Assembly: GCA_963801035.1 (NCBI GenBank)
Contig: CAWDDF010000010.1
Coordinates: forward strand, 212,496-276,495
Source: an uncultured beta proteobacterium
GTDB taxonomy: Bacteria > Pseudomonadota > Gammaproteobacteria > Burkholderiales > Burkholderiaceae_F
Length of the DNA: 64,000 nucleotides
Direction: 5' to 3'
Made by a program: the position numbers and the translations under genes. The first letter of the stretch is position 1, and the number at the start of each line of letters is the position of its first letter. Positions 1-64,000 of the stretch are shown here, one piece after another. The notes under the pieces were generated by a model that saw nothing but the letters and a program-made list of their open reading frames with translations, did not search any database and was not told the DNA's origin.

Positions 1-230
1 TTGACGTATAGCTGCGGAACCGTCGGCCAGCTGGAAAAATCCTTGACGCCTTGCCGCACGTCGTCGTCGTCGAGCACGTTGACGGTGATGAGGTTCTTGA
101 CACCCGACTGCTTGAGCAGCGCAATCGCGCGGCCGGAAAATCCGCACTGCGGAAACTGCGCGGTGCCCTTCATAAACAGCACGACGGGGTTCTCGGACAC
201 GGTTTTCTTGATGAAGTCTGTAGGGTTCAT
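1..230 (-). CDS. grxD: Grx4-family monothiol glutaredoxin (partial, 3' end beyond left edge)
   Basis: Reverse-strand ATG at 230..228. My translation is MNPTDFIKKTVSENPVVLFMKGTAQFPQCGFSGRAIALLKQSGVKNLITVNVLDDDDVRQGVKDFSSWPTVPQLYV, which carries the CGFS active site. The frame stays open to position 1. It is absent from the ORF track because it has no stop inside the window. Confidence 0.85.
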   Translation of the reverse strand, partial: MNPTDFIKKTVSENPVVLFMKGTAQFPQCGFSGRAIALLKQSGVKNLITVNVLDDDDVRQGVKDFSSWPTVPQLYV

Positions 231-291
231 GGCATGCACTCAGATGGGATTTTCCGAGTGTAGCGAGCAGTCAGGACACGTCAAACGAGCG

Positions 292-1129
292 TCAAGCGAG
301 ATGTGCCACCGTCGCGCGGTCAAGTTCGGCGAAGTCGACCATTGTGCGCACATCGCGCCATGTCGCCGGATTGAACAGGGCTCGAACTGCCTCGCCCTGC
401 TCATAGCTGTGTTCGAGCGCCAAAGTGCCAGCCCGGCAGCAGATGCCGCGGCGCGCTTTCGATGATCTGCTGCAGACACGCCAGGCCGTTGCCTCCGGCG
501 ACCAGCGCGGTCTGCGGTTCGAAACGCAGCGCTTGCAGGTGAGAGTCGCCCACGGCCACGTAGGGCGGATTGCTGACGATCAGGTCAAAGCGCTGATCCG
601 AAAGCGCAGAAAACCAGTTTCCTTTACGAAACGAGACGGTGTCCACGCGCCATTTCGCAGCGTTTGCACGCGCGACTTCGAGCGCATCGTGCGAGACGTC
701 AGTCGCGGTTACGTTCCATGTAGGGCGCTCCAGCGCGATGGTGATCGCAATGCAGCCGGAGCCGGTTCCAAGATCGAGCACGCGCGCTCCATCTTTAAGC
801 CCTGTGGCCAGCGCCACCTCTACCAGCAGCTCGGTTTCGGGTCGAGGTATCAGAACGGCCGGGGACACCTCGAACACGCGTCCGTAAAACTCCTTTTCAC
901 CGAGCACATAGGCAAGCGGCTCGCCGCGATGGCACCGATGAACGAGCTGCGCCAGCGCCTGCACGTCGGCCGCAGCAACGGGCAATTCGGGTTGTGCAAT
1001 CAGCCGCTCACGCGTGACGCCGAGCTGGTGCGCCAGCAGTGCACGCGTTTCCAGCCTGGACAGCGGGCTCGCAGCCAACAGCTCGCCGACGCTCTGCGCG
1101 CCGGCGACTGATGCGTCATTGAACGGCAT
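292..1129 (-). CDS. prmC: Release-factor glutamine N5-methyltransferase PrmC/HemK, interrupted by one apparent frameshift near 430-440
   Basis: Track ORF 401..1129 has the SAM-binding stretch [13 protein letters not shown] and the NPPY motif (IVSNPPYV). It ends abnormally at ...[18 protein letters not shown] different frame continues with [46 protein letters not shown] (stop 292..294), which is the expected PrmC C-terminus. The gene sits directly downstream of prfA. Confidence 0.85.
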
Positions 1130-2201
1130 CGCCCAGCGCCGCCAGCAGCTCAGCCTGATGTTCGGCGGCCAGTTTCTCGGTCAGCTCGTCGAGATCGCCG
1201 TCCATGATGGCGTCGATTTTGTACAAGGTCAGGTTGATGCGGTGATCGGTCACCCGTCCTTGCGGAAAGTTGTACGTGCGGATGCGCTCCGAGCGATCGC
1301 CCGATCCGATCAGCGTCTTGCGTGTCGAGGCTTCCTTGGCCTGCTGATCGCGCGTTTGCTGATCCTTGATGCGAGCCGCAAGAATCTTCATCGCGCGCTC
1401 GCGGTTCTTGTGCTGCGATCGGTCGTCCTGGCACTCGACCACGATATTGGTCGGCAAATGCGTGATGCGCACCGCACTCTCGGTTTTGTTGACGTGCTGG
1501 CCACCCGCACCTGAAGCGCGAAAGACATCGATCCGAATCTCGCTTGGATCGATCTTCACATCATCGATCTCGTCGGCCTCGGGCAGCACCGCCACCGTGC
1601 ACGCGGACGTATGAATGCGGCCCTGCGCTTCGGTCACCGGCACGCGCTGTACGCGATGGCCGCCCGATTCGAACTTCAGCTTCGAGTACGCGCCGGTGCC
1701 CACCAGTCGCACGATGACCTCCTTGTAGCCGCCCATGTCGGACGAGCTTTCGGAAATCATCTCGCTCGCCCAGCGATGACGTTCGGCGTAACGCATGTAC
1801 ATGCGCAGCAGGTCCCCGGCAAACAAGCCGGATTCGTCGCCGCCGGTGCCCGCGCGTATCTCGAGAAAGATGTTGCGGTCATCGTTCGGATCTTTCGGCA
1901 ATAGCAGCGATTGGAGTTCACTTTCGAGCGCTGCGATGCGCGTTTTGGAAGAATCGATCTCTTCTTCGGCGAGCGCCTTCATCTCTGGTTCGGACAGCAT
2001 CTGCTGCGCGCTTTGCAAGTCGCTCTCGGCCCGACGGTAGTCGTGAAACCGGCTGACGACGGGCTCGATCTCCGACCGCTCCTGGCCCAGCGCGCGGAAG
2101 CGATTCATATCGCGCGCTGCGTGCTCGTCCGACAAGTGCACGTCGATTTCATCGAGCCGCTTTGCAAGCTGCTCGAGTTTGGTTCGCATCGAGGGTTTCA
2201 T
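1116..2201 (-). CDS. prfA: Peptide chain release factor 1
   Basis: Track ORF 1116..2240. The GGQ motif ([22 protein letters not shown]) and an RF1-type PVT tripeptide ([14 protein letters not shown]) are present. The likely start is the internal ATG at 2201 ([12 protein letters not shown]). Lies in hemA-prfA-prmC gene order. Confidence 0.95.
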
Positions 2202-2257
2202 GGGCCAGATTAGACCGCATGTGCGGCCGACGTCGCACATGCAACGGCTTTGTTCTT

Positions 2258-3532
2258 TTATTCCGAGTAGAAGCGGGCCAGAAGTGCCTGCAGACGCTCA
2301 TGCTCGGCGTCGTCGCCGGCGGCGCGCAGCGCGCTCATTGGGTCGTGCAGGAATTTGTTGGTCAGTGCATGCGACAGCTGCTCGATCACGCGCTCTGGCG
2401 GCTCACCCTTCGCCAGCAGTCTCATCGCGCGCTGCAGCTCGCGCGCGCGCAGCGCGTCGGCGCGGCCGTGCAGATCCTGGATTGTCGGCACGGCGCGGCG
2501 CACGCGAATCCACTCTTCGAAGTCGCGCACCCGAGACTCGATGATGGCCTCGGCTTGTGCGACAGCGGCCTGCCGCGTGTCATTTCCGCTCGCGACTACT
2601 TTGCCGAGATCGTCGACCGTGTGTACGTAGACGTCGTCAAGCCGTGCAACTTCCGGTTCGACGTCGCGCGGTACCGCGAGGTCAACGATGAACATCGGCT
2701 TGTGCCGGCGCGTGCGAATCGCACGCTCGACCATGCCGAGTCCGATGATCGGCAGCAGGCTGGCGGTACAAGACACGACGATGTCGAACTTCGCCATCGC
2801 TTCGGGCAGGTCGCCGAGCTTCATTGACTTGCCATGCAGACGCGTCGCGAGTGCTTCGGCACGGTCGAGTGTCCGGTTTGCCACCGTGATCGACTTCGGC
2901 CGCTGCGCGGCAAAGTGCGTTGCGGTCAGGTCGATCATTTCGCCGGCGCCGACAAACAACACATGGCTTTCGCCGAGCTCACCGAAAATCTTGCGTGCGA
3001 CGCGCACTGCTGCCGCTGCCATCGACACTGACTGTGTTCCGATTTCAGTCGTTGAGCGAACTTCTTTTGCAACGGCGAACGTACGCTGGAACAAATGGTT
3101 CAGCATCAAGCCAAGCCCGCCGGCGCTGCGAGCGAGCTTCTCGGCTTCCTTCATCTGGCCGAGAATCTGCGGCTCACCCAACACCATCGAATCAAGCCCG
3201 CTCGCCACGCGGAACGCGTGCCGTACCGCATTGACATGCGGCAGCACGTACGAATGTCTCTGCAATTCGTCCAGATCCAGCCGGCGCTCGGCGGCGACAA
3301 ACTGGTGTAACGCTTGCTGCGCCACCTCGGGCTCTTCGACCGCGCAGTAGAGCTCGGTCCGATTACAGGTGGAGACGATGGCTGCCTCGCTGACGTTACC
3401 GCCGGCAGGGGCGCTCAAACGCTCGCGCAGTCGGGCAATGGTCGCGCCGACCTCATCGGCCAAGAAGGCCACACGCTCGCGCACAGCCAGCGGCGCGGTG
3501 GTGTGATTGAGCCCGAGAGTAAGGAGCTGCAT
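2258..3532 (-). CDS. hemA: Glutamyl-tRNA reductase
   Basis: 424-aa ORF with a typical HemA N-terminus ([23 protein letters not shown] ... STCNRTELY) and an NADPH Rossmann segment ([12 protein letters not shown]). Located upstream of prfA. Confidence 0.95.
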
Positions 3533-3728
3533 CGACGATTGCGCTGGCCGCTATCGCGCGCCGGGATCCTCGTTGGGAACCGGAGAATTATAGGGGCGCA
3601 GCGCTCTGCGGGCTCAATCGAAAGCGATGATGAACCGGGGCTGGCCGCAGTTAATCGGATTACCATGCTGCGGCGCACGCCCTCGTTTTCACGATCTATG
3701 CGCGCGTTAACTCCCTCGGAGCTCAGGT

Positions 3729-4316
3729 TTGGAAAAGACAGCCGTTTTCTTGCCGGTTTTGCTGGGTACCAACCGAAAATTGCGTCGCAGCGTGCACGTT
3801 GCGCACTGGTTGCATGCGGCGATGTCGGCGCGGCCCGATATCGAAACCGAGCTGTTCGACGTTGCAGACTTCGCGCTTCCGCAAGACGACTATGGCCTCG
3901 ACATCAAGCACCAGTTTCCGAAATGGCGCGACACGATCATTCGTGCCGACGGCCTCGTCATCGTCGCACCCGAATACAACCATGGTTACCCCGGTTCGTT
4001 GAAGAGCGTGCTCGATCTGCTGTTGAAGGAGTACGTCCACAAGGCCGTCGCGCTGGTCGGCGTCTCTGCCGGTAGCTGGGGAGGAACGCGGGTCATCGAG
4101 GCGATGGTTCCAATGGTGCGCGAGCTGGGCCTTGCGGTGACATTCACCGACCTGCAGTTTCCGACGGTGCAAAAAAAATTCGACGACACCGGCAAGCTCC
4201 TCGATGAGGCCTACAGCACTCGCGTCCAGGCCTTTCTTGACGAGGCCGTCTGGATGAGCCGAACCTTGAAATGGGGACGCACGAACCTGCCGTCGAAGCA
4301 TCACCCGACGATCTGA
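3729..4316 (+). CDS. NAD(P)H-dependent FMN reductase family protein
   Basis: 195-aa ORF with a TTG start. The motif VIVAPEYNHGYPGSLKSVLDLL is typical of the FMN_red family. Confidence 0.7.
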   Translation: MEKTAVFLPVLLGTNRKLRRSVHVAHWLHAAMSARPDIETELFDVADFALPQDDYGLDIKHQFPKWRDTIIRADGLVIVAPEYNHGYPGSLKSVLDLLLKEYVHKAVALVGVSAGSWGGTRVIEAMVPMVRELGLAVTFTDLQFPTVQKKFDDTGKLLDEAYSTRVQAFLDEAVWMSRTLKWGRTNLPSKHHPTI

Positions 4317-4330
4317 AGGCTACGTAATCC

Positions 4331-4891
4331 ATGGCTTCCACTTCATCCGCCAGACGTGAACGTCGAGCAAAGAGCGCGAAGCCGAACGCAGCCTCCAATC
4401 TAGTTCCCGGGACGCGCCGGGATATCGTGCAGATTGCCAGCGAATGCCGACAGCTTGTCACGCGCCGCGCGTTGATCTCTGCCGGCGCGTCGGTGGTGCC
4501 GATGCCGGGAGTCGATGTTGCGGTCGACATCACCGTGCTGCTGAGGATGATCGAACAGATCAATGAACGCTTCGGGCTGACGCTGGAGCAGATCGAGCAG
4601 CTCGCGCCGCAAAGAAGGCTCTTTGCCTACAAGGCTGCGATGGCCGTCGGCAGCGTGTTGATCGGTCGCATCGTCACGCGCGAGCTCGTCATCAAGGTGC
4701 TGAAAACCGTGGGCGTCAGGCTGAGCGTCAAACAGGCGGCGAAGTACGTTCCATTTGCCGGGCAGGCGGTTGCAGCATCGCTGTCATTCGCCGCGCTGAA
4801 AGCGCTTGGCGACCGGCATGTAGAAGATTGCGTGCGAGTCGCCCAAACGCTGATTGATATTCGCGACGACAGTGTCGTCGCGACGTATTGA
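4331..4891 (+). CDS. Hypothetical protein, DUF697-like (YcjF-type) segment
   Basis: 186-aa ORF. The stretch ISAGASVVPMPGVDVAVDITVLLRMIEQINERFGL resembles the DUF697 core. This is motif-level evidence only. Confidence 0.4.
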   Translation: MASTSSARRERRAKSAKPNAASNLVPGTRRDIVQIASECRQLVTRRALISAGASVVPMPGVDVAVDITVLLRMIEQINERFGLTLEQIEQLAPQRRLFAYKAAMAVGSVLIGRIVTRELVIKVLKTVGVRLSVKQAAKYVPFAGQAVAASLSFAALKALGDRHVEDCVRVAQTLIDIRDDSVVATY

Positions 4892-4894
4892 AAA

Positions 4895-5524
4895 CTAGAT
4901 CACCTTGTCGTTGGCCAGCGTCGCGCTGATCGTCTTCGCAAAGTCCTGAATCGTCTGCTGCATGGATCCGGTCGGTGTCGTCGTCGACGAACCCGACCAG
5001 AGCAGCAGATACTCCTTGGCGTCGAACAGCCGAGTTTCGACGAGCACGTTCTGCACGGTGTAGACGCTGGGCGGAAACGCGTACGCGGCAGACCAGTAGC
5101 TATGGTAGTAGCCGTAGAAACCCGGCCATCCAAACCCCCACGGCGGGCCGGCGACGTATCCCGGCGACACACGCACTTCGTTGGTGACGCTAACCGTGCG
5201 CGAAATCAGTACTGAATCCGCGCCGGCAGCCGCCACGGCCGCTTGTATCTTCTGTTGTTCGGCGGGCCCTTCCTCGGGTACGGACTTATACGACTGCACC
5301 GCCTTGACGCCGCGCGCGCTCAGTTCCGCGACCATTGCGTCTTCGTAGATGCGCCGTGCGGTCGAATCGCGGTTGATGCCCATCACCATGACGCTCTTGA
5401 CCGGCAGACGGTTGCCTGCCTGCGGGTTCACCCACCTTGCGTTCAGTTCGGTGCTGGTTCCGCAACCCGAGAGCGTCATGATGGCTGCCACCACCAATGC
5501 CGCACCTGCCAGTCTTCTGTTCAT
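4895..5524 (-). CDS. Putative lipoprotein
   Basis: The N-terminus MNRRLAGAALVVAAIMTLSGCG has a signal peptide and a lipobox (LSGC). It is the last gene of the co-directional ABC/amidohydrolase cluster. Confidence 0.6.
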   Translation of the reverse strand: MNRRLAGAALVVAAIMTLSGCGTSTELNARWVNPQAGNRLPVKSVMVMGINRDSTARRIYEDAMVAELSARGVKAVQSYKSVPEEGPAEQQKIQAAVAAAGADSVLISRTVSVTNEVRVSPGYVAGPPWGFGWPGFYGYYHSYWSAAYAFPPSVYTVQNVLVETRLFDAKEYLLLWSGSSTTTPTGSMQQTIQDFAKTISATLANDKVI

Positions 5525-5549
5525 GGCTGTCTCCTAACCTTTGACGTGA

Positions 5550-6584
5550 TCACAACGTCGTTTCATAACGTCCCAGGCGCACTTGAGTATTACCAGGCTT
5601 CAGGTGTCGCAACGAAGGCATCACCAGCACGGTGTCGTCATAGGGTGCCACCCAGACTTTCTCGCCATCGCGTGCAATAGGCATGCCGGCTTTCGGAACT
5701 ATTCCAAGCCCTTCGAGCGGCACGACGAACTCAAAGTTCATCGACTGCGCAACTACGGGCTCGGTGACTCGAATGACGCGTTGTTGAGCCGGCGGTTTGA
5801 TCTTCAACTTCGATTTGATTGACTCGAACGGCACGCTGCCGGTGGCTGCGAGAAACCGAAGCGTCGTGTCGACGGCCACGTCGACCGATGACTTTTCCCA
5901 ATGCTGTCCACACTCGATCAACAGAGCCGCACGCGGACTTTCAGGATCGTTGAAGCTGCCGCGGTCGCGCATCCGCACGCCTGCCGGATGGCCGGTGTCG
6001 AGCAGCAGATCGGCCGGCAATCCGACCTTGCGCGCGAGCTCGACATGCTTGTCGACGATGCCGCACACCATGATCGGGCGGCAAGGCTCATGCATCGAGT
6101 GAATGTCGAGTAGATAGTCAGCAGCGTCGACAAACGGCTGCAGTTGGCGCGCCCGGCGCAGCTCCGCAGAGTCGCGAGCGCCGAACAGAACATCATCGCC
6201 CCATACGCGGTTGTAATCCTCGTCGATGTAGCGCGATGCGTCCGGGTCGTCAAAATCGAAACGCGCGTAGGCGTTGACGTTCGCAAACGCCAGCACCAGT
6301 TTGCCGGCGGCCGGCTTGATCCGCTCGCGGAACAGGTAGTCAAGTGCGTAAGCACCGCAAAACTCGTTGCCGTGCGTCAGCGCCTGCACCATGACGGTCG
6401 GGCCGGGGCGGCCTGAGTCGAGCACGTGCACGTAGTCGACTCCCGTGTCGCCCTGCTTGTATTTGGCGATGTCGGGCGGCTGCACCTCGACCGGATGATG
6501 GCCGCTCACAGGTGTGGCGAGGCGTTGAGTGACAGCTTCAGGCACGTCGACCTTCCTTTCCGATGTAGTCCACGATCGCTTCAA
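5550..6584 (-). CDS. Succinylglutamate desuccinylase/aspartoacylase (AstE/AspA) family zinc hydrolase
   Basis: 344-aa ORF with the HGNE zinc-ligand motif (ALTHGNEFCG) and a later IHSMHEP. The start is uncertain because the long ORF overlaps the upstream gene by 47 nt. Confidence 0.75.
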   Translation of the reverse strand: MKRSWTTSERKVDVPEAVTQRLATPVSGHHPVEVQPPDIAKYKQGDTGVDYVHVLDSGRPGPTVMVQALTHGNEFCGAYALDYLFRERIKPAAGKLVLAFANVNAYARFDFDDPDASRYIDEDYNRVWGDDVLFGARDSAELRRARQLQPFVDAADYLLDIHSMHEPCRPIMVCGIVDKHVELARKVGLPADLLLDTGHPAGVRMRDRGSFNDPESPRAALLIECGQHWEKSSVDVAVDTTLRFLAATGSVPFESIKSKLKIKPPAQQRVIRVTEPVVAQSMNFEFVVPLEGLGIVPKAGMPIARDGEKVWVAPYDDTVLVMPSLRHLKPGNTQVRLGRYETTL

Positions 6585-7398
6585 TCAGATTCTGCAGCGC
6601 ACGCTGCAGCTGTGAGAAGCCAGCATGCCGCTCGCGCTTGGCCTCATCCATGTAGAGCCGTTTGTTGATCTCGACCTGCAGGCTATGGCGCCGATCGGCG
6701 GGCTGCGAATAAGCCTTTATCAGCTCGACACCCTTGTACGGGTCATTGACGGTGACCAGGTAGCCCATCGACCCCAACGTGGCACGCACGAACTCGGTGA
6801 ACGCCGGATCGCACGTTGTGCCATCACGATCGCCAAGAACAAAATCCGGGCGCGCCGAGCCGTGCCCTCCTTCCCCCATCTTTCCTGCCACCGAGTTCAT
6901 CGAATGACAGTTGAGGTGATACACCGAGCCAAAGCTCGCATGCGCATCGTCGATCGTGCCTTTGAGAGCTCGATGGTAAGGAGTGTGATGGCGCTCGATT
7001 CTCGCCAGCACTTCATCAACCTTCAGCTTGCGCCCGTAGATGGCGCGACCATCGTCGAGTGTTCTCCATATCAGCGCTTTGCCGATGCGTGCCTTGCCGC
7101 TCGGCACGTGCGCGCGCGGCCATTTGCCGCCTTCGATCAAGTCAAGATCGATGTCGCCCGCATGCCGGTTCGGGTCGAGATACGTGCGCGGCGTCTGTGC
7201 GGCCAGTAAAGAAATGCCGAGCTCGGTCGCCGGCATATACAGCTCGTCGACAAAACAATCTTCACCATCGCGCAGATCGAACTCGGAGACGACCGCATCG
7301 AAGTCCGGTGGAAATTCGAATCCCGAGTGCGGCGAGTCGAGCACCAGCGGTACGCGCGGCTGTTGCGGTCCATACAAGCGGAACGTCGTGTCGTTCAT
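6538..7398 (-). CDS. N-formylglutamate amidohydrolase (HutG-like) family protein
   Basis: Track ORF 6538..7527. Motifs LVLDSPHSGFEFP, NDPYKG and SLQVEINKRLYMDE are present. The preferred start is ATG 7398 (MNDTTFRLYG), which forms an ATGA overlap with the stop of the upstream ATPase gene (7395..7397). Confidence 0.8.
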   Translation of the reverse strand: MNDTTFRLYGPQQPRVPLVLDSPHSGFEFPPDFDAVVSEFDLRDGEDCFVDELYMPATELGISLLAAQTPRTYLDPNRHAGDIDLDLIEGGKWPRAHVPSGKARIGKALIWRTLDDGRAIYGRKLKVDEVLARIERHHTPYHRALKGTIDDAHASFGSVYHLNCHSMNSVAGKMGEGGHGSARPDFVLGDRDGTTCDPAFTEFVRATLGSMGYLVTVNDPYKGVELIKAYSQPADRRHSLQVEINKRLYMDEAKRERHAGFSQLQRALQNLIEAIVDYIGKEGRRA

Positions 7399-8390
7399 TG
7401 CAATGAAACAGTTCTCACATCGTTCAGATGGCACGCCGACCAGCGCGCGGGTGCGATCTCGCGTAAGGCTGGCACTTCGACCGAACAACGCGGCATCGCG
7501 TGCGGGCAGCGCGGATGAAAGTGACATCCCGTCGGGGGTGCCAGCGGCGACGGGATTTCGCCCCTGATCGGAACGAACGCGCGCCGCTTGCGATCAATGC
7601 GCGGCACCTCGGTCAGCAGCGCCTGCGTGTACGGATGGTTGGGCGCCGCAAACAGCGCTTCCGTGGCTGCGATCTCGACGATGCGGCCGAGGTACATCAC
7701 GACCACTCGGTCCGACAGGTGCCGTACCACGCCGAGGTCATGGCTGATGAATAAATACGTCAGCTGAAACTGATCGCGCAGATCCATGAACAGATTCAGC
7801 ACCTGCGCCTGGATCGAGACGTCGAGGGCGGCTACCGCCTCGTCGCAGACGAGAAACTCAGGCTTGACCGCAAGTGCGCGCGCAATGCCGATGCGTGCCC
7901 GCTGCCCGCCCGAAAACTGATGCGGATAGCGTCGCACGTAACCGGGGTCGAGCCCCACCCGCTTCAGCAACTGCGCGACGTAGTCCTCGATCTGCTTCGC
8001 GTCGATCAGTCCGTGCACGCGCGGCGCTTCGCCGATGATCTGCGCGACTCGCATGCGCGGATTCAGCGATGCAAAAGGGTCCTGAAAAATCATCTGGATC
8101 GGGCGCCGGGCGCCGTTGATGTGCGCCACCGGCTCGCCTCGATACCGCACGACACCGTCGCTCGGTGCGTACAGGCCGCAGGCGACGCGGCCTAGCGTCG
8201 ACTTGCCGCAGCCCGATTCGCCGACCAGCCCAACGACTTCACGCTCGTTGACTGTAAAGCTCACTCGATCGACCGCGTGCACTGTGTGCTCGCTGACCTT
8301 TGCGCCCAAGCGTCGGGCGAATTTCTCGATGACGTCGAGGCGCTTCGAGAAGCGCTTTGACACGCTGTCGAACTCAAGCAGTGAGCTCAT
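7395..8390 (-). CDS. Peptide-type ABC transporter ATP-binding protein (DppF/OppF-like)
   Basis: Walker A GESGCGKST, signature FSGGQRARI, Walker B LVCDEAVAALD, and a C-terminal oligopeptide-type tail (PNHPYTQALL ... CHFHPRCP). The reading frame is intact. Confidence 0.9.
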   Translation of the reverse strand: MSSLLEFDSVSKRFSKRLDVIEKFARRLGAKVSEHTVHAVDRVSFTVNEREVVGLVGESGCGKSTLGRVACGLYAPSDGVVRYRGEPVAHINGARRPIQMIFQDPFASLNPRMRVAQIIGEAPRVHGLIDAKQIEDYVAQLLKRVGLDPGYVRRYPHQFSGGQRARIGIARALAVKPEFLVCDEAVAALDVSIQAQVLNLFMDLRDQFQLTYLFISHDLGVVRHLSDRVVVMYLGRIVEIAATEALFAAPNHPYTQALLTEVPRIDRKRRAFVPIRGEIPSPLAPPTGCHFHPRCPHAMPRCSVEVPALREIAPARWSACHLNDVRTVSLQ

Positions 8391-9406
8391 CGACTGTTTC
8401 CGAATACTGCAACGGGAAGTAGCACCGCAGCTCGCGGCCGCCCACCTGCGTCAGCGCCGGCATCACTTCGCATGGTTCCGCTGCACGGGGACAGCGTTGC
8501 CTGAACGCGCATCCCGGCCCGAGCGTAATCAGCGAGGGTGTCGAGCCGCTGATCTGCCGCAGACGCTGACCCGGCGCGGTCGCCGCGGGTACCGAGTCGA
8601 GCAGTCCGCGCGTGTAAGGATGACGCGGCGTCTCCAGTACATCGTCGGCCGCACCGAGCTCGACGATGCGGCCTGCATACATCACCGCGATGCGATCGGC
8701 GAGTCCGGCGACCACCGCCAGGTCGTGCGTGATCCAGATCAGCGCGGTGCCCGACTCGCGCACCAGCTTCTGCATCTCGTACAGGATCTGCCCCTGCACG
8801 GTGACGTCGAGCGCCGTGGTCGGCTCGTCGGCGATGATCAGGTCCGGGCTGTGCAGCAGCGCGATCGCAATCGCCACGCGCTGACGCATGCCGCCCGAGA
8901 ACTGATGCGGATACTGCGCGAGACGTTCGGCAGGCGACGCGATGCCGACACGGCTCAGCGTTGCATTGCCCGCTGGCGCGCCGACTCACGCGATACGTTT
9001 TCATGCGCAAGCACCGTTTCTACCATTTGCGTCTCGATCGACAACACCGGATTCAGCGTCATCATCGGATCCTGGAAGATCATTGCGATGCGCTTGCCGC
9101 GCAGCTGCCGCGCGAGTGCGGGCCGTCCCAGCTAGGCGTCCCGGGGGGCGGACGCGGCGGGGAACCTGCGCCGATCAGCTCGATGCCGTCGAATACGATG
9201 CTGCCGGCCGCGATACGGCCCGGCGGATCGATCAAACCGATGATCGAAAATCCGGTCACCGATTTTCCGGAGCCCGATTCACCGACCAGTCCAAGCACCT
9301 CGCCGCGCTGAAGATCGAACGAAACGTCGGCCACTGCGGGCAGCACGCCGTCGCGTGTCAGAAATTCGGTGCGCAGATTGCGCACTGACAGCAGCGCGGT
9401 CATCAC
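8374..9406 (-). CDS. Peptide-type ABC transporter ATP-binding protein (DppD/OppD-like), interrupted by two apparent frameshifts
   Basis: The N-terminal piece 9080..9406 has Walker A GESGSGKSV. I read a middle piece in a third frame (LGRPALARQLRGKRIAMIFQDPMMTLNPVLSIETQMVETVLAHENVSRESARQRAMQR*). The C-terminal piece 8374..8889 has FSGGMRQRV, IIADEPTTALD and PRHPYTRGLL. The shifts lie near the G6 run at 9143-9148 and near 8955-8965. Confidence 0.8.
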
Positions 9407-9418
9407 GATTGCGAATGC

Positions 9419-10342
9419 TTACCTTGCCAGCCGAGGATTCAAAATGTCGCGCAGCTGATCGCCGACCAGGTTGATCGCGAGGATCGTCAGCAGCAGCGCG
9501 ATGCCCGGATACAGGCTGATCCAGTACTTGCCCGACATCAGCACTTCATAGCCATTCGCGATCAGCAAGCCGAGCGAAGGCTCGGTGGGTGGCAGCCCAA
9601 GGCCGAGAAATGACAGTGTTGCTTCGAGCGCGATCGCATGCGCAACCTGAACCGTGCCGACAACGATAAGCGGCGGCAGCGCATTCGGCAGCAAATGCCG
9701 CATCACAATGCGTGCGCCCGACAGGCCAAGTGATCGTGCTGCCTCGATGTATTCCTTGTTGCGCTCGACCAAAGCCGCCGAGCGTGCGGTGCGCGCGTAA
9801 TACGCCCATTGCACCGTCACCAGCGCGATGATGATCTTGTCGACGCCCTTTGCCGAGTACCGCCAGCAGGATCAGCGCAACCAGGATTGCCGGAAAGCCA
9901 AGCTGAATATCGACAATTCGCATCACCAGTTGCTCGAAACGGCCGCCCAGGTACGCAGCGAGCACGCCGAAGATCGAGCCGATCGTCAGCGCGATCGCGC
10001 CGGATAGCACGCCGACCATCAGCGATACGCGCAGCCCGTAGAAGATCGCTGACAGCATGTCGCGTCCCTGGCCATCGGTGCCGAGCCAGTAGGTCATGCC
10101 ATCAACACTCTTTGTCCCGGCGGCTGTCGCGAATCGAGCAGATCGAGCTTCGTCAGATCGTACGGATTCTGCGGCGCGATCCACGGAGCGAACAGTGCGA
10201 TGGCCACCACTACCAGCAGCATTGCCAGTCCGAACATCGCAATCTTGCTTTCGGCAAACTGCGACGCGAACCGGCGCCATGGCAACTGCGCGCGATCGAC
10301 GGTGTCGATTGCGATGGGGGACTCGATCGGCGCTGCGCTCAT
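9419..10342 (-). CDS. Peptide-type ABC transporter permease (DppC/OppC-like), interrupted by two apparent frameshifts
   Basis: Three collinear pieces are visible. The N-terminal piece is 10094..10342 (…FAPWIAPQNPYDL…). The middle piece lies inside the 9546..10520 frame (MTYWLGTDGQGRDMLSAIFYGLRVSLMVG…). The C-terminal piece is 9419..9820 (…EYIEAARSLGLSGARIVMRHLLPN…). The shifts lie near 10112-10120 and 9846-9848 (aaaggg run). Confidence 0.8.
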
Positions 10343-10348
10343 GCTGAC

Positions 10349-11327
10349 CTACTGCTGAATGTCCGCGAGGCGGACACGCGGGTCGAGCGCCGAATACATC
10401 AGATCGACCACCAGGTTGATCGTGATGAACATGAACACGACGACCAGCAAATATGCGACGACGACCGGGCGATCGAGCTGAAAGATTGAATCGATCACCA
10501 GCTTGCCCATGCCGGGCCACGCGAAAATGGTTTCAGTGACGACCGCGAATGCAATGACCGAACCGAGCTCGAGCCCGATCACGGTGATCAGCGGAATCAT
10601 GATGTTCTTCAGCAAGTGGACGCCGATCACGCGCCGGTTGGTCAATCCCTTCGCGCGCGCGAACTTGATGTAATCGAGCAGGCTTTGCTCGCGCACCTGC
10701 GCGCGCGTCAGCCGGATGATCAGCGACAGCTTGAACAGCGCCAGATTGATCGCAGGCAGCAGTGCGTACTTCAACCCTTCAACATTGAAGATCGACAGTT
10801 GCAGTCCGAGCACGTCGGTGGTCGGTCCGCGCCCGGTCGACGGCAACCAACCGAGCTGCACAGCGAATATCAGAATCAAGATGAGACCGACCCAGAAGGT
10901 CGGCAGCGAAAAACCGAGAATCGATCCGGCCATGATTGCTTTGGCGCCTGCGCTGTGGGGTCGCAATCCTGCGTAAAGCCCCAAAGGAATTCCGAGTACG
11001 ACCGCGATCACCATTGCCAGAAATGCGAGCTCGAGCGTTGCCGGCATGCGCTCGAAAATCACTTCGAGCGCGGGCCGTGCGTAAACGAACGAGTTGCCGA
11101 GGTTGCCGGTGAACGCGCCACCGATAAAGCTTAGGTACTGTTCGTGAATCGGCTTGTCGAGTCCGAGCGCCTTGCTTGCGCGCTCCTTCTCGATCTGATC
11201 GGCGGCAGGATTGACGAGAATTTCTACCGGATCGCCGATCAGATACAGACCCGGCAAAGACAAGCAGCGACGTGACGGCGAGAACCAGCGCAGTCTGCGC
11301 CAGGCGCCGCAGAACGTAGACGGTCAC
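10349..11327 (-). CDS. Peptide-type ABC transporter permease (DppB/OppB-like), interrupted by one apparent frameshift
   Basis: The N-terminus MTVYVLRRLAQTALVLAVTSLLVFAG lies in the 10779..11327 frame. It continues as LYLIGDPVEILVNP… in ORF 10349..11263. The shift is at the ccggg run near 11250-11252. Confidence 0.8.
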
Positions 11328-11361
11328 GGGTGAGCGACGGGCAGCCGGCTATGTCAACACG

Positions 11362-12969
11362 TCACTTCTTCGCGGCCGACATCGCGGCACCCTCGGGCCG
11401 CACGTCGTATGCCAGCGTGTATTGATCGGCGCGCGCCCGGTAGCTAATCCCTTGCCGCGTCGCCCAGGTGCTGACTTCGTAGTGCAGCGGCACAATTCCC
11501 ATCAGCTCGCCCACTGCCTTTTCGGTCGCGCGCGCGAGCATGATGCCGCGCTTGGTGTCATCAATCGTTGTCATCGCCTGCGTCAGCAGCGCGTCGACGC
11601 CGGGATCGGAGAAGCGGCCGCGATTGGCAGCGCCCATGCCCTGTTTGGCGTCGAACGTCGCAAGCAAAGAGCGCAATGGCGACGACACTTCGCCGCTGTC
11701 AGCGCCCCAGCCCGCCAGCAGGAAGCTGAACTCCAACTTGGAGCCGCGCGAAAAGAACACATTGGACGGCATCGTCTCGAGCTTGGTCGGAATGCCGCCA
11801 CGCGACAGGAACTGCGCGACCGCCTGCGCAACGGCCGCATCGTTGATGTAGCGATTGTTCGGCGCGTGCAAAGTCAAGCCGAATCCGTTCGGATAACCGG
11901 CCTCCGCCAGCAGCTTCTTCGCGGCTGCCGGATCGTACTTATCGGGCTTCAGCGTCTTGCTGGTGCCGAAGAACTGCTCAGGCAACAGTTGACCTGCTGG
12001 TACCGCTTGCGTCTCCATGATGCGCGATACGATCGCGTCGCGATCGATCATCTTGGAGATCGCCTGCCGTACCCTCGGATCGCGCAAAGGATTCGCTTCA
12101 AGCGGCTTGCCGTCGACCGTTGTCACGAACGGCGAGTTCTTATCGCGGTTCGAATCCAGATGCAGATAGATGATGCGATTCGACACCGCCGATGACAATG
12201 AAACGCGCTTGTCTTTCTTCAGCTGCGCAATATCTGCCGTCGGCACTCCCTCGATCATTTGTACATCACCGGCCAGCAGCGCGGCAACCCGCGCCGGCGC
12301 GCTGGTAATCATCCGAAAGCGCACGTTGTCCCATGCGGGCTTAGGCCCCCAGTACTGATCGTTGCGTTTCAGTACGACGCGGTCGCCGGCGACGTATTCG
12401 GCGTAGCGAAATGGACCGGTGCCGACCATCGCCTTGCCTGAGTTGAATTCCTCAGTCTTCGCGCCGTCGGCCACCGACTTCGGCACGATGGCAACAGACA
12501 CCATGTCGTACGGCAGCAGCGGATGCGGCTTGTCGGTTTTGAGGCGGAGCGTGAATTTGTCAGGCGTCTGGATGTCGATGATCGGGCGGACGAAGCTGGC
12601 GAACGACGCCGGAGAATTCGGCACGTTCGGTACGCGCTTGAAGGTCGCGATCACGTCATCAACGGTGAAGTCCTGACCATTGTGGAACTTGACTCCCTTG
12701 CGCAGCTTGATCTCCCACTCGGTGTCGGACAGCGGCTTCCATGATTCCGCCAGACTCGGCAACAGCGCGGTCTGCTTTTCGTCCTGCTTGATCAGCGTCT
12801 CAAACACGTGGCGCGCGATCTGGTTGTTCGGCGTCAGGTTGTGAAAATGCGGATCGAGCGACGTGATCGGCGACGACAGTCCTATCGTCAAGTCAGCGGC
12901 CCGCGCTAGGCCAATCGTTGCAAAGGACACGATAAGTGCGAAAAAAGCGCGCAGAATGGTGCTGGGCAT
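11362..12969 (-). CDS. ABC transporter substrate-binding protein, family 5 (DppA/OppA-like)
   Basis: 535-aa ORF with a signal peptide (MPSTILRAFFALIVSFATIGLARA). Its length and sequence are typical of peptide/nickel-type binding proteins. It is the first gene of the operon. Confidence 0.9.
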   Translation of the reverse strand: MPSTILRAFFALIVSFATIGLARAADLTIGLSSPITSLDPHFHNLTPNNQIARHVFETLIKQDEKQTALLPSLAESWKPLSDTEWEIKLRKGVKFHNGQDFTVDDVIATFKRVPNVPNSPASFASFVRPIIDIQTPDKFTLRLKTDKPHPLLPYDMVSVAIVPKSVADGAKTEEFNSGKAMVGTGPFRYAEYVAGDRVVLKRNDQYWGPKPAWDNVRFRMITSAPARVAALLAGDVQMIEGVPTADIAQLKKDKRVSLSSAVSNRIIYLHLDSNRDKNSPFVTTVDGKPLEANPLRDPRVRQAISKMIDRDAIVSRIMETQAVPAGQLLPEQFFGTSKTLKPDKYDPAAAKKLLAEAGYPNGFGLTLHAPNNRYINDAAVAQAVAQFLSRGGIPTKLETMPSNVFFSRGSKLEFSFLLAGWGADSGEVSSPLRSLLATFDAKQGMGAANRGRFSDPGVDALLTQAMTTIDDTKRGIMLARATEKAVGELMGIVPLHYEVSTWATRQGISYRARADQYTLAYDVRPEGAAMSAAKK

Positions 12970-13081
12970 GACGCCTCCTGGCTCGGGAAGACGCTAGCTT
13001 AGCGGGCCGCGGGCACGGCGTGTGCGAGCAAAGCGCAAAGAGCCACGCAGCGACTGTGGCAAGCATGGGAACGAAGAGCGC

Positions 13082-16000
13082 ATGGCTGAGCCGGATGTAG
13101 GTATCGAGAAGACCAGGGCGAAATCGAAGGCGACCACCGAGAAGCCGATGCCCTCTGGCGGTTCGACCGCGTTCGCCGAAGGCGAGCTTTCGCCCGATCA
13201 CGCCGAAGTCGAATATGCCGAACTGATCGACAACGTTGTTCCGACGCGCGGCTACGAAATGCTGCCGCTGGTGGGACTCGGCGGCTCAGCCGGCAGCATT
13301 CAGGCACTGCAAACTTTTTTCCGTGGGATGCCGGTTGATTCCGGATTGGCCTATGTCGTCATCCTGCATCTATCGTCCGAGCATGAAAGCTCGCTCGCCG
13401 AGCTGCTGCAGGGCTCGACCCAGATGCCAGTGGTGCAGGTCAATGCCACAGCGAAAGTGGAGCCCGACCATGTCTATGTGATCCCACCAGGCAAGCAGCT
13501 CGCCTCGGCGGATGGTCACCTGGAGTTGGCCGATTTGCCGACTGATCGCGGGCGCCGGTTGGCCGTCGATCTGTTCTTCCGCACGCTGGCAGATACCCAC
13601 GGTCCGCATGCGGCGGCGATCGTTCTGTCCGGCGCCGACGGTGACGGCGCAATTGGCATCAAGCGCATCAAAGAGCGCGGCGGGTTGACCATCGCGCAAG
13701 ACCCTGACGAAGCCGAACATCAGGGCATGCCGCGTTCGGCGATCAATACCGGCATGGTCGACTGGGTGCTGCAGGTCGGGCAAATGCCAGAGCGGCTCGT
13801 TAAGTACTACGAGCTGGCAAAGCGGGTGGCATTGCCGCCTGAAGATGGCCCGCAACCCGCCCAGCCGACGGCGCGTCCGTCAGTGGGCGAGGCGGAGACA
13901 GCATTGCGCGAAGTCCTTGCGTTCTTGCGCAACCGTACCGGGCGCGACTTCTCTTATTACAAGCGCGCGACGATTTTGCGGCGCATCGGCCGCCGCCTGC
14001 AGGTCAACGGTCTCGATGATCTGCCGGCATACCTTGAATTTCTGCGTCTGCATCCGGGTGAAACCGGCGCGCTGTTGCAGGATATGTTGATCAGCGTGAC
14101 CAATTTTTTCCGCGATCGCGAAGCCTTCGATGCGCTTGAATCAGAAATCCCGTACTTGTTCAGAGATAAGCGGGCCGGCGACACCGTTCGCGTGTGGGTG
14201 CCCGGATGCGCAACCGGCGAGGAAGCGTATTCGATCGCAATGCTGCTATCCGAGCATGCGCGAAAGATAGATGCGCCTCCGCAGATCCAGGTCTTTGCAA
14301 CGGACCTCGACGAAAGCGTCATCAGAAGCGCGCGTGATGGCAGTTATCCCGACACCATCGCCGCTGACGTTTCGGAGGAACGACTCAGGCGCTGGTTTCT
14401 AAAAGAAGCGCGTGGGTATCGAGTACGACGCGAGATTCGGGAGCTCGTGCTTTTTGCTCTGCATGACGTGCTGAAGGACTCGCCGTTTTCACGGCTCGAT
14501 CTGGTCTCCTGCAGAAACCTGCTCATTTATCTGACAAACGAAGCACAGTCGCGTGCATTCGACATCTTTCATTTTGCGTTGCGTCCGGGCGGCCGTTTGT
14601 TTTTGGGAACCTCAGAGTCCATTGAAAACGACGGAGTTCTCTTTTCGACACTCGATAAAAAGTACCGTATTTACGCGCAAAGACCCGGCGCCCGTATGAC
14701 GTTACCGGTGCCGATCGGCACCAGCGCTCTGGCGAGGGCGTTGGAGTTGAAAGAAAAGATAACGGATCGGCCTGCGCTGCCCAAAGAACAGCGTACCAAC
14801 GGCGATGCGCTGGAGGGCGAGCGCGTTGCGGGCGCCGATCGACATCGGAGTCACAACCCGAGGAACTGCATTACAAACTTATCGAGCGCTTTGCTCCGCC
14901 GTCGATTCTGGTTAACGGCCAGTACGACATCGTGCATATGTCCGACGAAGCCGGCAAGTTCCTGCAATTCTCCGGAGGCGAGCCAACGCGAAATTTGCTG
15001 CAACTCGTACATCCGATGCTGCGGCTCGATTTGCGTGCGGCGTTATTCAGCGCCGCGCAATCGCAGAGGCAGGTGGACGCCTCAAACGTTGTCGTCGACT
15101 TGAACGGCAATCGCAAAGTGGTCGACCTCCACGTTTTCCCTGCCGGCGACCTGGCTCCGGAGCACTTGCTGGTCAAGTTCGATTTGCATCCGCTGACACC
15201 CGAGATGATTGCCGATCGGATGCGCAACGCGGAGCTGGACCAGGTTTCGCACCAGCTCGAGCTCGAGCTGGAGCGTACGAAGGCGCAGCTGCGTGACACC
15301 GTCGAACAGTCCGAAGCGTCCACCGAAGAGCTGAAAGCCAGCAACGAAGAGTTGCAGGCGATGAACGAAGAGCTGCGCTCGGCCACAGAAGAACTCGAAA
15401 CCAGCCGAGAAGAGCTGCAGTCGATCAACGAGGAGCTGGCGACCGTCAACCTCGAGCTGAAGAACAAGGTTGATGAGCTCGGCCATTCGAACTCGGACTT
15501 GCATGTCCTGATGGCGGCCACCGCGATCGCGACGATATTTCTTGATCGCGATTTGCGCATCCTGCGCTATACGCCGCCGGCTGTCGAACTGTTCAATCTG
15601 ATCCCGACCGACATGGGCCGGCCGCTGTCCGATTTGACGCATCGGCTCGACTATCCCGAGATCGAGCGCGACGCGCGTCGTGCGCTTGGCGAGCTGCTTC
15701 CTTCCGAGCGCGAAGTACAGGCGGGCGACCGTTGGTTCCTTGCGCGCACATTGCCTTATCGAACAGCCGATGACCGTATCGGAGGCGTTGTCCTGACTTT
15801 TGTGGACATTACCGAGCGTCGCCACGCGGTGGAAACGCTGCGCGCACTACAGGAAGAGCAGGCATCGGATCTTGCAGCAACGCTGAAGCTGCAGGAATTG
15901 AGCTCCAGACTGCTGAATTCGGTAGAACTGCAGCCTTTGCTCAGGCAGCTGCTCGACGCAACGATTGAAATGCAGGGCGCTGATTTCGGTTGCGTGCAGT

Positions 16001-17895
16001 TGTACAACGCAGAGAAACGGAACCTCGAGATGGTTGCACAGCGCGGTTTCGATCCATCGCTTCTGAATCGTTTTGAAAAGCTTGGACTCGACCGAACGGG
16101 AGCTAGCGGGCGGTCAATTTCCAAGCGAGGGCGGATCGTCGTGCCCGATGTCAACGAGGACGAAAGCTACAAGCCGTTGCGGACATTCGCCGCGGAGGCG
16201 GGTTACCGCGCGGTGCATTCGATACCGCTGTTCGACCGCAATGATCAGCCGCTTGGAGTCTTGACGACGCATTTCCGTCAGCCGCACAAACCGTCCGAAC
16301 GCGAACTCAGGCTGACCGATCTGTACGCCCGGCAGTTTGCCGATGTGATTGCGTTCAAGATTGCCGAGCAGAGCGTTCGCGCGTCCGAAGAAGCATTCCG
16401 CGCGATGGTGGAGCAGACGACGCTGGGCGTCCTTCGATGCGCCTTTTCAGGCCGAATACTGTTTGCGAATCAGCGCTTATGCGAAATTGTCGGCCATTCA
16501 GCGGAACAGCTTCATCAACTTCGTCTACAGGAGATCACACATCCCGACGATCTCTCTGCGAGTGAGAGATCGTTTGCTCGGCTCGCGCGCGATGGGACGC
16601 CGTTCCAAATGGAACAGCGCCTTATCCGCGGCGACGGAAGCCTGGTGTCGGTATCGCTAAGCGTCTCCGTTTTGCGCGATCGGGACGGACGGCCACAAAC
16701 CGCGACGGCAATGGTGCTCGATTTGACCGAACGCAATCGAGCGCTAGAAGCGTCCCGCGAAAGCGAAGAGCGGCTGAGGCTGGTCATTGAAAATGCGCGC
16801 GAATATGCAATTTTTGCCCTCGATCTTGACCGACGAATCACGAGCTGGAACTCGGGTGCGCAGCGACTGCTTGGATATTCTGAACACGAGATCATCGGGC
16901 AGCTCGGGGACGTTATTTTCACGCCCGAGGATCGCGCGGCGGGTGCGGCTGAACACGAGGCAGAAGTTGCGTTTGCCGAAGGCCGATCCGCCGACGAGCG
17001 CTGGCACGTACGCAAGGACGGCAGCCGGTTCTGGGGCAGCGGCGCCATGATGGCGATGCACGATGCCAACAATCAAACGATCGGCCTGCTGAAAATCTTT
17101 CGCGATGAAACAGCGGCGCGCGAAACCAATGACGCGCTTGCCCGCAGCGAAGCGGAACTGATGCGCGCGCTCAAGGACAATCAGTTTGCACGCAATGAGC
17201 TCGAAGCCGCGAGTCGTGCCAAGGACCGGTTTCTCGCGGTGCTTTCACACGAGTTGCGCACGCCGTTGACGCCGGTAGTGATGGCGGTTCAAACGCTGGT
17301 GCGTCGCCCTGACATTCCTGATCCGGCACGAGAAGCGCTCGAGATGATCCGGCGCAACGTCAAGATCGAATCGCATTTGATCGATGACCTGCTGGACCTG
17401 ACGCGAGTCACGCGCGGCCAATTTGAAATTGTGACCGAACCGATGGACATCCATGCGGCCATTAACGGCGCGGTGGAGATCTGCGAGTCCGATATTCGGG
17501 GCAAGGATCAAACGCTGACGATCGCGCTCGATGCCGACACGCATGTCATCAACGGCGATTACACGCGACTGCAGCAGGTGGTCTGGAACCTGCTAAAAAA
17601 TGCGTCAAAGTTCACTCGCCGAGGCGGGGCAATTCGCCTTACGACTGCCAGCGGGGGTAAAAAATTCTGCCTAACAGTGTCGGACAACGGAATCGGCATC
17701 GATCCGACCGCTCTTCCGACAATTTTTGAAGCGTTTACACAGGGCGGTGAGTGGGTGTCACGTGAATACGGCGGCTTAGGCCTTGGACTTGCTATCTCTA
17801 AAGCCACGATCGAAGCGCACGGCGGAAACATCAAGGTTGAAAGCGGCGGGACGGGACAGGGGTCCACTTTTACTGTTGAGCTGCCGTTGGTTTGA
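13082..17895 (+). CDS. Hybrid CheB methylesterase / CheR methyltransferase / coiled-coil / PAS-GAF-PAS-PAS / histidine kinase, interrupted by one apparent frameshift near 14800-14860
   Basis: ORF 13022..15103 has a CheB-like segment (GGSAGSIQALQTFF…VVILHLS) and a CheR segment (FFRDREAF…VWVPGCATGEEAYSIAMLL). ORF 14932..17895 continues upstream in its own frame as EELHYKLIERFAPPSILVNGQYDIVHMSDEAG. It then has an EEL-rich coiled coil, PAS/GAF modules, the H-box SHELRTPL and the ATPase G-box GGLGLGLAISK. The start ATG 13082 (MAEPDV) is my choice. Confidence 0.85.
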
Positions 17896-17912
17896 AATAC
17901 GGCATTTGCAAA

Positions 17913-18374
17913 ATGCGAACAAACGCTAACCCGGCACCCGGCGCCGCCACGGGCTTGCGGGTCTTTGTTGTTGAAAATCACGCGGATACCCGCGAATTCC
18001 TGACGTTCATGCTGGAAGAGCTCGGGCATACCGTGATGGTGGCGGATTCGATGAGTCGTGCCCTGCGTGACGTACCGGCAGCGAACTGCGACGTTCTGAT
18101 TTCCGACATCGGCTTGCCGGACGGGGACGGGTGGCAGCTACTCGCCCGCCTTGAGCTACAGAAGCCGGTCTACGCAATCGCGATGAGCGGCTTTGGAATG
18201 ACGTCCGATCGCTTGCGAAGCAAGGCGGTGGGATATCGGCACCATCTGGTCAAGCCGATGGGGCTCGAGCAACTCGAAAATATCTTGAAAGACGCGGCTA
18301 CTGAACTGGAGGAGTCGGAACGCGGCGAGGCGGTCGGCGCCGCTCCGTTGCGTGGTGCCGCGGGCGTCGGGTAG
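17913..18374 (+). CDS. Single-domain response regulator (CheY-like receiver)
   Basis: The receiver signature is present: VFVVENHADTREF…DVLISDIGLPDGDG…AIAMSGFG…LVKP. It lies immediately downstream of the kinase. ATG 17913 is preferred over the TTG at 17892. Confidence 0.8.
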   Translation: MRTNANPAPGAATGLRVFVVENHADTREFLTFMLEELGHTVMVADSMSRALRDVPAANCDVLISDIGLPDGDGWQLLARLELQKPVYAIAMSGFGMTSDRLRSKAVGYRHHLVKPMGLEQLENILKDAATELEESERGEAVGAAPLRGAAGVG

Positions 18375-18384
18375 GTGGATTAAG

Positions 18385-18789
18385 TCAAACGATCTTCAGG
18401 ATCGCGCTGGCGGTAACGACAACGTCTGGGCCAACGGTCAGTTGGCCCTCGGTAAACGACAAGGTTGCAGTACGACGTACCACACGCCCTCGTGCTTCAA
18501 CGAATGCGGGCGGACGTACGGCGTTCAGGAACCGCACATCGATCTGAATCGTCACGCACGCTCGGCGGTCCGCGTCCTCCCAAGCAATCGCGCTTAGCGC
18601 GTGATCGATCAGCGTCATCAGCAGCCCGCCGTGCACGATGCCGGCGGGGTTCGTGTGCTGTGACGTCGGAACCAACCCATACGCCCAGCTTTCATTTTCC
18701 CTGCGCGTCCACAGCGGCCCAACGGTGCCGATAAACCCATCCAGCGTGCGCTGTTTCCAGCCTGAAGCGCTCGGATCATCAACGTCCAT
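18385..18789 (-). CDS. PaaI-family hotdog-fold thioesterase
   Basis: 134-aa ORF with the GIVHGGLLMTLIDHALS motif typical of PaaI/YbdB thioesterases. Confidence 0.7.
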   Translation of the reverse strand: MDVDDPSASGWKQRTLDGFIGTVGPLWTRRENESWAYGLVPTSQHTNPAGIVHGGLLMTLIDHALSAIAWEDADRRACVTIQIDVRFLNAVRPPAFVEARGRVVRRTATLSFTEGQLTVGPDVVVTASAILKIV

Positions 18790-18791
18790 CG

Positions 18792-19625
18792 TCAGCTGTT
18801 CTCCAGTACCGATTCGGACAGAGCCTGCGCTTCGACCTGCATGTGCTTCGCCAGCGCAACGCTGCGCGCAGCGTCGAGCTGATGCGCAACCCCCGCGGCG
18901 ACGATTGCATGGCTGACACGCTTCGAGGTATCAAACAAAGGCACGGCGACGATCGTCACGCCGTTGATGTAGTTGCCACGATCGATGCTGTAACCCTTAC
19001 GACGTACCGCTTCAACCTCGGTGCGCCAGGTTTTCAGATCGGGCGCGTTCTGCCATCGCAATCGTTTGAATCCCTGCTCGATCTCGTTCCATGGTCGATC
19101 GCTGAACGCCGCGTTCAGGCGCCCGGTTGCACTGATCAGCGCAGGAAAGCGACTGCCGACATCCAGATGCAGGCTAAACGGCATCTGCGAGCGCGAAAGA
19201 GTGACGACAACCATGTGCTCGAGTCCGACGATCTCGACGCCGATCGCCGTGACACCCCACTCACGCGACAGCCGATCGAGAACGGGCTGCGCGACATTCG
19301 CAAAGCTGTTGCGCTCGATCACGCTGCGCGCCAGTGAAAGCATTCCTACGCCGAGCTTGTAGCGCTTGGTCTCGGCGTCGACCGTTACGAGCCGCTCCTG
19401 CACCAGCACCCGCAGGATGTGCAGGCACGTACTGGTGACAAGCCCGAGCGATTGTGCAATCGCCTTGACGCCCATCGGAGACGAGCTCTTACCAAGCAAA
19501 CGAAGGATCGCAATCGACCGGCTGACGGCAGGTACCGGGCGAACCCGCGGGGCTTTGGCGGCGGCTTCAGCCGGCTTTGGCTTGCGCGAAGGGGCTTGCT
19601 GAACTCTCACCGCTACGGTCGGCAT
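18792..19625 (-). CDS. IclR-family transcriptional regulator
   Basis: The N-terminal wHTH is present (SRSIAILRLLGKSSSPMGVKAIAQSLGLVTSTCLHILRVLVQERLV), followed by an IclR effector domain of the expected length. It is divergent from the acyl-CoA operon. Confidence 0.9.
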   Translation of the reverse strand: MPTVAVRVQQAPSRKPKPAEAAAKAPRVRPVPAVSRSIAILRLLGKSSSPMGVKAIAQSLGLVTSTCLHILRVLVQERLVTVDAETKRYKLGVGMLSLARSVIERNSFANVAQPVLDRLSREWGVTAIGVEIVGLEHMVVVTLSRSQMPFSLHLDVGSRFPALISATGRLNAAFSDRPWNEIEQGFKRLRWQNAPDLKTWRTEVEAVRRKGYSIDRGNYINGVTIVAVPLFDTSKRVSHAIVAAGVAHQLDAARSVALAKHMQVEAQALSESVLENS

Positions 19626-19726
19626 CGCTGATTTATTTGTTTTGTATTAGTACAAACAAGCGTTGTATTTGACAACTGTATTCAATTCGCTGATCATTTG
19701 CAACTCGCTTTTCTTGCGGGTCCCAC
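19626..19726. promoter_or_regulatory. Divergent IclR / acyl-CoA-ligase control region with imperfect palindrome and TGTATT triplet
   Basis: An AT-rich 101-bp gap. It has an imperfect inverted repeat TTGTTTTGTA-TTAG-TACAAACAA (about 19637-19659). TGTATT occurs three times (19643, 19664, 19677). A consensus -35 TTGACA lies at 19669-19674, but I see no convincing -10. Confidence 0.35.
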
Positions 19727-21303
19727 GTGACCAAGCTCACCGAATACACGTCGTACGCGGACGCTCAGCGGTACTGCACTTCCGACAAGCTGTGGGAGCT
19801 GTTCGACGGCGATCGCGACCGCCTGAACATCGCGCACGAGTGCATCGATCGTCATGTGTCCGAAGGTCGCGTCGCGGTAATCCTGGCGCACGCCGACGGC
19901 CGCGACGAGCTGATCACGTTCGAGCAGATCGCGCGCCAATCGGCGCAATTTGCCAACTATCTTGCAGCGCAGGGAATCAAACCCGGTGACCGGGTCGCAG
20001 TGATGCTGGAGCCGTCGCACGCCTTCTACGTCGCGATGTTCGGCGCGATCAAGTACGGCGCGATCGCGGTGCCGCTGTTCACGCTGTTTGGTCCCGACGG
20101 TATTCGTCTTGCGGGTGCAGGACTGCGCGCCGCAGCTGCTAGTCACCAATGCGGAGAAAGCACCGTTGGCGCAGGGCCTGGGAACCGTGAAGGTCATCGT
20201 CGCAGACGACCGTTTCCTCGCGGATCTGGCCGGACTATAGCGATCAGTTCACTCCGATGACGCGCGCCGACGACGTCGCGATATTTCAGTACACGTCCGG
20301 CACGACGCGCGAGCTTCCGGAAGCGGTCAAGCATTCGCATCGGGCCCTCGTGACGTTAATGCTTGCGGCGTTGTACGGAACCGGATTGCGCCCGAACGAT
20401 CGATTCTTCTGTCCGTCGTCGCCTGCATGGGGGCACGGTTTGTGGCACGGGACACTTGCGCCGCTCGCGCTCGGCATCACGATCGGCGCGTTCTCCGGCA
20501 AATTCAACGCTGAGCGATTGCTAAAGGCTCTGCACGATCATCGCTTTACCAATCTGTCGGCTGCCGCGACGCATTACCGGATGATGCGCAACTCGGGCGC
20601 CGCATCGAAGTACACGTACTTCCTGCAGAAACTTTCCTTCACCGGCGAGCCCATCGACAGCGAGACCGCGACGTTCGCCGAGACGACTTTCAAGCATCCG
20701 GTCTGCAGCATGTACGGTACGACCGAGATCGGCGTGATCCTGGTCAACTATCCGGGCGCCGAGGATTTCACGGTAAAGCCCGGCTCGCTGGGCAAACCGA
20801 TCCCGGGCGGCAAGGTAGAGGTTCAGGACGCGAATGGCACCGCCTGCGCGCCAGGCGTCGTCGGTGAACTGAAAGTGTGGCGCCGTGACACCTGGATTCC
20901 GACGAAGGATCTCGGTCGCGTCGACGAAGACGGTTATTTTTATCATGCAGGTCGTGCCGACGACGTGATCATCTCGGCCGGCTGGACGATGAGCGCGGTT
21001 GAAATCGAAGACGCGATCCTGAAGCATCCGCAGGTGCAGGAAGCGGCGGCGATCGGCGTGCCCGACGCGTTGCGCGGCCAGGTCGTCAAGGCGTTTGTCG
21101 TCGCATCGCGCAACGGCGACGACACGTTTATCGAAGAAATACAGCAGCTGGTGCGAACACGGCTCGCCGCGCACGAGTATCCGCGCCAGATCGCATTCGT
21201 CTCCGAGCTGCCAAAAACTCCCGCGGGCAAGGTTCACCGCAAAGTGCTGCGTGAGCGCGAGCTCGCCGCATTGGCGGCTTCGGCCGACGCCGCGCCGTAC
21301 TGA
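19727..21303 (+). CDS. AMP-dependent acyl-CoA synthetase/ligase, interrupted by two apparent frameshifts
   Basis: Frame A runs from 19727 to about 20100. Frame B, which I read, gives RVQDCAPQLLVTNAEKAPLAQGLGTVKVIVADDRFLADLAG. Frame C (ORF 20257..21303) extends upstream as DYSDQFTPMTRADDVAIFQYTSGTTRELPEAVKHSH, the AMP-binding core. The C-terminus has PKTPAGKVHR. The shifts lie near 20100-20112 and 20228-20236. Confidence 0.85.
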
Positions 21304-21325
21304 CTTAACCGACAGGAAAATATCG

Positions 21326-22480
21326 ATGGAAGTGCTGACACCTACGAAAAAAGTTACTCGCGAGTTTCCGAAGATCACTGAAAAGGGGCTCGACGATCTT
21401 CGCGGTCGCATTGGCCAGCCGGTGACGGGCACGGTCGAACCGTGGTGCTACGAGGCCACGCGCGACAACATTCGCCACTACGCGCACGGCATCGGTGACG
21501 ACAATCCGTTGTGGTGCGATCCGGAGTACGCGGCCAAGACGAAGCACGGCGGCATCCTCGCGCTGCCGAGCTTTCTGTTTGCGACCAGTCGCATCATTTC
21601 CGGATATGTCGGCGGGCTTCCGGGCGTGCATGCGATGTGGTCAGGTGCCGACTGGAACTGGCACATGCCGGTCCGCCGCAACGACGTGATCTCGACCGAG
21701 GCACGTTTGAAGGAATTGATTGAGCATCAGACACGCTTCGCCGGCCGCGCAGTCCAGCAGATCTATCACGTTGACTTCTACAACCAGCACGGCGACAAGG
21801 TGGCCGATGCAGATAGCTGGTGCTTCCGCACCGAACGCGACCATGCGCGCGAAAAGGGCACGAAGTACAAGGAGGTTCGTGCGCGCGAGCCGCGCCGTTA
21901 CACCGACGCCGAGCTGCAGGAAGGCTACAAGCTGTACGCGAACGAGCAGATACGCGGCGCAACTCCGCGCTACTGGGAAGACGTGAAGGAAGGCGAAGCA
22001 CTGCCGGTGATGTTCAAAGGTCCGATGACCGTGACCGGATTCATTGCATTCGCGCAAGGGTGGGGCGGGCTTTACATCCGCGCCAACAAGCTTGCGTGGA
22101 AACTAATCGACGCGCATCCGGGTGCAGGCATCAAGAATCGCTTTGGAATCCCGGACGTGCCTGAGCGCGTCCATTGGGAAGAGGACTTCGCGCTCGAGGT
22201 TGGCGCACCCGGTGCGTACGACTACGGTCCGGAGCGCTGTTCATGGCTGACGCACCATCTCACCAACTGGATGGGCGATGCTGGATTCCTGCGCAAGGCG
22301 CACTGCAAAGTGCGCCGTCACAATCCCGAAGGCGATCTGCTGTTCATCAAAGGCAAAGTCAAGCGCAAGTTTGTCGAAGACGGACGCAAGCTGATCGAGA
22401 TCGAGCAAGAGGGTCATAACCAGGACGATGAGTTATCGGTGGTGGGCTCTGGCATCGTGGAGTTACCCGCGCGTCAGTAG
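21326..22480 (+). CDS. MaoC-like (hotdog) acyl dehydratase/hydratase, double-domain
   Basis: Track ORF 21095..22480. ATG 21326 (MEVLTPTKK) follows an aggaaaa RBS-like stretch. The motif YAHGIGDDNPLWCDPEYA is typical of MaoC/FAS1-type dehydratase N-regions. Confidence 0.65.
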   Translation: MEVLTPTKKVTREFPKITEKGLDDLRGRIGQPVTGTVEPWCYEATRDNIRHYAHGIGDDNPLWCDPEYAAKTKHGGILALPSFLFATSRIISGYVGGLPGVHAMWSGADWNWHMPVRRNDVISTEARLKELIEHQTRFAGRAVQQIYHVDFYNQHGDKVADADSWCFRTERDHAREKGTKYKEVRAREPRRYTDAELQEGYKLYANEQIRGATPRYWEDVKEGEALPVMFKGPMTVTGFIAFAQGWGGLYIRANKLAWKLIDAHPGAGIKNRFGIPDVPERVHWEEDFALEVGAPGAYDYGPERCSWLTHHLTNWMGDAGFLRKAHCKVRRHNPEGDLLFIKGKVKRKFVEDGRKLIEIEQEGHNQDDELSVVGSGIVELPARQ

Positions 22481-22506
22481 CACGAATAAAACGAGCGAGG
22501 CGACAG

Positions 22507-23673
22507 ATGACCGAAGCGACGGCTGCGCCCGACGTCACGTCTACCGGTGCTCTGGCAGGCGTGCGAGTGATCGACCTGTCACGCGTGCTTGCCGGGCCGT
22601 TGTGCACGCAGATGCTCGCCGATCATGGCGCCGATGTCATCAAGGTGGAACCGCCGTCCGGCGACGAGACGCGCTTGCTGGGGCCGCCGTTCACTGCAAC
22701 AGGCGATGCCGCGTATTTTTCTTCGGTTAACCGCGGCAAGCGCGCGATCAGTCTCGATCTGTCGAGCACGGCCGGGCGCTCTGTACTCGAGCGGTTGCTC
22801 GAAGACGCCGATGTCTTGGTCGAAAATTTTCTTCCGGGCACGACGAAGCGCTGGGGTCTCGACTACGAGACGCTGTCGCGTCGTGACCCGCGGCTGATCT
22901 ACTGCAGCATCAGCGGCTTTGGCGCCGATGGTCCGCTCGGCGGATTGCCCGGTTACGACGCGGTATTGCAGGCAATGTGCGGCTTGATGAGCATCAACGG
23001 CACGCCGGAGTCTGGCCCGATGCGAATGGGAGTTCCCGTCGTCGACCATCTGACGAGCTACACCGCGCTGACTGGCATCTTGATGGCGCTCTACGTACGA
23101 GCGCAGACCGGCAAAGGGCAGAAAGTCGAAGCGACATTATTCGATGCGGCATTGAGTCTGCTCGTTCCTCATGCTGCAAATTGGTTCTATTCAGATCGAA
23201 CGCCCGGACTTCTCGGCAATGCGCATCCGAATATCAGCCCGTACGACAAGTTCAAGGCGCGCGATGGCGAGTTGTTTCTCGGCGTTGTCAACGACGGCCA
23301 GTTTCGCCGTTTATGCGAGCACATTCGCCGCACGGATCTGCTCGACGATCCGCGATTCGCGACCAATGCGCTGCGCGTGCAAAACGTCGCCGCGCTGCGC
23401 GTCGAGCTCGAAGGCACGCTTGCTTCGATGCCCGTCGAAGCGCTTTGCCGCGACCTGATGGCGAGTGGGGTGCCCGCGGGCCCGGTTCATTCAGTACCCC
23501 AGGCATTTTCGCAGCCGCACGCGGCGCATCGCGCGATGCAGGTAAGCAAGGGTGACTACCGAGGGATAGGGGTGCCGGTGAAGCTATCGGCCACTCCCGG
23601 CCAACCGGGACGTCGGCCGCCGCGTTTCGACGAACACGCAGACACAGTTGCTGAAGCAAATATCGTGAAGTAA
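22507..23673 (+). CDS. Family III CoA-transferase (CaiB/BaiF)
   Basis: The N-terminal signature is GVRVIDLSRVLAGPLCTQMLADHGADVIKVEPPSGDETR. At 388 aa the length is typical. Confidence 0.9.
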   Translation: MTEATAAPDVTSTGALAGVRVIDLSRVLAGPLCTQMLADHGADVIKVEPPSGDETRLLGPPFTATGDAAYFSSVNRGKRAISLDLSSTAGRSVLERLLEDADVLVENFLPGTTKRWGLDYETLSRRDPRLIYCSISGFGADGPLGGLPGYDAVLQAMCGLMSINGTPESGPMRMGVPVVDHLTSYTALTGILMALYVRAQTGKGQKVEATLFDAALSLLVPHAANWFYSDRTPGLLGNAHPNISPYDKFKARDGELFLGVVNDGQFRRLCEHIRRTDLLDDPRFATNALRVQNVAALRVELEGTLASMPVEALCRDLMASGVPAGPVHSVPQAFSQPHAAHRAMQVSKGDYRGIGVPVKLSATPGQPGRRPPRFDEHADTVAEANIVK

Positions 23674-23689
23674 ATACAGGAGACAAAAG

Positions 23690-24652
23690 ATGAAATTTTG
23701 GAAAGTCATCGGCGCTGCGTTGATCGCGCTGGCATCAACAACCAACGCCGCCGCGCAGGGGTACCCAAACAAGCCTGTACGCATCATCGTCGCGTATCAG
23801 GCGGGGCAGGGAACCGATGTCGCAACGCGTTACATCGCCGAGCAACTATCGAAGAGCCTGGGTCAGAACTTTTTCGTGGATAACCGACCGGGGGCCGGAG
23901 CCAACCTTGGCACGATGGCGGCGGCGCGCGCACCGGCGGACGGCTACACGCTGACGATGGGCACGAATGCCACGCATGGCGTCAATCAATTTCTGTACAA
24001 CAACATCGGCTTCGATCCGGAGAAGGACTTCGAGCCGATCATTCTGACGGGCACCTTTCCAATGGTGATTTCGGCCAGCCCAACGACTCCGGTCAACTCG
24101 GTGGCAGATCTGGTGGCAGCTGCCAAGACCAATCCAAAGTCGGTGGATATCGCTCTGCCGAGCACGACGGCCCGTCTCGTATTTGAATTCCTGAAAGAAC
24201 GCAGCAATGCACCGCTGTTTGGCGTTCCGTACAAAGGGTCGAGCAGTGCAATGACTGAAGTGATGGGCGGGCAAATACCATTGACCATTGATACCGTCAC
24301 TGCATCGCGACCACTGATTGAAAGCGGAAAGCTAAAGGCGATTGCGGTTACGTCGTCGAAGCCGAGCGAGCTGCTGCCGGGAGTCAAGCCGGTCGCTGAG
24401 CAAGGCATGCCCGGCTTTGAAGTGCTTGCATGGAATGCGCTTTATGCACCGAAAGGAACTCCGGCCGCGATCATTCAGTTGTTGAACGCCGAGATGCAGA
24501 AAATCATGGCGCAGCCCGAAACGCGCCAGAAGTTGCTGTCGCTGGGTTTCGAACGCGGTGGCGGCACGGCGGAGCAGCTCGCGGAATTCGGTCGTGCCGA
24601 GCGTCGTAAGTGGGGGCCGATCATTACGAGTGCCGGAATCAAGGCTGAGTAA
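23690..24652 (+). CDS. Bug-family (TctC-like) tripartite tricarboxylate transporter substrate-binding protein
   Basis: A signal peptide is followed by YPNKPVRIIVAYQAGQGTDVATR…, the classic Bug/TctC start. Length is 320 aa. Confidence 0.9.
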   Translation: MKFWKVIGAALIALASTTNAAAQGYPNKPVRIIVAYQAGQGTDVATRYIAEQLSKSLGQNFFVDNRPGAGANLGTMAAARAPADGYTLTMGTNATHGVNQFLYNNIGFDPEKDFEPIILTGTFPMVISASPTTPVNSVADLVAAAKTNPKSVDIALPSTTARLVFEFLKERSNAPLFGVPYKGSSSAMTEVMGGQIPLTIDTVTASRPLIESGKLKAIAVTSSKPSELLPGVKPVAEQGMPGFEVLAWNALYAPKGTPAAIIQLLNAEMQKIMAQPETRQKLLSLGFERGGGTAEQLAEFGRAERRKWGPIITSAGIKAE

Positions 24653-24663
24653 TAGCGTGACGC

Positions 24664-24685
24664 GCGCGGCTGTGCGCAGCCGCGC
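24664..24685 (+). terminator. GC-rich stem-loop downstream of the Bug gene
   Basis: A perfect 9-bp inverted repeat, GCGCGGCTG-tgcg-CAGCCGCGC, lies 12 nt after the stop at 24652. There is no U-tract. Confidence 0.4.
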
Positions 24686-24697
24686 ACGCACAACCGC

Positions 24698-24717
24698 TTC
24701 TGCTGATCGCAGCAGAA
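24698..24717. terminator. Second stem-loop in the convergent intergenic region
   Basis: An 8-bp inverted repeat, TTCTGCTG-atcg-CAGCAGAA. Confidence 0.3.
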
Positions 24718-24760
24718 CTTCGCGCGCTTCCTCACGCGCTTCACGCCAGCTGTTAAAGAA

Positions 24761-24782
24761 AAAGCCCGCCGAGGCGGGCTTT
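24761..24782 (-). terminator. Rho-independent terminator for the PEP-CTERM gene (possibly bidirectional)
   Basis: The hairpin is AAAGCCCGC-cgag-GCGGGCTTT. On the minus strand it is followed by TTTTTCTTT. It lies 20 nt past the stop at 24803. Confidence 0.65.
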
Positions 24783-24802
24783 CCTCAGTGCCATGCGATC
24801 AA

Positions 24803-25388
24803 CTACACAGCTTGACCGCTCTGACGCCGAAAACAACTGGCCACTACCAGGGCCATACCCAGCAGCGCCAGCGTGCCAGGCTCTGGAACTTGGCCACCGC
24901 CCGGGATCCCGTAGAAATTGACGTGAGACAGGCCACCACCTTGTTGGTCCGTTTTGATGAGGTCCCAATCGTAGACGCCAGAGGCCAGCATTGATTTCAG
25001 CGAGTAGACGAACCATTCGTCGGGATTGTTGCCAGTGCCAAACTTGAAGGCGACGGCGATATCGCTGTAAATATCCCACAGGGAACCATCAAACGTAAAT
25101 GTCCCCCACGCCTCGGTTTGGTTGTTATCTTGTAGTAAATAACAGTTCGTCTTTGCTGATGAAATCGTAAGCACCACCAACGCCGTCAAGGAACAAATCG
25201 TTCCCCTCATTACCCGTCAGGTTGCCCACACCCGCATCCAGGCAGGCCGAAACGATGTCACTGTCGACAAGCATGTGGTAATTGGTGACGACCTGGCAAA
25301 GAACGGGAGCGGCGCTAGCCGTCCCAGTCATCATTAACCCAATCAGCAGGCTCGCCGCTAATCCCTTTAGCTTTTTCAAAGTTCGCAT
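24803..25388 (-). CDS. PEP-CTERM-anchored secreted protein, interrupted by one apparent frameshift near 25140-25150
   Basis: The N-terminal piece has a signal peptide (MRTLKKLKGLAASLLIGLMMTGTASA; ATG 25388 follows a gagggaag RBS). The C-terminal piece ends in VPEPGTLALLGMALVVASCFRRQ, which is a PEP-CTERM sorting signal. The gene is visibly more AT-rich than its flanks. Confidence 0.75.
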
Positions 25389-25781
25389 GTTCGTTACTTC
25401 CCTCAAGAGTTGTTACCCGCCAACCTTGAAGGTGCATGAACTGTTCCAACGTGAAATTTGGTCAACGAAACAAGCGCGTGGTTTTTTGTACCCACTGTGC
25501 ACTGCTGAAGACGTAAGTTTTCTCGACAGCGTGTGAGGACTCACGCGTGGCGCGCTAATCGAGACGGATGTAACGGATTCGCGCCGTTTAAATTGAGCGT
25601 GATCGCGCCGAGAAATCAGCAGCGCGTCGCGCAGTGCGTCACAGTTAATCGATACGCGGCGATCTGATTCAACATGCGCAAACGTTTCAGCGCATGGCGC
25701 ATTGACAGCGCGGCGGAGATAACGACATCCTTCGCCGCAATGTTGACGCGATGCCGAAGTGACGTGCGATCGACAGCAGAG

Positions 25782-27212
25782 CTAGCGGCGGCCGTTGCTC
25801 CGCTTCGGCGATTGCAATTCGGCCAGCATGCGACGCGTTTGATCGAGAATGCGGCCGTCGATCTTGTCTACATGTAAGTCCCGTAGCAGCGCTTCGAGCT
25901 CCGTACGCGCTGGTGCGGTCTGCCCCGCGTTGGCAAGCAGCACGGCGTGCATATAGCGCCACACGGAAATATCGCCCGAGCGCACGGTCGACCGCGGAAA
26001 GAGCCAGTCGAACGTGGCCAGATGCGCATCGGGCGGCAGGATCGCAAGGAAGGACGAACGATCATCAATCGTGAACAGGTACGGGTAATACGCCGCGCTC
26101 CATAGACGATTGCGAAGCGAATCGGTTATCGCTTCGCCCGAGAGCCGCATATCGTTGGCCACGATGACCGCATAAGGCACGAACTTCGCACGCGACAGGC
26201 TGCCGCCGAATTGCATCGAGCGGACGAACTCGCGCTCGCGGCCACTCGCGACCGCCCTCTCGAAGTGCTGGCGTGCTTCCGAGTCCCGATCGCGAAACCA
26301 CAGATGTTGGCCCCACATCGCGTGGGCATAGACGTTTTCCGGCTCCTCTTTGATTGACCGCTGGAACTGCGCCGCCGGGTCACCGGCGGCAGCGCCTTCG
26401 CGTGCCAGTAGATAGTCAGCCCAGCCTAGGTGCGCGAATAGATCCGCTGCATGCTGCCCGGTCGCGTTAGGCAGCGCTGCCACCAGTACCGGCTGCACCC
26501 GCTTGACGATATCGGCGAATGTCTGCTCGCCGACGCGGATGCGAATCTCACGCAGCCACCGCATGCCGCAGTGCTCGCGCGCGCGATGCAGCGCTGCATC
26601 CGACGGATAGCGCGCGACCAGTTCGTCGAAGCGGTTCCACGCCGCTGCATGGGAGCCGGACATGCACAGCTCTGCGGCTGATGCGGTCTCGCGGGCTGTT
26701 TGCTCGTGCTGCGCTCGCTCGGCCGCGCGCTGTTGCCACACGTAGGCGAACGCGCCAGCACCCATCGCCGCGACGACGGTGAGACCAATCACCGTAAACA
26801 GCAGCGGCCGGGCGCCGCGGTTTCCCATCTGGGTGACCGCGGCCAGCGTTTCGGCGACCAGCTCACCCTGCGGTTGCAGCAGAGTCACGGCCTTCAGATA
26901 GGGCGGGATCGACGCCATCGGGGTCGGTGCGACGACCACCGGCAACACGCGACCGCGTGGGTGGCGCCAGCGTTGCTGCGCTAGATTCAACTCGGCGAGT
27001 GCGTAGCTACCGGCCGCGACCGATTCCGGCGAGACGAGGAAGATGAACACGTCGCACTCGGCGATCGCCTCGCGCAGCTCGGCATCGAAAGGCTGGCCCG
27101 GTTCGAGTTCATGGCGGTCGACAAAGCAGTGATGACCTTCGGCGTCAAGGGCAAGCTGCAACCGCTCGCACAGGTCTCGGTACTTTGACGAATATGAGAT
27201 GAAGATATCCAT
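25782..27212 (-). CDS. Membrane-anchored TIR-domain protein with C-terminal helical-repeat (TPR-like) extracytoplasmic region
   Basis: The N-terminus is MDIFISYSSKYRDLCERLQLALDAEGHHCFVDRHELEPGQPF…CDVFIFLVSPESVAAGSYALAEL (TIR_2 pattern with a candidate catalytic Glu). A single TM helix follows (LLFTVIGLTVVAAMGAGAFAYVW), then about 300 aa of alpha-helical repeat-like sequence. Its start is 26 nt downstream of the stop of the second tube gene. Confidence 0.8.
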   Translation of the reverse strand: MDIFISYSSKYRDLCERLQLALDAEGHHCFVDRHELEPGQPFDAELREAIAECDVFIFLVSPESVAAGSYALAELNLAQQRWRHPRGRVLPVVVAPTPMASIPPYLKAVTLLQPQGELVAETLAAVTQMGNRGARPLLFTVIGLTVVAAMGAGAFAYVWQQRAAERAQHEQTARETASAAELCMSGSHAAAWNRFDELVARYPSDAALHRAREHCGMRWLREIRIRVGEQTFADIVKRVQPVLVAALPNATGQHAADLFAHLGWADYLLAREGAAAGDPAAQFQRSIKEEPENVYAHAMWGQHLWFRDRDSEARQHFERAVASGREREFVRSMQFGGSLSRAKFVPYAVIVANDMRLSGEAITDSLRNRLWSAAYYPYLFTIDDRSSFLAILPPDAHLATFDWLFPRSTVRSGDISVWRYMHAVLLANAGQTAPARTELEALLRDLHVDKIDGRILDQTRRMLAELQSPKRSNGRR

Positions 27213-27238
27213 CGGCTCGGCTCGACAACCCAGGTCGG

Positions 27239-27676
27239 CTACGACCTCTTCCGACGCGTCGGCGTTGCCGAACCGAATGACGCCGAAAATGCGTCAATCT
27301 CGAGCTCGAGAGTTTCAACCAATGGCTCGTTGCCGAGCGCGTTCAGGTGTGACAACGAGTAGCCACTCGGGCGGGCGTTATCGAACGTCCAGCGATTGGC
27401 GTCAGCTCCACGCTCATCGATTAACACCACGGTAACGGCTCGCTTCGGCGCGGTTCGAGATGTCCGGGACTGATCCCACCATGCGTACCATTCCGGTGAA
27501 CGGGTCACGCCGCGCCTGAGGATCAGCGGCCCGTACTGAATGGCCTTCGACTTGCGTGGACCGGTAATCAAGCGTGCTTCCGGGAAAATCACCTCGACCG
27601 CGCCGGTTTCTTGCAACCCGTCGATCTCGATGCGAAAGCGCATGTTGCCGAACGGCTCACGCTCCGCAGTTTTCAT
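27239..27676 (-). CDS. Phage tail-tube-like protein (T4 gp19 / TIGR02241 family), paralog 2
   Basis: MKTAEREPFGNMRFRIEIDGLQETG…LILRRGVT…VTVVLIDERG…LNALGNEPLVETLELE. It shares the RFR-IEIDGLQ, L-RRGVT and LNA-GNE…E-LEL blocks with paralog 1. ATG 27676 is chosen inside track ORF 27239..27763. Confidence 0.75.
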   Translation of the reverse strand: MKTAEREPFGNMRFRIEIDGLQETGAVEVIFPEARLITGPRKSKAIQYGPLILRRGVTRSPEWYAWWDQSRTSRTAPKRAVTVVLIDERGADANRWTFDNARPSGYSLSHLNALGNEPLVETLELEIDAFSASFGSATPTRRKRS

Positions 27677-27720
27677 ACGCAAATCGATTGTGTCCAGTGC
27701 GCTTTCGGGATCGTCTCGGC

Positions 27721-28155
27721 TCACGACACTCGTTCGATGCCCTCGTTCGCGAGCTCCAAGCATTCGATGAAAACCTCATTACCTTTGGCGTTGAGATCGC
27801 TCGGATCGTATTTTGTCGGCCATGCGTTAGTCACGACAAAGCGTGCTCTGTCGTCGCCGCCTTCGCCCAAGACAACGATCACGACATTTCTTCGATTCGT
27901 GTTCAGTTGACCTTGGACGATCTGCTGGTGCCACTGGAACAGTTCGAGCGAATCAGTCACGCCGCGTTTCAGGGTGACGTTTCCGAACTTGGTGAGTCCA
28001 GATAACTTTCGTACACGTAAAGGCTCGTTTCCCTCGCGATAGTCTATTGCTTCGGTAGTTGTGGCACCGATCGCGACTTCGCTAAAGCCGGCCACCTGCA
28101 GCCCATCGATCTCCAACCGGAATCGAGCATTGCGTAGCGGGTCTTGGCGTGCCAT
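27721..28155 (-). CDS. Phage tail-tube-like protein (T4 gp19 / TIGR02241 family), paralog 1
   Basis: MARQDPLRNARFRLEIDGLQVAGFSEV…IDYREGNEPLRVRKLSGLTKFGNVTLKRGVTDSLELFQW…VVIVVLGEGG…LNAKGNEVFIECLELA. This pattern is typical of eCIS/Afp1-type tube proteins. A GGAG RBS lies 7-8 nt upstream of the start. Confidence 0.8.
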   Translation of the reverse strand: MARQDPLRNARFRLEIDGLQVAGFSEVAIGATTTEAIDYREGNEPLRVRKLSGLTKFGNVTLKRGVTDSLELFQWHQQIVQGQLNTNRRNVVIVVLGEGGDDRARFVVTNAWPTKYDPSDLNAKGNEVFIECLELANEGIERVS

Positions 28156-28333
28156 CGGTTACTCCGTGCTGATAACAGGTTTGTTGTACTCAAAACGACA
28201 TTGTCGATTATTCACATCAATGGTGACGTAAAACCATTATTCCCTGCGCGGTGTTGGCAGACTATTCTCCGTGCTCGAAGCCGCCGGCGTTTTACGAAAC
28301 GAGCGGCTCGTAACATTGATGGGGAACTCTGCA

Positions 28334-30883
28334 ATGAAACGGTTGACGTATGCGGTCGCGCTGGTGGCAATGTGCATGGCGATCGGAGTCGCCGCCGTTT
28401 CGAGAGACACTGCGCCGCCGTGGGTCGTGGCGCAAGCTCCGGCGGCTACTCCCTCGGCTCCTGCCCCAGAGAGCGCGAGTAAATCAACGCCTGACCACCC
28501 GGGCTTCTACCTTGGCGAGGCGCAGCTGACTGCATCGGAGCGCGCCGGGCGCGAGATTTGGTACAAGGCCACTGCCGGAAACGCGCGCTTTCACACCTAT
28601 GTCTTTCAGCAGCGTGTCAACGTACTGATCGACTGGTATCGCGTGCTCAACGCGAAAGAACGCGGCGACCGCTTCGCTGCGTGGGGAATCATCAATGACC
28701 CGGGCTGCTGCATGCCAGGATCGAAGGATTGTCCGGCGACCAGCCTCGAGCAGACCTACGGATTCGAGTGGTGCCCGGGCGACGACGAGTTGCTGAAGTT
28801 CGTCGGACGCGCCGGCTATCGCGATCCGGCGTGCGACTTCAACGAAGCGCCGATCGATCCCGCCGATTTGCACCACAAGGCAAAGGACCAGCGTCAGTCG
28901 TCGTGCGACCTCGCGTTTGGTACTTCAACCGGAGGATTGGGCTATCGCAAGTTTCCGAATCCGCGCTTCGACCGGGCGCGCTGGCTCAAGGTCAATGGCA
29001 GCCTCGCGAGCTGGGAAGGTTATCGAGGCGCACTGTCGAAGGATCCGAAGTCGAGCGATTCGGCCCTGAACCGCTTGGCTGACGGTTCGATCGAGCCGCC
29101 GTTTCTGATCGGAACGACCTGCGGCTCGTGCCACATTTCGTTCGATCCGCTGAATCCTCCGAAGGACCCAGCCAATCCGGAGTGGGCCAACCTGAAAGGC
29201 GGTCTTGGCAACCAGTACTCGCGCGTATCGGAGATCCTGACCTCTGGCATGTCGGGCGCGACGCTCGAAGCGCAGATGTTCGCGCATGCGCGCCCGGGTA
29301 CGTCGGACACTTCTGCCATCGCGACCGACCAGGTGCACAACCCCGGCACGATGAATGCGATTATCAATACAAAGGTGCGGCCGACCTTCGCGGGCGAAAA
29401 TGTCACCCGTTGGCGCAAGGCGGCGAGTTGCTCGCAGCAGGACGCCAATTGCTGGTGCGAGCCCGGCCGCGACAACAAGTGTTGGCAGCGCGGTGCTGCG
29501 ACCGAGACCGTGCATCACATCCTCAAAGGCGGCGAAGACTCGATCGGCGCGCTCGAGGCGATCCAGCGCGTGTACTTCAACATTGGCTCGTGCTCCGAGC
29601 AGTGCTGGGTGAACCATTTGACGGACCTGCGCCAGCTCGATCCGACCCAGCGCAATTTCGGACAAACGCCGTTCGACATCGGTCAGTGCCGACGCGACTG
29701 TCCGAACTTCCGCGCGATCGAAGATCGCTTGCCCGACATCCTTGCGTTCTTGACGTCGAAGGAAACCGATGCGACAGACCTCGCTGTTGCTCGAGCCAAC
29801 GCGAAGCAGGCGGTGAATGCCAAAGCCGCATACACGAGCGCGGATTTGCACCGCGATCTCGATAAGCAGTTCGGCGCCAATGCCGTTGCGCGTGGACGCG
29901 AAGTGTTTGCGACCACGTGCGCGCGCTGCCATTCGTCGATCGCAGAAACGCCGGAAAATACATTCAAGAATCGCGACTTCAGCGCCGTCGGCGCAAATGG
30001 CATGCGCACCGACTGGTTGGGGTCCGACCGGGCGACGCTGGCGACCGAAGTCGGTTCCAATCGCTGCCGCGCATTGCATTCGAACCATATGAACGGGCAA
30101 ATATGGCAGGAGTACGGCTCCGAGACGCTGCGTGCGCGGCCGACCGATCCGAACATCAAGGAACCGCACGATGGCGGCCGTGGCTCTTATCGCAACATCT
30201 CGCTGCTATCGCTGTGGGCGCACGCGCCGTTCATGCACAACAATGCGATCGGTCCCGAGCTCTGCGGTCAGCCGGCCAACAAGGCCAACCAGTTCTATCG
30301 CTCGCCGTACGTCGACGAGAACAAGAAAACGCTGCCGGCCGACAAGGCGCCCGCGTGCTGGGCTTATGACCCGAGCGTCGACGGCCGTTTCAAGCTGTAC
30401 GTCGCATCGATGGAAGAACTGCTGAACCCGAGCAAGCGTGTTCCGAAGCTGTCGCGCTTCGATAAGGACGTGCGCATCGCGCTCGGGCCGCGAACCTGGG
30501 ACGGCAAGGAAGAGAAGCAGATTCTGGGTTTCACGCTGGTGTTGCCGGCGGGAACCGGTGTCGGCGCGATGGCAAGCTTCCAGCACAAGGCCTTCGTCAA
30601 CGACCTGATCGTCGCCAAGCTAAGACCCGACGAACTCAATGCAAAGCTGACGAAGCAACTCGGCGAAGCCGAAGGCAAGCGAGTCGCTGCCGATCTGCAC
30701 GCTGTCACCAGTGAGATCGCCAAGGACCCGGAGCATTTGGTCGATGCGGTCAAGCGGTATCCGCGTCTGGTCGAGGTGTATAGCTCGTGTACCGCGGATA
30801 TCGAAAATACCGGCCATCGCTTCGGTGAGGATCTGCCGGACGCCGACAAGAAGGCGCTTATCGCCTTTCTGGCCACACTATGA
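28334..30883 (+). CDS. Secreted di-haem c-type cytochrome, CCP/MauG-like C-terminal region
   Basis: Signal peptide MKRLTYAVALVAMCMAIGVAAV. Two CxxCH motifs: CGSCH at 29120-29134 and CARCH at 29918-29932. LSLWAHAPFMHNNAIGP and the C-terminal DADKKALIAFLATL resemble cytochrome c peroxidase family endings. Confidence 0.7.
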   Translation: MKRLTYAVALVAMCMAIGVAAVSRDTAPPWVVAQAPAATPSAPAPESASKSTPDHPGFYLGEAQLTASERAGREIWYKATAGNARFHTYVFQQRVNVLIDWYRVLNAKERGDRFAAWGIINDPGCCMPGSKDCPATSLEQTYGFEWCPGDDELLKFVGRAGYRDPACDFNEAPIDPADLHHKAKDQRQSSCDLAFGTSTGGLGYRKFPNPRFDRARWLKVNGSLASWEGYRGALSKDPKSSDSALNRLADGSIEPPFLIGTTCGSCHISFDPLNPPKDPANPEWANLKGGLGNQYSRVSEILTSGMSGATLEAQMFAHARPGTSDTSAIATDQVHNPGTMNAIINTKVRPTFAGENVTRWRKAASCSQQDANCWCEPGRDNKCWQRGAATETVHHILKGGEDSIGALEAIQRVYFNIGSCSEQCWVNHLTDLRQLDPTQRNFGQTPFDIGQCRRDCPNFRAIEDRLPDILAFLTSKETDATDLAVARANAKQAVNAKAAYTSADLHRDLDKQFGANAVARGREVFATTCARCHSSIAETPENTFKNRDFSAVGANGMRTDWLGSDRATLATEVGSNRCRALHSNHMNGQIWQEYGSETLRARPTDPNIKEPHDGGRGSYRNISLLSLWAHAPFMHNNAIGPELCGQPANKANQFYRSPYVDENKKTLPADKAPACWAYDPSVDGRFKLYVASMEELLNPSKRVPKLSRFDKDVRIALGPRTWDGKEEKQILGFTLVLPAGTGVGAMASFQHKAFVNDLIVAKLRPDELNAKLTKQLGEAEGKRVAADLHAVTSEIAKDPEHLVDAVKRYPRLVEVYSSCTADIENTGHRFGEDLPDADKKALIAFLATL

Positions 30884-31788
30884 GGCTCAGCGCCATGAAT
30901 CAAACTCATAGGACGTCGTTGCTGTTAGTCGCAATTGCAGCGTCCGTCGCGCTGGCGGGTTGCGGTGACACGCCTCCCGCAGGAATCAAATTTGGTCCGT
31001 ATCAGGCGGGCCATGCGTCGAAGCCCGACCTCGCGCGCGTCGAGCACGAATTTCCGCTCGCTCGCAGCGATCTCGCGCAACTGACACCCGGCGCGCTGAA
31101 GTCGTACGACCAGGAGCAGATGGATCAGATCTATGCGCGCCTAACTGCGGGGCCGATTCCTGATGGTGCTTACGAAGGCGACCTGTTTTTCCCCAAGGGA
31201 ATTTCAGGTGATCGTCGCATACGGGAGATCATCGGTGGCCTGTCCGGACTCGCAGCCGGGGTTGGCACGGCCAAGGTAGAACTTGTGGGCAAGCATCTAT
31301 GGCGCGGCAAAGTGTTCTACCGCGACGAGTTGGTGCTCAGAAATCGGATCGACGATACGTCGCTGTTGAAGCCGTTGATCGACGGTGATCTGTCGACGAT
31401 TCCGAAGGTCACGGTTGGCGGCAAGGATCAATGGCTGATGTTCCCCGCGCGCCTTTATTGCGGGCAGAGCCTGCTCGATTCGCGCAGAGAGTCAGTCATC
31501 ATCGACTACTTCTACACCGACGAAATTCCAGGCTATCGCGAGCGCCCCGATTTTCTCGCGGGACGTCGTGGCCTGCAGGTGCGCGATGAGATCCGCATGG
31601 TGCGGCCTGGCTTCTATTTGGGGCGCGCTTACATCGGAAAGATTTTTCTTCTTAATTTCACGCTCTACAACAAGGAAGTCGCCGAGCGAGACGGTGGCAC
31701 GTTTACCAAAGGCGAACCGGTCAAGGAAGACTGCTGGCAAGGCACGCAGCAGCGACCCCTGCTAACAGCGGTGACGGCTTCGAAGTGA
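30880..31788 (+). CDS. Lipoprotein of unknown function
   Basis: The ATG overlaps the upstream stop (ATGA at 30880-30883). The signal peptide and lipobox read …LLLVAIAASVALAGCG. There is no haem motif. Confidence 0.6.
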   Translation: MRLSAMNQTHRTSLLLVAIAASVALAGCGDTPPAGIKFGPYQAGHASKPDLARVEHEFPLARSDLAQLTPGALKSYDQEQMDQIYARLTAGPIPDGAYEGDLFFPKGISGDRRIREIIGGLSGLAAGVGTAKVELVGKHLWRGKVFYRDELVLRNRIDDTSLLKPLIDGDLSTIPKVTVGGKDQWLMFPARLYCGQSLLDSRRESVIIDYFYTDEIPGYRERPDFLAGRRGLQVRDEIRMVRPGFYLGRAYIGKIFLLNFTLYNKEVAERDGGTFTKGEPVKEDCWQGTQQRPLLTAVTASK

Positions 31789-33698
31789 GATGGCGGGCGT
31801 GGCCGATGTGGAAGCAGCGCGCGGCGACACTTGTCTTGACTGTCACCGCGCTTGCCGTGCCCGTTAGCGGCGCTGCTGCGCCCGCATGGGCGATAGACCC
31901 GGCAGATCCTGGCGCGAATCGGCCCGCGCTAGGGCAATCGTTGTTCGACCAAATCACCGCGGAAGGCGTGCCGTTTCCATTCGACGCACTCGTGCGCAAG
32001 ATTGAAAACACCGCAGGCTGCCAATCAGGTAAGTGCATCACTTCTGCGCTGGTTCCATTTAGCCGTTCGCTGCAGCGAATGGCTGCAGCTCCAGACTTTT
32101 TTTCTTTCCCACGCGTCATTGCGGCAATGACCGCCGATGGCAGCAGCCACCTGCTCGTCAAGGATCGCGTTTACCTCGGTTATCAAGAGCGTGCAGGTCT
32201 GATCGAAGTCATCAGCTACAACGAGGCAGCTGCCCGATTCGAGTTTCAGCTGGTGCGCAACTATCGCTCACAAGGCAACCCGGAGACGGTTTACGCGAGC
32301 CGCGCCATCTGTACTGCATGCCACCAGAACCACGGGCCAATTTTTTCTCGGCAGCAATGGGACGAAACGAATGCCAACCCGCGCGTTGCGGCTCGACTCG
32401 CGTCGGCAAACGGCCAAGCACGCGAGCAGATGTACGGCGTGACGATTCGGCGCGGCGTTGACTTGCCTAACGCGATCGACGATTCAGCAGATCGAGCCAA
32501 CCTGTTTGCGGTGGTGCACCGTATCTGGCGCGACGCATGCGACGCTGCGTGCCGCGGCGATGCTCTGCAGGCAGCTCTGCAATATCGGTTGTCACAAGAG
32601 CAGGGATTCGAGGCCAAACCTGCTTTCGCTGGAGCACTGGCTCAGCGCTTTGCTGCGCGATGGGCGAGCGGGCTGGCGATTCCGAATCCCGATCTTCCGA
32701 ACCGTGATCCGCTTGCATCTGCTGACGCGCACGATGTGGGTGCCGCTTTCGAAGCACTGGCCCCCAGACCGCCAATTGAAATCTGGAGGGGCGACGATGC
32801 GCTTCTGGTATCCCGGTTCGTTGCCGGCCTCGCGTCGTTGCTCGCCGAAGTCGACATACGCGAGCTTGACGCCGCCCTGACGCGCCGCGCGTCCGAAGCG
32901 GTTCGACGCAAATACACCGCGCGCTGTTCGCTGAATGGCGAACGTTTTGAATGCACAGGTGACGTAAGTCTGAGCGGTACCCATTCGATGATCGATCGCT
33001 TGTCGCTTGGCGGCAAGGAGTTGACGCGACTCGAACTGCGCAACGGCGCTGTGAGGCGCCAGGGTATGACCGCGCGCACGGTGAGCGGCGATGCGATCGA
33101 GCGCATCGAGCTGCCGCGCCGAGGCAGCTCGGGCACCGCGATCGTCACAGTCGTCGAGGACTTCGCTCCTGCTCGCGCTTCAGTAGCAAAAGGTGATTGG
33201 AGCGGGCCGTCATTTACACGCGCGCGCGTGCGAGCGACCCTGGGGTTGCCGCCGATGAATGCGTGTTGCGGGCCGCGTACTTCAGCGGCCCCCGCTGAAG
33301 ATGCGATCGTCGCATCGTCAGTTCCTGCACAAGCCACCGCATTCATTGCGCCGTGCGCAGCTTGCCATCGAACGGCAGAGCGCTCGCCGCCTAACTTTCT
33401 TGCCGGCGATGCACAGCGAGTCAGCGCCAGCCTTGCTCAGTGCGCGCCCCGGATGTTCGTACGTCTTTCGATGTGGCAGTCATCTGCAGCGTCACGCGCC
33501 AAGGTGCCGATGCCGCCGCCGCGCGCGTCGCATGGCGGCAACGTATCGCTGCAGACCACCCCCGATTCGTCGGTGTCGGCGTTGCAGGGGGCCGTTGCCG
33601 AGTGGTTGCGCGCCGAGTCAGGGCAGGCGCCCGACCTTGGCGCGATGTTGGCACGCGGCTATGAAAACTTACGGCCCTGCCTAGCGGCGAGTCAATAG
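31785..33698 (+). CDS. Secreted di-haem c-type cytochrome of unknown function
   Basis: GTGA overlap with the upstream stop; an alternative ATG is at 31806. The signal-like N-terminus is MWKQRAATLVLTVTALAVPVSGAAAPAWA. CxxCH motifs are CTACH at 32310-32324 and CAACH at 33354-33368. Confidence 0.65.
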   Translation: MRWRAWPMWKQRAATLVLTVTALAVPVSGAAAPAWAIDPADPGANRPALGQSLFDQITAEGVPFPFDALVRKIENTAGCQSGKCITSALVPFSRSLQRMAAAPDFFSFPRVIAAMTADGSSHLLVKDRVYLGYQERAGLIEVISYNEAAARFEFQLVRNYRSQGNPETVYASRAICTACHQNHGPIFSRQQWDETNANPRVAARLASANGQAREQMYGVTIRRGVDLPNAIDDSADRANLFAVVHRIWRDACDAACRGDALQAALQYRLSQEQGFEAKPAFAGALAQRFAARWASGLAIPNPDLPNRDPLASADAHDVGAAFEALAPRPPIEIWRGDDALLVSRFVAGLASLLAEVDIRELDAALTRRASEAVRRKYTARCSLNGERFECTGDVSLSGTHSMIDRLSLGGKELTRLELRNGAVRRQGMTARTVSGDAIERIELPRRGSSGTAIVTVVEDFAPARASVAKGDWSGPSFTRARVRATLGLPPMNACCGPRTSAAPAEDAIVASSVPAQATAFIAPCAACHRTAERSPPNFLAGDAQRVSASLAQCAPRMFVRLSMWQSSAASRAKVPMPPPRASHGGNVSLQTTPDSSVSALQGAVAEWLRAESGQAPDLGAMLARGYENLRPCLAASQ

Positions 33699-33711
33699 AA
33701 AGGAGATTGTT

Positions 33712-35299
33712 GTGAACGAGCCGTTTGATGAACCACGCGCGCACGGCTGGCTCACTCGCTTGTACCGTCATCGCTGGGTACGTGTCGTGATGCTCGCTCT
33801 CGCAATTCCGACTGCTGCGGCATTGGTGTTCGCGATCCTGCTGTGGCAACGCTTCGGCAGCGATCGTGCCGTCGAATACGCGGCGGTCGAAGAACACTTC
33901 AAATACGGATCGACCGGCGGTGAGCGCGCGTCGGGATTTCCGTATTGGATCTTCAAGGCAATGCCGGGTGTGTGCTCGAAGCATCTGCCGGGGGGCTATG
34001 CATCGCTCGGCTTCGTGTACGAGGAGGGCAAGGACTTGCCGATAGGCATGTCGATGCGCAACTACCAGGGTATCGATCGCACGTTTCTGAACTGCGCGGT
34101 ATGCCATGTCAGCACTGTGCGCGATACGCCGGAGTCAAAGCCGCGCATCGTTCTTGGCATGCCCGCGAATACTTTCAACCTGTTCGGCTTTCAAAGGTTC
34201 GTCTTCGACTGCGCACGCGATCCAAAATTTTCGACCGAGCTACATCATTGCCGAGATCGAGCGGCTGATGACCGACAAAGGCGAGAAGCTCGGGCTGCTC
34301 GATCGCCATCTGGTGTACCCGGTCGCCGTCGCATTGATGCGCGAGCGGCTGATGATGCTTTATGGACGGCTCGGCCCGTTGCTGCAGGACACTGACTGGG
34401 GGCCGGGCAGAACCGACACGTTCAATCCGAACAAGATCCTTTTCAACTTTCCGCTGGACAAAATTCCTGAGCGCGAGCGCAACGCCGCGGTCGACTTTCC
34501 GTCGATCTGGCTGCAGAAGCCGCGGCAGGGAATGCAGTTGCATTGGGACGGCAACAATGTGATGTCCGAGGAGCGCAACAAGAACGCAGCGTTCGGTACC
34601 GGGACAACACCGCCGACGATCGACCTCGCTGCCATTGCCCGCCTCGAACAATGGCTGCTAACGGCGGAGCCGTTGAAGTATCCGTACCCGATCGATGCGG
34701 CCAAATCGGCGCGCGGGCGTGAGATCTACACCGAATATTGCGCGGGCTGCCACGGCGCCGACGGCCGCACCTTCAGCGCGGCCGCTGGAACACAGACGCG
34801 TGAATGTGTGAACACGACTGTCAGCGATGACGATCTTTACGGCCCGCAGGTCGGCAAGATCACGCGCATCGAGCACATCGGCACCGATCGGCATCGGCTC
34901 GATTCGTTTTCGTACGACGTCGCGGTGCACCTCGGCACCGTGTACGCCGGTTATCCGCATCGCTACTGCCACTATCGCAAGACCTACGGCTACGCGAACA
35001 TGCCGCTCGACGGCATATGGCTGCGAGCACCGTATCTGCACAACGGTTCGGTGCCGACGCTGCGCGCGCTGCTCGAGCCGGCGAAACGCCCGGCGGTGTT
35101 TTATCGCGGCAACGACGTCTATGACCAGCAGGACGTGGGCTTCGTGGCCGATCTCCCTGAGCAGGCAGGGCGCCGCTTTTCCACTTACGACACAAAAAAA
35201 CCCGGCAACTCGAATGCTGGCCACGAAGGCAAGCTTTACGGTACCGAGCTGAGCCCGGGCGACAAGGATGCATTGATCGAATTCATGAAGACGTTCTAA
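33712..35299 (+). CDS. Membrane-anchored di-haem CCP/MauG-like cytochrome, interrupted by one apparent frameshift near 34222-34232
   Basis: An aaggag RBS lies 6 nt before GTG 33712. There is an N-terminal TM helix. CAVCH is at 34093-34107 and CAGCH at 34739-34753. LRAPYLHNGSVPTLRALL and the C-terminal DKDALIEFMKTF are present. It is collinear with the intact paralog at 35310. The frames switch at the ccaaaattttcg run. Confidence 0.75.
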
Positions 35300-35309
35300 G
35301 GATCAAACG

Positions 35310-36770
35310 ATGGCCGTTAAGAACAAGTCGGGTTGGAACTGGAAAAAGATTCTTGGCCTGTTTTTGATATTTGGCGTCGTATTCGGCTTTTACGGTTGGT
35401 ACAAGTTCTTTCGCGAGGAACCTCAGGAAGCCTGGATGACCGCAACGCCTGAGATGCGCTTCCGCTATGGCTCGATCGGCGGCGAGCGCGACGCAGGAAT
35501 CCCGTACTGGATCTTCTATGTGTTGCCGCGGCTTTTCCCAGAGAAGCTGCCGGGTCCCGGCGGCTACGCGTCGCTCGGCGTGTCATGGGAGCAGGGCAAA
35601 GAGCTGCCGATCGGCTTCACCAAAAAAACGATCGGGTTCCCGCGCGTGGGCAACAACTGTGCGGCGTGCCACACGACCAACTATCGCGCGGCGCCGAATG
35701 AAAACCCGGTGTTTCTGAATGCGGGGCCGGGACACACGCTGAACCTGGAAGCGTTCTTCCGCTTTCTTGTCGATTGCGCCAAGGATCCGCGCTTCAATGC
35801 CGACAACCTGATGCGAGAAATCAATCTCGTGACCGATCTGCCGTTCGACGACGCGCTCGCCTATCGCTTTCTGATCATTCCGATGACAAAGAAGCGATTG
35901 CTCGAGCGCGAGGCGCAGTTCGCTTGGATCTACCGCAAGGATTTTCCTGATTGGGGGCGTGGTCGGGATGATTCGATGAACTTGACGAAGTACTTCATGC
36001 TCAATCTGCCAATGGACAACACGTTCGGGCCCGGAGACATTCCGTCGATCTGGAACCTGAAGAAGTACAACGTCGCTGGAACCACAATGAACTGGTCGGG
36101 CGACAGCCACGACGCGTATTCGGTGATCATCGATTCCGCGCTGGGTGTGCTCGGCGCGCCGCCAAAGAGTAACGACGAGTTTCTCGAGCAGATCAATTGG
36201 CTGCAGGATTACCTGAGCAATAAGCCAGCGCCGAAGTATCCATTCGCCATCGACGCTGCACGCGCCGAGGCCGGGAAAGCGGTCTTCGACCAGCAATGCG
36301 CGACATGCCACACCAGCGACAAAACAGGTCGCCGCATGCCGCTCGCCGGCATCGATACCGATCGCGGACGAATGGATACATGGAACAAGGACAACGCAAT
36401 CGCAGCTAACAAGGTCGTGACCGAAATGGGCATCATTCGCAAGGGACTGGTTGAAGCGCCACTCGATGGATACAACCCGCCGTTTCTCGACGGCGTCTGG
36501 GCGCGCGGACCGTACCTACACCACGGCGCGGTGCCTACGCTGCGCGATCTGCTAGAACCTCCGGCGAACCGTCCCAAGGTTTTTTGGCGCGGCTACGACC
36601 TTTACGACCAGAAGAATGTCGGCTTTATCTCGAACGGTCCGGAGGCCGAGCGCGTCGGTACGAAGTTCGATACCAGCGCGCTGGCCAACGGCAACGGCGG
36701 TCACGTTTTTGGCACGACGCTGCCGGCCGTGGAGAAGGAGAGTCTGCTTGAGTACCTGAAGACGCTGTAA
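35310..36770 (+). CDS. Membrane-anchored di-haem CCP/MauG-like cytochrome (intact paralog)
   Basis: N-terminal TM helix ILGLFLIFGVVFGFYGWYKFF. CAACH is at 35658-35672 and CATCH at 36297-36311. ARGPYLHHGAVPTLRDLL and the C-terminal EKESLLEYLKTL are present. Blocks shared with 33712..35299 include F-YGS-GGER and G-PYWIF. Confidence 0.8.
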   Translation: MAVKNKSGWNWKKILGLFLIFGVVFGFYGWYKFFREEPQEAWMTATPEMRFRYGSIGGERDAGIPYWIFYVLPRLFPEKLPGPGGYASLGVSWEQGKELPIGFTKKTIGFPRVGNNCAACHTTNYRAAPNENPVFLNAGPGHTLNLEAFFRFLVDCAKDPRFNADNLMREINLVTDLPFDDALAYRFLIIPMTKKRLLEREAQFAWIYRKDFPDWGRGRDDSMNLTKYFMLNLPMDNTFGPGDIPSIWNLKKYNVAGTTMNWSGDSHDAYSVIIDSALGVLGAPPKSNDEFLEQINWLQDYLSNKPAPKYPFAIDAARAEAGKAVFDQQCATCHTSDKTGRRMPLAGIDTDRGRMDTWNKDNAIAANKVVTEMGIIRKGLVEAPLDGYNPPFLDGVWARGPYLHHGAVPTLRDLLEPPANRPKVFWRGYDLYDQKNVGFISNGPEAERVGTKFDTSALANGNGGHVFGTTLPAVEKESLLEYLKTL

Positions 36771-37028
36771 TGCTCTTGTTGAGCCATGCAGTGCACGCAT
36801 CAGCCGGTCGGATCGGACTGGCAACTTCACGCGAGCCCCACCCTGACTGTGGTGAGGTAAGTGCGGTTCGGCGAGTCGATTCACGCGGGGTTGACGCAGC
36901 GACCGGGATCCCGGGAACCATGGAGCGGAGCGACCACCGCAGTTGTCGACGCGGGGCTGGCGGCTGTGAGCCTTTCACTTGCAACCGAATGGCAGTAGAT
37001 TCGAATGCGAGGTTGAGGGACGTGGCTG

Positions 37029-40000
37029 ATGCAAATGCATAACTTTGACGCACCGGTACGACCGCTTCATCTCGCGGCCGTGCGAGACGCCGCGTTACTG
37101 ACGATCTCGTTGTCGGATTTGCGCTCGATCGCGATCGTCGAACCTGTGGCGATGGGTCCTGATGCGCTCGAAGACCTTGCGCGTTCCGTCGAGCGACTGC
37201 ACGACCTGCCCGTCGGTAACAGCCAGCAGGTCGCGGAGGCAGGCAGTCTCATCTTCCGCACGCTTTTCCCTGGACGTATCGGCGCTACTTTGCATAGCAG
37301 TCCCCCGCGCGAGCTCCACCTGCAGTTGAGCGCGCCGGTGACTGGCATTGCGTGGGAACTAGCGTTCGATGGCACCAGCTTTCTCGGCACCAAGTTCAGC
37401 GTGTCCCGATACATAGCTGGCGAGGATGAGGTGGCACCGGCCCACTCCTGGGCACCGCTCGAAGAGGCATGCAGAGTCTTGCTGGTCAGCGACGACTCGC
37501 ACTCGACGCAAGCGAGCGCTTATCAAGATCGCATATTGAATTCGCTTCGTGCATTGAAAGAACTTTCACCAACGGCGGCCACAGTCGCAGAACTCAGCCG
37601 AGGGCAATTGCACGACCTAATTGCAGCTTCCGACGTCGTGCATTGCACCGGCTCGCCTGGCGGAGCGCGCGTCTTGCTGGCCGATCTGGCGGCGCTTGCT
37701 CATCCGCCACGGCTGGTCGTCTATGAGTTATACGGCGACCGGAGCACCACCGCCGAGATCAGCACCGATGACGCGGTGCGGCTGTGCGCCGATGCGTCTC
37801 GTATCGGTATCAATGTTGTGATTCGCGCGACGACACCAGGGGACGCGAGCAGTGTGGAGTTCATCATCGACCTCTACCGGCACATCGTGTCGGGCATGAC
37901 CTTCGCCAGCGCCACGCAGCAGGCGCGCGCGGCCAGCGCCGCGAGGAGTGATGCCTGCCGCGTCGATGACCTTTTGGCCATGTATTGCGGTGACAGTGGC
38001 GCGGCGGCATTCGCCCGCGTCGAACGCGACAGCCGCGACGACAGTCAGCGTCAAATCACAATCATGTCGCACGATCTCGTGAACTCTACGCAGCTTATCG
38101 CGCGGCTTGGCGCAGAGGAATACACGGAGTTGCTCGAACGCTATCACGGGGTTTGCGCGCGCATCGTTCGGCGCTATGGCGGGATCAGCGACGAACCGCA
38201 GGGCGATGACGGAATAATGTGTTACTTCGGCACTCCCTTAGCTGACGAAGACGCCAGCGCCCAGTCGATACGAGCCGCACTCGAGATTGTTCAGGCGCTA
38301 GAGGGGTTCGGCGTCGGTGTGCGGGTCGGTATTAGCACTGGGCGCGTAGTGATTCGCGCGGGTCAGCCGGTAGGAGTTGCAGTACACCTAGCGGCGCGGC
38401 TCCAAAGCGTTGCCGAGCCAGGAACGATCGTCGTCAGCAACGCCACGCAGCGCTTGACCCAAGGCCGGTTCGAGTTCGAGCCGATAGCGTCCGCGTTGCA
38501 CCTGAAGGGCATCGCCGAACCGATAGTGGCGTTTCGCGTCGTTAGCGAGCTGCGATTCTCAACTTCCAGTCGATTCGATGCGGCGTTAAGCCTCACACCC
38601 TTCATCGGGCGCGATCGAGAGGTCGCCGTGCTCGAAGGATATTGGCAAACCACTTGCCGGGGTGCCGCGCAAGCGGTGCTACTGACTGGCGAAGCAGGCA
38701 TCGGAAAGTCGCGCCTGGTACGAGAATTTAAAAGCTCGCTGGCGGCGCGAGAGACGCCGACCATAGAATGTCGATGCTCGCCCTATCACACCAGTAGCGC
38801 GTTCTATCCGGTCATCGGCTGGCTGCGCCGCTTGCTGGAAATCCAGGACCACGATGCGCCAGAAACCAGGCTGGCGAAGATCGAGGACAGCGCAGTGGCC
38901 ACGCTCGGCGTTGAGGATGCGGTGACAACCATCGCAACACTCCTGTCAGTGCCACTCGACGGTTTGCGTTCCCCACCGAAACGCTCGCCCGAAAAGCAAC
39001 GGCAGCTGACACTTGATGTACTGGTGCAGTGGATCAAAACAATAGTGCAGGCAGGCCCGCTCTGCGTGTTCATCGAGGATGTGCAATGGCTCGATCCCTC
39101 GTCGCGCGAATTTCTGGAGCGATTGATGGCAAGCGCGAGTTCTTTGCCATTGATGACAATCTTGACGCTGCGTACTGAAGCTGTGGCACCTCGCGCCGAA
39201 GTGCGCATGACATGGGGCGCTTCCTTCCCTTACTCGGAGCTGCCATTGCGCGGCCTGTCCTCGGCTGCTGCACGCACTATGGTGCTGAAGGCCTGTGGCG
39301 ATGCGCGCCTGTCCCAGGAGATGGTGCGCCTGCTCGCCGAGCACGCTGACGGCGTACCCCTATTTATCGAAGAGTCGACACGCATGGCGGTCGAAGCAGT
39401 GCCCGAACAGGGTGAGCTGCAAGCCGCCGCGCTGCTGCGTAGTCCGGTGCCGCCCACGATCCACGATCTGCTGATGGCGCGGCTAGATCGCGTCGCCGCG
39501 GCCAAGCAAATTGCTCAGGTCGGTGCCACGATTGGACGCGAGTTCTCACGGGCGCTGATCGAATCGGTGCTGCAGCACGAGGCAGCGGGTATCGACGCCG
39601 GCGGCTTGCGATCCAAGCTTGACATGCTGGTGCAATCCGGCCTGCTGGTTTCCAGAGGCGGCGGACCGGATGAAGGCTATTTTTTCAAGCACGCACTGGT
39701 GCGCGACACCGCCTATCAATCGCTGTGGGAGAGAGACCGGCAGCGGTTGCACTGCGTTATTGCAAACGTTGTTCAGCACCAATTCGCCGCCCTGGCTGAA
39801 GCTCAACCTGAGCTGCTCGCGTATCACTACACCGAAGGCCGCATGGCCGGTGATGCGGTCGCGTATTGGGAAAAGGCAGCCCGGCGTGCCGCAGCTCGTT
39901 CGGCGCATCTCGAAGCCATCACTCATTTGAATAATGGCTTGGCGCTGGTTGGGAACCTGCCCGACGCGCAGGAGCGCGGCCGTGCCGAACTGCGAATGCA

Positions 40001-41204
40001 GCTGCTGCTCGCATCTCGGCTCATCGCAACCGAAGGGTACGGAGCGGAGCGCGTCGAGCGCGTGTATGCGCGCGCGGAAGTGCTGGCTCGGCAAGCCGGC
40101 GACGAAGTTGCGCTGACAAAAGTGCAGTTAGGTCTTGAGGGTTATCACTTCATGCGCGCCGATTTCGACAAGGCCCATGCCATTACGCTTAGCACTGCGG
40201 CGATGGTCATTCGCTCACCTGACCCGATGCCGAAGATCCAGTCGATGTGGGCGGTGTCAAACATCCTGTTTCATCAGGGCGAGGTACGCGCTGCGGTTGA
40301 TCACATGGACGACTGCCTGCGCGCCTATCAGCGCATCGAACACCGACCGGGCGCGGTGCAGGATCCGGGCGTGATGTGTCTGTGCTATTCGGCTTGGGGA
40401 AAGTGGGAGCTCGGATACCCGGACGAGGCCCTGCGCCGCGCGCGGCAAGTTGTCGCCCTCGCCGAAAAAATCGATCACCGCTTTAGCATGGGCGAAGCCT
40501 GGGGCTTCTGCACGACCGTACATTACTTCAGAGGCGAATACGAACAGGCGCTGCGATGCGCTGAGCGCGCGATCGAGATCTGTGAGGACAGTGGATTTGT
40601 GGTGTGGTTGGCGCATGCGAAGGTGATGCACGGGCGGCTGGTGGCAGAGCTCGCCGGCGCCGACGCAGGCGTTGCGGAAATGCAGCAGGCGTATCAGATG
40701 TGGTCTTCGACCGGCGCCGTGGTGACGCAGGCGTTTTACCTCGCAATGCAGGCGGAAGGTTTGTCACTCGCCGGCAAGCCCGACGAGGGCATAGCCGTGC
40801 TGGACATCGCATTTGACATCGTTCAGAAGGTCAAGGAGCGATACTACGAAGCCGAAATTCGCAGGCTGCGCGGAGAGCTTATGCTGCAATCGGCAGTGCG
40901 TTGGCGCGATGCGGCTGCCGAAGCCGAGCAGTGGTTTACTGGCGCGCTTGAGTTAGCTCGCGAGAAAGAACTGCGGTCGCTGGCGTTGCGCAGCGCAATG
41001 AGCCTGGCGCAGCTATGGCGAGCGCAAGGCCGAGGGAGTGACGCGCAGATGTTGCTCGAAAAAGAGGTCTCATGGTTCAGCGAAGGGCTCGATACGAGCG
41101 ATCTGCGGCGCGCCCATCGGCTGATGAGGCGTAGTGAGCAAACTAATGACAAGTCTTGGCTAACCAAGTCGCTTCACACGCCGAAAGCACGGCTGGTGCA
41201 GTAG
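37029..41204 (+). CDS. Multidomain signalling protein: degenerate CHAT-like N-domain / class III nucleotidyl cyclase / AAA_16-type STAND ATPase / TPR array
   Basis: Residues ~95-325 follow a CHAT pattern (GIAWELAFDG; DVVHCTGS; LVVYELYGD where the catalytic Cys is expected; GINVVIRATTPGDASSVEFIIDLYRHIVSGMTFASA). The cyclase core is ITIMSHDLVNST…QGDDGIMCYFG…VGISTGRVV…VAVHLAARL (~38052-38543). The P-loop is LLTGEAGIGKSRL (~38688-38711). The C-terminal ~500 aa look TPR-like. Confidence 0.8.
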   Translation: MQMHNFDAPVRPLHLAAVRDAALLTISLSDLRSIAIVEPVAMGPDALEDLARSVERLHDLPVGNSQQVAEAGSLIFRTLFPGRIGATLHSSPPRELHLQLSAPVTGIAWELAFDGTSFLGTKFSVSRYIAGEDEVAPAHSWAPLEEACRVLLVSDDSHSTQASAYQDRILNSLRALKELSPTAATVAELSRGQLHDLIAASDVVHCTGSPGGARVLLADLAALAHPPRLVVYELYGDRSTTAEISTDDAVRLCADASRIGINVVIRATTPGDASSVEFIIDLYRHIVSGMTFASATQQARAASAARSDACRVDDLLAMYCGDSGAAAFARVERDSRDDSQRQITIMSHDLVNSTQLIARLGAEEYTELLERYHGVCARIVRRYGGISDEPQGDDGIMCYFGTPLADEDASAQSIRAALEIVQALEGFGVGVRVGISTGRVVIRAGQPVGVAVHLAARLQSVAEPGTIVVSNATQRLTQGRFEFEPIASALHLKGIAEPIVAFRVVSELRFSTSSRFDAALSLTPFIGRDREVAVLEGYWQTTCRGAAQAVLLTGEAGIGKSRLVREFKSSLAARETPTIECRCSPYHTSSAFYPVIGWLRRLLEIQDHDAPETRLAKIEDSAVATLGVEDAVTTIATLLSVPLDGLRSPPKRSPEKQRQLTLDVLVQWIKTIVQAGPLCVFIEDVQWLDPSSREFLERLMASASSLPLMTILTLRTEAVAPRAEVRMTWGASFPYSELPLRGLSSAAARTMVLKACGDARLSQEMVRLLAEHADGVPLFIEESTRMAVEAVPEQGELQAAALLRSPVPPTIHDLLMARLDRVAAAKQIAQVGATIGREFSRALIESVLQHEAAGIDAGGLRSKLDMLVQSGLLVSRGGGPDEGYFFKHALVRDTAYQSLWERDRQRLHCVIANVVQHQFAALAEAQPELLAYHYTEGRMAGDAVAYWEKAARRAAARSAHLEAITHLNNGLALVGNLPDAQERGRAELRMQLLLASRLIATEGYGAERVERVYARAEVLARQAGDEVALTKVQLGLEGYHFMRADFDKAHAITLSTAAMVIRSPDPMPKIQSMWAVSNILFHQGEVRAAVDHMDDCLRAYQRIEHRPGAVQDPGVMCLCYSAWGKWELGYPDEALRRARQVVALAEKIDHRFSMGEAWGFCTTVHYFRGEYEQALRCAERAIEICEDSGFVVWLAHAKVMHGRLVAELAGADAGVAEMQQAYQMWSSTGAVVTQAFYLAMQAEGLSLAGKPDEGIAVLDIAFDIVQKVKERYYEAEIRRLRGELMLQSAVRWRDAAAEAEQWFTGALELAREKELRSLALRSAMSLAQLWRAQGRGSDAQMLLEKEVSWFSEGLDTSDLRRAHRLMRRSEQTNDKSWLTKSLHTPKARLVQ

Positions 41205-41221
41205 ACGCCCCAGGAGGCAAC

Positions 41222-43150
41222 ATGGTCGAGGTGGTCGAAGTCAATCTAAACGCATTCGACGAGCTGATGCGAAACAAGCCGTACGCTGCAAATCGTTTGC
41301 TTTTCGACTGGTTGAGCGATGACAGGCGTCGCCTGGACCTGTACGAGGCGTTACGCGACCGACGGGTTCTAAAGTTTCAAAGCCGCGCCGAGATCAAAAA
41401 CCCACCGCCGCAGCCACCGACGTTCAGGCAAGACGTTTTTTTAGTGGCTTCGGCCGATCTGATCAAGGAAGCGCTGTCGGACTCGGCCAGATTCAGCAAC
41501 ACACCGTACGCCGCGCTTGGAACCGGCACGTTCATGTTGGCACTGAACGACCGCGATCCGGCGCATCCGAAGCAACGTGCCTTCGTAATTGACGCCCTTA
41601 AATCAGCATCTGACCCTGAGCATCTAACGGCGCTGATCAGGACCGCATTCCGAGTCGCGGCTACGCTGCCACTGAAAAAGTCAGAGTTCGACCTCGCGCA
41701 ACTCGCGGAACAAACAGCGTTGCGCTTTGCCGGCCTGATGTTCGGATATTTGGCCAGTGACCATCCGATGCTCGAGAACACGCTTAGCAGAGCGTTTCGC
41801 GGTCTTAACTATCAGATTCTCGCGCGGCACTTTGTCAGCGAACCCGGTACGGTTCCGGATGCCACCGGGGCAATGGGAGCGCTGCTCACGCGCACTGCGG
41901 CGCTGATCGACCAGTATGCCTCCTCCGGGGTTCCGTCAGAGCAAAAGGAGCTCTACGAGAAGATCGGGCTCAAGAACTTCAGCCCGGCGTTCGAAGTGAT
42001 GGGCCAGCATCCCGCCGAACTCTCCGGCACCGAGCGTGCTATCGCAGCGGTGGGCACGCTTGTCGGCATCATTGGCAACGTACAGGCAAGCGTCTGCATT
42101 GCCGTCAACCAGATCTTCGAGGATAAAGAGCTACCCGAAGTTGCGCGAGCGGCACGCGATGACGACTTCGTTATCCAGCGGGTCGTACGCGCGCTAAAGC
42201 AGCATCCGCCTGCTGCCTTTTTGCCACGCCAGGCTATCAAAGATACCGAGCTTGGCGGTGAGAAAATTCCGAAGGATTCGGTTCTGATCCTGGCAATGGG
42301 AGCCGCCAACGATGAAGCGTTGATCTTCGGCGGTAACAACGATTCATATGGGCATCGATGCCTCGGCAAACATCTCGCGTTACCGCTTATAGTGAGCATG
42401 GTCAAGCAAGTCGTGCTGCTGCCCGGACTCGCTCGTACAAAAGACGTTGTGACGGGCGACCCGATTCGACTTTCAAAGTCGTGGGGGTTCAAGTGCGAGA
42501 AGTTTCCGCTGCGCTACGACCGCGACCAGGTGCTGATACAGCAGCCGCTGAACGTCATCATGAACGTTAAGCAACCGGTACCCGAGAACGCCGCGAAGCT
42601 GAAGCTTGTGATCAAGTACGGCGCGCCTCAGATTGAAAGCAGCCTAACGGCGTCCCGGCATGTGCATTTCGCGTGGTTCGTTTTTCTCGAGAACGACACC
42701 AAGCTTGCCTTGTTCACGACTTACGATGGAGATTTCGACGCCTACATCGAGCACTTCGCATTGCAAGTAGGTCCACTGTTTGACAGGTTGTTGGAACACA
42801 TCGAGGATGCGCCGCCGCGTCCCGTAAGGCAATTCCCCAAGGAGTTCGTCGAAACGATTCGGCGCTACAACGAGGCGCCGGTCGAGGGCTACTTCTTTAG
42901 CGCCTATACGAAGCAAAGCGTAGCGGCAATCCAAGGCGCCGCTACAGCCGCCGAAAAAACCCGGAAAGCGGTTTTACAGAAAGCACTGCGTATGACACTC
43001 GTCGAATCGGCAAATATTGAGCACATCGCAAAACCCGTCGCAGCGCGCCGGCCGTCGGGGATAGATCTCGAAGCCGCACAGATCCAGCGCATTGTCGTCG
43101 TCTGGGTACCGGTCGCAGTGCGCCCGCCACTTCGTGCTGGCAATTGCTGA
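41222..43150 (+). CDS. Atypical cytochrome P450-like domain plus unassigned ~150-aa domain; reading frame runs into the Dyp N-terminus
   Basis: An aggagg RBS precedes ATG 41222. The P450 Cys-ligand loop is FGGNNDSYGHRCLGKHLALP (Cys codon 42359-42361). LKQHPPAAFLPRQAIKDTELGGEKIPKDSVLIL matches the K-helix/meander region. The I-helix region GIIGNVQ lacks the usual acid-alcohol pair. The frame-1 tail IDLEAAQIQRIVV looks like a Dyp N-terminus. Confidence 0.65.
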   Translation: MVEVVEVNLNAFDELMRNKPYAANRLLFDWLSDDRRRLDLYEALRDRRVLKFQSRAEIKNPPPQPPTFRQDVFLVASADLIKEALSDSARFSNTPYAALGTGTFMLALNDRDPAHPKQRAFVIDALKSASDPEHLTALIRTAFRVAATLPLKKSEFDLAQLAEQTALRFAGLMFGYLASDHPMLENTLSRAFRGLNYQILARHFVSEPGTVPDATGAMGALLTRTAALIDQYASSGVPSEQKELYEKIGLKNFSPAFEVMGQHPAELSGTERAIAAVGTLVGIIGNVQASVCIAVNQIFEDKELPEVARAARDDDFVIQRVVRALKQHPPAAFLPRQAIKDTELGGEKIPKDSVLILAMGAANDEALIFGGNNDSYGHRCLGKHLALPLIVSMVKQVVLLPGLARTKDVVTGDPIRLSKSWGFKCEKFPLRYDRDQVLIQQPLNVIMNVKQPVPENAAKLKLVIKYGAPQIESSLTASRHVHFAWFVFLENDTKLALFTTYDGDFDAYIEHFALQVGPLFDRLLEHIEDAPPRPVRQFPKEFVETIRRYNEAPVEGYFFSAYTKQSVAAIQGAATAAEKTRKAVLQKALRMTLVESANIEHIAKPVAARRPSGIDLEAAQIQRIVVVWVPVAVRPPLRAGNC

Positions 43151-44411
43151 CCCGGTTCGGGCGCGGCGATGGCTAGCCGCGGTGGCAAATGAAATCACGC
43201 TGGCGTCGAACAAGGACCCTAAGGACCGTCACGATAAGACCGAGCACATCAACGTCGGCTTTACGTATCGCGGTTTACGGAGCCTGCAGTTGGACGCGAA
43301 GTACTTGTCGATCTTCCACGTCAAGGCCCCCGCCTTCACCGAAGGCGCGTGGTTCCGCGCGGCGCGCAGACTCGGCGACACCCTCGAGAGCGACACGGAT
43401 TTCTGGGACGATCCGTTCCAGCCGGACTCATCGCACGTGATACTGCTGTTGCACGCCGAATCTGAAGAGGCACTGGACGATACGGTCAAGCGACTCAGGG
43501 AATATGGCGGTGCCGATGGGCTGTCAGGTTGGGACGAAGCATTCGACGCCGCGCACATTACCGACGACCCGGATGACCGGCGCGCGCACTTCGGGCTGAA
43601 GGACGGCATTACCCGGGTTCACATCGAGGGCATCTACCAAGGCGACGATCCGAACATGCACAAACCGGGCGAGCTGCTGCTCGGCTACACGAATGACGAA
43701 GGGTTTAACCCATGGGTGCTGGCCAAGCAGCCCGATGAAGTCGGCGAATTCTTCAAGGACGGCAGCTTCGGTGTGTTTCGCAAGATGGAGCAGGACGAAG
43801 CGGCATTTAACACGTTCGTCGGTCTGTGCGCCGCTGCGCTGGGAGAAACTCGCGAATACGTCCTCTCCAAGTTCGTCGGGCGCTGGCCCGATGGCCAGGT
43901 AATTGACGCGAAGTCGCATTCGATCCCGCCGAAAGCTTTGCCCAAAGGTGGCCGCGTTGACGATTTTGACTTCAGTCAGGACGATCGTGCTATTGGCTGT
44001 CCGTTCGGCTCGCACATCCGGCGCATGAATCCCCGAAAAGACGCCGTCGTTCCATTTCGCCGGCGGCCGCTGATACGGCGTGGTATGCCCTACGGCAAGG
44101 CATTCGCGAAAGGTAGCGAGTCGGAAAAGCGCGGCTTGATGGGTTTGTTTTTCTGCGCCAGCATCGAAGATCAGTTCGAGCACCTGGTTGCCGAGTGGGC
44201 GGAAAAGAATCCGATCGGGATCAATAATCAGGGCGATTGCAAGGATCCACTGACAGGAAGCCATGGGGCAGCGCCGTCGATCTTTGATATTCCGATGCCC
44301 GATGGGTCGTCGCGCAAGATCGTCGGCTTTCGCCCCTTTGTCATCACCCGCGGCACGCTGTACGCGTTTTTCCCCACCAAGCCGGCGTTGCAGGCGATCT
44401 CCAAGAACTGA
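43092..44411 (+). CDS. Dyp-type haem peroxidase (probably fused to, or frameshifted from, the preceding ORF)
   Basis: The GxxDG motif is HFGLKDG (Asp codon ~43602). The proximal-His motif is GCPFGSHIRRMNPRKD (His ~44013). RRGMPYG is present. The N-terminal SGYRSQCARHFVLAIADPVRARRWL continues the upstream frame's …AAQIQRIVV. Confidence 0.8.
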   Translation: MSSSGYRSQCARHFVLAIADPVRARRWLAAVANEITLASNKDPKDRHDKTEHINVGFTYRGLRSLQLDAKYLSIFHVKAPAFTEGAWFRAARRLGDTLESDTDFWDDPFQPDSSHVILLLHAESEEALDDTVKRLREYGGADGLSGWDEAFDAAHITDDPDDRRAHFGLKDGITRVHIEGIYQGDDPNMHKPGELLLGYTNDEGFNPWVLAKQPDEVGEFFKDGSFGVFRKMEQDEAAFNTFVGLCAAALGETREYVLSKFVGRWPDGQVIDAKSHSIPPKALPKGGRVDDFDFSQDDRAIGCPFGSHIRRMNPRKDAVVPFRRRPLIRRGMPYGKAFAKGSESEKRGLMGLFFCASIEDQFEHLVAEWAEKNPIGINNQGDCKDPLTGSHGAAPSIFDIPMPDGSSRKIVGFRPFVITRGTLYAFFPTKPALQAISKN

Positions 44412-44471
44412 GCACATCGGCGCACGCCCAGGAAGCGTCTGTCGCGACTACCACGGTTGGCTGCCCGAACT

Positions 44472-46473
44472 ATGCAAGCGGTGCGCGCGCGCATAAAGCG
44501 ATGGTTAAACCGCCGTGAAGACACGGGTTGTGAGCAAGGTAAGCCCGATCCCGAACCCGAACCCTTTGTCGACAAGGCGCCGCCCGATCGCTTTTGCGAT
44601 CTCGTGCTGACGGGCGGTGTTACCAGCGGCGTCATTTATCCGTCCGTCGCCGTCGAGTTAGCACGCCATTACCGCTTCAAGAACATCGCCGGCACTTCGG
44701 CGGGCGCCATCGCGGCAGCCTTGACGGCGGCGGCGGAATACGCGCGGCGCAAGAGTCTTCCCGGCAGATTTGAGGCATTGAGCGACGTTCCGAAGCGGCT
44801 AGCCGAGGAAGGTCAACGGCAAGACGCGCTTGCTGTCGCTATTCCAACCGTCTCCGAAAACGAAGCGCCTATTCGGGCTTTTTCTTGGCATGTTGAACAA
44901 GAGCGAGGCCGGATCAGGAATGACATGGTCTGGCATGCTCGCCTGGACACTGGTAAAGCAATACTGGTTTGCGTTGGTTGTGCCGCTGCTGCTGGGATTG
45001 GCGCTCGCGTACGCGGTCACGCCGCGCTGGCTTGCGGTGATGGTCGGCCTCTGCGCCTTCGTTACCGCCGGTGTGATATGCGTTGCCCACCGTGTGTACA
45101 GAGACCTGAATGACGGCATGATTTCCAACGGGTTCGGTCTATGCAAAGGAAGCGAAACCAGCGATCCCGAGAATCCCGCTTTGACCGACTGGCTGCACGA
45201 AAATATTCAGAAGATGGCCGAAAAGGCCGACGCAGAGCCGCTGACTTTTAAAGATCTGTGGCGCGCGGAGCCATTACCAGAGTGGCTGGCTGACTTCTTC
45301 CCGCCCGACAAAGGAAGGGCAATCAATCTGCAGATCATTACCGCGAACCTGACCCATGGCCGTCCCTACCGTCTGCCGTTGGATGACGACTCGACCCGTC
45401 TTTTTTTCAAGGAAAGCGAGTGGCGAACATACTTTCCCGCCGGCGTGATGACGCACCTCTTGAAAGACAACGTCTCGCCGCGGTATGCGCCACGCGACAG
45501 CTCGGAGCCGCCCATTGATGGCGACACCGAAGGTCTGCGTGAGCTTCCAAAAGACAAGCTTCCGATCGTAGTTGCCGCGCGCCTGAGCCTGAGCTTCCCG
45601 TTTCTTTTTTCGGCGGTTCCCCTTTGGGCCATCGACTTCGAGCCAAAGATCGAAGTCGACAAAACGCACCGAAGAAAGCTGCGGCGGTGCTGGTTTTCTG
45701 ACGGCGGCATCTGCTCCAATTTTCCGATCCATCTATTTGATGCCTTCCTGCCCAAATGGCCGACCTTTGGCATTTCTTTGGGCCGACGCAGCCCGTTTCG
45801 CCCCGCCGAGCGCACTTGGTTGCCTGACTTTCATAACGAGGGGAGCGCGGACGCTTGGAACCGCTTCGATGATGAAACATCGCTGGCGACCGGCAAGCCG
45901 CGCAAATCGCTGCAGCGGCTCGTCGGTTTCGCGATGAGCATCATCGCGACAGCCAAGGACTGGAATGACAACACCGAGATGCGAATGCCAGGCTACCGCG
46001 ACCGCGTCGTTCGCGTCGGGTTCTGCGACGGTGAGGGAGAATTGAATGTCAGGCTGGACGATAAGGAGATCCTGCGGCTTGCCAGAGACTATGGCACCGC
46101 GGCGGGTAAAAAGCTTGTGGATAGATTCATCGGTCGGGACCCGGACTGCCCTTCGCAGGCCTGGAGAGATCATCGATGGGTGCGCTTCAATGTATTGCTG
46201 CAATCACTGCGCGAGCGCGTCAATATGATCACGCTGGCAGCGGAAGCAACGCCATACACGCAGCCGCTGAAGGAGCAGATCGCCAAAGCGTTCGCGGCGC
46301 GCCCGCTGTACGGCGTTAGGGATCATGAAGCGCCGTTGAGCGCGGCACAGGCCGACGCACTGGACGGGCTGCTCAATGCAATGATTGAACTTGAGCGGCA
46401 GTTCGAGAAGTATGCCGCGCAGCAGCCGTATCAAGCGGAGCCGAGGCCAAGCTTGAGAAATCGTCCGCCCTGA
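44472..46473 (+). CDS. Patatin-like phospholipase with internal TM hairpin and long C-terminal domain, interrupted by one apparent frameshift near 44805-44830
   Basis: Oxyanion region LVLTGGVTSGV. Nucleophile elbow GTSAG (Ser ~44697). Asp of the dyad in WFSDGGICSNFPIHLFD (~45700). Hydrophobic stretches are WFALVVPLLLGLALAYAV and LAVMVGLCAFVTAGVICVA. The two track ORFs (44457..45113 and 44830..46473) are collinear. Confidence 0.8.
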
Positions 46474-46490
46474 TAATCGCCGAGACATCG

Positions 46491-46682
46491 CTATCGGGTT
46501 CTGAGCGAAGTAACCGGCCTTAGGGTCGGTTCAACACATACTGCTTCCACGACACTCCGCCGGCGATGCTTTCCTTGTCTCGAATCATGTGACTCGCCGA
46601 ACACGTCGCGCAGATCGCGACACAGGTGCCCTGCAACGTACTGATCTGGATGTCGACGGTAGCTAACGAAGATCTTCGTCAT
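46491..46682 (-). pseudogene. TIR-domain gene remnant (N-terminal ~55 aa only, frameshifted)
   Basis: MTKIFVSYRRHPDQYVAGHLCRDLRDVFGES continues in another frame as MIRDKESIAGGVSWKQYVLNRP*. This covers only the TIR beta-A/alpha-A/beta-B region. The rest is missing, because the convergent patatin gene ends at 46473. Confidence 0.6.
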
Positions 46683-46748
46683 TACTCAACAATCCGTCGC
46701 GGGCATTGCAGTTTCAACGCGAATATTCGGCAAAGGCTGACTGACCGA

Positions 46749-49700
46749 TCAGTTCGTCCTGCCATACGTCTGCAGTTTCGCCAGCAGCTCTCCGGCTGCG
46801 CGACCCTCGCCGCCTGTAGCGCGCGCTGCGTACTTCGGCAGCACGAACGACGCCTGGTCGATTACCGAGCTCCACATCGAAGGCGCGCTGACGCGGGCGA
46901 ACAGATCCTCGAATTCCTGCTCGATCTCGGGGCGCTCGGCCGCGAGACGCCGCTCTGCGATCGCGATGTACATGCGCAACTCGATGACGCCAACGAAACT
47001 CCAGAAGTCAGGATCGTCTCGCGCCTTGGCCGCGAGACTGTCCCTTATTTCTGCCAACACCGAGTCGTCGAACTTGTGCGAGCTTCTGTTTCCTGCATCG
47101 ACGATCAGCTCAGCCGCCATCCGATTCAGCGCCGGATAAAACAGTGCTGAGCGATCGGTAGCGCGCGCGAGTGCCTCTGCTCGCGCATACGCTGCCTTCA
47201 TGCCGCTAATGGCGGTGAGCTCTTTGTCCGGCTTTCCGGCCGCTGCTTCAATCAACGCGAGTCGCTTCCACGCGGAGCCGCAAAGATTCTCACGCTCGAT
47301 CGAGGGCTGCAGCCTGGTCAGTCCTTCGAGCAAATCGAGCGCGGCCTTGACTTCCGCTCGCGCGTGCTCCAGTTGCGCCGCACTCGGCTTGGCTTTACCG
47401 GTGTGAGCCTGCTCTACAACTTGCAATGCAAGTCGCGAACGCAGGTTGCCGAGTTGTTCGCCCGCCTTGATCGAAGCGCTTCCATCGTTGGCGGCGAGCG
47501 CTTTGCGGTACCACGCGATTGCCGACGCGAAGTCTTTCGTCTCGGCCCACGCGACGCCGTAGGCCTCGGCCACCGCCCCCATGTCACCCCAGTGTTTTCC
47601 GAATTGCTCTTCGAGGTGGCGGATCTTCTCGCGCTGAGTCTCTTTGTCCGCTTTCTGGTAGCGGCTCTTTATCGCCAGTGATTCGAGCGCAAGCGTTAGC
47701 GCGACGGGGGACGCGACACCGGCAAACTCATCGGCCAGGGGCGGAGAGGGGTGCTGTGCATCGCCGACGCCGCGGCGGAAAACCCAGTCAGGATCGCCGT
47801 AGCACTGGTAGGCGCCCCACGTGTTACCTCCTCGCGCGTGCGCTGCGGTGCGCGCTGCCGCCACGGCGTCGATGAAGCGGCGGCCGCATAGCAATGCGTC
47901 GTAGAACGTCGTCGCAAAGATCATTGCAGGCTCGTCTTCAACCGCCCAACCGGCAGCGACGACGCAACGCACGCCGATCTTGATCAGCTCTTCGGCGACG
48001 TTCGCGGCGAAACGCGACCGGTCGTAAGAGCCCGTAAGCACCTCGCTTGGATTGCGTGCCGCCAGATGGCAGCAGTTGACGAACACCAGCTCCGGCACTG
48101 CACGCATGTTGCGAATCTCGCGCGTGCCGAGAAACGAGTCGCCCGACAGCACGACCCCGCGGGGATTGACGAGCTGCTGCAAGGGGTCATCTTGCTTTTT
48201 CGGAATCGGACCCGCCATCTCCGGCGGCTCGCCGTGGCCAGCGATGTGCACGATGCGCCAGTCGCGCTCCATCAACGTGTTGATGACGGTGAGCGCGTCG
48301 GCACCGAACTGCTGCGGGTCATCGGGGCTGATCAGCGCCTTCACTTGTTGCGCGCCAACCGTCTTCAAACGCTCTGCGACCGCGTTCGCCTCGATGCGCG
48401 CGCCGATCAGGCGCGGGTACCGGCTATCGCATTTGGGTTCGCCGATTACGAGCACGCTCGCATCGGCGTCGGCGTCGACGATCTGTTGGCGAAACTCTGC
48501 CGTCCGCAGCTTGCGCAGAAGCTTCGCGCGAATCGCCCACGGCGGCTGGTCGTGCGACGTGGCGCCTTGGTCGGTGTCGAGCAGCTCCCAGGGAATTCCG
48601 GCGGTGCCGCTGTCGAGCTCCATCACCATTTCGGTGGTCCCGCCGAGGAACGGCTCCATCTCGACCGGCACCAGCAGCTGGAACAGCGTGCGGCCGATAC
48701 GCCGATCGGTGTTCTGATCGTTCGATGCGCTGGCTACCAGCTCGCGCAGCAGCGGCCCCTGTGTGGCCTGTGCACGAACTTCAGTTCGCGCCCGCTTGGT
48801 ATCGAGCGTGTACGCGATCATGGCGTCGTTGTGCAGGCCGAGTTGTGTGACGGCCGAGATGAAGTCGTAGTTGACACCTCGATAGCTCGAGTCGAGCGGC
48901 CTCCGCAGCGCGCCGGTCCCTTGGCGCACGACGTCGGTGACCGCATAGCGGCCCGGTGTTGCCGTGTCCTGCACCTGCAACGAACGCCAGGCCTCGGTCG
49001 CGCGGTCGAGATACAGCTCGACCAGATGCAGGTGGCCGACGCGAGGCCAGCGGCGAACGGGGCGCTTGCTGTCGGCTGCGCGCTCCAGGGTCTCCTTTTC
49101 ATTGGCCTCACGCAGACGATCGTCCGCCTCACGCACGCCTTGTACGACGAGCTGCGCCGACTGGCCCACGGTGATCCCGGTACCGCCGCTGCCGATCATC
49201 GTGGCCGCGAGCTCGAACAGAGCGGGAGCGTCGGCGTTGGTCTCGCCGATACGTTGTGCCCATGCGATCGTCGCTTGCCGCACCGTGTGAACAAGCTCAG
49301 CGGGGGAAAGTTTGCCTTCCTCACCGAGGCCGACCACGACCACCGCTTCAGGTCGCGGCGGCAGCCACGGGTTGTCCGGATCTGCCTGCATATTGATGAA
49401 CACCTGGTGCGTGCCGGTCGGTACCGGGTATAGGCCGACCTTCAGCGCGTCTTCCATCGCGCCGCCTATCAGCTGGTTCATCACGGCTTCGGTGCCCGAC
49501 AAACGCAGAGAGCGATAGTGTCCGATCAATAACGGCTCGCGGATGAAACGAAGGTCGCCATTGACGACCGTGACTTGCAACGCGGCGCCGCGCGCGGCCG
49601 GACCGGCGATGGTCTGCCGATCGTCGAGCGAAAGCAGTTCGCGCGCGTTCTCCGGCGGCGGTCCGGTCACCCGGGTGCGTGACGGCCGGCTGCGTACATG

Positions 49701-52377
49701 CGCGACCGGTGCGGTTGCGCCGCGAACCTCCGCCTCAGCAAACGGCTGCAGCAAACCCGTAGTGCCGGTGCTCAGCAGTTCCACGTAAGCGGGAAACGCC
49801 GCCTTCTCGTCCGGCAAGCCGCCATGCTCGCAGTCGAGTTGCCACGTGCGGACACCCGGCAGGCGCGCGCTCGTAATCGTCACACGGCCGTCGCCGTGAT
49901 TCGGCGCGTCGAGATACACAAGCCCTTCGTCGCCGATCTCGTAGCCATCGGGTGTGAAGCGCGCTTGACCCACGACGAGCTTCACCTTGTCGCTGAACGA
50001 GGCCAGGTCGGCTGCTATCTGCGCATCCAGGCGCTGGCGCAGGGCCAGCGCGCGGTCAAGCACGGACTGTGGCGGCACGCCCCAGGTGCACGACTCTATC
50101 TGCAGTCCTTCGTGGTGCCACCAACTGTTCTCGCGCACGCGTTTCAGATCCTCGTCGGCGAGCGCCTGCCACGTCGCGTGTTGGTCGAGCGCAAGCTTGG
50201 TGTCTAGCAGCCCGGCCTGCAGTTGAATGAATCCCGGCATCCGAGCCATCAGCGCGCGCGCGGTGCGATCCTGAAACGGTGCGCCGAAAGTCACCAGCAG
50301 ATTGCCGAACGTGTCGTCGCCGGATAGCACCTGCATCGGAGCCCACGAACCGCCGTTCGGCGTGCCTAGCATCAACAAGCGCGCATCGGGGTGCGCCATC
50401 ATCCGCTGCCAAACCTTCGGCTTCTCGAGCTGCATCGTGCGCGCGAGCACTCCGCCCATCGAGTGAGCGAGCAGGCGGACCGGCTTACCGCTCGCCTTGC
50501 GTGCGTCGAGCGCGGCAGTGACCGCGTCTGCCAGACGCGCCGCTTCGTCTTCTATCGGACGCCGCCAATCGAACGCGAATTCGATGACCTCGTGCGTCTT
50601 TGCCAGATACTCGCCGAGGTCGTCATAGCTCATCCCGACTGGCCCGTCGGGCTCGACACCGTCGGGCTTGCCGGTGTAGTCGAGCTTCTTGAGGCCGTTG
50701 ATCAGGCGCCAGCCGAGCCAGATGCGTTTGCCGTTGACCTTTAGGTTGCTGCCCAAGATGCCGGGCAGCACGAACACCGCTGGCTTGTCGCTCGCGGGCT
50801 TGCCGTCGTCGGCTCCGCGTATGCGGCCACGCACGCCGGTGGCCGATTCGCCGGACCACGACAGCGGCCCAATGACGCGAAAGCCGGTGGGCATGTCTTG
50901 CGTGAGCGCGTTGACAATGGCTTCGGCCGTGCGCTCGTTGCTGAAATAGTTGAAGTGCGAAACCTTGCCGCCCTGGTCGAGCACGAACGTCGCCCCGGCG
51001 GCACGTGGAGCACCGCCGTACATCGAACGCGTCTGAACCACCAGGTCGTTATCGGTCCAGTAAAACGAATCGGCCAGCAGCGTCTTCAGCCACGACATCA
51101 CCGAGTCGCCCTCGATGTCGCCGGCCACCACGCGCAATTCGCCCGGGATCGGCTCGTCTACCGCATGCAGCCAGCGCACCAGCGGACTGTCGGGAATCTG
51201 CGCCGCGAGGCCGGGAATCTTGTCGGGGTCTGCGCGTCGCTGTGCCACCTCTCCCAGGAAGTCGACGAGCACGGGCGCGACCGGAATGCCGGCCAGTTCC
51301 AGGGTCCACTTGAACACCGACAAGTACGCGTCGAGTCGCTTGGACGCGAGCAGCGTGCCGCGCGCCGGGCATGCCACGCGCACGATGCGCTCGACCTTGA
51401 TACCGCGTGTTTTCACCTCGTCGACGAGCGTCTTCAGCGCATCGCGCTGCGCTTTGTATTCGGTGCCCTTGAACAATGCCGTGTCGTCGGGGCTCAGCTT
51501 CGGGTTTGCACAAACGCGCGCCAGTACTTCCGCCACCAACCCGCCGCGCGAATGAGTGACCAAGTGCAGGCGCGCTCCCTTGGGCAGCGCCTGCACGAGC
51601 GTCAACGCATTGCTGATCGGGCCAACGCCCAGCGTCGGATGCTCGAGTCCATAAACTCGGTCGGCATACTTTGCGAACAGCGTGCGCACGTGCTGTGGGT
51701 ACTGCGACCACAGTTTGGAAAATGAGCCGCTGGTCGTCGTGAACGTGCCATGCACGAACACCAGCAGCGGCCCGCCGTCGGCCGCGGCCGGCGCCTGCGC
51801 AAGCGGCTTGCCGGTGCCCTTCAGCGGCGGCAGCGATTCGCGCGGCAATGCATACAGGCCAGCGGTTACCTGATTGTCGACACGTTGCACCGCCTTCGTG
51901 ACTACGAAGTCGGCTGCATCGCCTTTGCTGACGCCGGTGACCACCTCGATCGCCGACAGCAACACGTCGCCCAGGAAGCCGCGGGTCGCACCACGGACTG
52001 GCGCTTCTTTCTCGAGTCCGCGCCAACGCAGTTGCGCGGGAACTCGTACCTCGTTGGGTCCCGGTTGATCAACACCCTGCTCCGCGAGTTCGTTTGATTT
52101 GGCCTTGCTGACCCAGCATCAGGTCGCGTGCGTTTTCGGGATGCAGGGTCAGTGCCGGTCCGCCTGCGATGTGCAGCACGACAACGTCCTCGCCAGGCAT
52201 CGCTGCAACGCGTACCTCGGCACCGACGCCGCGCTGCGCGCCAACGCGTACGGATTGCTTCAGAACTCCGCTGGTCAGCCCCGCCGGCAGCGGTGCGGCC
52301 GCCGCGCCGCGCGTTGCGGCGGGCTGCTCCTGTCCGGGAACGAGAAAGACAATCGGCTGTGCAGCGGTCGTTGCCAT
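46749..52377 (-). CDS. Giant multidomain protein: N-terminal leader domain / two lipase-like alpha/beta-hydrolase modules / LAP-N (macro-fold)-like module / CHAT protease / C-terminal helical repeats; one apparent frameshift between 52072 and 52118
   Basis: Track ORF 46749..51965 (1738 aa) has several motifs. Hydrolase 1 is LLVFVHGTFT…LVTHSRGG (Ser ~51551). Hydrolase 2, LCAT/PGAP1-like, is FVLPGILGS…FDWRRP…LLAHSMGG (Ser ~50462). The LAP-N-like pattern is VTVVNGDL…LLIGHY…AVVVVGLGEEGKLSPAELVHTVRQA. The CHAT dyad is RIVHIAGHG (~48236) and LVFVNCCHLA (48069-48074). Its frame stays open upstream to 52118 and overlaps the end of ORF 52069..52467. The latter's internal ATG at 52377 (MATTAAQPIVFLVPG) has an aagga RBS and sits 19 nt after the amidase stop. 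Confidence 0.75.
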
Positions 52378-52396
52378 CCGTCGATTCCTTATGACT

Positions 52397-53104
52397 TTAG
52401 CGGCGTACGAGCGTCGAGCGCGTGCGCGCTCGAGTTTTCTTCTTCGGCGCTTTGTGCATGACGCCAACTTTCACCGCGCCGCGCTGAACCGCCATCGCGG
52501 GCGCGTTGCGATCGAGCGCGCGGCCGGCGATTGCCGCCAGTGGAAACGCGGGCCCAGGATCCTGCTTGCGTCCGCGCGCGATGTCTTCGTGGCCGAGCAC
52601 GTCCTGCAGTCCGTAGTAGTCGACTAGCAGCTTGGCCAACTCGTGCGCACGCTCTATCTGCACTTCGGTGTAGACGTGCCACGGCCGCGTGCCGCCGCCG
52701 TGTTTGTGCTCTGCGAGCATCACATCGCCTGCACCGTATTCCTTGCCGAACCACGCGATGAACTTGTCGCCGACCCTATTCAACCAACCGGCATTGTCCA
52801 TCTCAATGCCGATCGAAGCGCGGTTCAGCCCCACGAGTCCATTCCACTGGCTGACTCCGGCATGCCAGGTGACGATGTTGAACGGCGCGAGTTGCACGAT
52901 GCGCCCGTCGCGCGACACCACCAGATGTGCAGACGCGTTTCCCTGCGGCTTGCGAGTGCACAGCGACTCGACCGAGCTGTCGGCCGACCGGCCCGCCGTG
53001 TAGTGGAACACCAGAAAGCGTGCTTTCAATTCGCCGCCGCAGTTCGGCGTGGCGCGGAAGCTCACGCCGTCTCCGATCAGCCGATGATTCTCGATGCTCA
53101 GCAT
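52397..53104 (-). CDS. N-acetylmuramoyl-L-alanine amidase (Amidase_2; AmpD/PGRP-type)
   Basis: Track ORF 52397..53296. The preferred start is ATG 53104 (MLSIENHRLIG), 7 nt after the caspase stop. Motifs are FLVFHYTAG…ASAHLVVSRDGRIVQL…TWHAGVS…SIGIEMDN…GHEDIA…KQDPGPAFP. Confidence 0.85.
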   Translation of the reverse strand: MLSIENHRLIGDGVSFRATPNCGGELKARFLVFHYTAGRSADSSVESLCTRKPQGNASAHLVVSRDGRIVQLAPFNIVTWHAGVSQWNGLVGLNRASIGIEMDNAGWLNRVGDKFIAWFGKEYGAGDVMLAEHKHGGGTRPWHVYTEVQIERAHELAKLLVDYYGLQDVLGHEDIARGRKQDPGPAFPLAAIAGRALDRNAPAMAVQRGAVKVGVMHKAPKKKTRARTRSTLVRR

Positions 53105-53111
53105 GGACGGC

Positions 53112-54030
53112 TTACACCGTAAATGGACGCTGCGCGACGAAGCGCGCGACGTCGCCGAGCAGATACAGATTCGGCGTCTGTCCTGGCGGCATGCCGGCCC
53201 GGATAGCGGCGTGAAAACTTGCGTAGTTTCCTTGGTAGGCGCCGCGGTTCCACACTTGCAACAGCTGCCCCGTAAAGGCGCCGTTATAGTCGCCATCCAT
53301 CGACGTCTGGTTGTCCTGGCAGCCGGAGATAAGAATCACTGCGGCTTTGAACTTGCGCACGATCGCACTGACGCGACCGCTGCTTACGCTGAGGTTCGAC
53401 AGCACCGCATCCGGATCAGCGATACTGGCTTTGCCGGCATTCTTGGCGATGTCGGCCTGCAGCTTGTCGTAGAACTTTTGATGCTGCTCGTATGCCCGGC
53501 GCCCGACCTCGACCGGCATCATCTTTGAGCGACCAATGACTAACGTGCCATCTGCATTCGGCCGACGAGCGCGCGTGACGGTGCCGGAGTGGCAGCTGTC
53601 GGATAACACGAGGATGCGCACGCCCGTCGGCGAAGCGGCTCAGCTCGTAGTACAGCTCGTCGTCGATCAGCTGACCGTCGTACAGACACCAAGTCTCGTC
53701 CTGCTTGTCGGATTCGTCGCCGGTGATGTCGGGCACCTGGCCGCCATGACCCGAGAAGGTGAGGAAGAAAAAGTCTCCTGCACGCAGCGACTTGGCGGCA
53801 TCACGAATGCCGGCCAGTATGTTCGCGCGCGTGCCCTTCTTCGTCAGCAACACGCTCGTCTTCATGCCCTGCGCTCGGGCAAGCGCAGCCAAGTCGTGCG
53901 CGTCGAATTCACACGCCGCGAGAGGTCCGCTCCAGCCGCCGTAGGCCGAAGGGCTCACCGTGTTCAGACCAATATTCAGCGACAGCGCCCGCGGCTTGGT
54001 CGCGAGTGCCTTGCGTCGTTTGCCTGCCAT
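53112..54030 (-). CDS. Caspase-fold (peptidase C14) protease, interrupted by one apparent frameshift near 53620-53632
   Basis: ATG 54030 ([23 protein letters not shown]) follows a gggaggag RBS. The catalytic His is in [11 protein letters not shown] (~53746-53748). After the shift at a gacggg run the frame reads [13 protein letters not shown], with the catalytic Cys at 53592-53594. Confidence 0.8.
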
Positions 54031-54204
54031 GCGCTCCTCCCTTACTTTCTTGGGCTCGATCATCGCCACAATCGATCGCCTCGGCAACCGCTTACATCGA
54101 TGAGTGCGTCGTGAAAAATGGACAAGATGCTTGTTGACTACTGCGTTAACGTTCGCGAAACGTGACCATGACGCTCTTCGAATCCCGGTAGCCACGTCAT
54201 CGCC

Positions 54205-55989
54205 ATGTTCGGTCCCCGCCTGTTCGTCAGCTACCGCCGCGCCGACTCGGAGGCCACCGCTGGCCGCCTGTTCGAGGCGCTGAGAGCGCGGTTCGGAGAT
54301 CGCGTGTTCTTCGATACATCCAGTATTCCGTACGGAGAAGACTTCCGACGCGTGATACGAACGCGCATAGCCGCGAGCGACGTGGTGCTTGTCGTCATCG
54401 GAAAACAATGGCTCACTGCCGCCGACGAGCGCGGGCTCAGGCTGCAGCAGCCGGACGATCCGGTTCGCTTCGAGATCGAAACCGCACTCGCGCGCGACTC
54501 GGTGCGAGTAGTGCCGGTGAGAATTGATCACGCTGAGCCGCCGCCCGAGTCGGCCCTGCCGGCGTCGATTGGCGCGCTGGCGGCGCTGAACATGGCGCAG
54601 CTGCGCAACGAAACGTTCGACGTCGATTTCAACGCGCTGGTCGAACAACTGCACGGTCGGATGCCCGGCGACGTCGTCCGCGAGCTCGACTGGAGCAGTC
54701 GCGTCAAGGCGACAGCAGCGGCGTTTCCAATCGCGGCGATAGCGATTGCACTGCTGGCGCTGCTGGTTGCATGGTCAGGCGCACTCGACCTGTTGCACAT
54801 CGACACGCATGTGCAACGGCTCTTGCTCGCTGCCGGCGCCCGCAATGCCGGTGAGCCGGTACTGCTGGTGGGCATCGACGCAGCAAGCGAGCGTGAGCGT
54901 GGCAGACCCTTTGGGCCCGCTGAGCATGTGGCCGCCTGGCGCCGCGACCACGCGCGCCTGATCGATCGTGCTGCGCTCGCTGGCGCTAAGGCCGTGGTGT
55001 TCGATATTTTTTTCGAACGCACGACCGATGCCGATGCCGAGCTCGCCGCTGCTGCGCGTCGCGCCGCCAAAGGAGCAACACCGACGCGTGTGGTCTTCGG
55101 CGTGCGCCGCCTCGCAGGCGACGCGCCCGAATTGCCGCCGATCCTCCGCGACGCTGGGCAATGGGGGTCGCTGTGCCTGATCGACCGCGGTGGTGGTGCT
55201 TTGTGGTCGACGCCGCTTGCAATCGCGCAGCGCAGCAGCACGCGCGCCGGCGACTCGGTTGCAGCGGTACATCCAGCGCTGTCTTTGGCGGCTCTGGTGG
55301 GCGAACCGCTACGCGCAGCCGATCTGTCCCGGCGTGAGCTGCGATTCGACGGGCCGCTGCGTCTAACGCCGGTTCGCTTCAGTACGGTCGAGCCGACGCG
55401 GCTCGACCATCCTTCGTGCCCCATCGCGCGTGACGGCGACGACCAGTTGACGCTGCTGCTGCGCGTTGCCCCGGCTGGGCACTGGCGCGACGCGGCGCGC
55501 CAAGTGTCGTACGCCGACGCGCTGGATTCGGCGCGCGTCGGCGACGATCGCTTCAAAGGCCGTGTCGTCCTCGTTGGAGCGATGGCGCTCGAGCGTCCCG
55601 AAGCGAACGCCGACATCCACATCGTTCGCGAAGGCTTTGTGCCTCGCCAAGTGTTCGGCGTCGAACTGCAGGCCGACGCCATCGCGACACTCGCCAGTGG
55701 CCGCGTGCCGCAACTGCTTACCGTCGGGGGTCATTTCGCTACGACCCTGCTGGCCTGCGCTCTCGGGGCGGTAGCTGCGCTCGGGTTGTATCGCCAACCG
55801 CGATGGTGGCGCCGTGGTGCGCTGCTTGCGCTGATGCTCGCCTGGATGCTCGTTGCGTGGTGGCTAGCGACGCGCGACATCGTGATCAACGCAGCGCATG
55901 ATGTGATCGCGATGCTGCTGTCGTATCTTGCGCTGCGCGCGACGCAATGGTTCGCGCGCACCTTCCAACGCGTGCGGAGACCGACATGA
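54205..55989 (+). CDS. TIR-domain protein fused to a CHASE2 extracytoplasmic sensor domain (multi-pass membrane protein)
   Basis: The TIR domain is [47 protein letters not shown]…[12 protein letters not shown]…[14 protein letters not shown] helix follows. The CHASE2 pattern is [12 protein letters not shown]…[29 protein letters not shown] … [18 protein letters not shown]. There are C-terminal TM helices. Confidence 0.85.
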
Positions 55990-56651
55990 GTACCTCAGCC
56001 AGTTGTCTGTGTCGCTGGCCTACATTCCTGGCGCTGGTGTTGACGCTGGCCGGCAGCGCCAACGCGCAAACCGCGTTGCCGCCGGCGCAGTTGTGGCAGA
56101 TCGCACGCGAAGTGCCCGGCGCCGACCCGCGCTGGCAGCGCATCGACGCCGACAAGACCGCGGTGCGGGTATGGCGCGGCGGTCGCGAGATTGCGGTTCA
56201 GCGACTAATGACCTTGCTGCCGGGCGACGAGTTAGAGACGGGTCAGAACGTAGCCGTGGTACTTCGCTTTCGCGATGCCGGCGAGACGTTGATACATAAA
56301 GGCACGCGTGTGCGAATCGGCTCGCTCGAAGTCGTTTTCGGGCGCGTGTTCGCGCAGTTGCGGAATCGGTTCACGGTGTCGAGCCAGACTGTCGTTGCTG
56401 GCGTCGAGGGGACGCGTTTTCTGTTCGAGGTCGGTCGCGATCGTGCGGTGCGGATCGCGGTGGCCGACGGTGCAGTCGTGTGCCGTTCGCCGAAGGACGC
56501 ATGGGCGCCGGTGCGGCTGCGTGGCAACGAGTCGCTGTTGGCGCGCTACCCGGGCCGTGGGCCGCCAGCAGTGGGGAAGGCAGACGCGCGCGAGATGCGC
56601 GCGTACGAGGAACTGTCGCTGCAAATTGGTCGCGCGACCGCTGCAAGATAG
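55986..56651 (+). CDS. Secreted FecR-domain protein
   Basis: ATG 55986 overlaps the TIR-CHASE2 stop (ATGA). The signal peptide is …WPTFLALVLTLAGSANAQ. The FecR-type beta-rich core is GDELETGQNVAVVLRF…TVSSQTVVAGVEGTRFLFEV. Confidence 0.8.
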   Translation: MSTSASCLCRWPTFLALVLTLAGSANAQTALPPAQLWQIAREVPGADPRWQRIDADKTAVRVWRGGREIAVQRLMTLLPGDELETGQNVAVVLRFRDAGETLIHKGTRVRIGSLEVVFGRVFAQLRNRFTVSSQTVVAGVEGTRFLFEVGRDRAVRIAVADGAVVCRSPKDAWAPVRLRGNESLLARYPGRGPPAVGKADAREMRAYEELSLQIGRATAAR

Positions 56652-56663
56652 TAGAAGCGGCCA

Positions 56664-57257
56664 GTGAAAAAGATGGCAACGCCGCGGCTCATATTTTTGT
56701 TTAGCGGTCACATGATCGACAAGCTGGGCCGTAGGCATCCGCGGTTTCCGCCCGAGTGCGAGCCGAGCGTCGCCGCTGCAATCGACGCCAAGCTAACCGA
56801 GCTGGGTGCTGATGCTAATGATTTGGGAATTACTCAGGGTGCGTGCGGAGGCGATCTGCTGTTCGCCGAAGCCATGTTGAAGCGCGGTGCAGCGCTGGAG
56901 CTGCATTTGCCGCTTACTGAAGAAGTGTTCATTAACCGGTCGGTCGATTTCGAGAAGGCGTCGCTCAATAGTCCCGACCGCTGGCGCGATCGGTTTCTCG
57001 CTGTCCGGCGCCATCCGTCCGTTGCTGTGACTGTGATGAGCAACGACGGCCAAGCGTCAGACGATGTATTCGAACGCTGCAATCTGTGGATGGTCGAGCG
57101 CGCACTTTCCTTCGGCGCCGACAAAGTGCGCTTTATCTGCGTGTGGAACGGCGAAGGCGGCGACGGGCCGGGTGGCACAGAACACATGCGTAAAGCGGTG
57201 GAGCAAAGCGGCGGCGCGCAGTACTGGATCGATACTCGCAAACTGTGTCAGCAATAG
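56664..57257 (+). CDS. Hypothetical protein, possibly SLOG-fold (LOG/DprA/YpsA-like Rossmannoid)
   Basis: 197 aa. LIFLFSGHMID…GITQGACGGDLLFAEAMLKRGAALELHLP resembles the (S/Q)G-x-x-G-x-D…A glycine-rich loop of SLOG families. A later motif is VWNGEGGDGPGGTEHM. This is weak, motif-level evidence only. The start could be GTG 56664 or ATG 56673. Confidence 0.35.
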   Translation: MKKMATPRLIFLFSGHMIDKLGRRHPRFPPECEPSVAAAIDAKLTELGADANDLGITQGACGGDLLFAEAMLKRGAALELHLPLTEEVFINRSVDFEKASLNSPDRWRDRFLAVRRHPSVAVTVMSNDGQASDDVFERCNLWMVERALSFGADKVRFICVWNGEGGDGPGGTEHMRKAVEQSGGAQYWIDTRKLCQQ

Positions 57258-57311
57258 CGCGGCCAAACATCACCAACAAACAATTCTTCCCCGTCATTGC
57301 AAGGAAATTCG

Positions 57312-58187
57312 ATGCCCGACAATCTGCAGCCCATCACGCAGGTCGACTCCGCTGCGTTCGAAAGACCGGAGTTCCAGCAATCATTGAACGACTATTCCCG
57401 AGTATTCCTCGCGGAAGGCGATTCGTGGTTCAGCTACGGTTCGACGAAGTTCCGCAATACATTTACTTCGATGGAGTTGCCTTACCCCGCCTGTGTGCTC
57501 AATATTTCCGAACCCGGCGACACGCTGCGTCGAATGCACGAGACAACTCGCAATCGGCAGTTCTACTTTTATCTGCGAAACAAGAGCGGGCGACGCTGGA
57601 ACGCAATTTTTCTTTCTGGTGGTGGCAATGACCTGATGGACGCTTTGTGGAACAAGGAGGCGCAGCGCTCTGAAATATTGGTTAGGCCGAACGCGCCGGG
57701 AAGCATCGACCAATCGAACCTGCGCTCAGTGATTAACGAGGACGCTCTCGATGCACTGCTTAACTACATCAAGGTCAACGTCGCTCAGATCGTCGCGCAG
57801 GGACGCGACGGTCCAGGCAGCGACAGCCAGGGTGTTCCGCTGCTGATGCACACCTACGCGCTGGCGCAACCTCGTAACGCGCCGGTGCGGCACGTGGGAG
57901 GAGGGCCCTGGCTCTTTCCGGCGTGCGTATGGCTGGGGATCGATTCGGCGCTGTGGTTGGACCTTAGTCGGTTGCTGCTGGAAGAGCTCGCTGCGTGCAT
58001 CAGGTCAATCGACCTGCCAAATTTTCATGTTGTCGATACGTTGAAACTGACTACGACACTGATACCAGCCGCTGCTGGGACTACGGGAGATTCAAACGAC
58101 TGGGACAATGAAATTCATCCCAATCGCGGCGGCTACAAAAAACTCGCTGCCACCTGGACGGAGGAGATCGCCAAGATACTTCCCTGA
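57312..58187 (+). CDS. SGNH/GDSL-type hydrolase (esterase/lipase fold)
   Basis: ATG 57312 follows an aagga RBS. Block I is FLAEGDSWFSYG. Block III is IFLSGGGNDLMD. Block V-like is WDNEIHPN. Confidence 0.7.
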   Translation: MPDNLQPITQVDSAAFERPEFQQSLNDYSRVFLAEGDSWFSYGSTKFRNTFTSMELPYPACVLNISEPGDTLRRMHETTRNRQFYFYLRNKSGRRWNAIFLSGGGNDLMDALWNKEAQRSEILVRPNAPGSIDQSNLRSVINEDALDALLNYIKVNVAQIVAQGRDGPGSDSQGVPLLMHTYALAQPRNAPVRHVGGGPWLFPACVWLGIDSALWLDLSRLLLEELAACIRSIDLPNFHVVDTLKLTTTLIPAAAGTTGDSNDWDNEIHPNRGGYKKLAATWTEEIAKILP

Positions 58188-58451
58188 TGCAGGAACGCAG
58201 TAGCGCTTGACACGATTCTTGACTACGTCCTCAAGGTGCGTCATCGAACCCCACGCGCCCTCGCTGTCGAGCACTGCGCGATGGATTTGAGTTCGTATAA
58301 CACGCCAGAATCTGGCTCCTTGAGTCTCCTCGCGCAAGTGTCAGGTCGATGCGCCTGGAGCGCGAATAAGCAGTAGTCGCTCAGCAGATTCGCTTTTACA
58401 CTCGGCAGCGAAGGCCGGGGCTGCGGCGGGCCCGGGCAAGCGGAGGTGCCG

Positions 58452-59429
58452 ATGGCCGACTTGTTCGTCAGCTATTCGCGCGAAGACAAGGCGCGGGCAG
58501 CCGAAGTCGTGCGTCTGCTTGAAGACTATGGGTGGGACGTTTTCTGGGATCAGGAAACGCGCGCGGGTGAGCTGTGGCCGGAGGTGCTCGAAGAAGAGCT
58601 CGGTAGGGCGCGCTGCCTGGTGGCGCTGTGGACCACTACCTCGATTGCGAGCCGCTGGGTTCGCATAGAGGCATACGAGGCGCTACAAAGCGAAAAGCTG
58701 GTACCGGTGCTGCTAGATAAAGTGCGGCCACCGCTCGAATTCCGGCAGACACAGACTTTCGATCTTATCGGCTGGAACGGTGACCGCGACGATGCTCGAC
58801 TAGCGCATTTTTTGGCAGATCTGACGTCACTTGTGAAGGCGCCCAGTTCAGACCGTGCGTCACCTCGAGCTCAGATCGTCGTTCCAACCACACTGCGTCG
58901 TCCGATGCCGCCCGCGACGCCAACGAATGAGGCGCATGCAGGCAGTGGCAAGGCCGATGCGCAATCTGCAGCGATTGGTTCCCAACCTCAGGAGACTCGC
59001 CGCTCTGCTTCTTCGTCGCGAGCTTCCGGGTCGACAGCTCCTTCCTCGCGCGGTCTCGTTATCGGTTTTGGCGTCACTGCGGCGGTCGCTGCTGCTGTCT
59101 GGTTGATCAGCACGATGGACTTTTCCGCCGAATCGAGTCCGCCGATCGAGGCAAAACAGTCGTTGCAGACAACACCGGCTGCACCGTCGACCAGCGTTGC
59201 CGCGCCGGTGCCTCCGACTGTCCAGCCAGCACCTGCCACGCCCCCGCCTGCTCAGACGGCTGCCATTGCCCCAGGTACATCCCCTCCGCAGGGTTCCAAA
59301 CCTGCTGCTAAGCAGCCGTCAAAGTTGCGGTCGTCTCGTTGCCTGGCGATCGAGGAAAAGTTTCAGCAAACCGGACAGATAACGGTGACCGAGCGAGACC
59401 TTCTTCGCAGCAAGGAGTGCCAATCGTGA
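58452..59429 (+). CDS. TIR-domain protein with TM helix and Pro/Ala-rich extracytoplasmic tail
   Basis: A GGAGG RBS precedes ATG 58452. The TIR domain is MADLFVSYSREDKARAAEVVRLLEDYGWDVFWDQETRAGELW…CLVALWTTTSIASRWVRIEAYEAL. The TM helix is LVIGFGVTAAVAAAVWLIS. A P/A/T-rich linker and a short Cys-containing C-terminus follow. Confidence 0.85.
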   Translation: MADLFVSYSREDKARAAEVVRLLEDYGWDVFWDQETRAGELWPEVLEEELGRARCLVALWTTTSIASRWVRIEAYEALQSEKLVPVLLDKVRPPLEFRQTQTFDLIGWNGDRDDARLAHFLADLTSLVKAPSSDRASPRAQIVVPTTLRRPMPPATPTNEAHAGSGKADAQSAAIGSQPQETRRSASSSRASGSTAPSSRGLVIGFGVTAAVAAAVWLISTMDFSAESSPPIEAKQSLQTTPAAPSTSVAAPVPPTVQPAPATPPPAQTAAIAPGTSPPQGSKPAAKQPSKLRSSRCLAIEEKFQQTGQITVTERDLLRSKECQS

Positions 59430-59437
59430 AAGCGTCG

Positions 59438-60742
59438 ATGATTGCCATTAGATCGCTCACGCAAGCGAGCCGATCGTGTCGCATAACTGTGCTCATCGCA
59501 TTCTGCGCAACTTCTATAGCGGGCTGCGCGGTGCCGCCGACTGCAGCTCCTCCGCCAGCGGCGGCGACTGCGCCGACGCCCGCACTAGCGCCACCGCCGG
59601 CCGCGCCCGCGCCGGTCGCAGTACCTAGCGCGCCGGCGCCCCCTGCAGTGCTGCCACTCGAAGATGCGCTGCTGGCAGCGGCCAACAACCTGTTTTCGAC
59701 GGCTTCAACCGCGCTCGCTGCGCCGCCCGCGCAAAGGGTCGTCGTGATCGATCCGCTGGTTGATGGTGTCTCGCATATACAAACTGTCACCACGCAGTCG
59801 CTTGAAACAAAAATCCAAGGACTGGTGAAAGCGAAGTACCCGGGCTTTGACGCGCAGCCGTTTTCGCGCGCGTCGGTAAGGCAGGCGCCGATCGTGCTCG
59901 TCGGAACTTTCACGGCGATCGATCTGAAGAACCAGACCGGCGGCGCGCGCGACGCTTTTCGCATCTGCTTGGCATTGGCCGATTTGAAGTCTGGGCTGAT
60001 CGTTGCAAAAGGGGTTGCCCGCGCAAAGATCGAAGGCGTGAACCTGACGCCGCTCCCGCATCTTCAGGATGCGCCGGCGTGGACTAAGGATCCTTCTGTC
60101 GACGCCTATGTCCGAACCTGCCAGGCAACGAAGCCAGGCGACCGCATTGACCCGGCATACCTGGACGGAATTCTCGCGGCCTCCTTGATCGCTGAAGCGA
60201 GCGACCTCTTCGACGCCGGCCGCTACCAGGAGGCAATCGACGTCTACCGCAGCGCACTTTCAACTCCCAAGGGCGATCAACTGCGCGTGCACAACGGCAT
60301 TTACAGCGCGAGCTGGAAGCTCGGCCGTCGCGCCGATGCCGAGCGCGCGTTCAGTGAAGCCGTAAGGGTAGGACTTGCGAACAATCGGCTGGGGGTGAAG
60401 TTTCTGTTCCGCCCCGGCACGACTGAGTTCGTGACCGATCCGCGACTGAACGCGCCGTATCCAATGTGGATGAGCCAGATTGCACAGCGCGCCACCGCAC
60501 AGGCTGCTTGCCTTCAAGTAGTCGGGCACACCAGTCCAACCGGACCTGAACCATTAAACGAGCGGCTGTCGGTGCTGCGGGCCGAGAATGTCAAGATTCG
60601 GCTCGAGCGCGAATCGCCAAAACTCAAAGGACGCATCATCGCAAGCGGCGCCGGCTCGCGAGAAAAACTCGTGGGCACCGGCACCGATGATGTGCGCGAT
60701 GCACTTGACCGGCGTGTCGAGTTCAAAGTCGTGCCCTGCTGA
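59438..60742 (+). CDS. Lipoprotein with Pro/Ala-rich linker, TPR-like segment and OmpA-like peptidoglycan-binding C-terminal domain
   Basis: The lipobox is in MIAIRSLTQASRSCRITVLIAFCATSIAGC. The OmpA_C pattern is LQVVGHTSPTGPEPLNERLSVLRAENV…ALDRRVEFKVV. It starts 9 nt after the TIR gene stop; an alternative GTG start overlaps that stop. Confidence 0.75.
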   Translation: MIAIRSLTQASRSCRITVLIAFCATSIAGCAVPPTAAPPPAAATAPTPALAPPPAAPAPVAVPSAPAPPAVLPLEDALLAAANNLFSTASTALAAPPAQRVVVIDPLVDGVSHIQTVTTQSLETKIQGLVKAKYPGFDAQPFSRASVRQAPIVLVGTFTAIDLKNQTGGARDAFRICLALADLKSGLIVAKGVARAKIEGVNLTPLPHLQDAPAWTKDPSVDAYVRTCQATKPGDRIDPAYLDGILAASLIAEASDLFDAGRYQEAIDVYRSALSTPKGDQLRVHNGIYSASWKLGRRADAERAFSEAVRVGLANNRLGVKFLFRPGTTEFVTDPRLNAPYPMWMSQIAQRATAQAACLQVVGHTSPTGPEPLNERLSVLRAENVKIRLERESPKLKGRIIASGAGSREKLVGTGTDDVRDALDRRVEFKVVPC

Positions 60743-60915
60743 GTTGCTTGCGTCAGTGCCTCATACCTCGGCGCGTCGTACGGTAACGTCGAAGAAGGAA
60801 TTGCCGAGGTAGTGGGCGTTGATCTTCCCGCCCGAACCGCGATCTGGCGATCGACTTCCCGCTTCACTGCAAGGTCTGCGAACCATGCGGGCAGCATTAC
60901 AAGGGACTGATTTAT

Positions 60916-60991
<76 letters not shown>

Positions 60992-61101
60992 TTTTGTACG
61001 TGAGTCACCGGATGGCGGTTGAGGCTTGCATGCTGCCGCCATCGCGAAGGGCGCGAAGTATAGCGGGCCGCTAGGGCCGCAGCGGCATAATCCCTCGCTA
61101 A

Positions 61102-62289
61102 ATGGTTGCGTCATCGTTCGACATTGCTGTGGTCGGTTCGGGGATTCCGGGACTGGCTGCCGCACTTGGGTTCGCTCAGCAAGGGCTTAGCGTTGCGTTA
61201 ATCGGACCTCGGCCGAAACCGCATGCGCCGACTGGTTCCGCACCGTTCGATCCGCGCATTTACGCGATGGCTCCGTCGAGCGTCGCGTTACTCGAAGCCC
61301 TCGGCGTTTGGGGCAGTATCGATCAGCAACGTGTGTGTGCAGTCGAGCACATGCGCGTCTTCGGGGACGACGGTCCGCAGCTCGCATTCGATGCCTATGG
61401 CGCGACGGTGGAGCGCCTTGCGACGATTGTCGAAGAACGCGAGCTGCTGCGCGTGCTCGATGCTGCCTGCGGCTTTCAGCCGACGATCAAACGGATCTCT
61501 TCGTCGTTCGTTTCATTCGCTGCAAACCCCGATGCAGTCGACGTCGCGCTCGAAGGCACATCAGTCGTTGTCAAGCTTCTGATCGGTGCCGACGGTGCGA
61601 ACTCTTCGGTGCGCGCAGCTGCCGGTATCAGTGCGACGATCAAGTCATACGATCAAACGGCAATCGTTGCGAATTTCGAGTGCACACGTCCGCATCTGAA
61701 CACCGCGTGGCAATGGTTCACCGACGAGGGTGTCGTGGCCCTACTGCCGCTTCCTGGCGAACGCGTGTCGCTGGTGTGGTCGGCACCTCAACAGCTTGCT
61801 TCCGAGCTGGCGGCGCTGGAGCCCAATCAATTGGCGACTCGAGTTGCCGAGCGCTGCGCGTCGACTGCGGGCGACTCGGCGAGCATCGGTCCGTTGACGG
61901 CAATCGGGTCGTCGCACACGTTCCCATTGCAACAGATCGCCGTGTCGCGTCTGATTGGCTCGCGCATGGCGCTGGTCGGCGATGCGGCGCACGTGATCCA
62001 TCCGCTTGCAGGTCAAGGACTCAATCTTGGATTGCAGGACGTCGCGCTGCTACACGACGTCATACGCGCGCGCGAGCCGTTTCGCGATGTTGGCGACCCC
62101 GTCGTGCTGAGACGTTACGAGAGGGGACGTGCCGAGGCACTCGGTTTGATGCGGTTTACGACCGACTCGCTGGCGCGTTTGTTCGCGTTCGACGACCCGC
62201 TGGTGCGCCGCTTGCGCAACGCCGGTTTGGCTGCCGTGAACCGCCTGAGTCCGCTGAAAAACGCCTTAATTCGCCGGGCGCTCGGTTGA
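61102..62289 (+). CDS. UbiH/UbiF/VisC/COQ6-family FAD-dependent monooxygenase
   Basis: The FAD dinucleotide fold is FDIAVVGSGIPGLAAALGFAQQG. The family motif is LVGDAAHVIHPLAGQGLNLGLQDV. Confidence 0.9.
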   Translation: MVASSFDIAVVGSGIPGLAAALGFAQQGLSVALIGPRPKPHAPTGSAPFDPRIYAMAPSSVALLEALGVWGSIDQQRVCAVEHMRVFGDDGPQLAFDAYGATVERLATIVEERELLRVLDAACGFQPTIKRISSSFVSFAANPDAVDVALEGTSVVVKLLIGADGANSSVRAAAGISATIKSYDQTAIVANFECTRPHLNTAWQWFTDEGVVALLPLPGERVSLVWSAPQQLASELAALEPNQLATRVAERCASTAGDSASIGPLTAIGSSHTFPLQQIAVSRLIGSRMALVGDAAHVIHPLAGQGLNLGLQDVALLHDVIRAREPFRDVGDPVVLRRYERGRAEALGLMRFTTDSLARLFAFDDPLVRRLRNAGLAAVNRLSPLKNALIRRALG

Positions 62290-62377
62290 ACTGGATCAAC
62301 GGCAGGTGGTCTACCCTGACTGCTGGCCCGCTCTCATTACACTCGCGGCTCGCCGCTGGATGCCGGAGATCAAAGAC

Positions 62378-63151
62378 ATGAAATGCCCGATTCGATTCGC
62401 TGCCGTGGCCGTGTGGTCGACCACGACGCTGCTGGCTTGCTCATTGGCCTTGGCACAGATGCCGGCGAAGCCGATCGACAACAAGAACGCCCCGGCTGCC
62501 GGCAGTCCGGAAGCGCAGGTTGCAGCGCGCTTTACCGAAAAATCCGGCGGGCAAAAGCCCGATCAAGTGTTCAAAGGCCGCGGTGGTTTGTACGAAGTGT
62601 TAATTGGCGGCCAGATTTATTACGTCGATTCCGATGTGTCCTTCGTACTTGCCGGGCGCATGTTTGATCCGCGCACTCGCGAAGACCTGACACAAAAGCG
62701 GCTCGACGTTGCGCTCAAGGTTGATTTCAAGTCGTTGCCGCTCGATCGCGCGGTGAAGACAGTGCGCGGCGACGGCTCGCGTGTGATGGTGACGTTCGAG
62801 GATCCTAACTGCGGCTACTGCAAGCGTCTTTGGCAGAGCATGGCTGAACTGAAGAACGTGACGATTTACACGTTCCTTTATCCGATCCTGTCTCCGGACT
62901 CGATGGAAAAATCGAAAGCGATCTGGTGTTCGAAGGATCGCGCTGCGAGCTGGGATGAGCACATGGTGCAGAACAAGACGCCGGCGGCGGCTGCAGCGGA
63001 TTGCAAGAATCCGCTCGAGCAGAATGTTGCTTTGGGTCAGCAACTCGGCATTAACGGCACGCCGACGATCGTGTTTGCCGACGGTACGCGCAGTGCCGGC
63101 GCGATGCCGGTGCCTGCCATCGAACAGCGTTTGGCTGCCGCTAAGAAATAG
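62378..63151 (+). CDS. DsbC/DsbG-family periplasmic thiol:disulfide interchange protein
   Basis: ATG 62378 follows a ggaga RBS. The signal peptide is MKCPIRFAAVAVWSTTTLLACSLALA. The CxxC active site is in FEDPNCGYCKRL. The C-terminus has GINGTPTIVF (cis-Pro loop region). Confidence 0.85.
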   Translation: MKCPIRFAAVAVWSTTTLLACSLALAQMPAKPIDNKNAPAAGSPEAQVAARFTEKSGGQKPDQVFKGRGGLYEVLIGGQIYYVDSDVSFVLAGRMFDPRTREDLTQKRLDVALKVDFKSLPLDRAVKTVRGDGSRVMVTFEDPNCGYCKRLWQSMAELKNVTIYTFLYPILSPDSMEKSKAIWCSKDRAASWDEHMVQNKTPAAAAADCKNPLEQNVALGQQLGINGTPTIVFADGTRSAGAMPVPAIEQRLAAAKK

Positions 63152-63164
63152 TTACTGCCAATAG

Positions 63165-64000
63165 TTAAGGCTGCGGCAGCAGCGATTCCGGCGTGCTGCC
63201 CTTTGGCACCAGTAGCCACGCCTGGCCCTCGTACTTTTGACGGCCCGCGCGCTCACCCGCCGCGGGCCCAAAGCCCCAGAAAAAATCGAACCGCAGCGGA
63301 CCGCGAATTGCGCCGCCCGTGTCCTGCGCCATCATCGGCCGCACAAGTGAAGCTTTTGAATCGCGGGCTTTTGAATCGGAAGCTTGCGAATTTGGATCGG
63401 TCGTTGCCAACACGACCGGCGCGCCGAGCGGAATGAAGCGCGCGTCAGCGGCGACCGAATACCCTGGCGTCAGCGCGACGCCAAGCGCGCCCAGCGGGCC
63501 GGCGCTGGCATTGCCCAGCGGCAGCTCGCGAAAGAACACGAAGCTGGAGTTGTAGTTCAGTGCTTCCTTCAAACGTGCCGGGTTACGTTGCGCCCAAGCC
63601 TTGATGCCTTGCATAGACGCCTGATCGATCGTCAATTGGCCCTGATCGACCAACCAGCGGCCGAGCGATCGGTACGGATGGCCGTTTTGATCGCCGTATC
63701 CGACGCGCACGGTTGTGCCGTCGTCAAACTGCACGCGCCCTGAGCCCTGGATCTGCAGGAAGAACGCTTCGATCGAATCGTCCACCCATAACAGCTCTTG
63801 CCCAGCCAATGCGTTGGAGTCGGTGATCTCCGCGCGAGTCGCATACGGAACGATGCGGCGCCCTTGTACCTTGCCGCGCAGGCGCATGTTGCCGAGCTCC
63901 GGATAAACGGACGCGAGGTCGACGACAATCAAGTCATCCGGCACGCGATAAATCGGGACCGCGTACTTGGCGGTGCGTACGCGGCTGCCGCGCAGCAAAG
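63165..64000 (-). CDS. mltA: Membrane-bound lytic murein transglycosylase A (partial, 5' end beyond right edge)
   Basis: The MltA/3D-domain pattern is VALTPGYSVAADARFIPLGAPVVLAT…MMAQDTGGAIRGPLRFDFFWGFG. The ORF stays open to the window edge. Confidence 0.85.
   Translation of the reverse strand, partial: LLRGSRVRTAKYAVPIYRVPDDLIVVDLASVYPELGNMRLRGKVQGRRIVPYATRAEITDSNALAGQELLWVDDSIEAFFLQIQGSGRVQFDDGTTVRVGYGDQNGHPYRSLGRWLVDQGQLTIDQASMQGIKAWAQRNPARLKEALNYNSSFVFFRELPLGNASAGPLGALGVALTPGYSVAADARFIPLGAPVVLATTDPNSQASDSKARDSKASLVRPMMAQDTGGAIRGPLRFDFFWGFGPAAGERAGRQKYEGQAWLLVPKGSTPESLLPQP
63351..63395. repeat. Imperfect 15-bp tandem triplication inside mltA
   Basis: The units are agcttttgaatcgcg / ggcttttgaatcgga / agcttgcgaatttgg. 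They encode NSQAS-DSKAR-DSKAS in the MltA linker on the minus strand. Confidence 0.5.

Follow-up and report, generated by a model that had tools for sequence, protein, structure and literature searches.

A giant gene for a protein with two lipase-like hydrolases, a macro-like domain and a predicted CHAT protease, apparently split in the genome of an uncultured beta proteobacterium

The window analyzed here, a 64,000-nucleotide stretch of DNA from an uncultured beta proteobacterium (GCA_963801035.1 CAWDDF010000010.1:212496-276495), contains on its minus strand a giant ORF of 1738 amino acids (46749..51965) whose frame remains free of stop codons as far as 52118 and shares ~16 codons with a small upstream ORF (52069..52467). 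The start codon of the small ORF (ATG at 52377) has AAGGA ahead of it and is separated by 19 nt from the stop of an Amidase_2 gene upstream. The giant ORF contains the motifs THSRGG, AHSMGG (in the FDWRRP context), HIAGHG and FVNCCH, as well as a C-terminal helical region of ~337 amino acids. These coordinates and motifs had been pointed out in an earlier, sequence-only reading of this DNA (with the helical repeats put at ~340 amino acids) and proved correct. The features of the locus are listed in Table 1.

Table 1. Features of the giant gene and its neighbors (window coordinates)
Feature	Coordinates	Strand	Basis
Single gene, lipase–protease giant	46749..52377	-	1,876 aa once 2 nt are restored and translated; contiguous orthologs; Pfam
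TIR-domain gene remnant	46491..46682	-	Translation MTKIFVSYRR...; starts 66 nt past the stop of the giant gene
TPR-S (TPR 'sensor') helical repeats, C-terminal	46752..47762	-	Pfam PF20308; TPR-protein profile matches
Predicted CHAT (caspase-superfamily) protease	47796..48632	-	Pfam; Foldseek; invariance
Macro-like alpha/beta/alpha domain, aa 931-1163	48891..49589	-	Model pLDDT 85-98; Foldseek; loop conservation
Linker, poorly conserved, low confidence	49590..49739	-	pLDDT <50; 37% identity in aa 901-950
Alpha/beta hydrolase 2, LCAT/PGAP1-like, FDWRRP	49740..50762	-	Pfam LCAT; 4x96 match; invariance
Alpha/beta hydrolase 1 (DUF7379)	50865..51782	-	Pfam; model and Foldseek matches to alpha/beta hydrolases; residue invariance
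N-terminal beta-rich domain, aa 1 to ~150, family-specific	51930..52377	-	AlphaFold model pLDDT 82-95
Frameshift site	52075..52076		Window minus strand GGAGCAGG^GTGTTGAT; lacks 'CG' compared with L001; one base short compared with L082 and P0382
Amidase_2 (AmpD/PGRP-type) gene	52397..53104	-	Pfam; 19 nt upstream of the ATG of the giant gene
Caspase (Peptidase_C14) gene	53112..54030	-	Pfam match divided over two ORFs
TIR-CHASE2 membrane receptor gene, divergent	54205..55989	+	Pfam TIR_2 and CHASE2

The region 46749..52377 is one gene, with the small ORF that starts at ATG 52377 encoding the true N-terminus of the giant protein, because the orthologs are contiguous. An uninterrupted ORF of 1,820-1,900 amino acids with the same N-terminus is present in ~50 of the 59 genomic loci, those of isolates included (among the taxa with an intact ORF are H. 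taeniospiralis, H. intermedia, R. albus and B. tropiciagri), and seven homologs inspected at the junction (P0001, P0002, P0004, P0006, P0029, P0054 and P0063) run across it without interruption. The joining of the two ORFs, proposed in the sequence-only reading, is thereby borne out; orthologs that start at the GTG near 51965, with the small ORF as a separate gene, would have spoken for the opposite arrangement. The two-ORF appearance is due to a 2-nt deletion at 52075/52076. Because the orthologs read ...LMLGQQGQIKRTRGAG|GVDQPGPNEVRVPAQL... at the junction, the frame of the small ORF is the right one almost up to its own stop, which leaves 'SNELAEQ' outside the protein and places the shift at 52075/52076 rather than near 52100-52118, ~11 residues away from the junction suggested earlier.

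The origin of the gap can be gleaned from closely related sequences. At the break, the window reads GGAGCAGG^GTG where a contig that is 97% identical reads GGAGCAGGCGGTG. Three different lengths of this site are found among four near-identical assemblies, of which L001 is the only one in frame, L082 and P0382 are one nucleotide short, and the window is two nucleotides short. At least four further genes in the window are frameshifted, with those for an ABC permease, an acyl-CoA synthetase, a patatin and a caspase all broken, and the sibling assemblies carry private indels at other sites, too. Broken copies of the giant gene account for 5 of the 10 loci from MFD long-read MAGs compared with 1-2 of the ~46 other loci. 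The codon differences between the giant gene and its counterpart in L082 are 38 synonymous and 7 nonsynonymous, so that purifying selection acts on the remainder of the gene. Given that the sibling lengths differ at the site, that other genes of the window are frameshifted and that the rest of the gene evolves under purifying selection, assembly error is the most likely cause. We hold it to be very likely that the 2 nt are missing through an error in the consensus of a long-read metagenome assembly, and that the gene is not biologically split and its frameshift not programmed. The repeated indels could also mean that the site is genuinely unstable.

A real 2-nt deletion, which would have produced either a fresh pseudogene or an N-truncated 1,738-aa product translated from GTG 51965 in a decaying locus, is improbable: the frameshifted adjacent caspase gene, the stub of a TIR gene downstream, the split patatin gene and the two sibling assemblies that are likewise out of frame at 52075/52076 are compatible with decay, but the indel has different lengths in the siblings (-1 vs -2) at ~99% identity, housekeeping genes of the window are frameshifted as well and each assembly has its private indels, the other 5.2 kb are intact with dN << dS, and the broken copies are concentrated in long-read MAGs. 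A programmed shift, that is, +1 ribosomal frameshifting or phase variation at the GGCGG site, would match the presence of indels at exactly one site in three of the four related assemblies but is barely conceivable, considering that the orthologs, all isolate genomes included, are in frame, that neither a repeat tract nor a slippery motif is present at the site, and that there are two distinct shift sizes.

The full-length protein consists, in order, of a family-specific beta-rich N-domain, a DUF7379 hydrolase, an LCAT-like hydrolase, a flexible linker, a macro-like domain, CHAT and TPR-S, and the candidate catalytic residues of both hydrolases and CHAT are all invariant in 50 orthologs. The small ORF accounts for the first ~100 residues of the N-domain, which has no match in the Pfam scan; a representative search with this domain yielded 200 matches, nearly always N-terminal in the ~20 full-length proteins listed, with most of the others being short fragments. 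The first hydrolase matches DUF7379 (PF24096) with 98.3 bits (Pfam cut-off 33), and its candidate triad consists of S277 (51549-51551), an acid that is either D421 or D443/D445, the loop of the latter two having low pLDDT in the model, and H475 (50955-50957), all invariant in the 50 orthologs. The profile match, the modeled alpha/beta-hydrolase fold and the Ser-acid-His candidates together place it in this predicted hydrolase family. The second hydrolase scores above the gathering threshold of LCAT (PF02450; 25.9 bits, cut-off 21) and aligns with human LCAT (4x96, E=4e-4) over ~90 residues that cover the HSxG elbow (Ser181 of LCAT). Its candidate triad comprises S640 (50460-50462), D830 in GDGRV (49890-49892) and H852 (49824-49826); D830 and H852 are invariant in the 50 orthologs, with the PDB and Pfam alignments stopping short of D345/H377 of LCAT. 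The lipase-like assignment in the sequence-only reading had hinged on Asp and His partners for the two nucleophile elbows, and both modules have invariant Ser, Asp and His candidates. Prediction detects no signal peptide and no transmembrane segment in the giant protein.

The linker is followed by the macro-like domain, and stand-alone macro-CHAT-TPR-S homologs (~950 amino acids, 89-90% query coverage) start right after this linker. In Foldseek searches, the modeled domain matches YmdB (1spv), 2dx6, macroH2A1.1, PARP14 macro1, MacroD2 and LAP N-domains (TMt 0.55-0.74), along with viral macro proteins. The Gly-rich loops GLGxEG, GSGG and GH are invariant in the 50 orthologs, including those at the positions of the two macro ligand loops. 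The Pfam search detects no Macro family at E<=0.01 and the PDB profile search returns no macro protein, so that the macro assignment is based on the fold, with Gly-rich loops as putative ligand loops; the presence of a macro-like domain in this protein is newly recognized from the model. The next domain matches CHAT (PF12770) with 81.9 bits (cut-off 24), has a predicted dyad of H1382 (48234-48236; H1382-G) and C1436/C1437 (48069-48074) that is invariant in the 50 orthologs and comprises the His and Cys motifs picked out in the sequence-only reading, and finds structural matches in Csx29 (1e-10), DdvA, separase and SAVED-CHAT; the profile and the His-Cys dyad indicate a CHAT family member and predicted protease. 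The C-terminal repeats match TPR-S (PF20308) marginally, <1 bit above the threshold (28.4 bits, cut-off 27.6), this family is precomputed on most of the homologs, and a profile search with the region retrieves TPR proteins.

The giant protein represents a widespread, uncharacterized family of ~1,850-1,900-aa cytoplasmic proteins, most of whose members come from Burkholderiales, with others in Bradyrhizobium. The gene is often in an operon with caspase (C14) and Amidase_2 genes, beside TIR-domain genes. The most conserved neighbor is the caspase gene, which in 37 of 80 loci lies upstream in the same orientation; the window copy has its frame disrupted by an extra A at 53627 that is private to it, and the L082 copy is intact (305 amino acids). 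The Amidase_2 gene is present in 16 related loci (235 amino acids in the L082 gene call). The TIR stub downstream of the giant gene is frame-broken and cut off where a convergent patatin gene ends; intact TIR genes occupy the equivalent position in 11 orthologous loci. The window contains two more TIR genes, at 54205 and 58446, the former encoding the TIR-CHASE2 receptor, whose gene also accompanies the locus in L001, L002 and L082. Within the family, a TIR gene is present at a distance of <=4 kb in ~18 of 62 loci and absent in ~70%; several isolates carry the giant gene by itself, and in Paraburkholderia terrae, the stand-alone macro-CHAT-TPR-S protein is encoded next to a TIR-like gene. Because many loci share housekeeping neighbors (RlpA and an SDR gene), the evolution of these loci looks like vertical inheritance rather than that of a mobile defense island. 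Envelope-related genes (OmpA, amidase, GDSL-like) are found near the giant gene in the window. Three things escaped the sequence-only reading: the macro-like domain, the assignment of the helical repeats to TPR-S, and the gene context of caspase, amidase and TIR.

PADLOC and NCBIfam recognize no known defense system at the locus and have no match for the giant protein. In Thoeris, the macro domain of type II senses His-ADPR, the type IV effector is a caspase-like protease, and the cADPR-dependent effector of type VIII (ThsI) contains a TPR of the kind found in the giant protein, for which sensing of TIR signals had been predicted (bioRxiv 10.64898/2025.12.03.692087). The giant protein shares all three module types, often next to a TIR gene, but packs them, along with two serine hydrolases, into one 1,876-aa chain, and most loci lack TIR. 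Assemblies that have a TPR core and TIR, patatin or caspase neighbors have been described (bioRxiv 10.1101/2023.05.26.542521). Structurally, the CHAT region matches best with Csx29 of the type III-E Craspase (8eey_B, E=1.2e-10), a combination of TPR with a CHAT protease under sensor control resembling TPR-S plus CHAT; in the giant protein, however, the TPR belongs to the TPR-S type and forms the C-terminus, there are additional macro-like and hydrolase domains, and no Cas7-11/gRAMP or CRISPR array was found among the neighborhood ORFs and Pfam matches. SAVED-CHAT of CBASS and type III CRISPR (8tl0), in which a nucleotide sensor is fused to CHAT, offers a model for ligand-induced activation, with SAVED in place of macro-like/TPR-S and without lipase modules. 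Hydrolase 2 shares with LCAT/group XV phospholipase A2 the xDWR motif, the GHSxG-type elbow, the 'LGxPxGGS' segment and the downstream invariant Asp and His but is bacterial, cytoplasmic and part of a multidomain protein, with the alignment restricted to the ~90 residues noted above. Pairing of alpha/beta hydrolases with caspases is known in conflict systems (Kaur et al. 2020, PMC7159879), where vWA-MoxR/VMAP systems couple an alpha/beta hydrolase to a caspase-superfamily peptidase; the giant protein fuses the two kinds of enzymes in a single polypeptide, and no MoxR, vWA or VMAP was found among the scanned ORFs of the window.

The sequence-only reading took the fusion to imply a single molecule that can attack both proteins and membranes. 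The fusion of hydrolase and CHAT modules stands, but that reading appears incomplete: because of the macro-like domain and TPR-S, two predicted sensors of small molecules, and of the caspase/amidase/TIR context, the protein seems to be an immune or suicide effector that works inside the cell under regulation, with predicted activities. Specifically, we tentatively suggest, by analogy, a Thoeris-like effector of abortive infection or programmed death. A signal derived from ADP-ribose would come from a TIR protein that in many cases is anchored in the membrane and has an extracytoplasmic sensor; binding of this signal by the macro-like and/or TPR-S domains would switch on the CHAT protease, in analogy to SAVED-CHAT, the type IV Thoeris caspase-like effectors and Craspase; and the protease would cut cellular targets and/or the linker, such that the two lipase-like hydrolases are freed or activated and attack membrane lipids. 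Against this possibility, no more than a stub of a TIR gene follows the giant gene in the window, TIR genes are missing within 4 kb in the majority of loci and the giant gene stands alone in several isolates, no known defense system is recognized and housekeeping neighbors are shared, the macro domain is assigned by fold only, and TPR-S barely exceeds the Pfam threshold. As a whole, the combination of a single gene, an artefactual split and a Thoeris-like effector is the best explanation, and a reasonably likely one.

The same observations on TIR-less loci and solitary genes would suit an autonomous sensor-effector that acts without TIR signaling, its TPR-S binding a phage or host protein as in Avs-like and gasdermin-associated TPR proteases and its macro-like domain serving as a scaffold like the LAP N-domain; LAP N-domains, which do not bind ADPR, match the macro-like fold as well, and a sequence-level Macro signature is absent in the Pfam and PDB profile searches. 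This alternative appears unlikely because TIR genes are rare and yet abut the gene in ~18 of 62 loci as well as in the split Paraburkholderia version, the Gly-rich loops at the macro ligand-loop positions are invariant, and TPR-S is the family that others have tied to TIR signaling (bioRxiv 10.64898/2025.12.03.692087). An exported toxin of interbacterial competition or virulence that would bring lipase and protease activity to the inside of target cells, as suggested by the resemblance of the modules to polymorphic toxin cargo and by the envelope-related genes nearby, is highly improbable for a protein without a predicted signal peptide or transmembrane segment, with no PAAR, VgrG, Rhs, secretion-system or immunity-like genes seen among the ORFs and Pfam matches of the neighborhood, and with macro-like/TPR-S sensors and caspase and TIR partners typical of intracellular conflict systems.

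A more specific version of the Thoeris-like effector, which we consider doubtful, is an executioner that consists of a single chain and is gated by a signal. TIR receptors in the membrane, with sensor domains outside the cytoplasm and hence a Toll-like-receptor topology (TIR-CHASE2, or TIR-TM-periplasmic domain), would make an NAD-derived messenger that is perceived by two different sensors of the same protein, the macro-like and TPR-S domains, and CHAT would then deploy the two serine lipases, with the caspase and the peptidoglycan amidase as partners. If this is the case, TLR-like sensing, proteolysis of the caspase type and effectors of the lipase type would come together in one bacterial pathway, reminiscent of the route from TIR to the lipase-like EDS1 in plants.

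The two reading frames that carry the giant hydrolase-protease protein (hereinafter, the giant) belong to one gene. The frame of the long ORF (1,738 amino acids) is open, stop to stop, as far as 52118, and all the motifs that the sequence-only reading had listed in it, namely, THSRGG, FDWRRP...AHSMGG, HIAGHG and FVNCCH, are present, as is the C-terminal helical region (∼337 amino acids). The small upstream ORF, which the same reading had proposed as the N-terminus of the giant, indeed starts with the ATG at 52377, preceded by AAGGA and located 19 nt past the Amidase_2 stop codon, and both the homologs and the orthologous loci are contiguous across the junction. The two joined frames, compared with 5.8 billion proteins, retrieved 302 homologs, most of the best of which cover 98-100% of the query, and a 97% identical homolog (P0001) as well as more distant ones read through the junction (...LMLAQQGQIKRTRGAGGVDQPGPNEVRVPAQLRW...). 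A single ORF of 1,820-1,900 amino acids, counted from the start of the N-terminal domain (N-domain), was found in ∼50 of the 59 loci examined, including those of the isolates Hydrogenophaga taeniospiralis, H. intermedia, Hydrogenophaga sp. 2FB, Rubrivivax albus, Rubrivivax sp. A210 and Bradyrhizobium tropiciagri. The junction itself had been placed slightly off: the frame of the small ORF is correct up to ...RTRGAG, and that of the giant only from VDQPGPNEV.

Near-identical sibling assemblies locate the break. In the alignment to L001, an ENA contig of 64 kb with 97.3% identity to the window, the window lacks 2 nt at 52075/52076 (on the minus strand, GGAGCAGGCGGTGTTGAT in L001 versus GGAGCAGG--GTGTTGAT in the window), and restoring these yields one ORF of 1,876 amino acids. 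Two further siblings, L082 (98.9% identical) and a 105-kb contig with the homolog P0382, each lack one base there, and three lengths are found among the four sibling assemblies at this one non-repetitive site. Indels also occur elsewhere: an extra A at 53627, private to the window, breaks the caspase gene, which is intact in L001 and L082, an extra T private to L082 breaks the TIR-CHASE2 gene, and L001 carries dozens of single-base insertions within the giant gene. A broken giant copy is present in five of the 10 ‘MFD' long-read MAGs, compared with one or two of the ∼46 other orthologous loci. In the window, at least four genes besides the giant, housekeeping ones among them, are split by frameshifts (see table), and residual indel errors amount to roughly one per 9 kb; a GC3 frame plot of the window was too weakly discriminating for mapping frameshifts. 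The split of the giant most probably arose as an assembly error at a spot that is systematically troublesome. A real, recent 2-nt deletion in the gene is quite improbable; outside the break site, comparison of the window copy with that of L082 shows 38 synonymous and 7 conservative nonsynonymous codon differences, and the giant is therefore under purifying selection. Programmed frameshifting or phase variation at the break can be dismissed, given the lack of a slippery or repeat tract and the in-frame orthologs. In annotation, the small and giant ORFs should be merged, with the split marked as a probable consensus error of long-read assembly at a site of recurrent trouble. Separately, an additional G relative to L001 and L082 is present in the window at the intergenic position 60766, past the OmpA-TPR gene, probably another consensus indel, and the genes for a CheB-CheR fusion and for a PAS/GAF histidine kinase, which share 170 nt, may represent a single broken gene.

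Features of the giant, its window and related loci (nucleotide positions unless marked aa; Pfam scores are for the long ORF, and residues and loops are invariant in 50 full-length orthologs)
Feature	Position	Strand	Details
ABC permease, split	9419-9871 and 9546-10520	(-)	
CheB-CheR fusion and PAS/GAF histidine kinase	13022-17895	(+)	
Acyl-CoA synthetase, split	19727-20260 and 20257-21303	(+)	
TIR-domain protein	25782-27212	(-)	476 aa
T4 gp19-like tail-tube protein	27239-27763	(-)	
Cyclase-STAND-TPR set	37029-44411	(+)	
Patatin-like gene, split	44457-45113 and 44830-46473	(+)	
TIR stub	46491-46682	(-)	
Giant gene, repaired	46749-52377	(-)	
Long ORF of the giant	46749-51965	(-)	
Small ORF	52069-52467	(-)	
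Amidase_2	52397-53104	(-)	
Caspase C14	53112-54030	(-)	
Caspase gene, frameshifted	53112-54050	(-)	
TIR-CHASE2	54205-55989	(+)	
197-aa ORF	56664-57257	(+)	
TIR gene in locus L031	15499-16647		
P. terrae stand-alone gene with its flanking genes, locus L083 (AP029615.1)	5695-12753		
Hydrolase 1 (DUF7379)			98 bits; S277, D421, D443, D445, H475
Hydrolase 2 (LCAT)			25.9 bits (cut-off 21); S640, D830 (in GDGRV), H852
Predicted macro-like domain	aa 931-1163		Gly-rich loops GLGxEG, GSGG
CHAT			81.9 bits; H1382, C1436, C1437
TPR-S			28.4 bits (cut-off 27.6)

The gene split is ordinary, and the interesting parts of the giant are the fused architecture and the predicted macro-like domain. AlphaFold models, based on deep alignments, were built for two parts of the protein. 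The first one, run on P0001 and covering the N-terminus and the DUF7379 hydrolase (pLDDT 81, pTM 0.84), consists of a beta-rich N-domain (amino acids 1 to ∼150) followed by an alpha/beta hydrolase that, in a PDB search, matched generic hydrolases only. Across the 1.84 billion representative proteins searched, the N-domain is confined to the family of the giant; in nearly all of the ∼20 full-length proteins listed, it occupies the N-terminus, lying further in for two or three longer ones, and most of the remaining matches are short fragments with no visible context. The second model (amino acids 864-1539; pLDDT 83) comprises a disordered linker, a confident alpha/beta/alpha domain, a connector and CHAT. 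In Foldseek searches, the CHAT part matched Csx29 (1e-10), DdvA, separase and SAVED-CHAT, and the alpha/beta/alpha domain matched macro domains with TMt of 0.55-0.74 (YmdB 1spv, 2dx6, macroH2A1.1, PARP14 macro 1 and MacroD2) as well as the macro-like N-domains of leucine aminopeptidases, with macro-domain proteins retrieved again from a viral library. No Macro family match to the giant was obtained at the sequence level with Pfam or a PDB profile search, and the PDB profile search with the macro-CHAT alignment yielded only TPR and a weak SAVED-CHAT match; the domain, macro-like as judged from the model, is so named because it is matched by fold and not by sequence. Its two invariant loops sit where the two macro ligand loops lie. 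The LCAT-like module aligns with human LCAT around the nucleophile elbow (E=4e-4). By its profile matches, the giant is a genuine member of the CHAT, DUF7379 and LCAT-like families and, marginally, of TPR-S.

The minus-strand order in the window is caspase C14, Amidase_2, giant and TIR stub, with the first three genes spaced 8-19 nt apart; the divergent genes upstream of this run are TIR-CHASE2, FecR-like, the conserved 197-aa ORF, GDSL-like, TIR and OmpA-TPR. The 197-aa ORF has no Pfam, PADLOC or NCBIfam match. The window contains three intact TIR genes and the remnant; two of the intact genes are those at 54205 and 58446, and the third, with relatives annotated as TPR, adjoins the tail-tube protein gene. 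Synteny among the window, L001 and L082 stops directly past the stop codon of the giant (window 46653-46717), a strain-variable junction that is followed in the window by the TIR stub, patatin, DyP, P450-like and cyclase-STAND-TPR genes, and in L001 and L082 by unrelated genes. The cyclase-STAND-TPR set, which consists of a 1,391-aa adenylate/guanylate cyclase-AAA_16 (STAND-like)-TPR protein, a P450-related 664-aa ORF and a DyP-type peroxidase, could represent a further module for conflict or signaling.

Among 80 related loci, a caspase gene is immediately upstream of the giant in 37, an amidase gene is present in 16, and the 197-aa ORF lies near the caspase and giant genes in 14. De novo clustering of the flanking ORFs gave caspase, RlpA, SDR and TIR as usable clusters and was otherwise noisy owing to the many antisense ORFs in high-GC DNA. 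The giant occurs alone in several isolates, and RlpA and SDR neighbors are common to many giant loci, both of which count against a simple ‘defense island' picture. The macro-like, CHAT and TPR-S half is also found as a stand-alone protein of ∼950 amino acids in Paraburkholderia and Cupriavidus; the P. terrae gene is preceded by a TIR-like gene (a weak match, E=0.008) and flanked by genes for a GH19 lysozyme-like protein and an M15 peptidase with a peptidoglycan-binding domain, which, together with Amidase_2 beside the giant, points to a recurrent association with peptidoglycan hydrolases.

TPR-TIR systems were reportedly defined by Burroughs and Aravind in 2020. PADLOC and NCBIfam searches of the giant and its neighbors identified no known defense system for the giant, and it is neither a Craspase nor a SAVED-CHAT protease and corresponds to no catalogued Thoeris type. 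Conflict systems consistently pair alpha/beta hydrolases with caspase-superfamily peptidases (PMC7159879), and TIR, patatin or caspase neighbors occur beside TPR-core assemblies (bioRxiv 10.1101/2023.05.26.542521). In another preprint (bioRxiv 10.64898/2025.12.03.692087), TPRs of the TPR-S kind are predicted to sense TIR products; the same source places such TPRs in the cADPR-dependent type VIII Thoeris effector, describes sensing of His-ADPR by macro domains in type II Thoeris, and identifies the type IV effector as a caspase-like protease. The most economical model, which we hold tentatively, is that the giant acts as a Thoeris-like suicide effector gated by TIR. In this model, a TIR-derived signal would bind to the macro-like and/or TPR-S domains, whereupon CHAT would be activated and would cleave its targets, and perhaps the linker too, unleashing the two lipase-like hydrolases.

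A TIR gene is located within 4 kb in ∼18 of the 62 related loci with enough flank, and directly downstream on the same strand in 11 of these ∼18. The main rival to TIR gating, a sensor independent of TIR, with TPR-S binding a protein and the macro-like domain serving as a scaffold, seems rather unlikely. An exported toxin is unlikely as well, and no signal peptide or transmembrane segment was found in the giant. In the downstream TIR proteins, the TIR domain is accompanied by a transmembrane helix and an extracytoplasmic domain. TIR is N-terminal to membrane-spanning or extracytoplasmic sensor parts in TIR-CHASE2 of the window, in locus L031 and in similar loci, the other such form being TIR-TM-periplasmic beta-rich domain; these proteins have a Toll-like-receptor-style topology. 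The possibility of an adaptor shared between the N-domain and the C-terminal part of the downstream TIR proteins was rejected, the two being unrelated (hhalign probability 0.2%).

The family defined by the repaired protein is large, with at least 576 relatives in a scan of 185,579 GTDB species-representative genomes. To our knowledge, no member has been studied experimentally; the members carry only database labels of the ‘DUF7379 / CHAT domain-containing / alpha-beta hydrolase' type, and no paper mentioning DUF7379 was retrieved in a full-text literature search. The protein database searched gave no match above ∼1,175 amino acids, although ∼1,870-aa proteins exist in NCBI genomes, and appears to lack entries longer than about 1,200 amino acids; searches for very large proteins there return mostly fragments and frameshifted pieces, most homolog matches being incomplete or having out-of-frame tails, and the full-length relatives were recovered from genomic loci instead. 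Splits like this one affect many database entries of the family. The giant combines modules now known for sensing TIR-derived nucleotides with three predicted hydrolytic activities. If TIR-gated, it would add a new class of Thoeris-like effectors and would provide a tractable system for the coupling of a caspase-superfamily protease with lipases, a pairing that has been seen computationally in other conflict systems and never explained.

Follow-up and report, generated by a model that had tools for sequence, protein, structure and literature searches.

The window, by which we mean the complete stretch of 64,000 nt that was analysed, harbors an island in which the genes for a caspase-like protease, a peptidoglycan amidase and a giant multidomain protein follow each other on the minus strand, with further genes on the plus strand. 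The features of this locus are:

46653..60954, both strands: 14.3-kb island, 98.9% identical (blastn) to a locus on a metagenome contig (L001)
46749..52377, minus strand: giant multidomain protein, ~1,876 aa once its frame break is repaired
52397..53104, minus strand: N-acetylmuramoyl-L-alanine amidase (Amidase_2/PGRP fold), predicted to be cytoplasmic; 235 aa, ATG at 53104, TAA at 52397
53112..54030, minus strand: predicted GSU0716-type bacterial type I metacaspase (Peptidase_C14) with p20 and p10, without prodomain; 305 aa after removal of an inserted A at 53627
54205..55989, plus strand: TIR-CHASE2 membrane receptor, 594 aa (Pfam TIR_2 1.4e-14, CHASE2 1.2e-22)
55947..56651, plus strand: FecR-like protein (Pfam FecR 4.2e-05), exported, with N-terminal signal peptide
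56664..57257, plus strand: putative SLOG-superfamily (YpsA/DprA/LOG-like) protein, 194-197 aa (fold match)
57297..58187, plus strand: GDSL/SGNH-like hydrolase with GDS motif and without signal peptide (weak, sub-cut-off matches to Pfam Lipase_GDSL_2 and Lipase_GDSL)
58446..59429, plus strand: second TIR protein (Pfam TIR_2 6.9e-22) with one TM segment (TM scan)
59339..60742, plus strand: TPR and OmpA-like peptidoglycan-binding lipoprotein (Pfam OmpA, TPR) with lipobox-like IAGC

The minus-strand order caspase, amidase, giant agrees with an earlier reading of the letters alone (the sequence-only reading), which had placed the first two genes at the head of a leftward operon upstream of a CHAT protein. 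Their separation by 7 nt, also stated there, is exact: the gap (gccgtcc) lies between the caspase stop codon TAA (53114-53112) and the amidase ATG at 53104, and the ATG of the giant at 52377 comes 19 nt past the amidase stop. The TIR-CHASE2 gene starts divergently from this operon, at 54205. No promoter-like site emerged from a sigma-70 scan of 46300-54400, and terminator-like sites in this region did not rise above background.

The flanks of L001 are unrelated to those of the window island, whose right edge falls inside a tRNA-Phe gene (60916-60991); only the 3′ ~40 nt of this tRNA are retained in L001. Since 98.9% identity is combined with unrelated flanks and an end in tRNA-Phe, the island appears to be mobile. 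Neither direct nor inverted repeats were found between its two ends, nor does the window contain a second copy of the 3′ segment of tRNA-Phe. TIR proteins, which the sequence-only reading had noted close to the pair, are encoded within the island, while the STAND ATPase counted in the same set has to be removed from it, as the cyclase-ATPase gene (37029-41204) falls outside the block conserved with L001. Also encoded in the window region are a patatin-like protein, further TIR proteins and a STAND-like cyclase.

According to a TM scan, the TIR-CHASE2 protein consists of a cytoplasmic TIR_2 domain, four TM-like segments and a periplasmic CHASE2 domain, and it gives ThsB-like matches in PADLOC and NCBIfam. 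The product of 56664..57257 has no HMM match in Pfam, PADLOC or NCBIfam; its AF2 model (pLDDT 86) matches YpsA (2nx2; Foldseek E 1e-5, TM 0.61/0.66) as well as DprA, ShosA and YgdH. On the strength of this model, the protein is assigned to the SLOG superfamily and is a candidate binder of a nucleotide signal. Homologues adjoin the giant in one other locus (L062) and the caspase in two (L012 and L014). At the level of whole systems, PADLOC names no known defence system at the locus, and NCBIfam offers no equivalog for any island protein.

The sequence-only reading had recognized a C14 protease with the His in FSGHGG and the Cys in DSCHSG, and this holds. The joined 305-aa product reaches 76.3 bits (E 3.8e-21) with Pfam Peptidase_C14 (PF00656, cut-off 21.4 bits), and both residues were located: His95 (codon 53748-53746) in the minus-strand frame opened by ATG 54030, and Cys146 (codon 53594-53592) in a second frame (ORF 53112-53621), which also encodes the p10-like SGCQDNQTS. 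The alignment with GSU0716 (PDB 3BIJ, E 2.2e-84) runs from end to end, including SGCQDNQTS...RPFTV, and leaves just 12 residues before the first strand, so that a prodomain is absent. A hydrophobic N-terminal or transmembrane segment was looked for in the protein and not found, and the PADLOC model “caspase” matches weakly (38 bits). Type I metacaspases of bacteria are defined by the presence of p10 and the lack of a prodomain (PMC3734836), and by its sequence features the window caspase is classified as a GSU0716-type member of this group.

The amidase is composed of a catalytic domain followed by a disordered K/R-rich tail. Its earlier designation as an Amidase_2/PGRP enzyme is borne out by Pfam (PF01510, 95.5 bits, E 4.3e-27; cut-off 26 bits) and by Foldseek, in which the model (pLDDT 70) matches AmpD, AmiD, AmpDh2, endolysins and PGRPs with a probability of 1.0; sequence matches in the PDB are AmiD (4e-19) and AmpDh2. 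The residues H34, H172, D182, E101 and K180 are invariant (alignment A1), and by analogy with AmpD we take them to be the expected zinc-binding and catalytic positions. No signal peptide had been seen at the chosen start, and this remains so: homologues share the opening MLxIxNHRL, which confirms the start, and a search of the protein for a hydrophobic signal or TM segment was negative. Orthology with AmpD was ruled out by the curated cut-off of the NCBIfam equivalog NF008758 (AmpD, 1,6-anhydro-MurNAc-L-Ala amidase), which is 143 bits, as the window protein scores 79.6 bits; a stand-alone relative (P0235) scores 89.1 bits.

Most relatives have the architecture Amidase_2 plus SH3b, and the family carries its own His-rich insertion at about residues 120-146. 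From the window copy SH3b has been lost through an in-frame deletion, a form also seen in several sequences with 95-99% identity (P0121, P0122). The closest relatives outside the family are phage amidases, with 36-43% identity in GenBank phages and no more than 54% on contigs of IMG/VR. The window amidase itself, without SH3b and with neighbours that are not phage genes, falls outside the phage endolysins. A phage-borne module was rejected as well, because viral contigs carry amidase relatives of only 35-54% identity, a single caspase relative (39%) and in no case the pair.

The domains of the giant were assigned with Pfam on an ORF of 1,738 aa, and the frames were joined by comparison with L009 and L010. 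The order is an N-domain, an alpha/beta hydrolase (DUF7379, THSRGG), an LCAT/PGAP1-like alpha/beta hydrolase (AHSMGG), CHAT (HIAGHG...VNCCHL) and TPR-S. The N-domain (~1-140) is family-specific, with repeated xTRG motifs, and an HMM built from it matched solely N-termini of giants in six-frame translations of the window and 91 loci, which gave no sign of a shared EAD- or Death-like adaptor. N-domain and remainder are in one frame in the relatives examined (six loci read, seven coordinate pairs checked for a multiple-of-three offset), and eleven relatives translate without interruption (1,841-1,929 aa).

The reading frame of the caspase is broken by a single A inserted at 53627, inside the interval 53615-53635 for which a frameshift had been suspected. 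It leaves two pieces (54030-53416 and 53621-53112), the first of which continues as nonsense after ...SRFAD up to a stop at 53416. At the break the window reads GCCGACGGGCG and L001 reads GCCG-CGGGCG; read without the extra A, positions 53620-53630 would be GCCGCGGGCG. All relatives have SRFAAGVRILV across this site. As they are in frame and the 99% identical caspase of L001 (P0001) has an intact frame without the insertion, a programmed frameshift was discarded. The giant is also frameshifted (break at ~52075-52080, near 52076). An error in a G5 homopolymer was considered here and dropped, because the site reads GCAG(GC)GGTG; window and L001 differ in a single base at this point.

Both frameshifts might be real and, together with the loss of SH3b, mark a decayed locus in which nothing works in this organism, a reading to which we assign a rather low probability. 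It gains from the position of the inserted A outside any homopolymer and from the isolate genome of Hydrogenophaga sp. Root209, where a genuine deletion of ~20 nt in the caspase demonstrates that real inactivation does occur; in locus L011 the caspase is likewise split. Against this, the 98.9% identical L001 keeps its caspase intact but has a single-base break of its own in TIR-CHASE2 and, at the GC-rich spot where the giant is broken in the window, a different one, and further window genes look split (patatin, whose two ORFs overlap at 44830-45113, CheBR/PAS-kinase, AMP-binding enzyme), a pattern typical of long-read consensus errors. Moreover, the SH3b-less amidase is common to several closely related sequences, and stop codons and larger deletions are absent. 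The single-base breaks in caspase and giant are more likely to be consensus errors than real mutations.

The distribution of the amidase family was followed in a sample of 80 species-level GTDB genomes or loci. A caspase (57-88% identity) adjoins the amidase in 33 of them; the remaining partners are a transmembrane TIR (11 genomes) or the giant alone (one genome), and 35 genomes have none of these. The caspase is located upstream of the amidase at a distance of 3-97 nt in 30 of the 34 pairs measured, and most loci have -7 to 105 nt between amidase and giant. In addition to the pair, ~26 loci show the giant, and a TIR gene is present in 20. Gene orders differ: caspase, TIR and amidase follow each other in three loci (L019, L046, L064), Accumulibacter combines the amidase with a TM-TIR, and Uliginosibacterium sp. 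H1 shows the order SLOG, giant-like gene, amidase. Examples of an intact operon are those of Hydrogenophaga intermedia MER 62 (L051) and of L010 and L035. Roughly five loci with long downstream flanks contain the pair and no detectable giant (L020, L022, L036, L056, L061); Pfam gave no matches for the genes flanking the pair in L022, L036 and L056, where the ORFs may be spurious owing to high GC content.

Pairwise distances of caspase and amidase correlate with r = 0.88 over divergences of up to 44%, a value reached in none of 2000 permutations. The motifs SGHG and D[SA]CHSG are kept in all 31 single-HSP caspase genes and the p10 motif in 30 of them. The sequence-only reading had allowed for a housekeeping AmpD that is adjacent by chance; the unreached AmpD cut-off, the recurrence of the order in 33 of 80 genomes and the co-divergence speak against this, and from these sequence comparisons we judge that the adjacency is not due to chance. 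Nevertheless, neither protein is intrinsically defensive, because members of both families are also found on their own, surrounded by housekeeping genes. In Nitrospira the amidase adjoins ATP-citrate lyase and aconitase, in Accumulibacter it adjoins IspF, the solitary amidases of the 35 genomes often lie amid housekeeping genes, and the caspase is solitary in Nitrotoga and Nitrospira.

Caspase-like, CHAT and TIR proteins are established components of bacterial abortive-infection systems. The interpretation we put first, with a probability slightly short of even, is an envelope-linked and horizontally mobile conflict or death system of Burkholderiales in which metacaspase and amidase co-operate and the amidase is the lytic effector. 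Its core would consist of metacaspase, amidase and giant, usually with a transmembrane TIR, and in this clade the core would be joined by the divergent, envelope-facing operon of TIR-CHASE2, FecR-like, SLOG, SGNH, TM-TIR and peptidoglycan-binding lipoprotein genes. The TIR receptors with their periplasmic domains, TPR-S, or both would sense an envelope or invader signal. The metacaspase, presumably Arg/Lys-specific, would then be activated by the CHAT protease and by TIR chemistry, perhaps read through the SLOG protein; that CHAT might switch it on is suggested by the precedent of the CHAT-PCaspase cascade. The lipase-like domains of the giant could breach the inner membrane, whereupon the latent cytoplasmic amidase, endolysin-like in architecture, would gain access to the sacculus and lyse the cell. 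In addition, the metacaspase may trim the amidase in its K/R-rich tail or the giant in its N-domain, which is rich in xTRG motifs.

Several observations count against this interpretation. Besides the solitary occurrence of both families, the pairs without giant lack the lipase domains and hence offer the amidase no obvious route to the wall, and the K/R tail and linker are alike in linked and unlinked amidases. PADLOC names no system, and in the window the frame is broken in two of the three core genes. As the amidase is constant and the death-type domains vary, a sensor or regulator fits as well as an effector.

The reading that we weigh next, although we consider it on the whole unlikely, is that the amidase serves for sensing or regulation. 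A cytoplasmic PGRP/AmpD-like enzyme would process anhydromuropeptides imported upon wall damage by phage lysins, T6SS amidases or antibiotics, and would make or remove a stem-peptide ligand (e.g. for TPR-S) that sets the threshold at which metacaspase, TIR and CHAT proteins fire. The amidase as a hub, to which caspase, TM-TIR and CHAT giant are attached in different lineages, is consistent with such a role, as are its lack of a secretion signal and the match of its fold and invariant positions to AmpD, AmiD and catalytic PGRPs. The solitary, highly conserved amidases in housekeeping contexts suggest a metabolic substrate, and the remainder of the island is envelope-facing (CHASE2, exported FecR-like protein, OmpA-like lipoprotein). 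However, the wall-binding SH3b domain of the family and its similarity to amidases of phages favour polymeric peptidoglycan, the score is below the AmpD equivalog cut-off, and an AmpG-like permease or AmpR-like regulator was not found in the island. The retention of all expected catalytic positions also argues against a non-catalytic receptor like PGRP-LC. Still more doubtful is a stricter form, in which a catalytic, cytoplasmic PGRP-like pattern-recognition arm is hard-wired to the metacaspase, the membrane TIRs and the CHAT-lipase giant; if true, it would constitute a prokaryotic counterpart, possibly an antecedent, of animal PGRP/NOD signalling to caspase and TIR.

Least probable of all is an ordinary function of the pair in cell-wall turnover or developmental autolysis (e.g. 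in floc-, sheath- or filament-forming Burkholderiales) with TIR, CHAT and SLOG genes as mere hot-spot neighbours, for although members of both families are widely distributed, highly conserved and in many cases unlinked, PADLOC recognises no system and type I metacaspases of bacteria have been described without any link to defence (Choi & Berges 2013, PMC3734836), the amidase lies between caspase and giant in one tight operon, the whole island moves as a unit, the associations with TIR, giant and SLOG recur in differing gene orders, and the patatin-like, STAND-like cyclase and additional TIR genes of the window region likewise speak against it.

In the literature searched, no peptidoglycan amidase has been described as a constant partner of caspase, CHAT and TIR proteins. 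This search, which included a survey of TIR systems and papers of the Aravind laboratory, yielded no description of the combination of metacaspase, amidase and CHAT/TIR and no paper tying an Amidase_2 enzyme to such systems, in line with the earlier remark that an amidase as third partner had not been reported. The association is strong, with dozens of species, several gene orders, co-divergence and a mobile island, and would therefore justify the cloning of an intact operon. Should the amidase be the executioner, as in the effector model, the locus would represent a new kill mechanism, a self-lysis that is independent of holins and gated by proteases and lipases; should it be a sensor, it would form part of a bacterial PGRP-to-caspase/TIR axis that uses the three folds known from animal innate immunity. 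Bacterial type I metacaspases are the proposed ancestors of eukaryotic metacaspases, and their GSU0716 family obtains a first functional context here; context is also gained for an unannotated SLOG-fold family of about 1,800 members.

Among characterized enzymes, AmpD, AmiD, AmpDh2-3, phage Amidase_2 endolysins and animal PGRPs share the fold of the window amidase, which retains the expected His-His-Asp and Glu; AmiD, AmpDh2 and AmpD are its best solved relatives. Like AmpD and canonical endolysins it has no signal peptide, but its score is below the AmpD cut-off, it has the His-rich insertion and the K/R tail of its own, and it differs from AmiD and AmpDh2 by the lack of a lipobox. Many endolysins carry SH3b, as does the amidase family, whereas the window copy is devoid of it and has no phage or holin context.

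With regard to complete systems, NTP-dependent conflict systems employ peptidoglycan-degrading effectors such as lysozyme and papain-like peptidase, and the MoxR-vWA (VMAP) ternary systems pair an alpha/beta hydrolase with a caspase (Kaur et al. 2020, PMC7159879). As in these, an alpha/beta hydrolase is obligatorily joined here to a caspase-superfamily (CHAT) domain, and TIR and SLOG are present. The conserved core, however, is without MoxR, vWA, VMAP, STAND or another NTPase (Pfam scans of every island ORF revealed no MoxR, vWA or VMAP), and the peptidoglycan enzyme is a free Amidase_2 protein without an EAD adaptor. In the type III-B CRISPR system SAVED-CHAT/PCaspase, CHAT activates a caspase-like protease by cleavage (bioRxiv 10.1101/2023.06.23.546230), and there too a CHAT protease is encoded along with a distinct small protease of the caspase family. 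In contrast, SAVED, a cyclic-oligoadenylate source and CRISPR are missing here and the sensor would be TPR-S, TIR or both; no Cas families occur among the window ORFs scanned with Pfam, and the giant comprises only DUF7379, LCAT-like, CHAT and TPR-S domains.

The defence pairing of TIR with a caspase-like protease, which the sequence-only reading had mentioned, exists as type IV Thoeris, in which a TIR makes N7-cADPR and thereby activates the Arg-specific caspase-like protease ThsE; by definition, its operon contains a short TIR and a ThsE-type caspase, separated by no more than a single gene (Rousset et al., bioRxiv 10.1101/2024.10.24.620036). The window likewise combines TIRs in one locus with a C14-type protease whose motifs are metacaspase-like (basic P1), and in L019, L046 and L064 a TIR gene immediately follows the caspase. 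Yet the Thoeris TIR is short and soluble, whereas the window TIRs are membrane receptors (with CHASE2, or with TM and an extracytoplasmic domain), and the TIR-CHASE2 gene is adjacent but divergent. The window caspase, moreover, is a bare catalytic domain, and the locus adds the amidase, the CHAT giant and the SLOG protein. The closest counterpart of the protease itself is GSU0716 of Geobacter sulfurreducens, with which it shares p20 and p10, FSGHG, DSCHSG, SGCQDNQTS and the lack of a prodomain, and the GSU0716-type family has taxa in common with the present caspases (Betaproteobacteria, Nitrospirae). The window copy differs by its frameshift and, whereas that family has no described function or partner, the caspase is coupled here to an amidase and a CHAT giant.

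Three minus-strand genes, encoding a caspase-fold protein, an amidase and a giant multidomain CHAT protein, form the core of the locus, and a plus-strand operon belongs to the same 14.3-kb island. The features are as follows:

54030-53416, minus strand: caspase-fold protein, frame 1, from ATG 54030 to stop 53416, with FSGHGG (His95)
53112-53621, minus strand: caspase frame 2 (ORF), with Cys146 and a p10-like SGCQDNQTS...RPFTV
53104-52397, minus strand: Amidase_2 protein of 235 aa, start ATG 53104, 95.5 bits against Pfam Amidase_2
46749-51965, minus strand: giant, ORF of 1,738 aa with DUF7379, LCAT/PGAP1-like, CHAT and TPR-S domains
from 54205, plus strand, divergent: TIR-CHASE2 protein with four TM-like segments
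plus-strand operon of the island: FecR-like protein with signal peptide
plus-strand operon of the island: TM-anchored TIR protein with a TM segment
plus-strand operon of the island: TPR-OmpA lipoprotein
plus-strand operon of the island: SGNH-like hydrolase
56664-57257, plus strand: cytoplasmic SLOG-superfamily protein of 197 aa, from fold prediction

The sequence-only reading had named a C14 protease with active-site His and Cys and, 7 nt further on, an Amidase_2 enzyme; both domains and the spacing are confirmed. Joined together, the two caspase frames give 305 aa, which score 76.3 bits against Pfam Peptidase_C14, and seven nucleotides separate the caspase TAA (53114-53112) from the ATG of the amidase. 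The giant starts at ATG 52377, nineteen nucleotides past the amidase stop. Within the giant, THSRGG, AHSMGG, HIAGHG and VNCCHL were read as catalytic motifs, and xTRG motifs are repeated in its N-domain. The plus-strand operon is envelope-facing.

An alignment of the amidase family was scanned against one genome per GTDB species, yielding 80 loci with 57-85% identity, which were searched by tblastn with every island protein. The caspase is found beside the amidase in 33 of the 80 loci, and the spacing could be measured in 34 pairs, including the metagenome loci L001 and L008. It lies 3-97 nt upstream of the amidase in 30 of these pairs; a TIR gene stands between the two in three (L019, L046, L064), and the order is inverted in Sphaerotilus mobilis (L056). 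In most caspase-amidase loci the giant follows directly downstream, and in many the next gene encodes a TIR protein that has a TM helix plus an extracytoplasmic domain. Such loci come from Hydrogenophaga (among them the isolates Root209 and H. intermedia MER 62), Rubrivivax, Rhizobacter, Piscinibacter, Sphaerotilus and further Burkholderiales. Caspase and amidase distances are correlated (r = 0.88; 31 single-HSP pairs, up to 44% divergence), a value reached by none of 2000 permutations. SGHG and D[SA]CHSG are kept in all 31 caspases and the p10 motif in 30.

Other partners occur as well. Eleven loci, mainly from Accumulibacter, combine the amidase with a TM-TIR gene only; in L032, L040, L041, L043, L045, L047-L049, L053 and L057 the TIR protein begins about 70 nt past the amidase and a caspase is missing, and the close relatives L033 and L034 are without TIR. 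By eye, the amidase-linked TIRs of Accumulibacter (L032, interrupted by masked bases), Hydrogenophaga (L035, with a TM-like segment) and L019 appear to form one family, the latter two having a C-terminal region in common. In Uliginosibacterium sp. H1 (L062), a homologue of the 197-aa protein is followed by a giant-like protein (31% identity, DUF7379-LCAT-CHAT) and the amidase. The amidase stands alone in 35 loci, five of them with a flank too short to judge, next to genes such as ATP-citrate lyase and aconitase (Nitrospira) or IspF (Accumulibacter). In a neighbour-joining tree, the caspase-linked amidases fall almost entirely into a single broad clade, adjoined by the TIR-linked Accumulibacter amidases, and the unlinked Nitrospira forms are distant.

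Across 46653-60954 the window shares 98.9% identity with the metagenome contig L001, and outside this block the two are unrelated, so that the island is seen in two unrelated genomic contexts. Its right edge lies in a tRNA-Phe gene (60916-60991, minus strand), within which the homology ends at 60954; L001 holds only the 3' ~40 nt of this tRNA (3077-3120), as expected at an island junction. These data suggest a genomic island associated with tRNA-Phe; a search of the window for a second att-like copy was negative. Since the operon encloses the amidase gene and the island is shared by two unrelated contexts, this gene is cargo and not a core gene that adjoins an insertion hot spot. Chance adjacency of caspase and amidase, which the sequence-only reading had named as the alternative to their linkage, is refuted. 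Outside the block shared with L001, the window encodes a protein of 1,391 aa that combines guanylate/adenylate cyclase, AAA_16 (STAND-like) and TPR domains (37029-41204, plus strand) and a further TIR protein of 476 aa (25782-27212, minus strand); to the left of the island, the sequence resembles a variable area of defence genes.

For the caspase, 3BIJ (GSU0716 of Geobacter sulfurreducens; E 2.2e-84) is the matching solved structure; eukaryotic metacaspases match less well. By sequence, it is assigned to the GSU0716 metacaspase family of the class "bacterial type I metacaspase without prodomain", from which the window's copy departs only in the integrity of its frame. Its DSCHSG and SGCQDNQTS motifs are those of Arg/Lys-specific metacaspases, a specificity inferred here from what is known of the family. 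Homologues with about 70% identity are also found alone in Nitrotoga and Nitrospira. In Nitrospira sp. CR1.1 (L002/L003 801-9222 and 10001-10912), a 71%-identical lone caspase is separated by some 500 nt from a complete type I-E CRISPR-Cas cassette; after it come small unannotated ORFs (172, 79 and 161 aa) which recur in other Nitrospira loci. The class has been noted in Betaproteobacteria, Deltaproteobacteria, Actinobacteria and Nitrospirae in a study which gives no function for it (PMC3734836).

The frameshift suspected in the caspase could be mapped to a single extra A at 53627 (GCCGACGGGCG against GCCG-CGGGCG in L001), outside any homopolymer and within 53615-53635, the stretch that the sequence-only reading had pointed to. 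Frame 1 turns to nonsense after ...SRFAD and ends at 53416; the L001 caspase (P0001) is intact (305 aa) and has SRFAAGVRILV at this point, a reading shared by every other relative. The giant breaks near 52076 and resumes as the 1,738-aa ORF, and in eleven relatives it is uninterrupted from the N-terminal domain (1,841-1,929 aa). The N-terminal region was read directly in six relatives, and in seven loci the tblastn offsets, checked by hand, are multiples of three. Window (52070-52085, minus strand) and L001 (~11950) are out of frame at the same GC-rich spot, where relatives are in frame, and differ there by one base (GCAG-GGTG against GCAGCGGTG), for which either a systematic consensus error or a hot spot of mutation is conceivable. 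The L001 TIR-CHASE2 gene carries its own extra T. Elsewhere in the window, a patatin profile is split across overlapping ORFs (44457-45113 and 44830-46473, plus strand), CheB/CheR (13022-15103, plus strand) overlaps a PAS-histidine kinase (14932-17895, plus strand) by ~170 nt and looks split, as does an AMP-binding enzyme (19727-21303, plus strand) missing profile positions 1-160, which suggests a general indel-error burden in this assembly. Because the single-base breaks are scattered through otherwise near-identical sequences, they look like long-read consensus error, a reading which for the caspase is unproven. A genuine deletion of ~20 nt relative to L035 shifts the caspase frame in the isolate Hydrogenophaga sp. 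Root209 (L050 9270-9300), where amidase, giant and TIR genes are still open; selection against an active caspase may be responsible.

The amidase aligns with AmiD, AmpDh2, AmpD and AmpDh3, and its AF2 model (moderate, pLDDT 70) matches AmpD, AmiD, phage amidase endolysins and animal PGRPs. H34, H172, D182, E101 and K180 are invariant and presumably represent the Zn ligands and catalytic residues expected of the AmpD family. AmpD orthology was rejected (79.6 bits, cut-off 143); the protein has an Amidase_2/PGRP fold but is not AmpD. Outside the family, phage amidases come closest, with 36-43% identity in GenBank phages and up to 54% in IMG/VR contigs. A typical member of ~300 aa consists of catalytic domain, SH3b and a K/R/A/P-rich tail; in the window clade, an in-frame deletion has cleanly removed SH3b, and the tail, predicted to be disordered, is kept. 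A family-specific insertion at residues ~120-146 (52667-52747; GKEY...AEHKHGGGxRPWH) with invariant His133, His135 and His143 is absent from AmiD, AmpDh2 and AmpD; it may form an additional site for a metal or ligand, and its model is poor (pLDDT below 50 across 132-139). A sequence scan detected neither a signal peptide, whose absence had already been noted for the amidase, nor a TM segment in amidase or caspase, as would be expected of cytoplasmic proteins.

The 197-aa protein has no sequence-profile match, and its ~1,800 homologues lack a Pfam family. It is confidently predicted as a SLOG-type domain (pLDDT 86) with the motifs GACGGDLLFAE and GGDGPGGTEHM, matching YpsA 2nx2 best (E 1e-5, TM 0.61/0.66), then DprA, ShosA and YgdH. 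Homologues elsewhere lie amid SIR2, NUDIX, nSTAND and TIR genes (L094).

Domain identities, conservation of expected catalytic positions and motifs, the conserved operon, co-divergence and mobility were observed directly; with domain precedents, they lead us to propose, tentatively, a triggered death or defence system with the amidase as lytic effector. The activation order we favour derives from the giant, in which a TPR-S sensor is joined to a CHAT protease and two lipase-like alpha/beta hydrolases, and from three precedents: in known conflict systems, a caspase-superfamily domain is reported to be accompanied in every case by an alpha/beta hydrolase (PMC7159879), CHAT proteases switch on a distinct caspase-like protease by cleaving it (bioRxiv 10.1101/2023.06.23.546230), and TIR signalling activates an Arg-specific caspase-like protease (bioRxiv 10.1101/2024.10.24.620036). 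The periplasmic domains of the TIR receptors, TPR-S or both would sense a signal; TIR/SLOG signalling and CHAT would switch on the metacaspase, the lipase-like domains would damage the inner membrane, and the latent endolysin-like amidase would reach the sacculus and lyse the cell. Speculative metacaspase sites are the K/R tail of the amidase and the xTRG motifs of the giant.

The main rival, which we consider rather unlikely, regards the amidase as a constant sensing or regulatory hub for imported muropeptides to which alternative death enzymes are attached. The variable partners, the stand-alone copies in housekeeping contexts and caspase-amidase pairs without a lipase-bearing giant (L020, L022, L036, L056, L061) speak for it. 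A non-defence role in wall turnover or autolysis, or a decaying relic in the window, are lesser alternatives.

PADLOC recognised no defence system at the locus. A literature search found no Amidase_2 enzyme reported as partner of caspase, CHAT or TIR, which is absence of evidence only. Compared with type IV Thoeris, the island has long, membrane-located TIRs, of which one is encoded divergently to the caspase, as well as extra components. In contrast to SAVED-CHAT/PCaspase, the locus contains neither a SAVED domain nor CRISPR, and in contrast to MoxR-vWA-VMAP, it contains no NTPase, vWA or VMAP. For a protease- and TIR-based conflict system, the amidase is a well-supported, unusual third partner.

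Follow-up and report, generated by a model that had tools for sequence, protein, structure and literature searches.

A TIR-CHASE2 receptor and its FecR-domain partner: a probable two-gene alarm module, widespread and as yet undescribed

The window analyzed here, a stretch of 64,000 nucleotides from a soil betaproteobacterium, encodes a CHASE2 membrane receptor with a TIR domain, followed on the same strand by genes for a FecR-domain protein, a SLOG-like protein, and an SGNH hydrolase. A first-pass annotation had read these four genes as one operon, and all four ORFs were recovered on the plus strand where that annotation had placed them. What could such a receptor do, and which of its neighbors belong to it? 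Judging from the comparison of related loci, what is conserved is the pair of TIR-CHASE2 and FecR genes (54205-56651), not the four-gene operon.

RESULTS AND DISCUSSION

A membrane receptor with a candidate NADase domain

The components of the pair are listed below.

54205..55989, plus strand: TIR-CHASE2 membrane receptor, the core gene, 594 aa (Pfam TIR_2 and CHASE2; AlphaFold pLDDT 86.5)
54205..54654, plus strand: predicted cytoplasmic SARM1-like TIR domain, residues 1-150 (Foldseek, phmmer)
54472-54474, plus strand: codon of the candidate catalytic Glu90 (phmmer alignment to SARM1)
54715..54771, plus strand: TM1, residues 171-189 (hydropathy 2.65; AlphaFold helix 163-191)
54751..55767, plus strand: periplasmic CHASE2 domain, Pfam residues 183-521 (topology predicted)
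55735..55935, plus strand: TM2 to TM4, residues 511-577 (hydropathy, AlphaFold helices)
55986..56651, plus strand: FecR-domain partner, 221 aa, predicted secreted (Pfam FecR; orthologue in 28 of 28 informative loci)

Both Pfam domains of the receptor score above their cutoffs: TIR_2 at residues 7-145 (E = 1.4e-14; 55 bits versus 28) and CHASE2 (PF05226) at residues 183-521 (E = 1.2e-22; 81.2 bits versus a gathering cutoff of 26.3), so that the region between the transmembrane (TM) helices is indeed CHASE2, as first proposed. Hydropathy places these helices at residues 171-189, 511-529, 538-556, and 559-577, and the AlphaFold helices concur. With one helix before the CHASE2 domain and three after it, and with the K/R-rich segments falling on the cytoplasmic side, the TIR domain is predicted to lie inside and CHASE2 outside the cytoplasm. 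No C-terminal output domain is present: TM4 is followed by a K/R-rich cytoplasmic tail of 17 residues, where the protein ends. The TIR domain is the sole enzymatic module of this receptor, in agreement with the first-pass annotation. Within CHASE2, Cys324 and Cys405 are invariant in the alignment of relatives.

The modeled fold and a candidate catalytic glutamate give this TIR domain the features of an enzymatic, NADase-type TIR. The top Foldseek matches are SARM1 TIR structures (TM-score 0.84-0.86, rmsd 2.2-2.8), and phmmer pairs the stretch around Glu90 with SARM1 ...KDWVHKEIVTAL, which sets Glu90 on the catalytic glutamate of SARM1 in the alpha-C helix. Counting from the G601 landmark, we take this SARM1 residue to be E642. 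Glu90 and the surrounding motif are invariant in 48 sequences, including relatives with identity as low as 28%.

TIR enzymes, SARM1 and AbTir among them, build a composite NAD+-cleaving site by TIR-TIR assembly, and this mode of activation is the model adopted here for TIR-CHASE2. SARM1 differs in being a soluble octamer of ARM-SAM-TIR chains that responds to the NMN/NAD+ ratio, with no membrane or extracytoplasmic sensing. Animal Toll-like receptors share the general layout of a sensor outside, one or more membrane spans, and TIR inside, but only by analogy, and homology is claimed solely for the TIR fold. The N-terminal TIR of the bacterial protein gives it the opposite polarity, its ectodomain is unrelated, it has four TM helices, and its TIR is predicted to be enzymatic, whereas that of the animal receptors is an adaptor.

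A FecR-domain protein is the constant partner

The start of the FecR gene overlaps the TIR-CHASE2 stop codon by ATGA ('GACATGAGTA', at 55986), and the N terminus of its product, judged by eye, resembles a type I signal peptide. Translational coupling and export of the partner had both been suggested; the overlap is real, and export is predicted. The FecR assignment (PF04773) is marginal for the protein in the window, at 24.5 bits versus a gathering cutoff of 24; many of its orthologues carry a precomputed PF04773 hit, and the partner in locus L098 is annotated as FecR. In most relatives, the partner is a lipoprotein; the protein in the window has neither the lipobox cysteine nor the Cys-rich repeats found in most of them. 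It consists of a predicted signal peptide and a FecR domain only, without the cytoplasmic anti-sigma domain and TM helix that stand at the N terminus of FecIRA-type anti-sigma factors, and no sigma factor or TonB receptor gene was found in the scanned region (~22-63 kb of the window).

Of the loci with enough sequence past the TIR-CHASE2 gene, all 28 have a FecR gene directly 3' of it, at 30-100% identity, and the 4-nt overlap is kept in 21 of the 26 loci measured. Three FecR-family members that were looked up independently all follow a TIR_2 plus CHASE2 gene and lie amid housekeeping genes, which indicates that the pair stands alone. In one protein (P0221), TIR_2, CHASE2, and FecR occur in a single chain, possibly a frameshift artifact given that the two genes overlap. 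The receptor itself is no one-off: a survey for such fusions yielded at least 68 TIR_2 plus CHASE2 clusters at 50% identity and about 74 clusters of full-length homologues with both domains. No paper describing TIR-CHASE2 was found in the literature.

The nearest CHASE2 relatives carry TIR or CHAT domains

A search with CHASE2 alone took in 1.84 billion representatives, and 105 full-length hits were scanned for their domains. Among these nearest relatives, TIR_2 plus CHASE2 accounted for 61 of 65 and CHAT plus CHASE2 for 35 of 40. Cyclase, GGDEF, and HisKA outputs were absent from all 105, and the one kinase among them (P0282) is N-terminal. The cysteine pair described above is nearly invariant in the representative alignments of both the CHAT-CHASE2 and the TIR-CHASE2 proteins. 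In the closest relatives, the position of TIR is taken by a CHAT (caspase-like) protease. Destructive effectors may therefore be the specialty of this CHASE2 clade, and on this ground a role in cell suicide or immunity is favored over ordinary second-messenger signaling. Caspase-CHASE2 fusions have already been published, namely, the Trichodesmium metacaspase-CHASE2 (PMC3501461) and EACC2-caspase-CHASE2 (PMC8195603). These caspase/CHAT-CHASE2 receptors, the nearest by CHASE2 sequence, share with TIR-CHASE2 the order of an N-terminal cytoplasmic death-type effector, a TM helix, CHASE2, and three TM helices, with no C-terminal output; they differ in that the effector is a protease rather than TIR.

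Published work on CHASE2 histidine kinases and on cyclases reports pairing with FecR (PMC5192318, PMC9239204), and in locus L006 a canonical CHASE2-cyclase gene is followed by a FecR-TPR gene. In these canonical sensors, an exported FecR-domain protein is likewise encoded next to CHASE2, but the output is C-terminal and regulatory (cyclase or kinase), in contrast to the N-terminal TIR, the 4-nt gene overlap, and the separate CHASE2 clade found here. A Sinorhizobium FecR-domain protein linked to CHASE2-cyclase signaling is dispensable for signal perception (PMC5498481).

On balance, the two-gene module is probably a receptor for an envelope cue, in which sensing by CHASE2 and FecR clusters NAD+-cleaving TIR domains; the NADase activity, the ligand, and the contact between FecR and CHASE2 are parts of this scheme that we infer. 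FecR and CHASE2 would jointly read an extracytoplasmic or envelope cue, and the receptors would cluster upon ligand. The signal probably passes by such clustering rather than by rigid coupling, because the linker between TIR and TM1 is predicted to be disordered (residues 154-159, pLDDT < 50). Clustered receptors would bring their TIR domains together to form the composite NAD+-cleaving site. The outcome would be NAD+ depletion, by which the stimulated cell stops growing or dies, or production of an ADP-ribose-derived signal, or the two combined.

Tentatively, this scheme can be extended to bacterial "death receptors" comprising TIR-CHASE2 with FecR and the CHAT-CHASE2 sisters. An outside cue (phage adsorption or injection, cell wall damage, or a competitor's molecule) would act through an ectodomain complex of CHASE2 and FecR lipoprotein and directly switch on a cytoplasmic executioner, which would be an NADase like SARM1 in one case and a caspase-like protease in the other; in some lineages, a protein of the undescribed SLOG family would read or buffer the nucleotide product. 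If so, this would be the first bacterial TIR immune enzyme gated from outside the cell. An anti-phage function is not particularly suggested, given that the distant TIR-CHASE2 and FecR pairs sit outside recognizable defense islands.

A rather unlikely alternative is that the receptor is not lethal and that its TIR domain acts as an ADP-ribosyl cyclase, making a signaling nucleotide in response to the cue for receptors encoded elsewhere. CHASE2 is otherwise coupled to messenger-making enzymes, the CHASE2 and FecR sensor pair serves cyclases (L006; PMC9239204), the TIR-CHASE2 and FecR pair is often found amid housekeeping genes, and synthesis of cADPR isomers by TIR domains is known (10.1101/2021.01.06.425286; 10.1101/2024.10.24.620036). 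However, the sister clade carries CHAT proteases rather than messenger synthases, the best structural match, SARM1, is an NAD+-consuming executioner, and the pair has no conserved neighbor that could encode such a receptor.

The SLOG and SGNH genes form a separate cassette

Downstream of the putative envelope-cue receptor and its FecR partner lie the following genes.

56664..57257, plus strand: SLOG-fold protein, 197 aa, first gene of a separate cassette; its family is undescribed (AlphaFold fold matches)
57312..58187, plus strand: SGNH/GDSL-type hydrolase, 291 aa, predicted cytoplasmic, variably present (subthreshold GDSL HMMs; motifs)
58446..59429, plus strand: second TIR protein, with an N-terminal TIR_2 domain, a single TM helix at residues 203-221, and an extracytoplasmic tail rich in Pro and Ala
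59438..60742, plus strand: OmpA-like, TPR-containing lipoprotein (lipobox IAGC)

The 197-aa protein has no Pfam or NCBIfam match even at an E value of 1, no PADLOC match, and no sequence match in the PDB. Its AlphaFold model (pLDDT 88.6) matches YpsA (E = 9e-6, TM-score 0.60), DprA, and ShosA in the PDB and DprA-like, YpsA-related SLOG, and DUF2493 proteins in a viral structure library. At the level of the modeled fold, it is therefore a SLOG protein, as the first reading had it, from a large family without a Pfam model: none of more than 2,600 homologues has a Pfam domain, and the invariant Gly-rich motifs include GACGGD and GDGPGGT. The fourth gene product fell just under the HMM cutoffs (Lipase_GDSL, 23.4 versus 23.6 bits; Lipase_GDSL_2, 25.3 versus 32.9 bits); it carries the SGNH catalytic motifs GDSW, GGGND, and D..H (DNEIHP), read by eye in the translation, and has no hydrophobic N terminus.

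In the window, the genes are tightly spaced. The SLOG gene begins 12 nt past FecR with a GTG (56664) or 21 nt past it with an ATG (56673), the SGNH gene begins after 54 nt with an ATG at 57312 preceded by an AAGGA ribosome-binding site, and no terminator lies between the genes. Cotranscription of all four plus-strand ORFs is thus allowed in this strain, but the four are not conserved as a unit, the very outcome that the first-pass annotation had named as a refutation, here for the third and fourth genes. No TIR-CHASE2 locus at ≤56% identity has the SLOG and SGNH genes, except that L021 has SLOG-like genes elsewhere in the locus. Even in close relatives, the SLOG and SGNH pair, found together in the window, L002, L010, L011, and L017, lies upstream in L002 and on the opposite strand in L010, and SGNH is absent from L001, L003, and L016; the last locus is 97% identical through the SLOG gene, after which a convergent nSTAND1 gene replaces SGNH.

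The SLOG gene has another recurrent neighbor. In four of six loci fetched via the SLOG protein (L011, L013, L099, and L100), a TIR gene is no more than two genes away from it, and it is found directly upstream of three TIR architectures: TIR-TM (L001, L003), TIR-TPR (L099, L100), and TIR-SIR2 (L037). This gene order points to a downstream TIR gene as its usual partner type; in the window, this would be the TIR-TM gene (58446), not TIR-CHASE2. The TIR-TM gene, which probably starts at 58452 with an ATG preceded by GGAGG, ends 8 nt before the OmpA-like lipoprotein gene, and the two move together in L002. Comparison of the loci shows three separable cassettes: TIR-CHASE2 with FecR, SLOG with SGNH, and TIR-TM with the OmpA-like lipoprotein.

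These observations bear on a relay within the four genes resembling Thoeris, a spelled-out form of the first-pass reading, in which TIR would make a cADPR-type signal, the SLOG-fold protein would bind it, and the SGNH hydrolase would be the effector. The SLOG fold, its role as the cADPR-isomer sensor in ThsA (PMC11204291), its recurrence near TIR genes, and the uninterrupted spacing in the window all favor such a relay. Nevertheless, it is unlikely, considering the many TIR-CHASE2 loci without the two genes, the inversion, relocation, and loss just described, the drop in GC from 0.66 to 0.59 at the FecR/SLOG junction, a SLOG fold nearer to YpsA and DprA than to ThsA, and the TIR-TM gene as the partner indicated. 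PADLOC gave no system-level match, recognizing only the TIR region of known defense proteins. That region matches ThsB profiles and the ThcB4 profile far below the family cutoffs (51.6 versus 220 bits for ThcB4), and ThsA had no PADLOC match; on these grounds, and with SLOG lacking a fused effector, membership in Thoeris types I to III, which pair a ThsB-type TIR with a ThsA-type effector (SIR2, TM, or Macro fused to a sensor), was rejected. The neighborhood does combine TIR with SLOG-fold and caspase-like genes, as known from Thoeris and its type IV; unlike those systems, SLOG is standalone here, TIR is a membrane receptor, and TIR-CHASE2 does not keep the accessory genes beside it across loci.

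Neighboring genes of the lineage island

On the other side of TIR-CHASE2, and at the right-hand end of the cluster, are the following genes.

53112..54039, minus strand: caspase-like (Peptidase_C14) gene, divergent from TIR-CHASE2
52397..53296, minus strand: Amidase_2/AmpD-like muramoyl-alanine amidase, with homology beginning at Met65
46749..51965, minus strand: 1,738-aa protein with DUF7379/lipase, CHAT, and TPR-S domains
60916..60991, minus strand: tRNA-Phe, right edge of the cluster

Activation of the divergent caspase-like protease by the TIR product, as in type IV Thoeris, is most unlikely. Signaling from TIR to caspase is established there (10.1101/2024.10.24.620036), and the two genes are divergent neighbors in the window, L001, L003, L004, L014, and L015, with the SLOG/SGNH cassette separating them in L010 and L011. 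However, type IV Thoeris is defined by a short TIR and a caspase-like protease, homologous to PsCaspase, in one operon, while the genes here are divergent, and a 1-nt insertion near 53622 disrupts the caspase gene of the window (it is intact in L001 and L004). Moreover, distant TIR-CHASE2 loci have no caspase gene, which instead travels with the 1,738-aa CHAT protein, and in L057 and L100 the two adjoin other TIR genes, of TIR-PASTA and TIR-TPR architecture, respectively.

The window holds three TIR genes (TIR-CHASE2, 58446-59429, and 25782-27212), and TIR domains serve as scaffolds in animal TLR signaling; even so, a nonenzymatic adaptor recruiting the other two TIR proteins is barely credible for TIR-CHASE2, with its invariant glutamate motif and enzymatic TIRs as its closest structures.

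The SLOG and SGNH, TIR-TM and OmpA-like, caspase, amidase, and CHAT genes are thus neighbors in a lineage island, outside the core module of TIR-CHASE2 and FecR. Orthologues of the 1,738-aa CHAT protein occur in L001, L004, L010, L057, and L100, and in close relatives the amidase gene also travels with it and the caspase gene. The closest match of the caspase-like gene is GSU0716 (PDB 3bij; E = 2.7e-82).

TIR-CHASE2 receptor and its predicted topology

The interval 54205-58187 contains four ORFs, all on one strand:

54205-55989, (+), TIR-CHASE2 protein, 594 aa
55986-56651, (+), FecR partner
56664-57257, (+), putative SLOG-fold protein, 197 aa
57312-58187, (+), SGNH hydrolase

In the 594-aa protein, Pfam detects a TIR_2 domain (residues 7-145, E = 1.4e-14) and a CHASE2 domain (residues 183-521, E = 1.2e-22), both well over threshold. 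Hydropathy analysis identifies four transmembrane (TM) helices (171-189, 511-529, 538-556, and 559-577), in agreement with those in an AlphaFold model built from 48 relatives (pLDDT, 86.5), and the K/R-rich parts of the protein are the segment preceding TM1, the TM2-TM3 loop, and the C-terminal tail. Given the hydropathy, the K/R pattern, and the modeled helices, the TIR domain is predicted to be cytoplasmic and CHASE2 to be periplasmic. The linker from TIR to TM1 is modeled with low confidence (residues 154-159), and TM4 is followed by a 17-residue tail and nothing else; the proposal of the first-pass annotation that CHASE2 lies between TM helices, with the N-terminal TIR as the sole enzymatic module, was thus borne out.

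Six CHASE2 residues (D225, R246, H249, D267, D470, and E487) are invariant across 48 sequences, along with the cysteines C324 and C405. The acidic/His set could form a metal- or ligand-binding site, and the Cys pair could form a disulfide. Nothing meaningful came from PDB sequence searches, whether with the CHASE2 region or with the FecR and SLOG profiles, and tblastn found no paralogue of CHASE2, FecR, or the SLOG protein elsewhere in the 64-kb window.

When the whole TIR-CHASE2 model was searched with Foldseek, the TIR domain was the aligned part in 50 of the 50 matches listed. Its closest folds are human SARM1 TIR structures (TM score, 0.84-0.86; rmsd, 2.2-2.8 Å; 22-25% identity), with AbTir, plant TIRs, and BtpA ranked below them. 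In the phmmer alignment, DDPVRF-E90-IETAL lies opposite KDWVHK-E-IVTAL of SARM1, where the residue facing E90 is, counting from the G601 landmark, presumably the catalytic E642. E90 is invariant in the 48-member family alignment, down to 28% identity, as are F7, S9, Y10, R11, R12, D14, W69, D85, and V87. The natural reading of this conservation is that the domain is a predicted active NAD+-cleaving enzyme.

TIR-CHASE2 and FecR as a two-gene module

The FecR ORF starts within the ATGA at 55986, which confirms the translational coupling noted at first pass, and its product has the signal-peptide-like N terminus also noted then; the FecR domain itself only just passes in Pfam (24.5 versus 24 bits). 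Related loci were drawn from genomes, metagenomes, and exact-protein look-ups and scanned by tblastn and with HMMs from alignments made in this analysis; the genome-contig search used a single-sequence query and covers close relatives only, and the metagenome search used an alignment. A FecR-family gene lies immediately 3' of TIR-CHASE2 in all 28 loci with enough downstream sequence, at 30% to 100% identity, and in the three loci without it, the sequence stops inside CHASE2. Of the 26 loci measured, 21 retain the 4-nt overlap of start and stop codons (ATGA, once GTGA); among the other five, two are assemblies full of frameshifts in which the ATGA is still visible. Three distant FecR-family members (40-41% identity in the family alignment A5) each follow a TIR_2+CHASE2 gene with the same overlap, flanked by housekeeping genes, e.g., F420 biosynthesis genes, transporters, and a chemoreceptor. 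Judged from these comparisons of sequence and gene order, the conserved unit is the two-gene module of TIR-CHASE2 and FecR.

The arrangement is confirmed and is found far more often than chance would allow. Full-length relatives with both Pfam domains form ∼74 clusters at 90% identity, the few named members being Burkholderiaceae or Piscinibacter. Searches of IMG/VR viral contigs and PLSDB plasmids yielded TIR-only matches and no TIR-CHASE2, so that there is no sign of a phage- or plasmid-borne module. One representative protein, P0221 (804 aa), joins TIR_2, CHASE2, and FecR in one chain; it was given little weight because overlapping genes could be fused by a sequencing frameshift.

Most FecR partners are lipoproteins with an LAGC lipobox and carry, C-terminal to the FecR domain, one to four Cys-rich repeats of the form GWCC..G.V...C.G.F, a region over which no Pfam domain was reported. 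A longer form, GWCC..G.V....C.G.F......A...C, is found in A5 in the partners from loci L008, L097, and L098 and in proteins P0362-P0412. In the window's FecR, the lipobox Cys is replaced by Ser, and the repeats are absent.

Independence of the SLOG and SGNH genes

The 197-aa protein has no Pfam, NCBIfam, or PADLOC match (NCBIfam shows far sub-threshold matches at most), and its family, with >2,600 clusters, has no Pfam model. Its structural model (pLDDT, 88.6) matches YpsA, DprA, and ShosA in the PDB, and DprA-like, YpsA-related SLOG, and DUF2493 proteins in a viral library; along with the invariant motifs GACGGD and GDGPGGT, these matches support a SLOG fold, as first suggested. The SGNH protein lacks a signal peptide and carries the motifs GDSW, GGGND, and DNEIHP. 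A further cassette follows:

58446-60742, (+), second membrane TIR cassette: TIR_2 protein with one TM helix and a Pro/Ala-rich outside tail (TIR-TM), then, 8 nt on, an OmpA-like TPR lipoprotein

The first-pass annotation had assigned all four genes, with downstream gaps of 12 and 54 nt, to one operon. The spacings are correct, and the receptor and its partner hold together, but the four-gene unit is wrong: genes 3 and 4 are missing, inverted, moved, or lost across TIR-CHASE2 loci and are not co-conserved with TIR-CHASE2, an outcome that the first-pass annotation had itself named as refuting its reading. The SLOG+SGNH pair is absent from all TIR-CHASE2 relatives at ≤56% identity except L021, which has two SLOG-like genes at other places in the locus, one as a TPR-S fusion. 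In L002, the pair is upstream of the inverted TIR-TM/OmpA cassette, whose two genes move together; in L010, the pair lies on the opposite strand; and L001 and L003 lack SGNH. In L016, identity is 97% up to and including the SLOG gene; synteny ends at the SLOG stop codon and gives way to a convergent nSTAND1 gene. The GC content also falls, from 0.66-0.67 in TIR-CHASE2 and FecR to 0.56-0.59 in SLOG and SGNH. On this evidence, the SLOG+SGNH pair is considered independent of TIR-CHASE2. Scans of 53900-60950 found no promoter-like sites and no excess of terminator-like sites over shuffled sequence; both are uninformative on transcript structure.

Along the window, GC dips to 0.58-0.59 over 56500-59000 (SLOG, SGNH, and TIR-TM), compared with 0.65-0.68 in the TIR-CHASE2 region just upstream. 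The TIR-TM/OmpA cassette parallels the TIR-CHASE2-FecR module: in both, the TIR faces inward and the partner lies outside, in the envelope.

Place among CHASE2 proteins

Residues 160-594, without the TIR, were searched against 1.84 billion representative proteins, giving 476 matches at E ≤ 1e-3 and 37 at ≤1e-30. The 105 full-length proteins among the best 150 matches, scanned with Pfam, fall into two length classes, both with a C-terminal CHASE2: one of ∼550-640 aa, in which 61 of 65 are TIR_2+CHASE2, and one of ∼740-910 aa (most 800-840), in which 35 of 40 are CHAT+CHASE2. Pkinase+CHASE2 and CHAT+CHASE2+PASTA occur once each, and cyclase, GGDEF, and HisKA domains are absent from all 105. With seven further representatives of prior TIR-CHASE2 annotation counted in, the TIR-CHASE2 architecture is represented by at least 68 clusters at 50% identity. 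Because the near relatives mostly carry TIR or CHAT and never the three signaling outputs, they are assigned to a distinct CHASE2 clade predicted to drive N-terminal destructive effectors.

The architecture runs parallel to the previously noted caspase-CHASE2 fusion (PMC3501461, PMC8195603). Histidine kinases and cyclases with CHASE2 are known to have a FecR-domain gene next door (PMC5192318, PMC9239204), and in L006, a CHASE2-cyclase gene is followed by a FecR-TPR gene; given this shared adjacency, the CHASE2/FecR sensor pair looks general, with TIR as a swapped-in output. Literature searches for CHASE2 together with TIR, Thoeris, NADase, or CHAT turned up no description of TIR-CHASE2. The module joins parts that are already known, a TIR NADase and a CHASE2/FecR sensor, in a new combination; it is widespread in metagenomes and, as far as the searchable literature goes, unreported and unstudied.

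Proposed mode of action

FecR and CHASE2 would jointly sense an extracytoplasmic cue. Because the TIR sits on a flexible linker, activation would most likely occur via receptor clustering that builds TIR-TIR active sites, as in SARM1 and AbTir, and the output would be NAD+ depletion, possibly plus signal nucleotides. We regard this route from sensing through clustering to NAD+ loss as reasonably likely. The CHAT domains of the sister clade tilt the interpretation toward suicide or immunity rather than benign signaling, a reading kept uncertain by the many copies that sit among housekeeping genes and by the absence of any system-level defense match. PADLOC reported only TIR-region matches to ThsB, SAVED-TIR, and PDC-S66 profiles and none for the FecR, SLOG, SGNH, and CHAT proteins; type I and type IV Thoeris were considered and not adopted.

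To our knowledge, the characterized bacterial TIR systems (Thoeris, CBASS TIR-SAVED, SPARTA, Avs, and retron-TIR) all sense intracellular cues. A TIR enzyme on a periplasmic sensor would let bacterial NAD+-based immunity or programmed death respond to cues from outside the cell, and the strict, translationally coupled FecR partnership provides a concrete two-protein sensor. A study of a Burkholderia operon (PMC5192318) stated that no CHASE2 signals were known; activation of CHASE2/FecR could be followed easily through NAD+ loss or growth arrest, which could help find such signals.

Neighboring genes

25782-27212, (-), third TIR_2 protein, 476 aa, N-terminal TIR (E = 2e-20), ∼27 kb upstream of TIR-CHASE2
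37029-41204, (+), protein of 1,391 aa that combines an adenylate/guanylate cyclase domain with an AAA_16 STAND-type NTPase and TPR repeats
44457-46473, (+), patatin-like phospholipase, split in two overlapping frames
46749-53296, (-), giant 1,738-aa DUF7379/lipase-CHAT-TPR-S protein and an AmpD-like amidase, forming a block with the caspase-like gene next in the list
53112-54039, (-), caspase-like gene, in two frames, with a 1-nt insertion near 53622 relative to L001

The cluster has an edge at a tRNA-Phe gene (60916-60991). No direct repeats of the tRNA-Phe 3' end or att-like repeats were found at the island borders, and no integrase was found in the examined parts of the window. The giant and caspase-like genes occur together in L001, L004, L010, L057, and L100, joined by the amidase in the first three; the block is found in loci down to 32% identity (L057), always near a TIR gene and a SLOG-family gene. 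The caspase-like gene is interrupted in the window (GCCGACGGGCGTG versus GCTGCGGGCGTG in the comparison with L001), and L001 and L004 have intact orthologues of it; either the window's copy is a pseudogene, or the assembly is in error here. The two patatin frames (218 aa and 547 aa) correspond to positions 1-47 and 89-190 of the Pfam profile, with the frameshift at about 44830-45113; this makes two frameshifted conflict-type genes within 10 kb. The 1,391-aa protein is another gene of the conflict-system type.

Genes that accompany the SLOG family

Six loci were fetched through SLOG-family proteins alone, and in four of them (L011, L013, L099, and L100; not L012 or L101) a TIR gene lies within two genes of the SLOG gene. 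The SLOG gene is directly upstream of three TIR architectures, namely, TIR-TM (L001 and L003), TIR-TPR (L099 and L100), and TIR-SIR2 (L037). From these arrangements, a SLOG-TIR association is plausible in this small sample, and the pattern in the window points at least as much to TIR-TM (58446-59429) as to TIR-CHASE2 as the SLOG partner. Genes of the SLOG family are repeatedly found next to TIR, CHAT, and TPR-S genes, and their products are candidate handlers of nucleotide signals. The related loci contain the following:

L021 1982-3988, (-), and L089 1552-3543, (+), TPR-S sensor region fused to a SLOG-family domain
L057 7992-10058, (+), 688-aa TIR_2 protein with five C-terminal PASTA repeats
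L099 and L100 7001-9340, (+), SLOG-family gene, TIR_2-TPR gene (334-342 aa), and a 216-aa protein without a Pfam domain

In L021, a CHAT + metallo-beta-lactamase protein adjoins TIR-CHASE2. The three-gene string of L099 and L100 is possibly a self-contained TIR system. Finally, L057 repeats the gene set of the window (caspase, DUF7379-CHAT-TPR-S giant, TIR receptor, and SLOG gene), with the TIR-PASTA protein in the position of TIR-CHASE2 and PASTA instead of CHASE2; it is another type of TIR whose sensor faces the cell wall.
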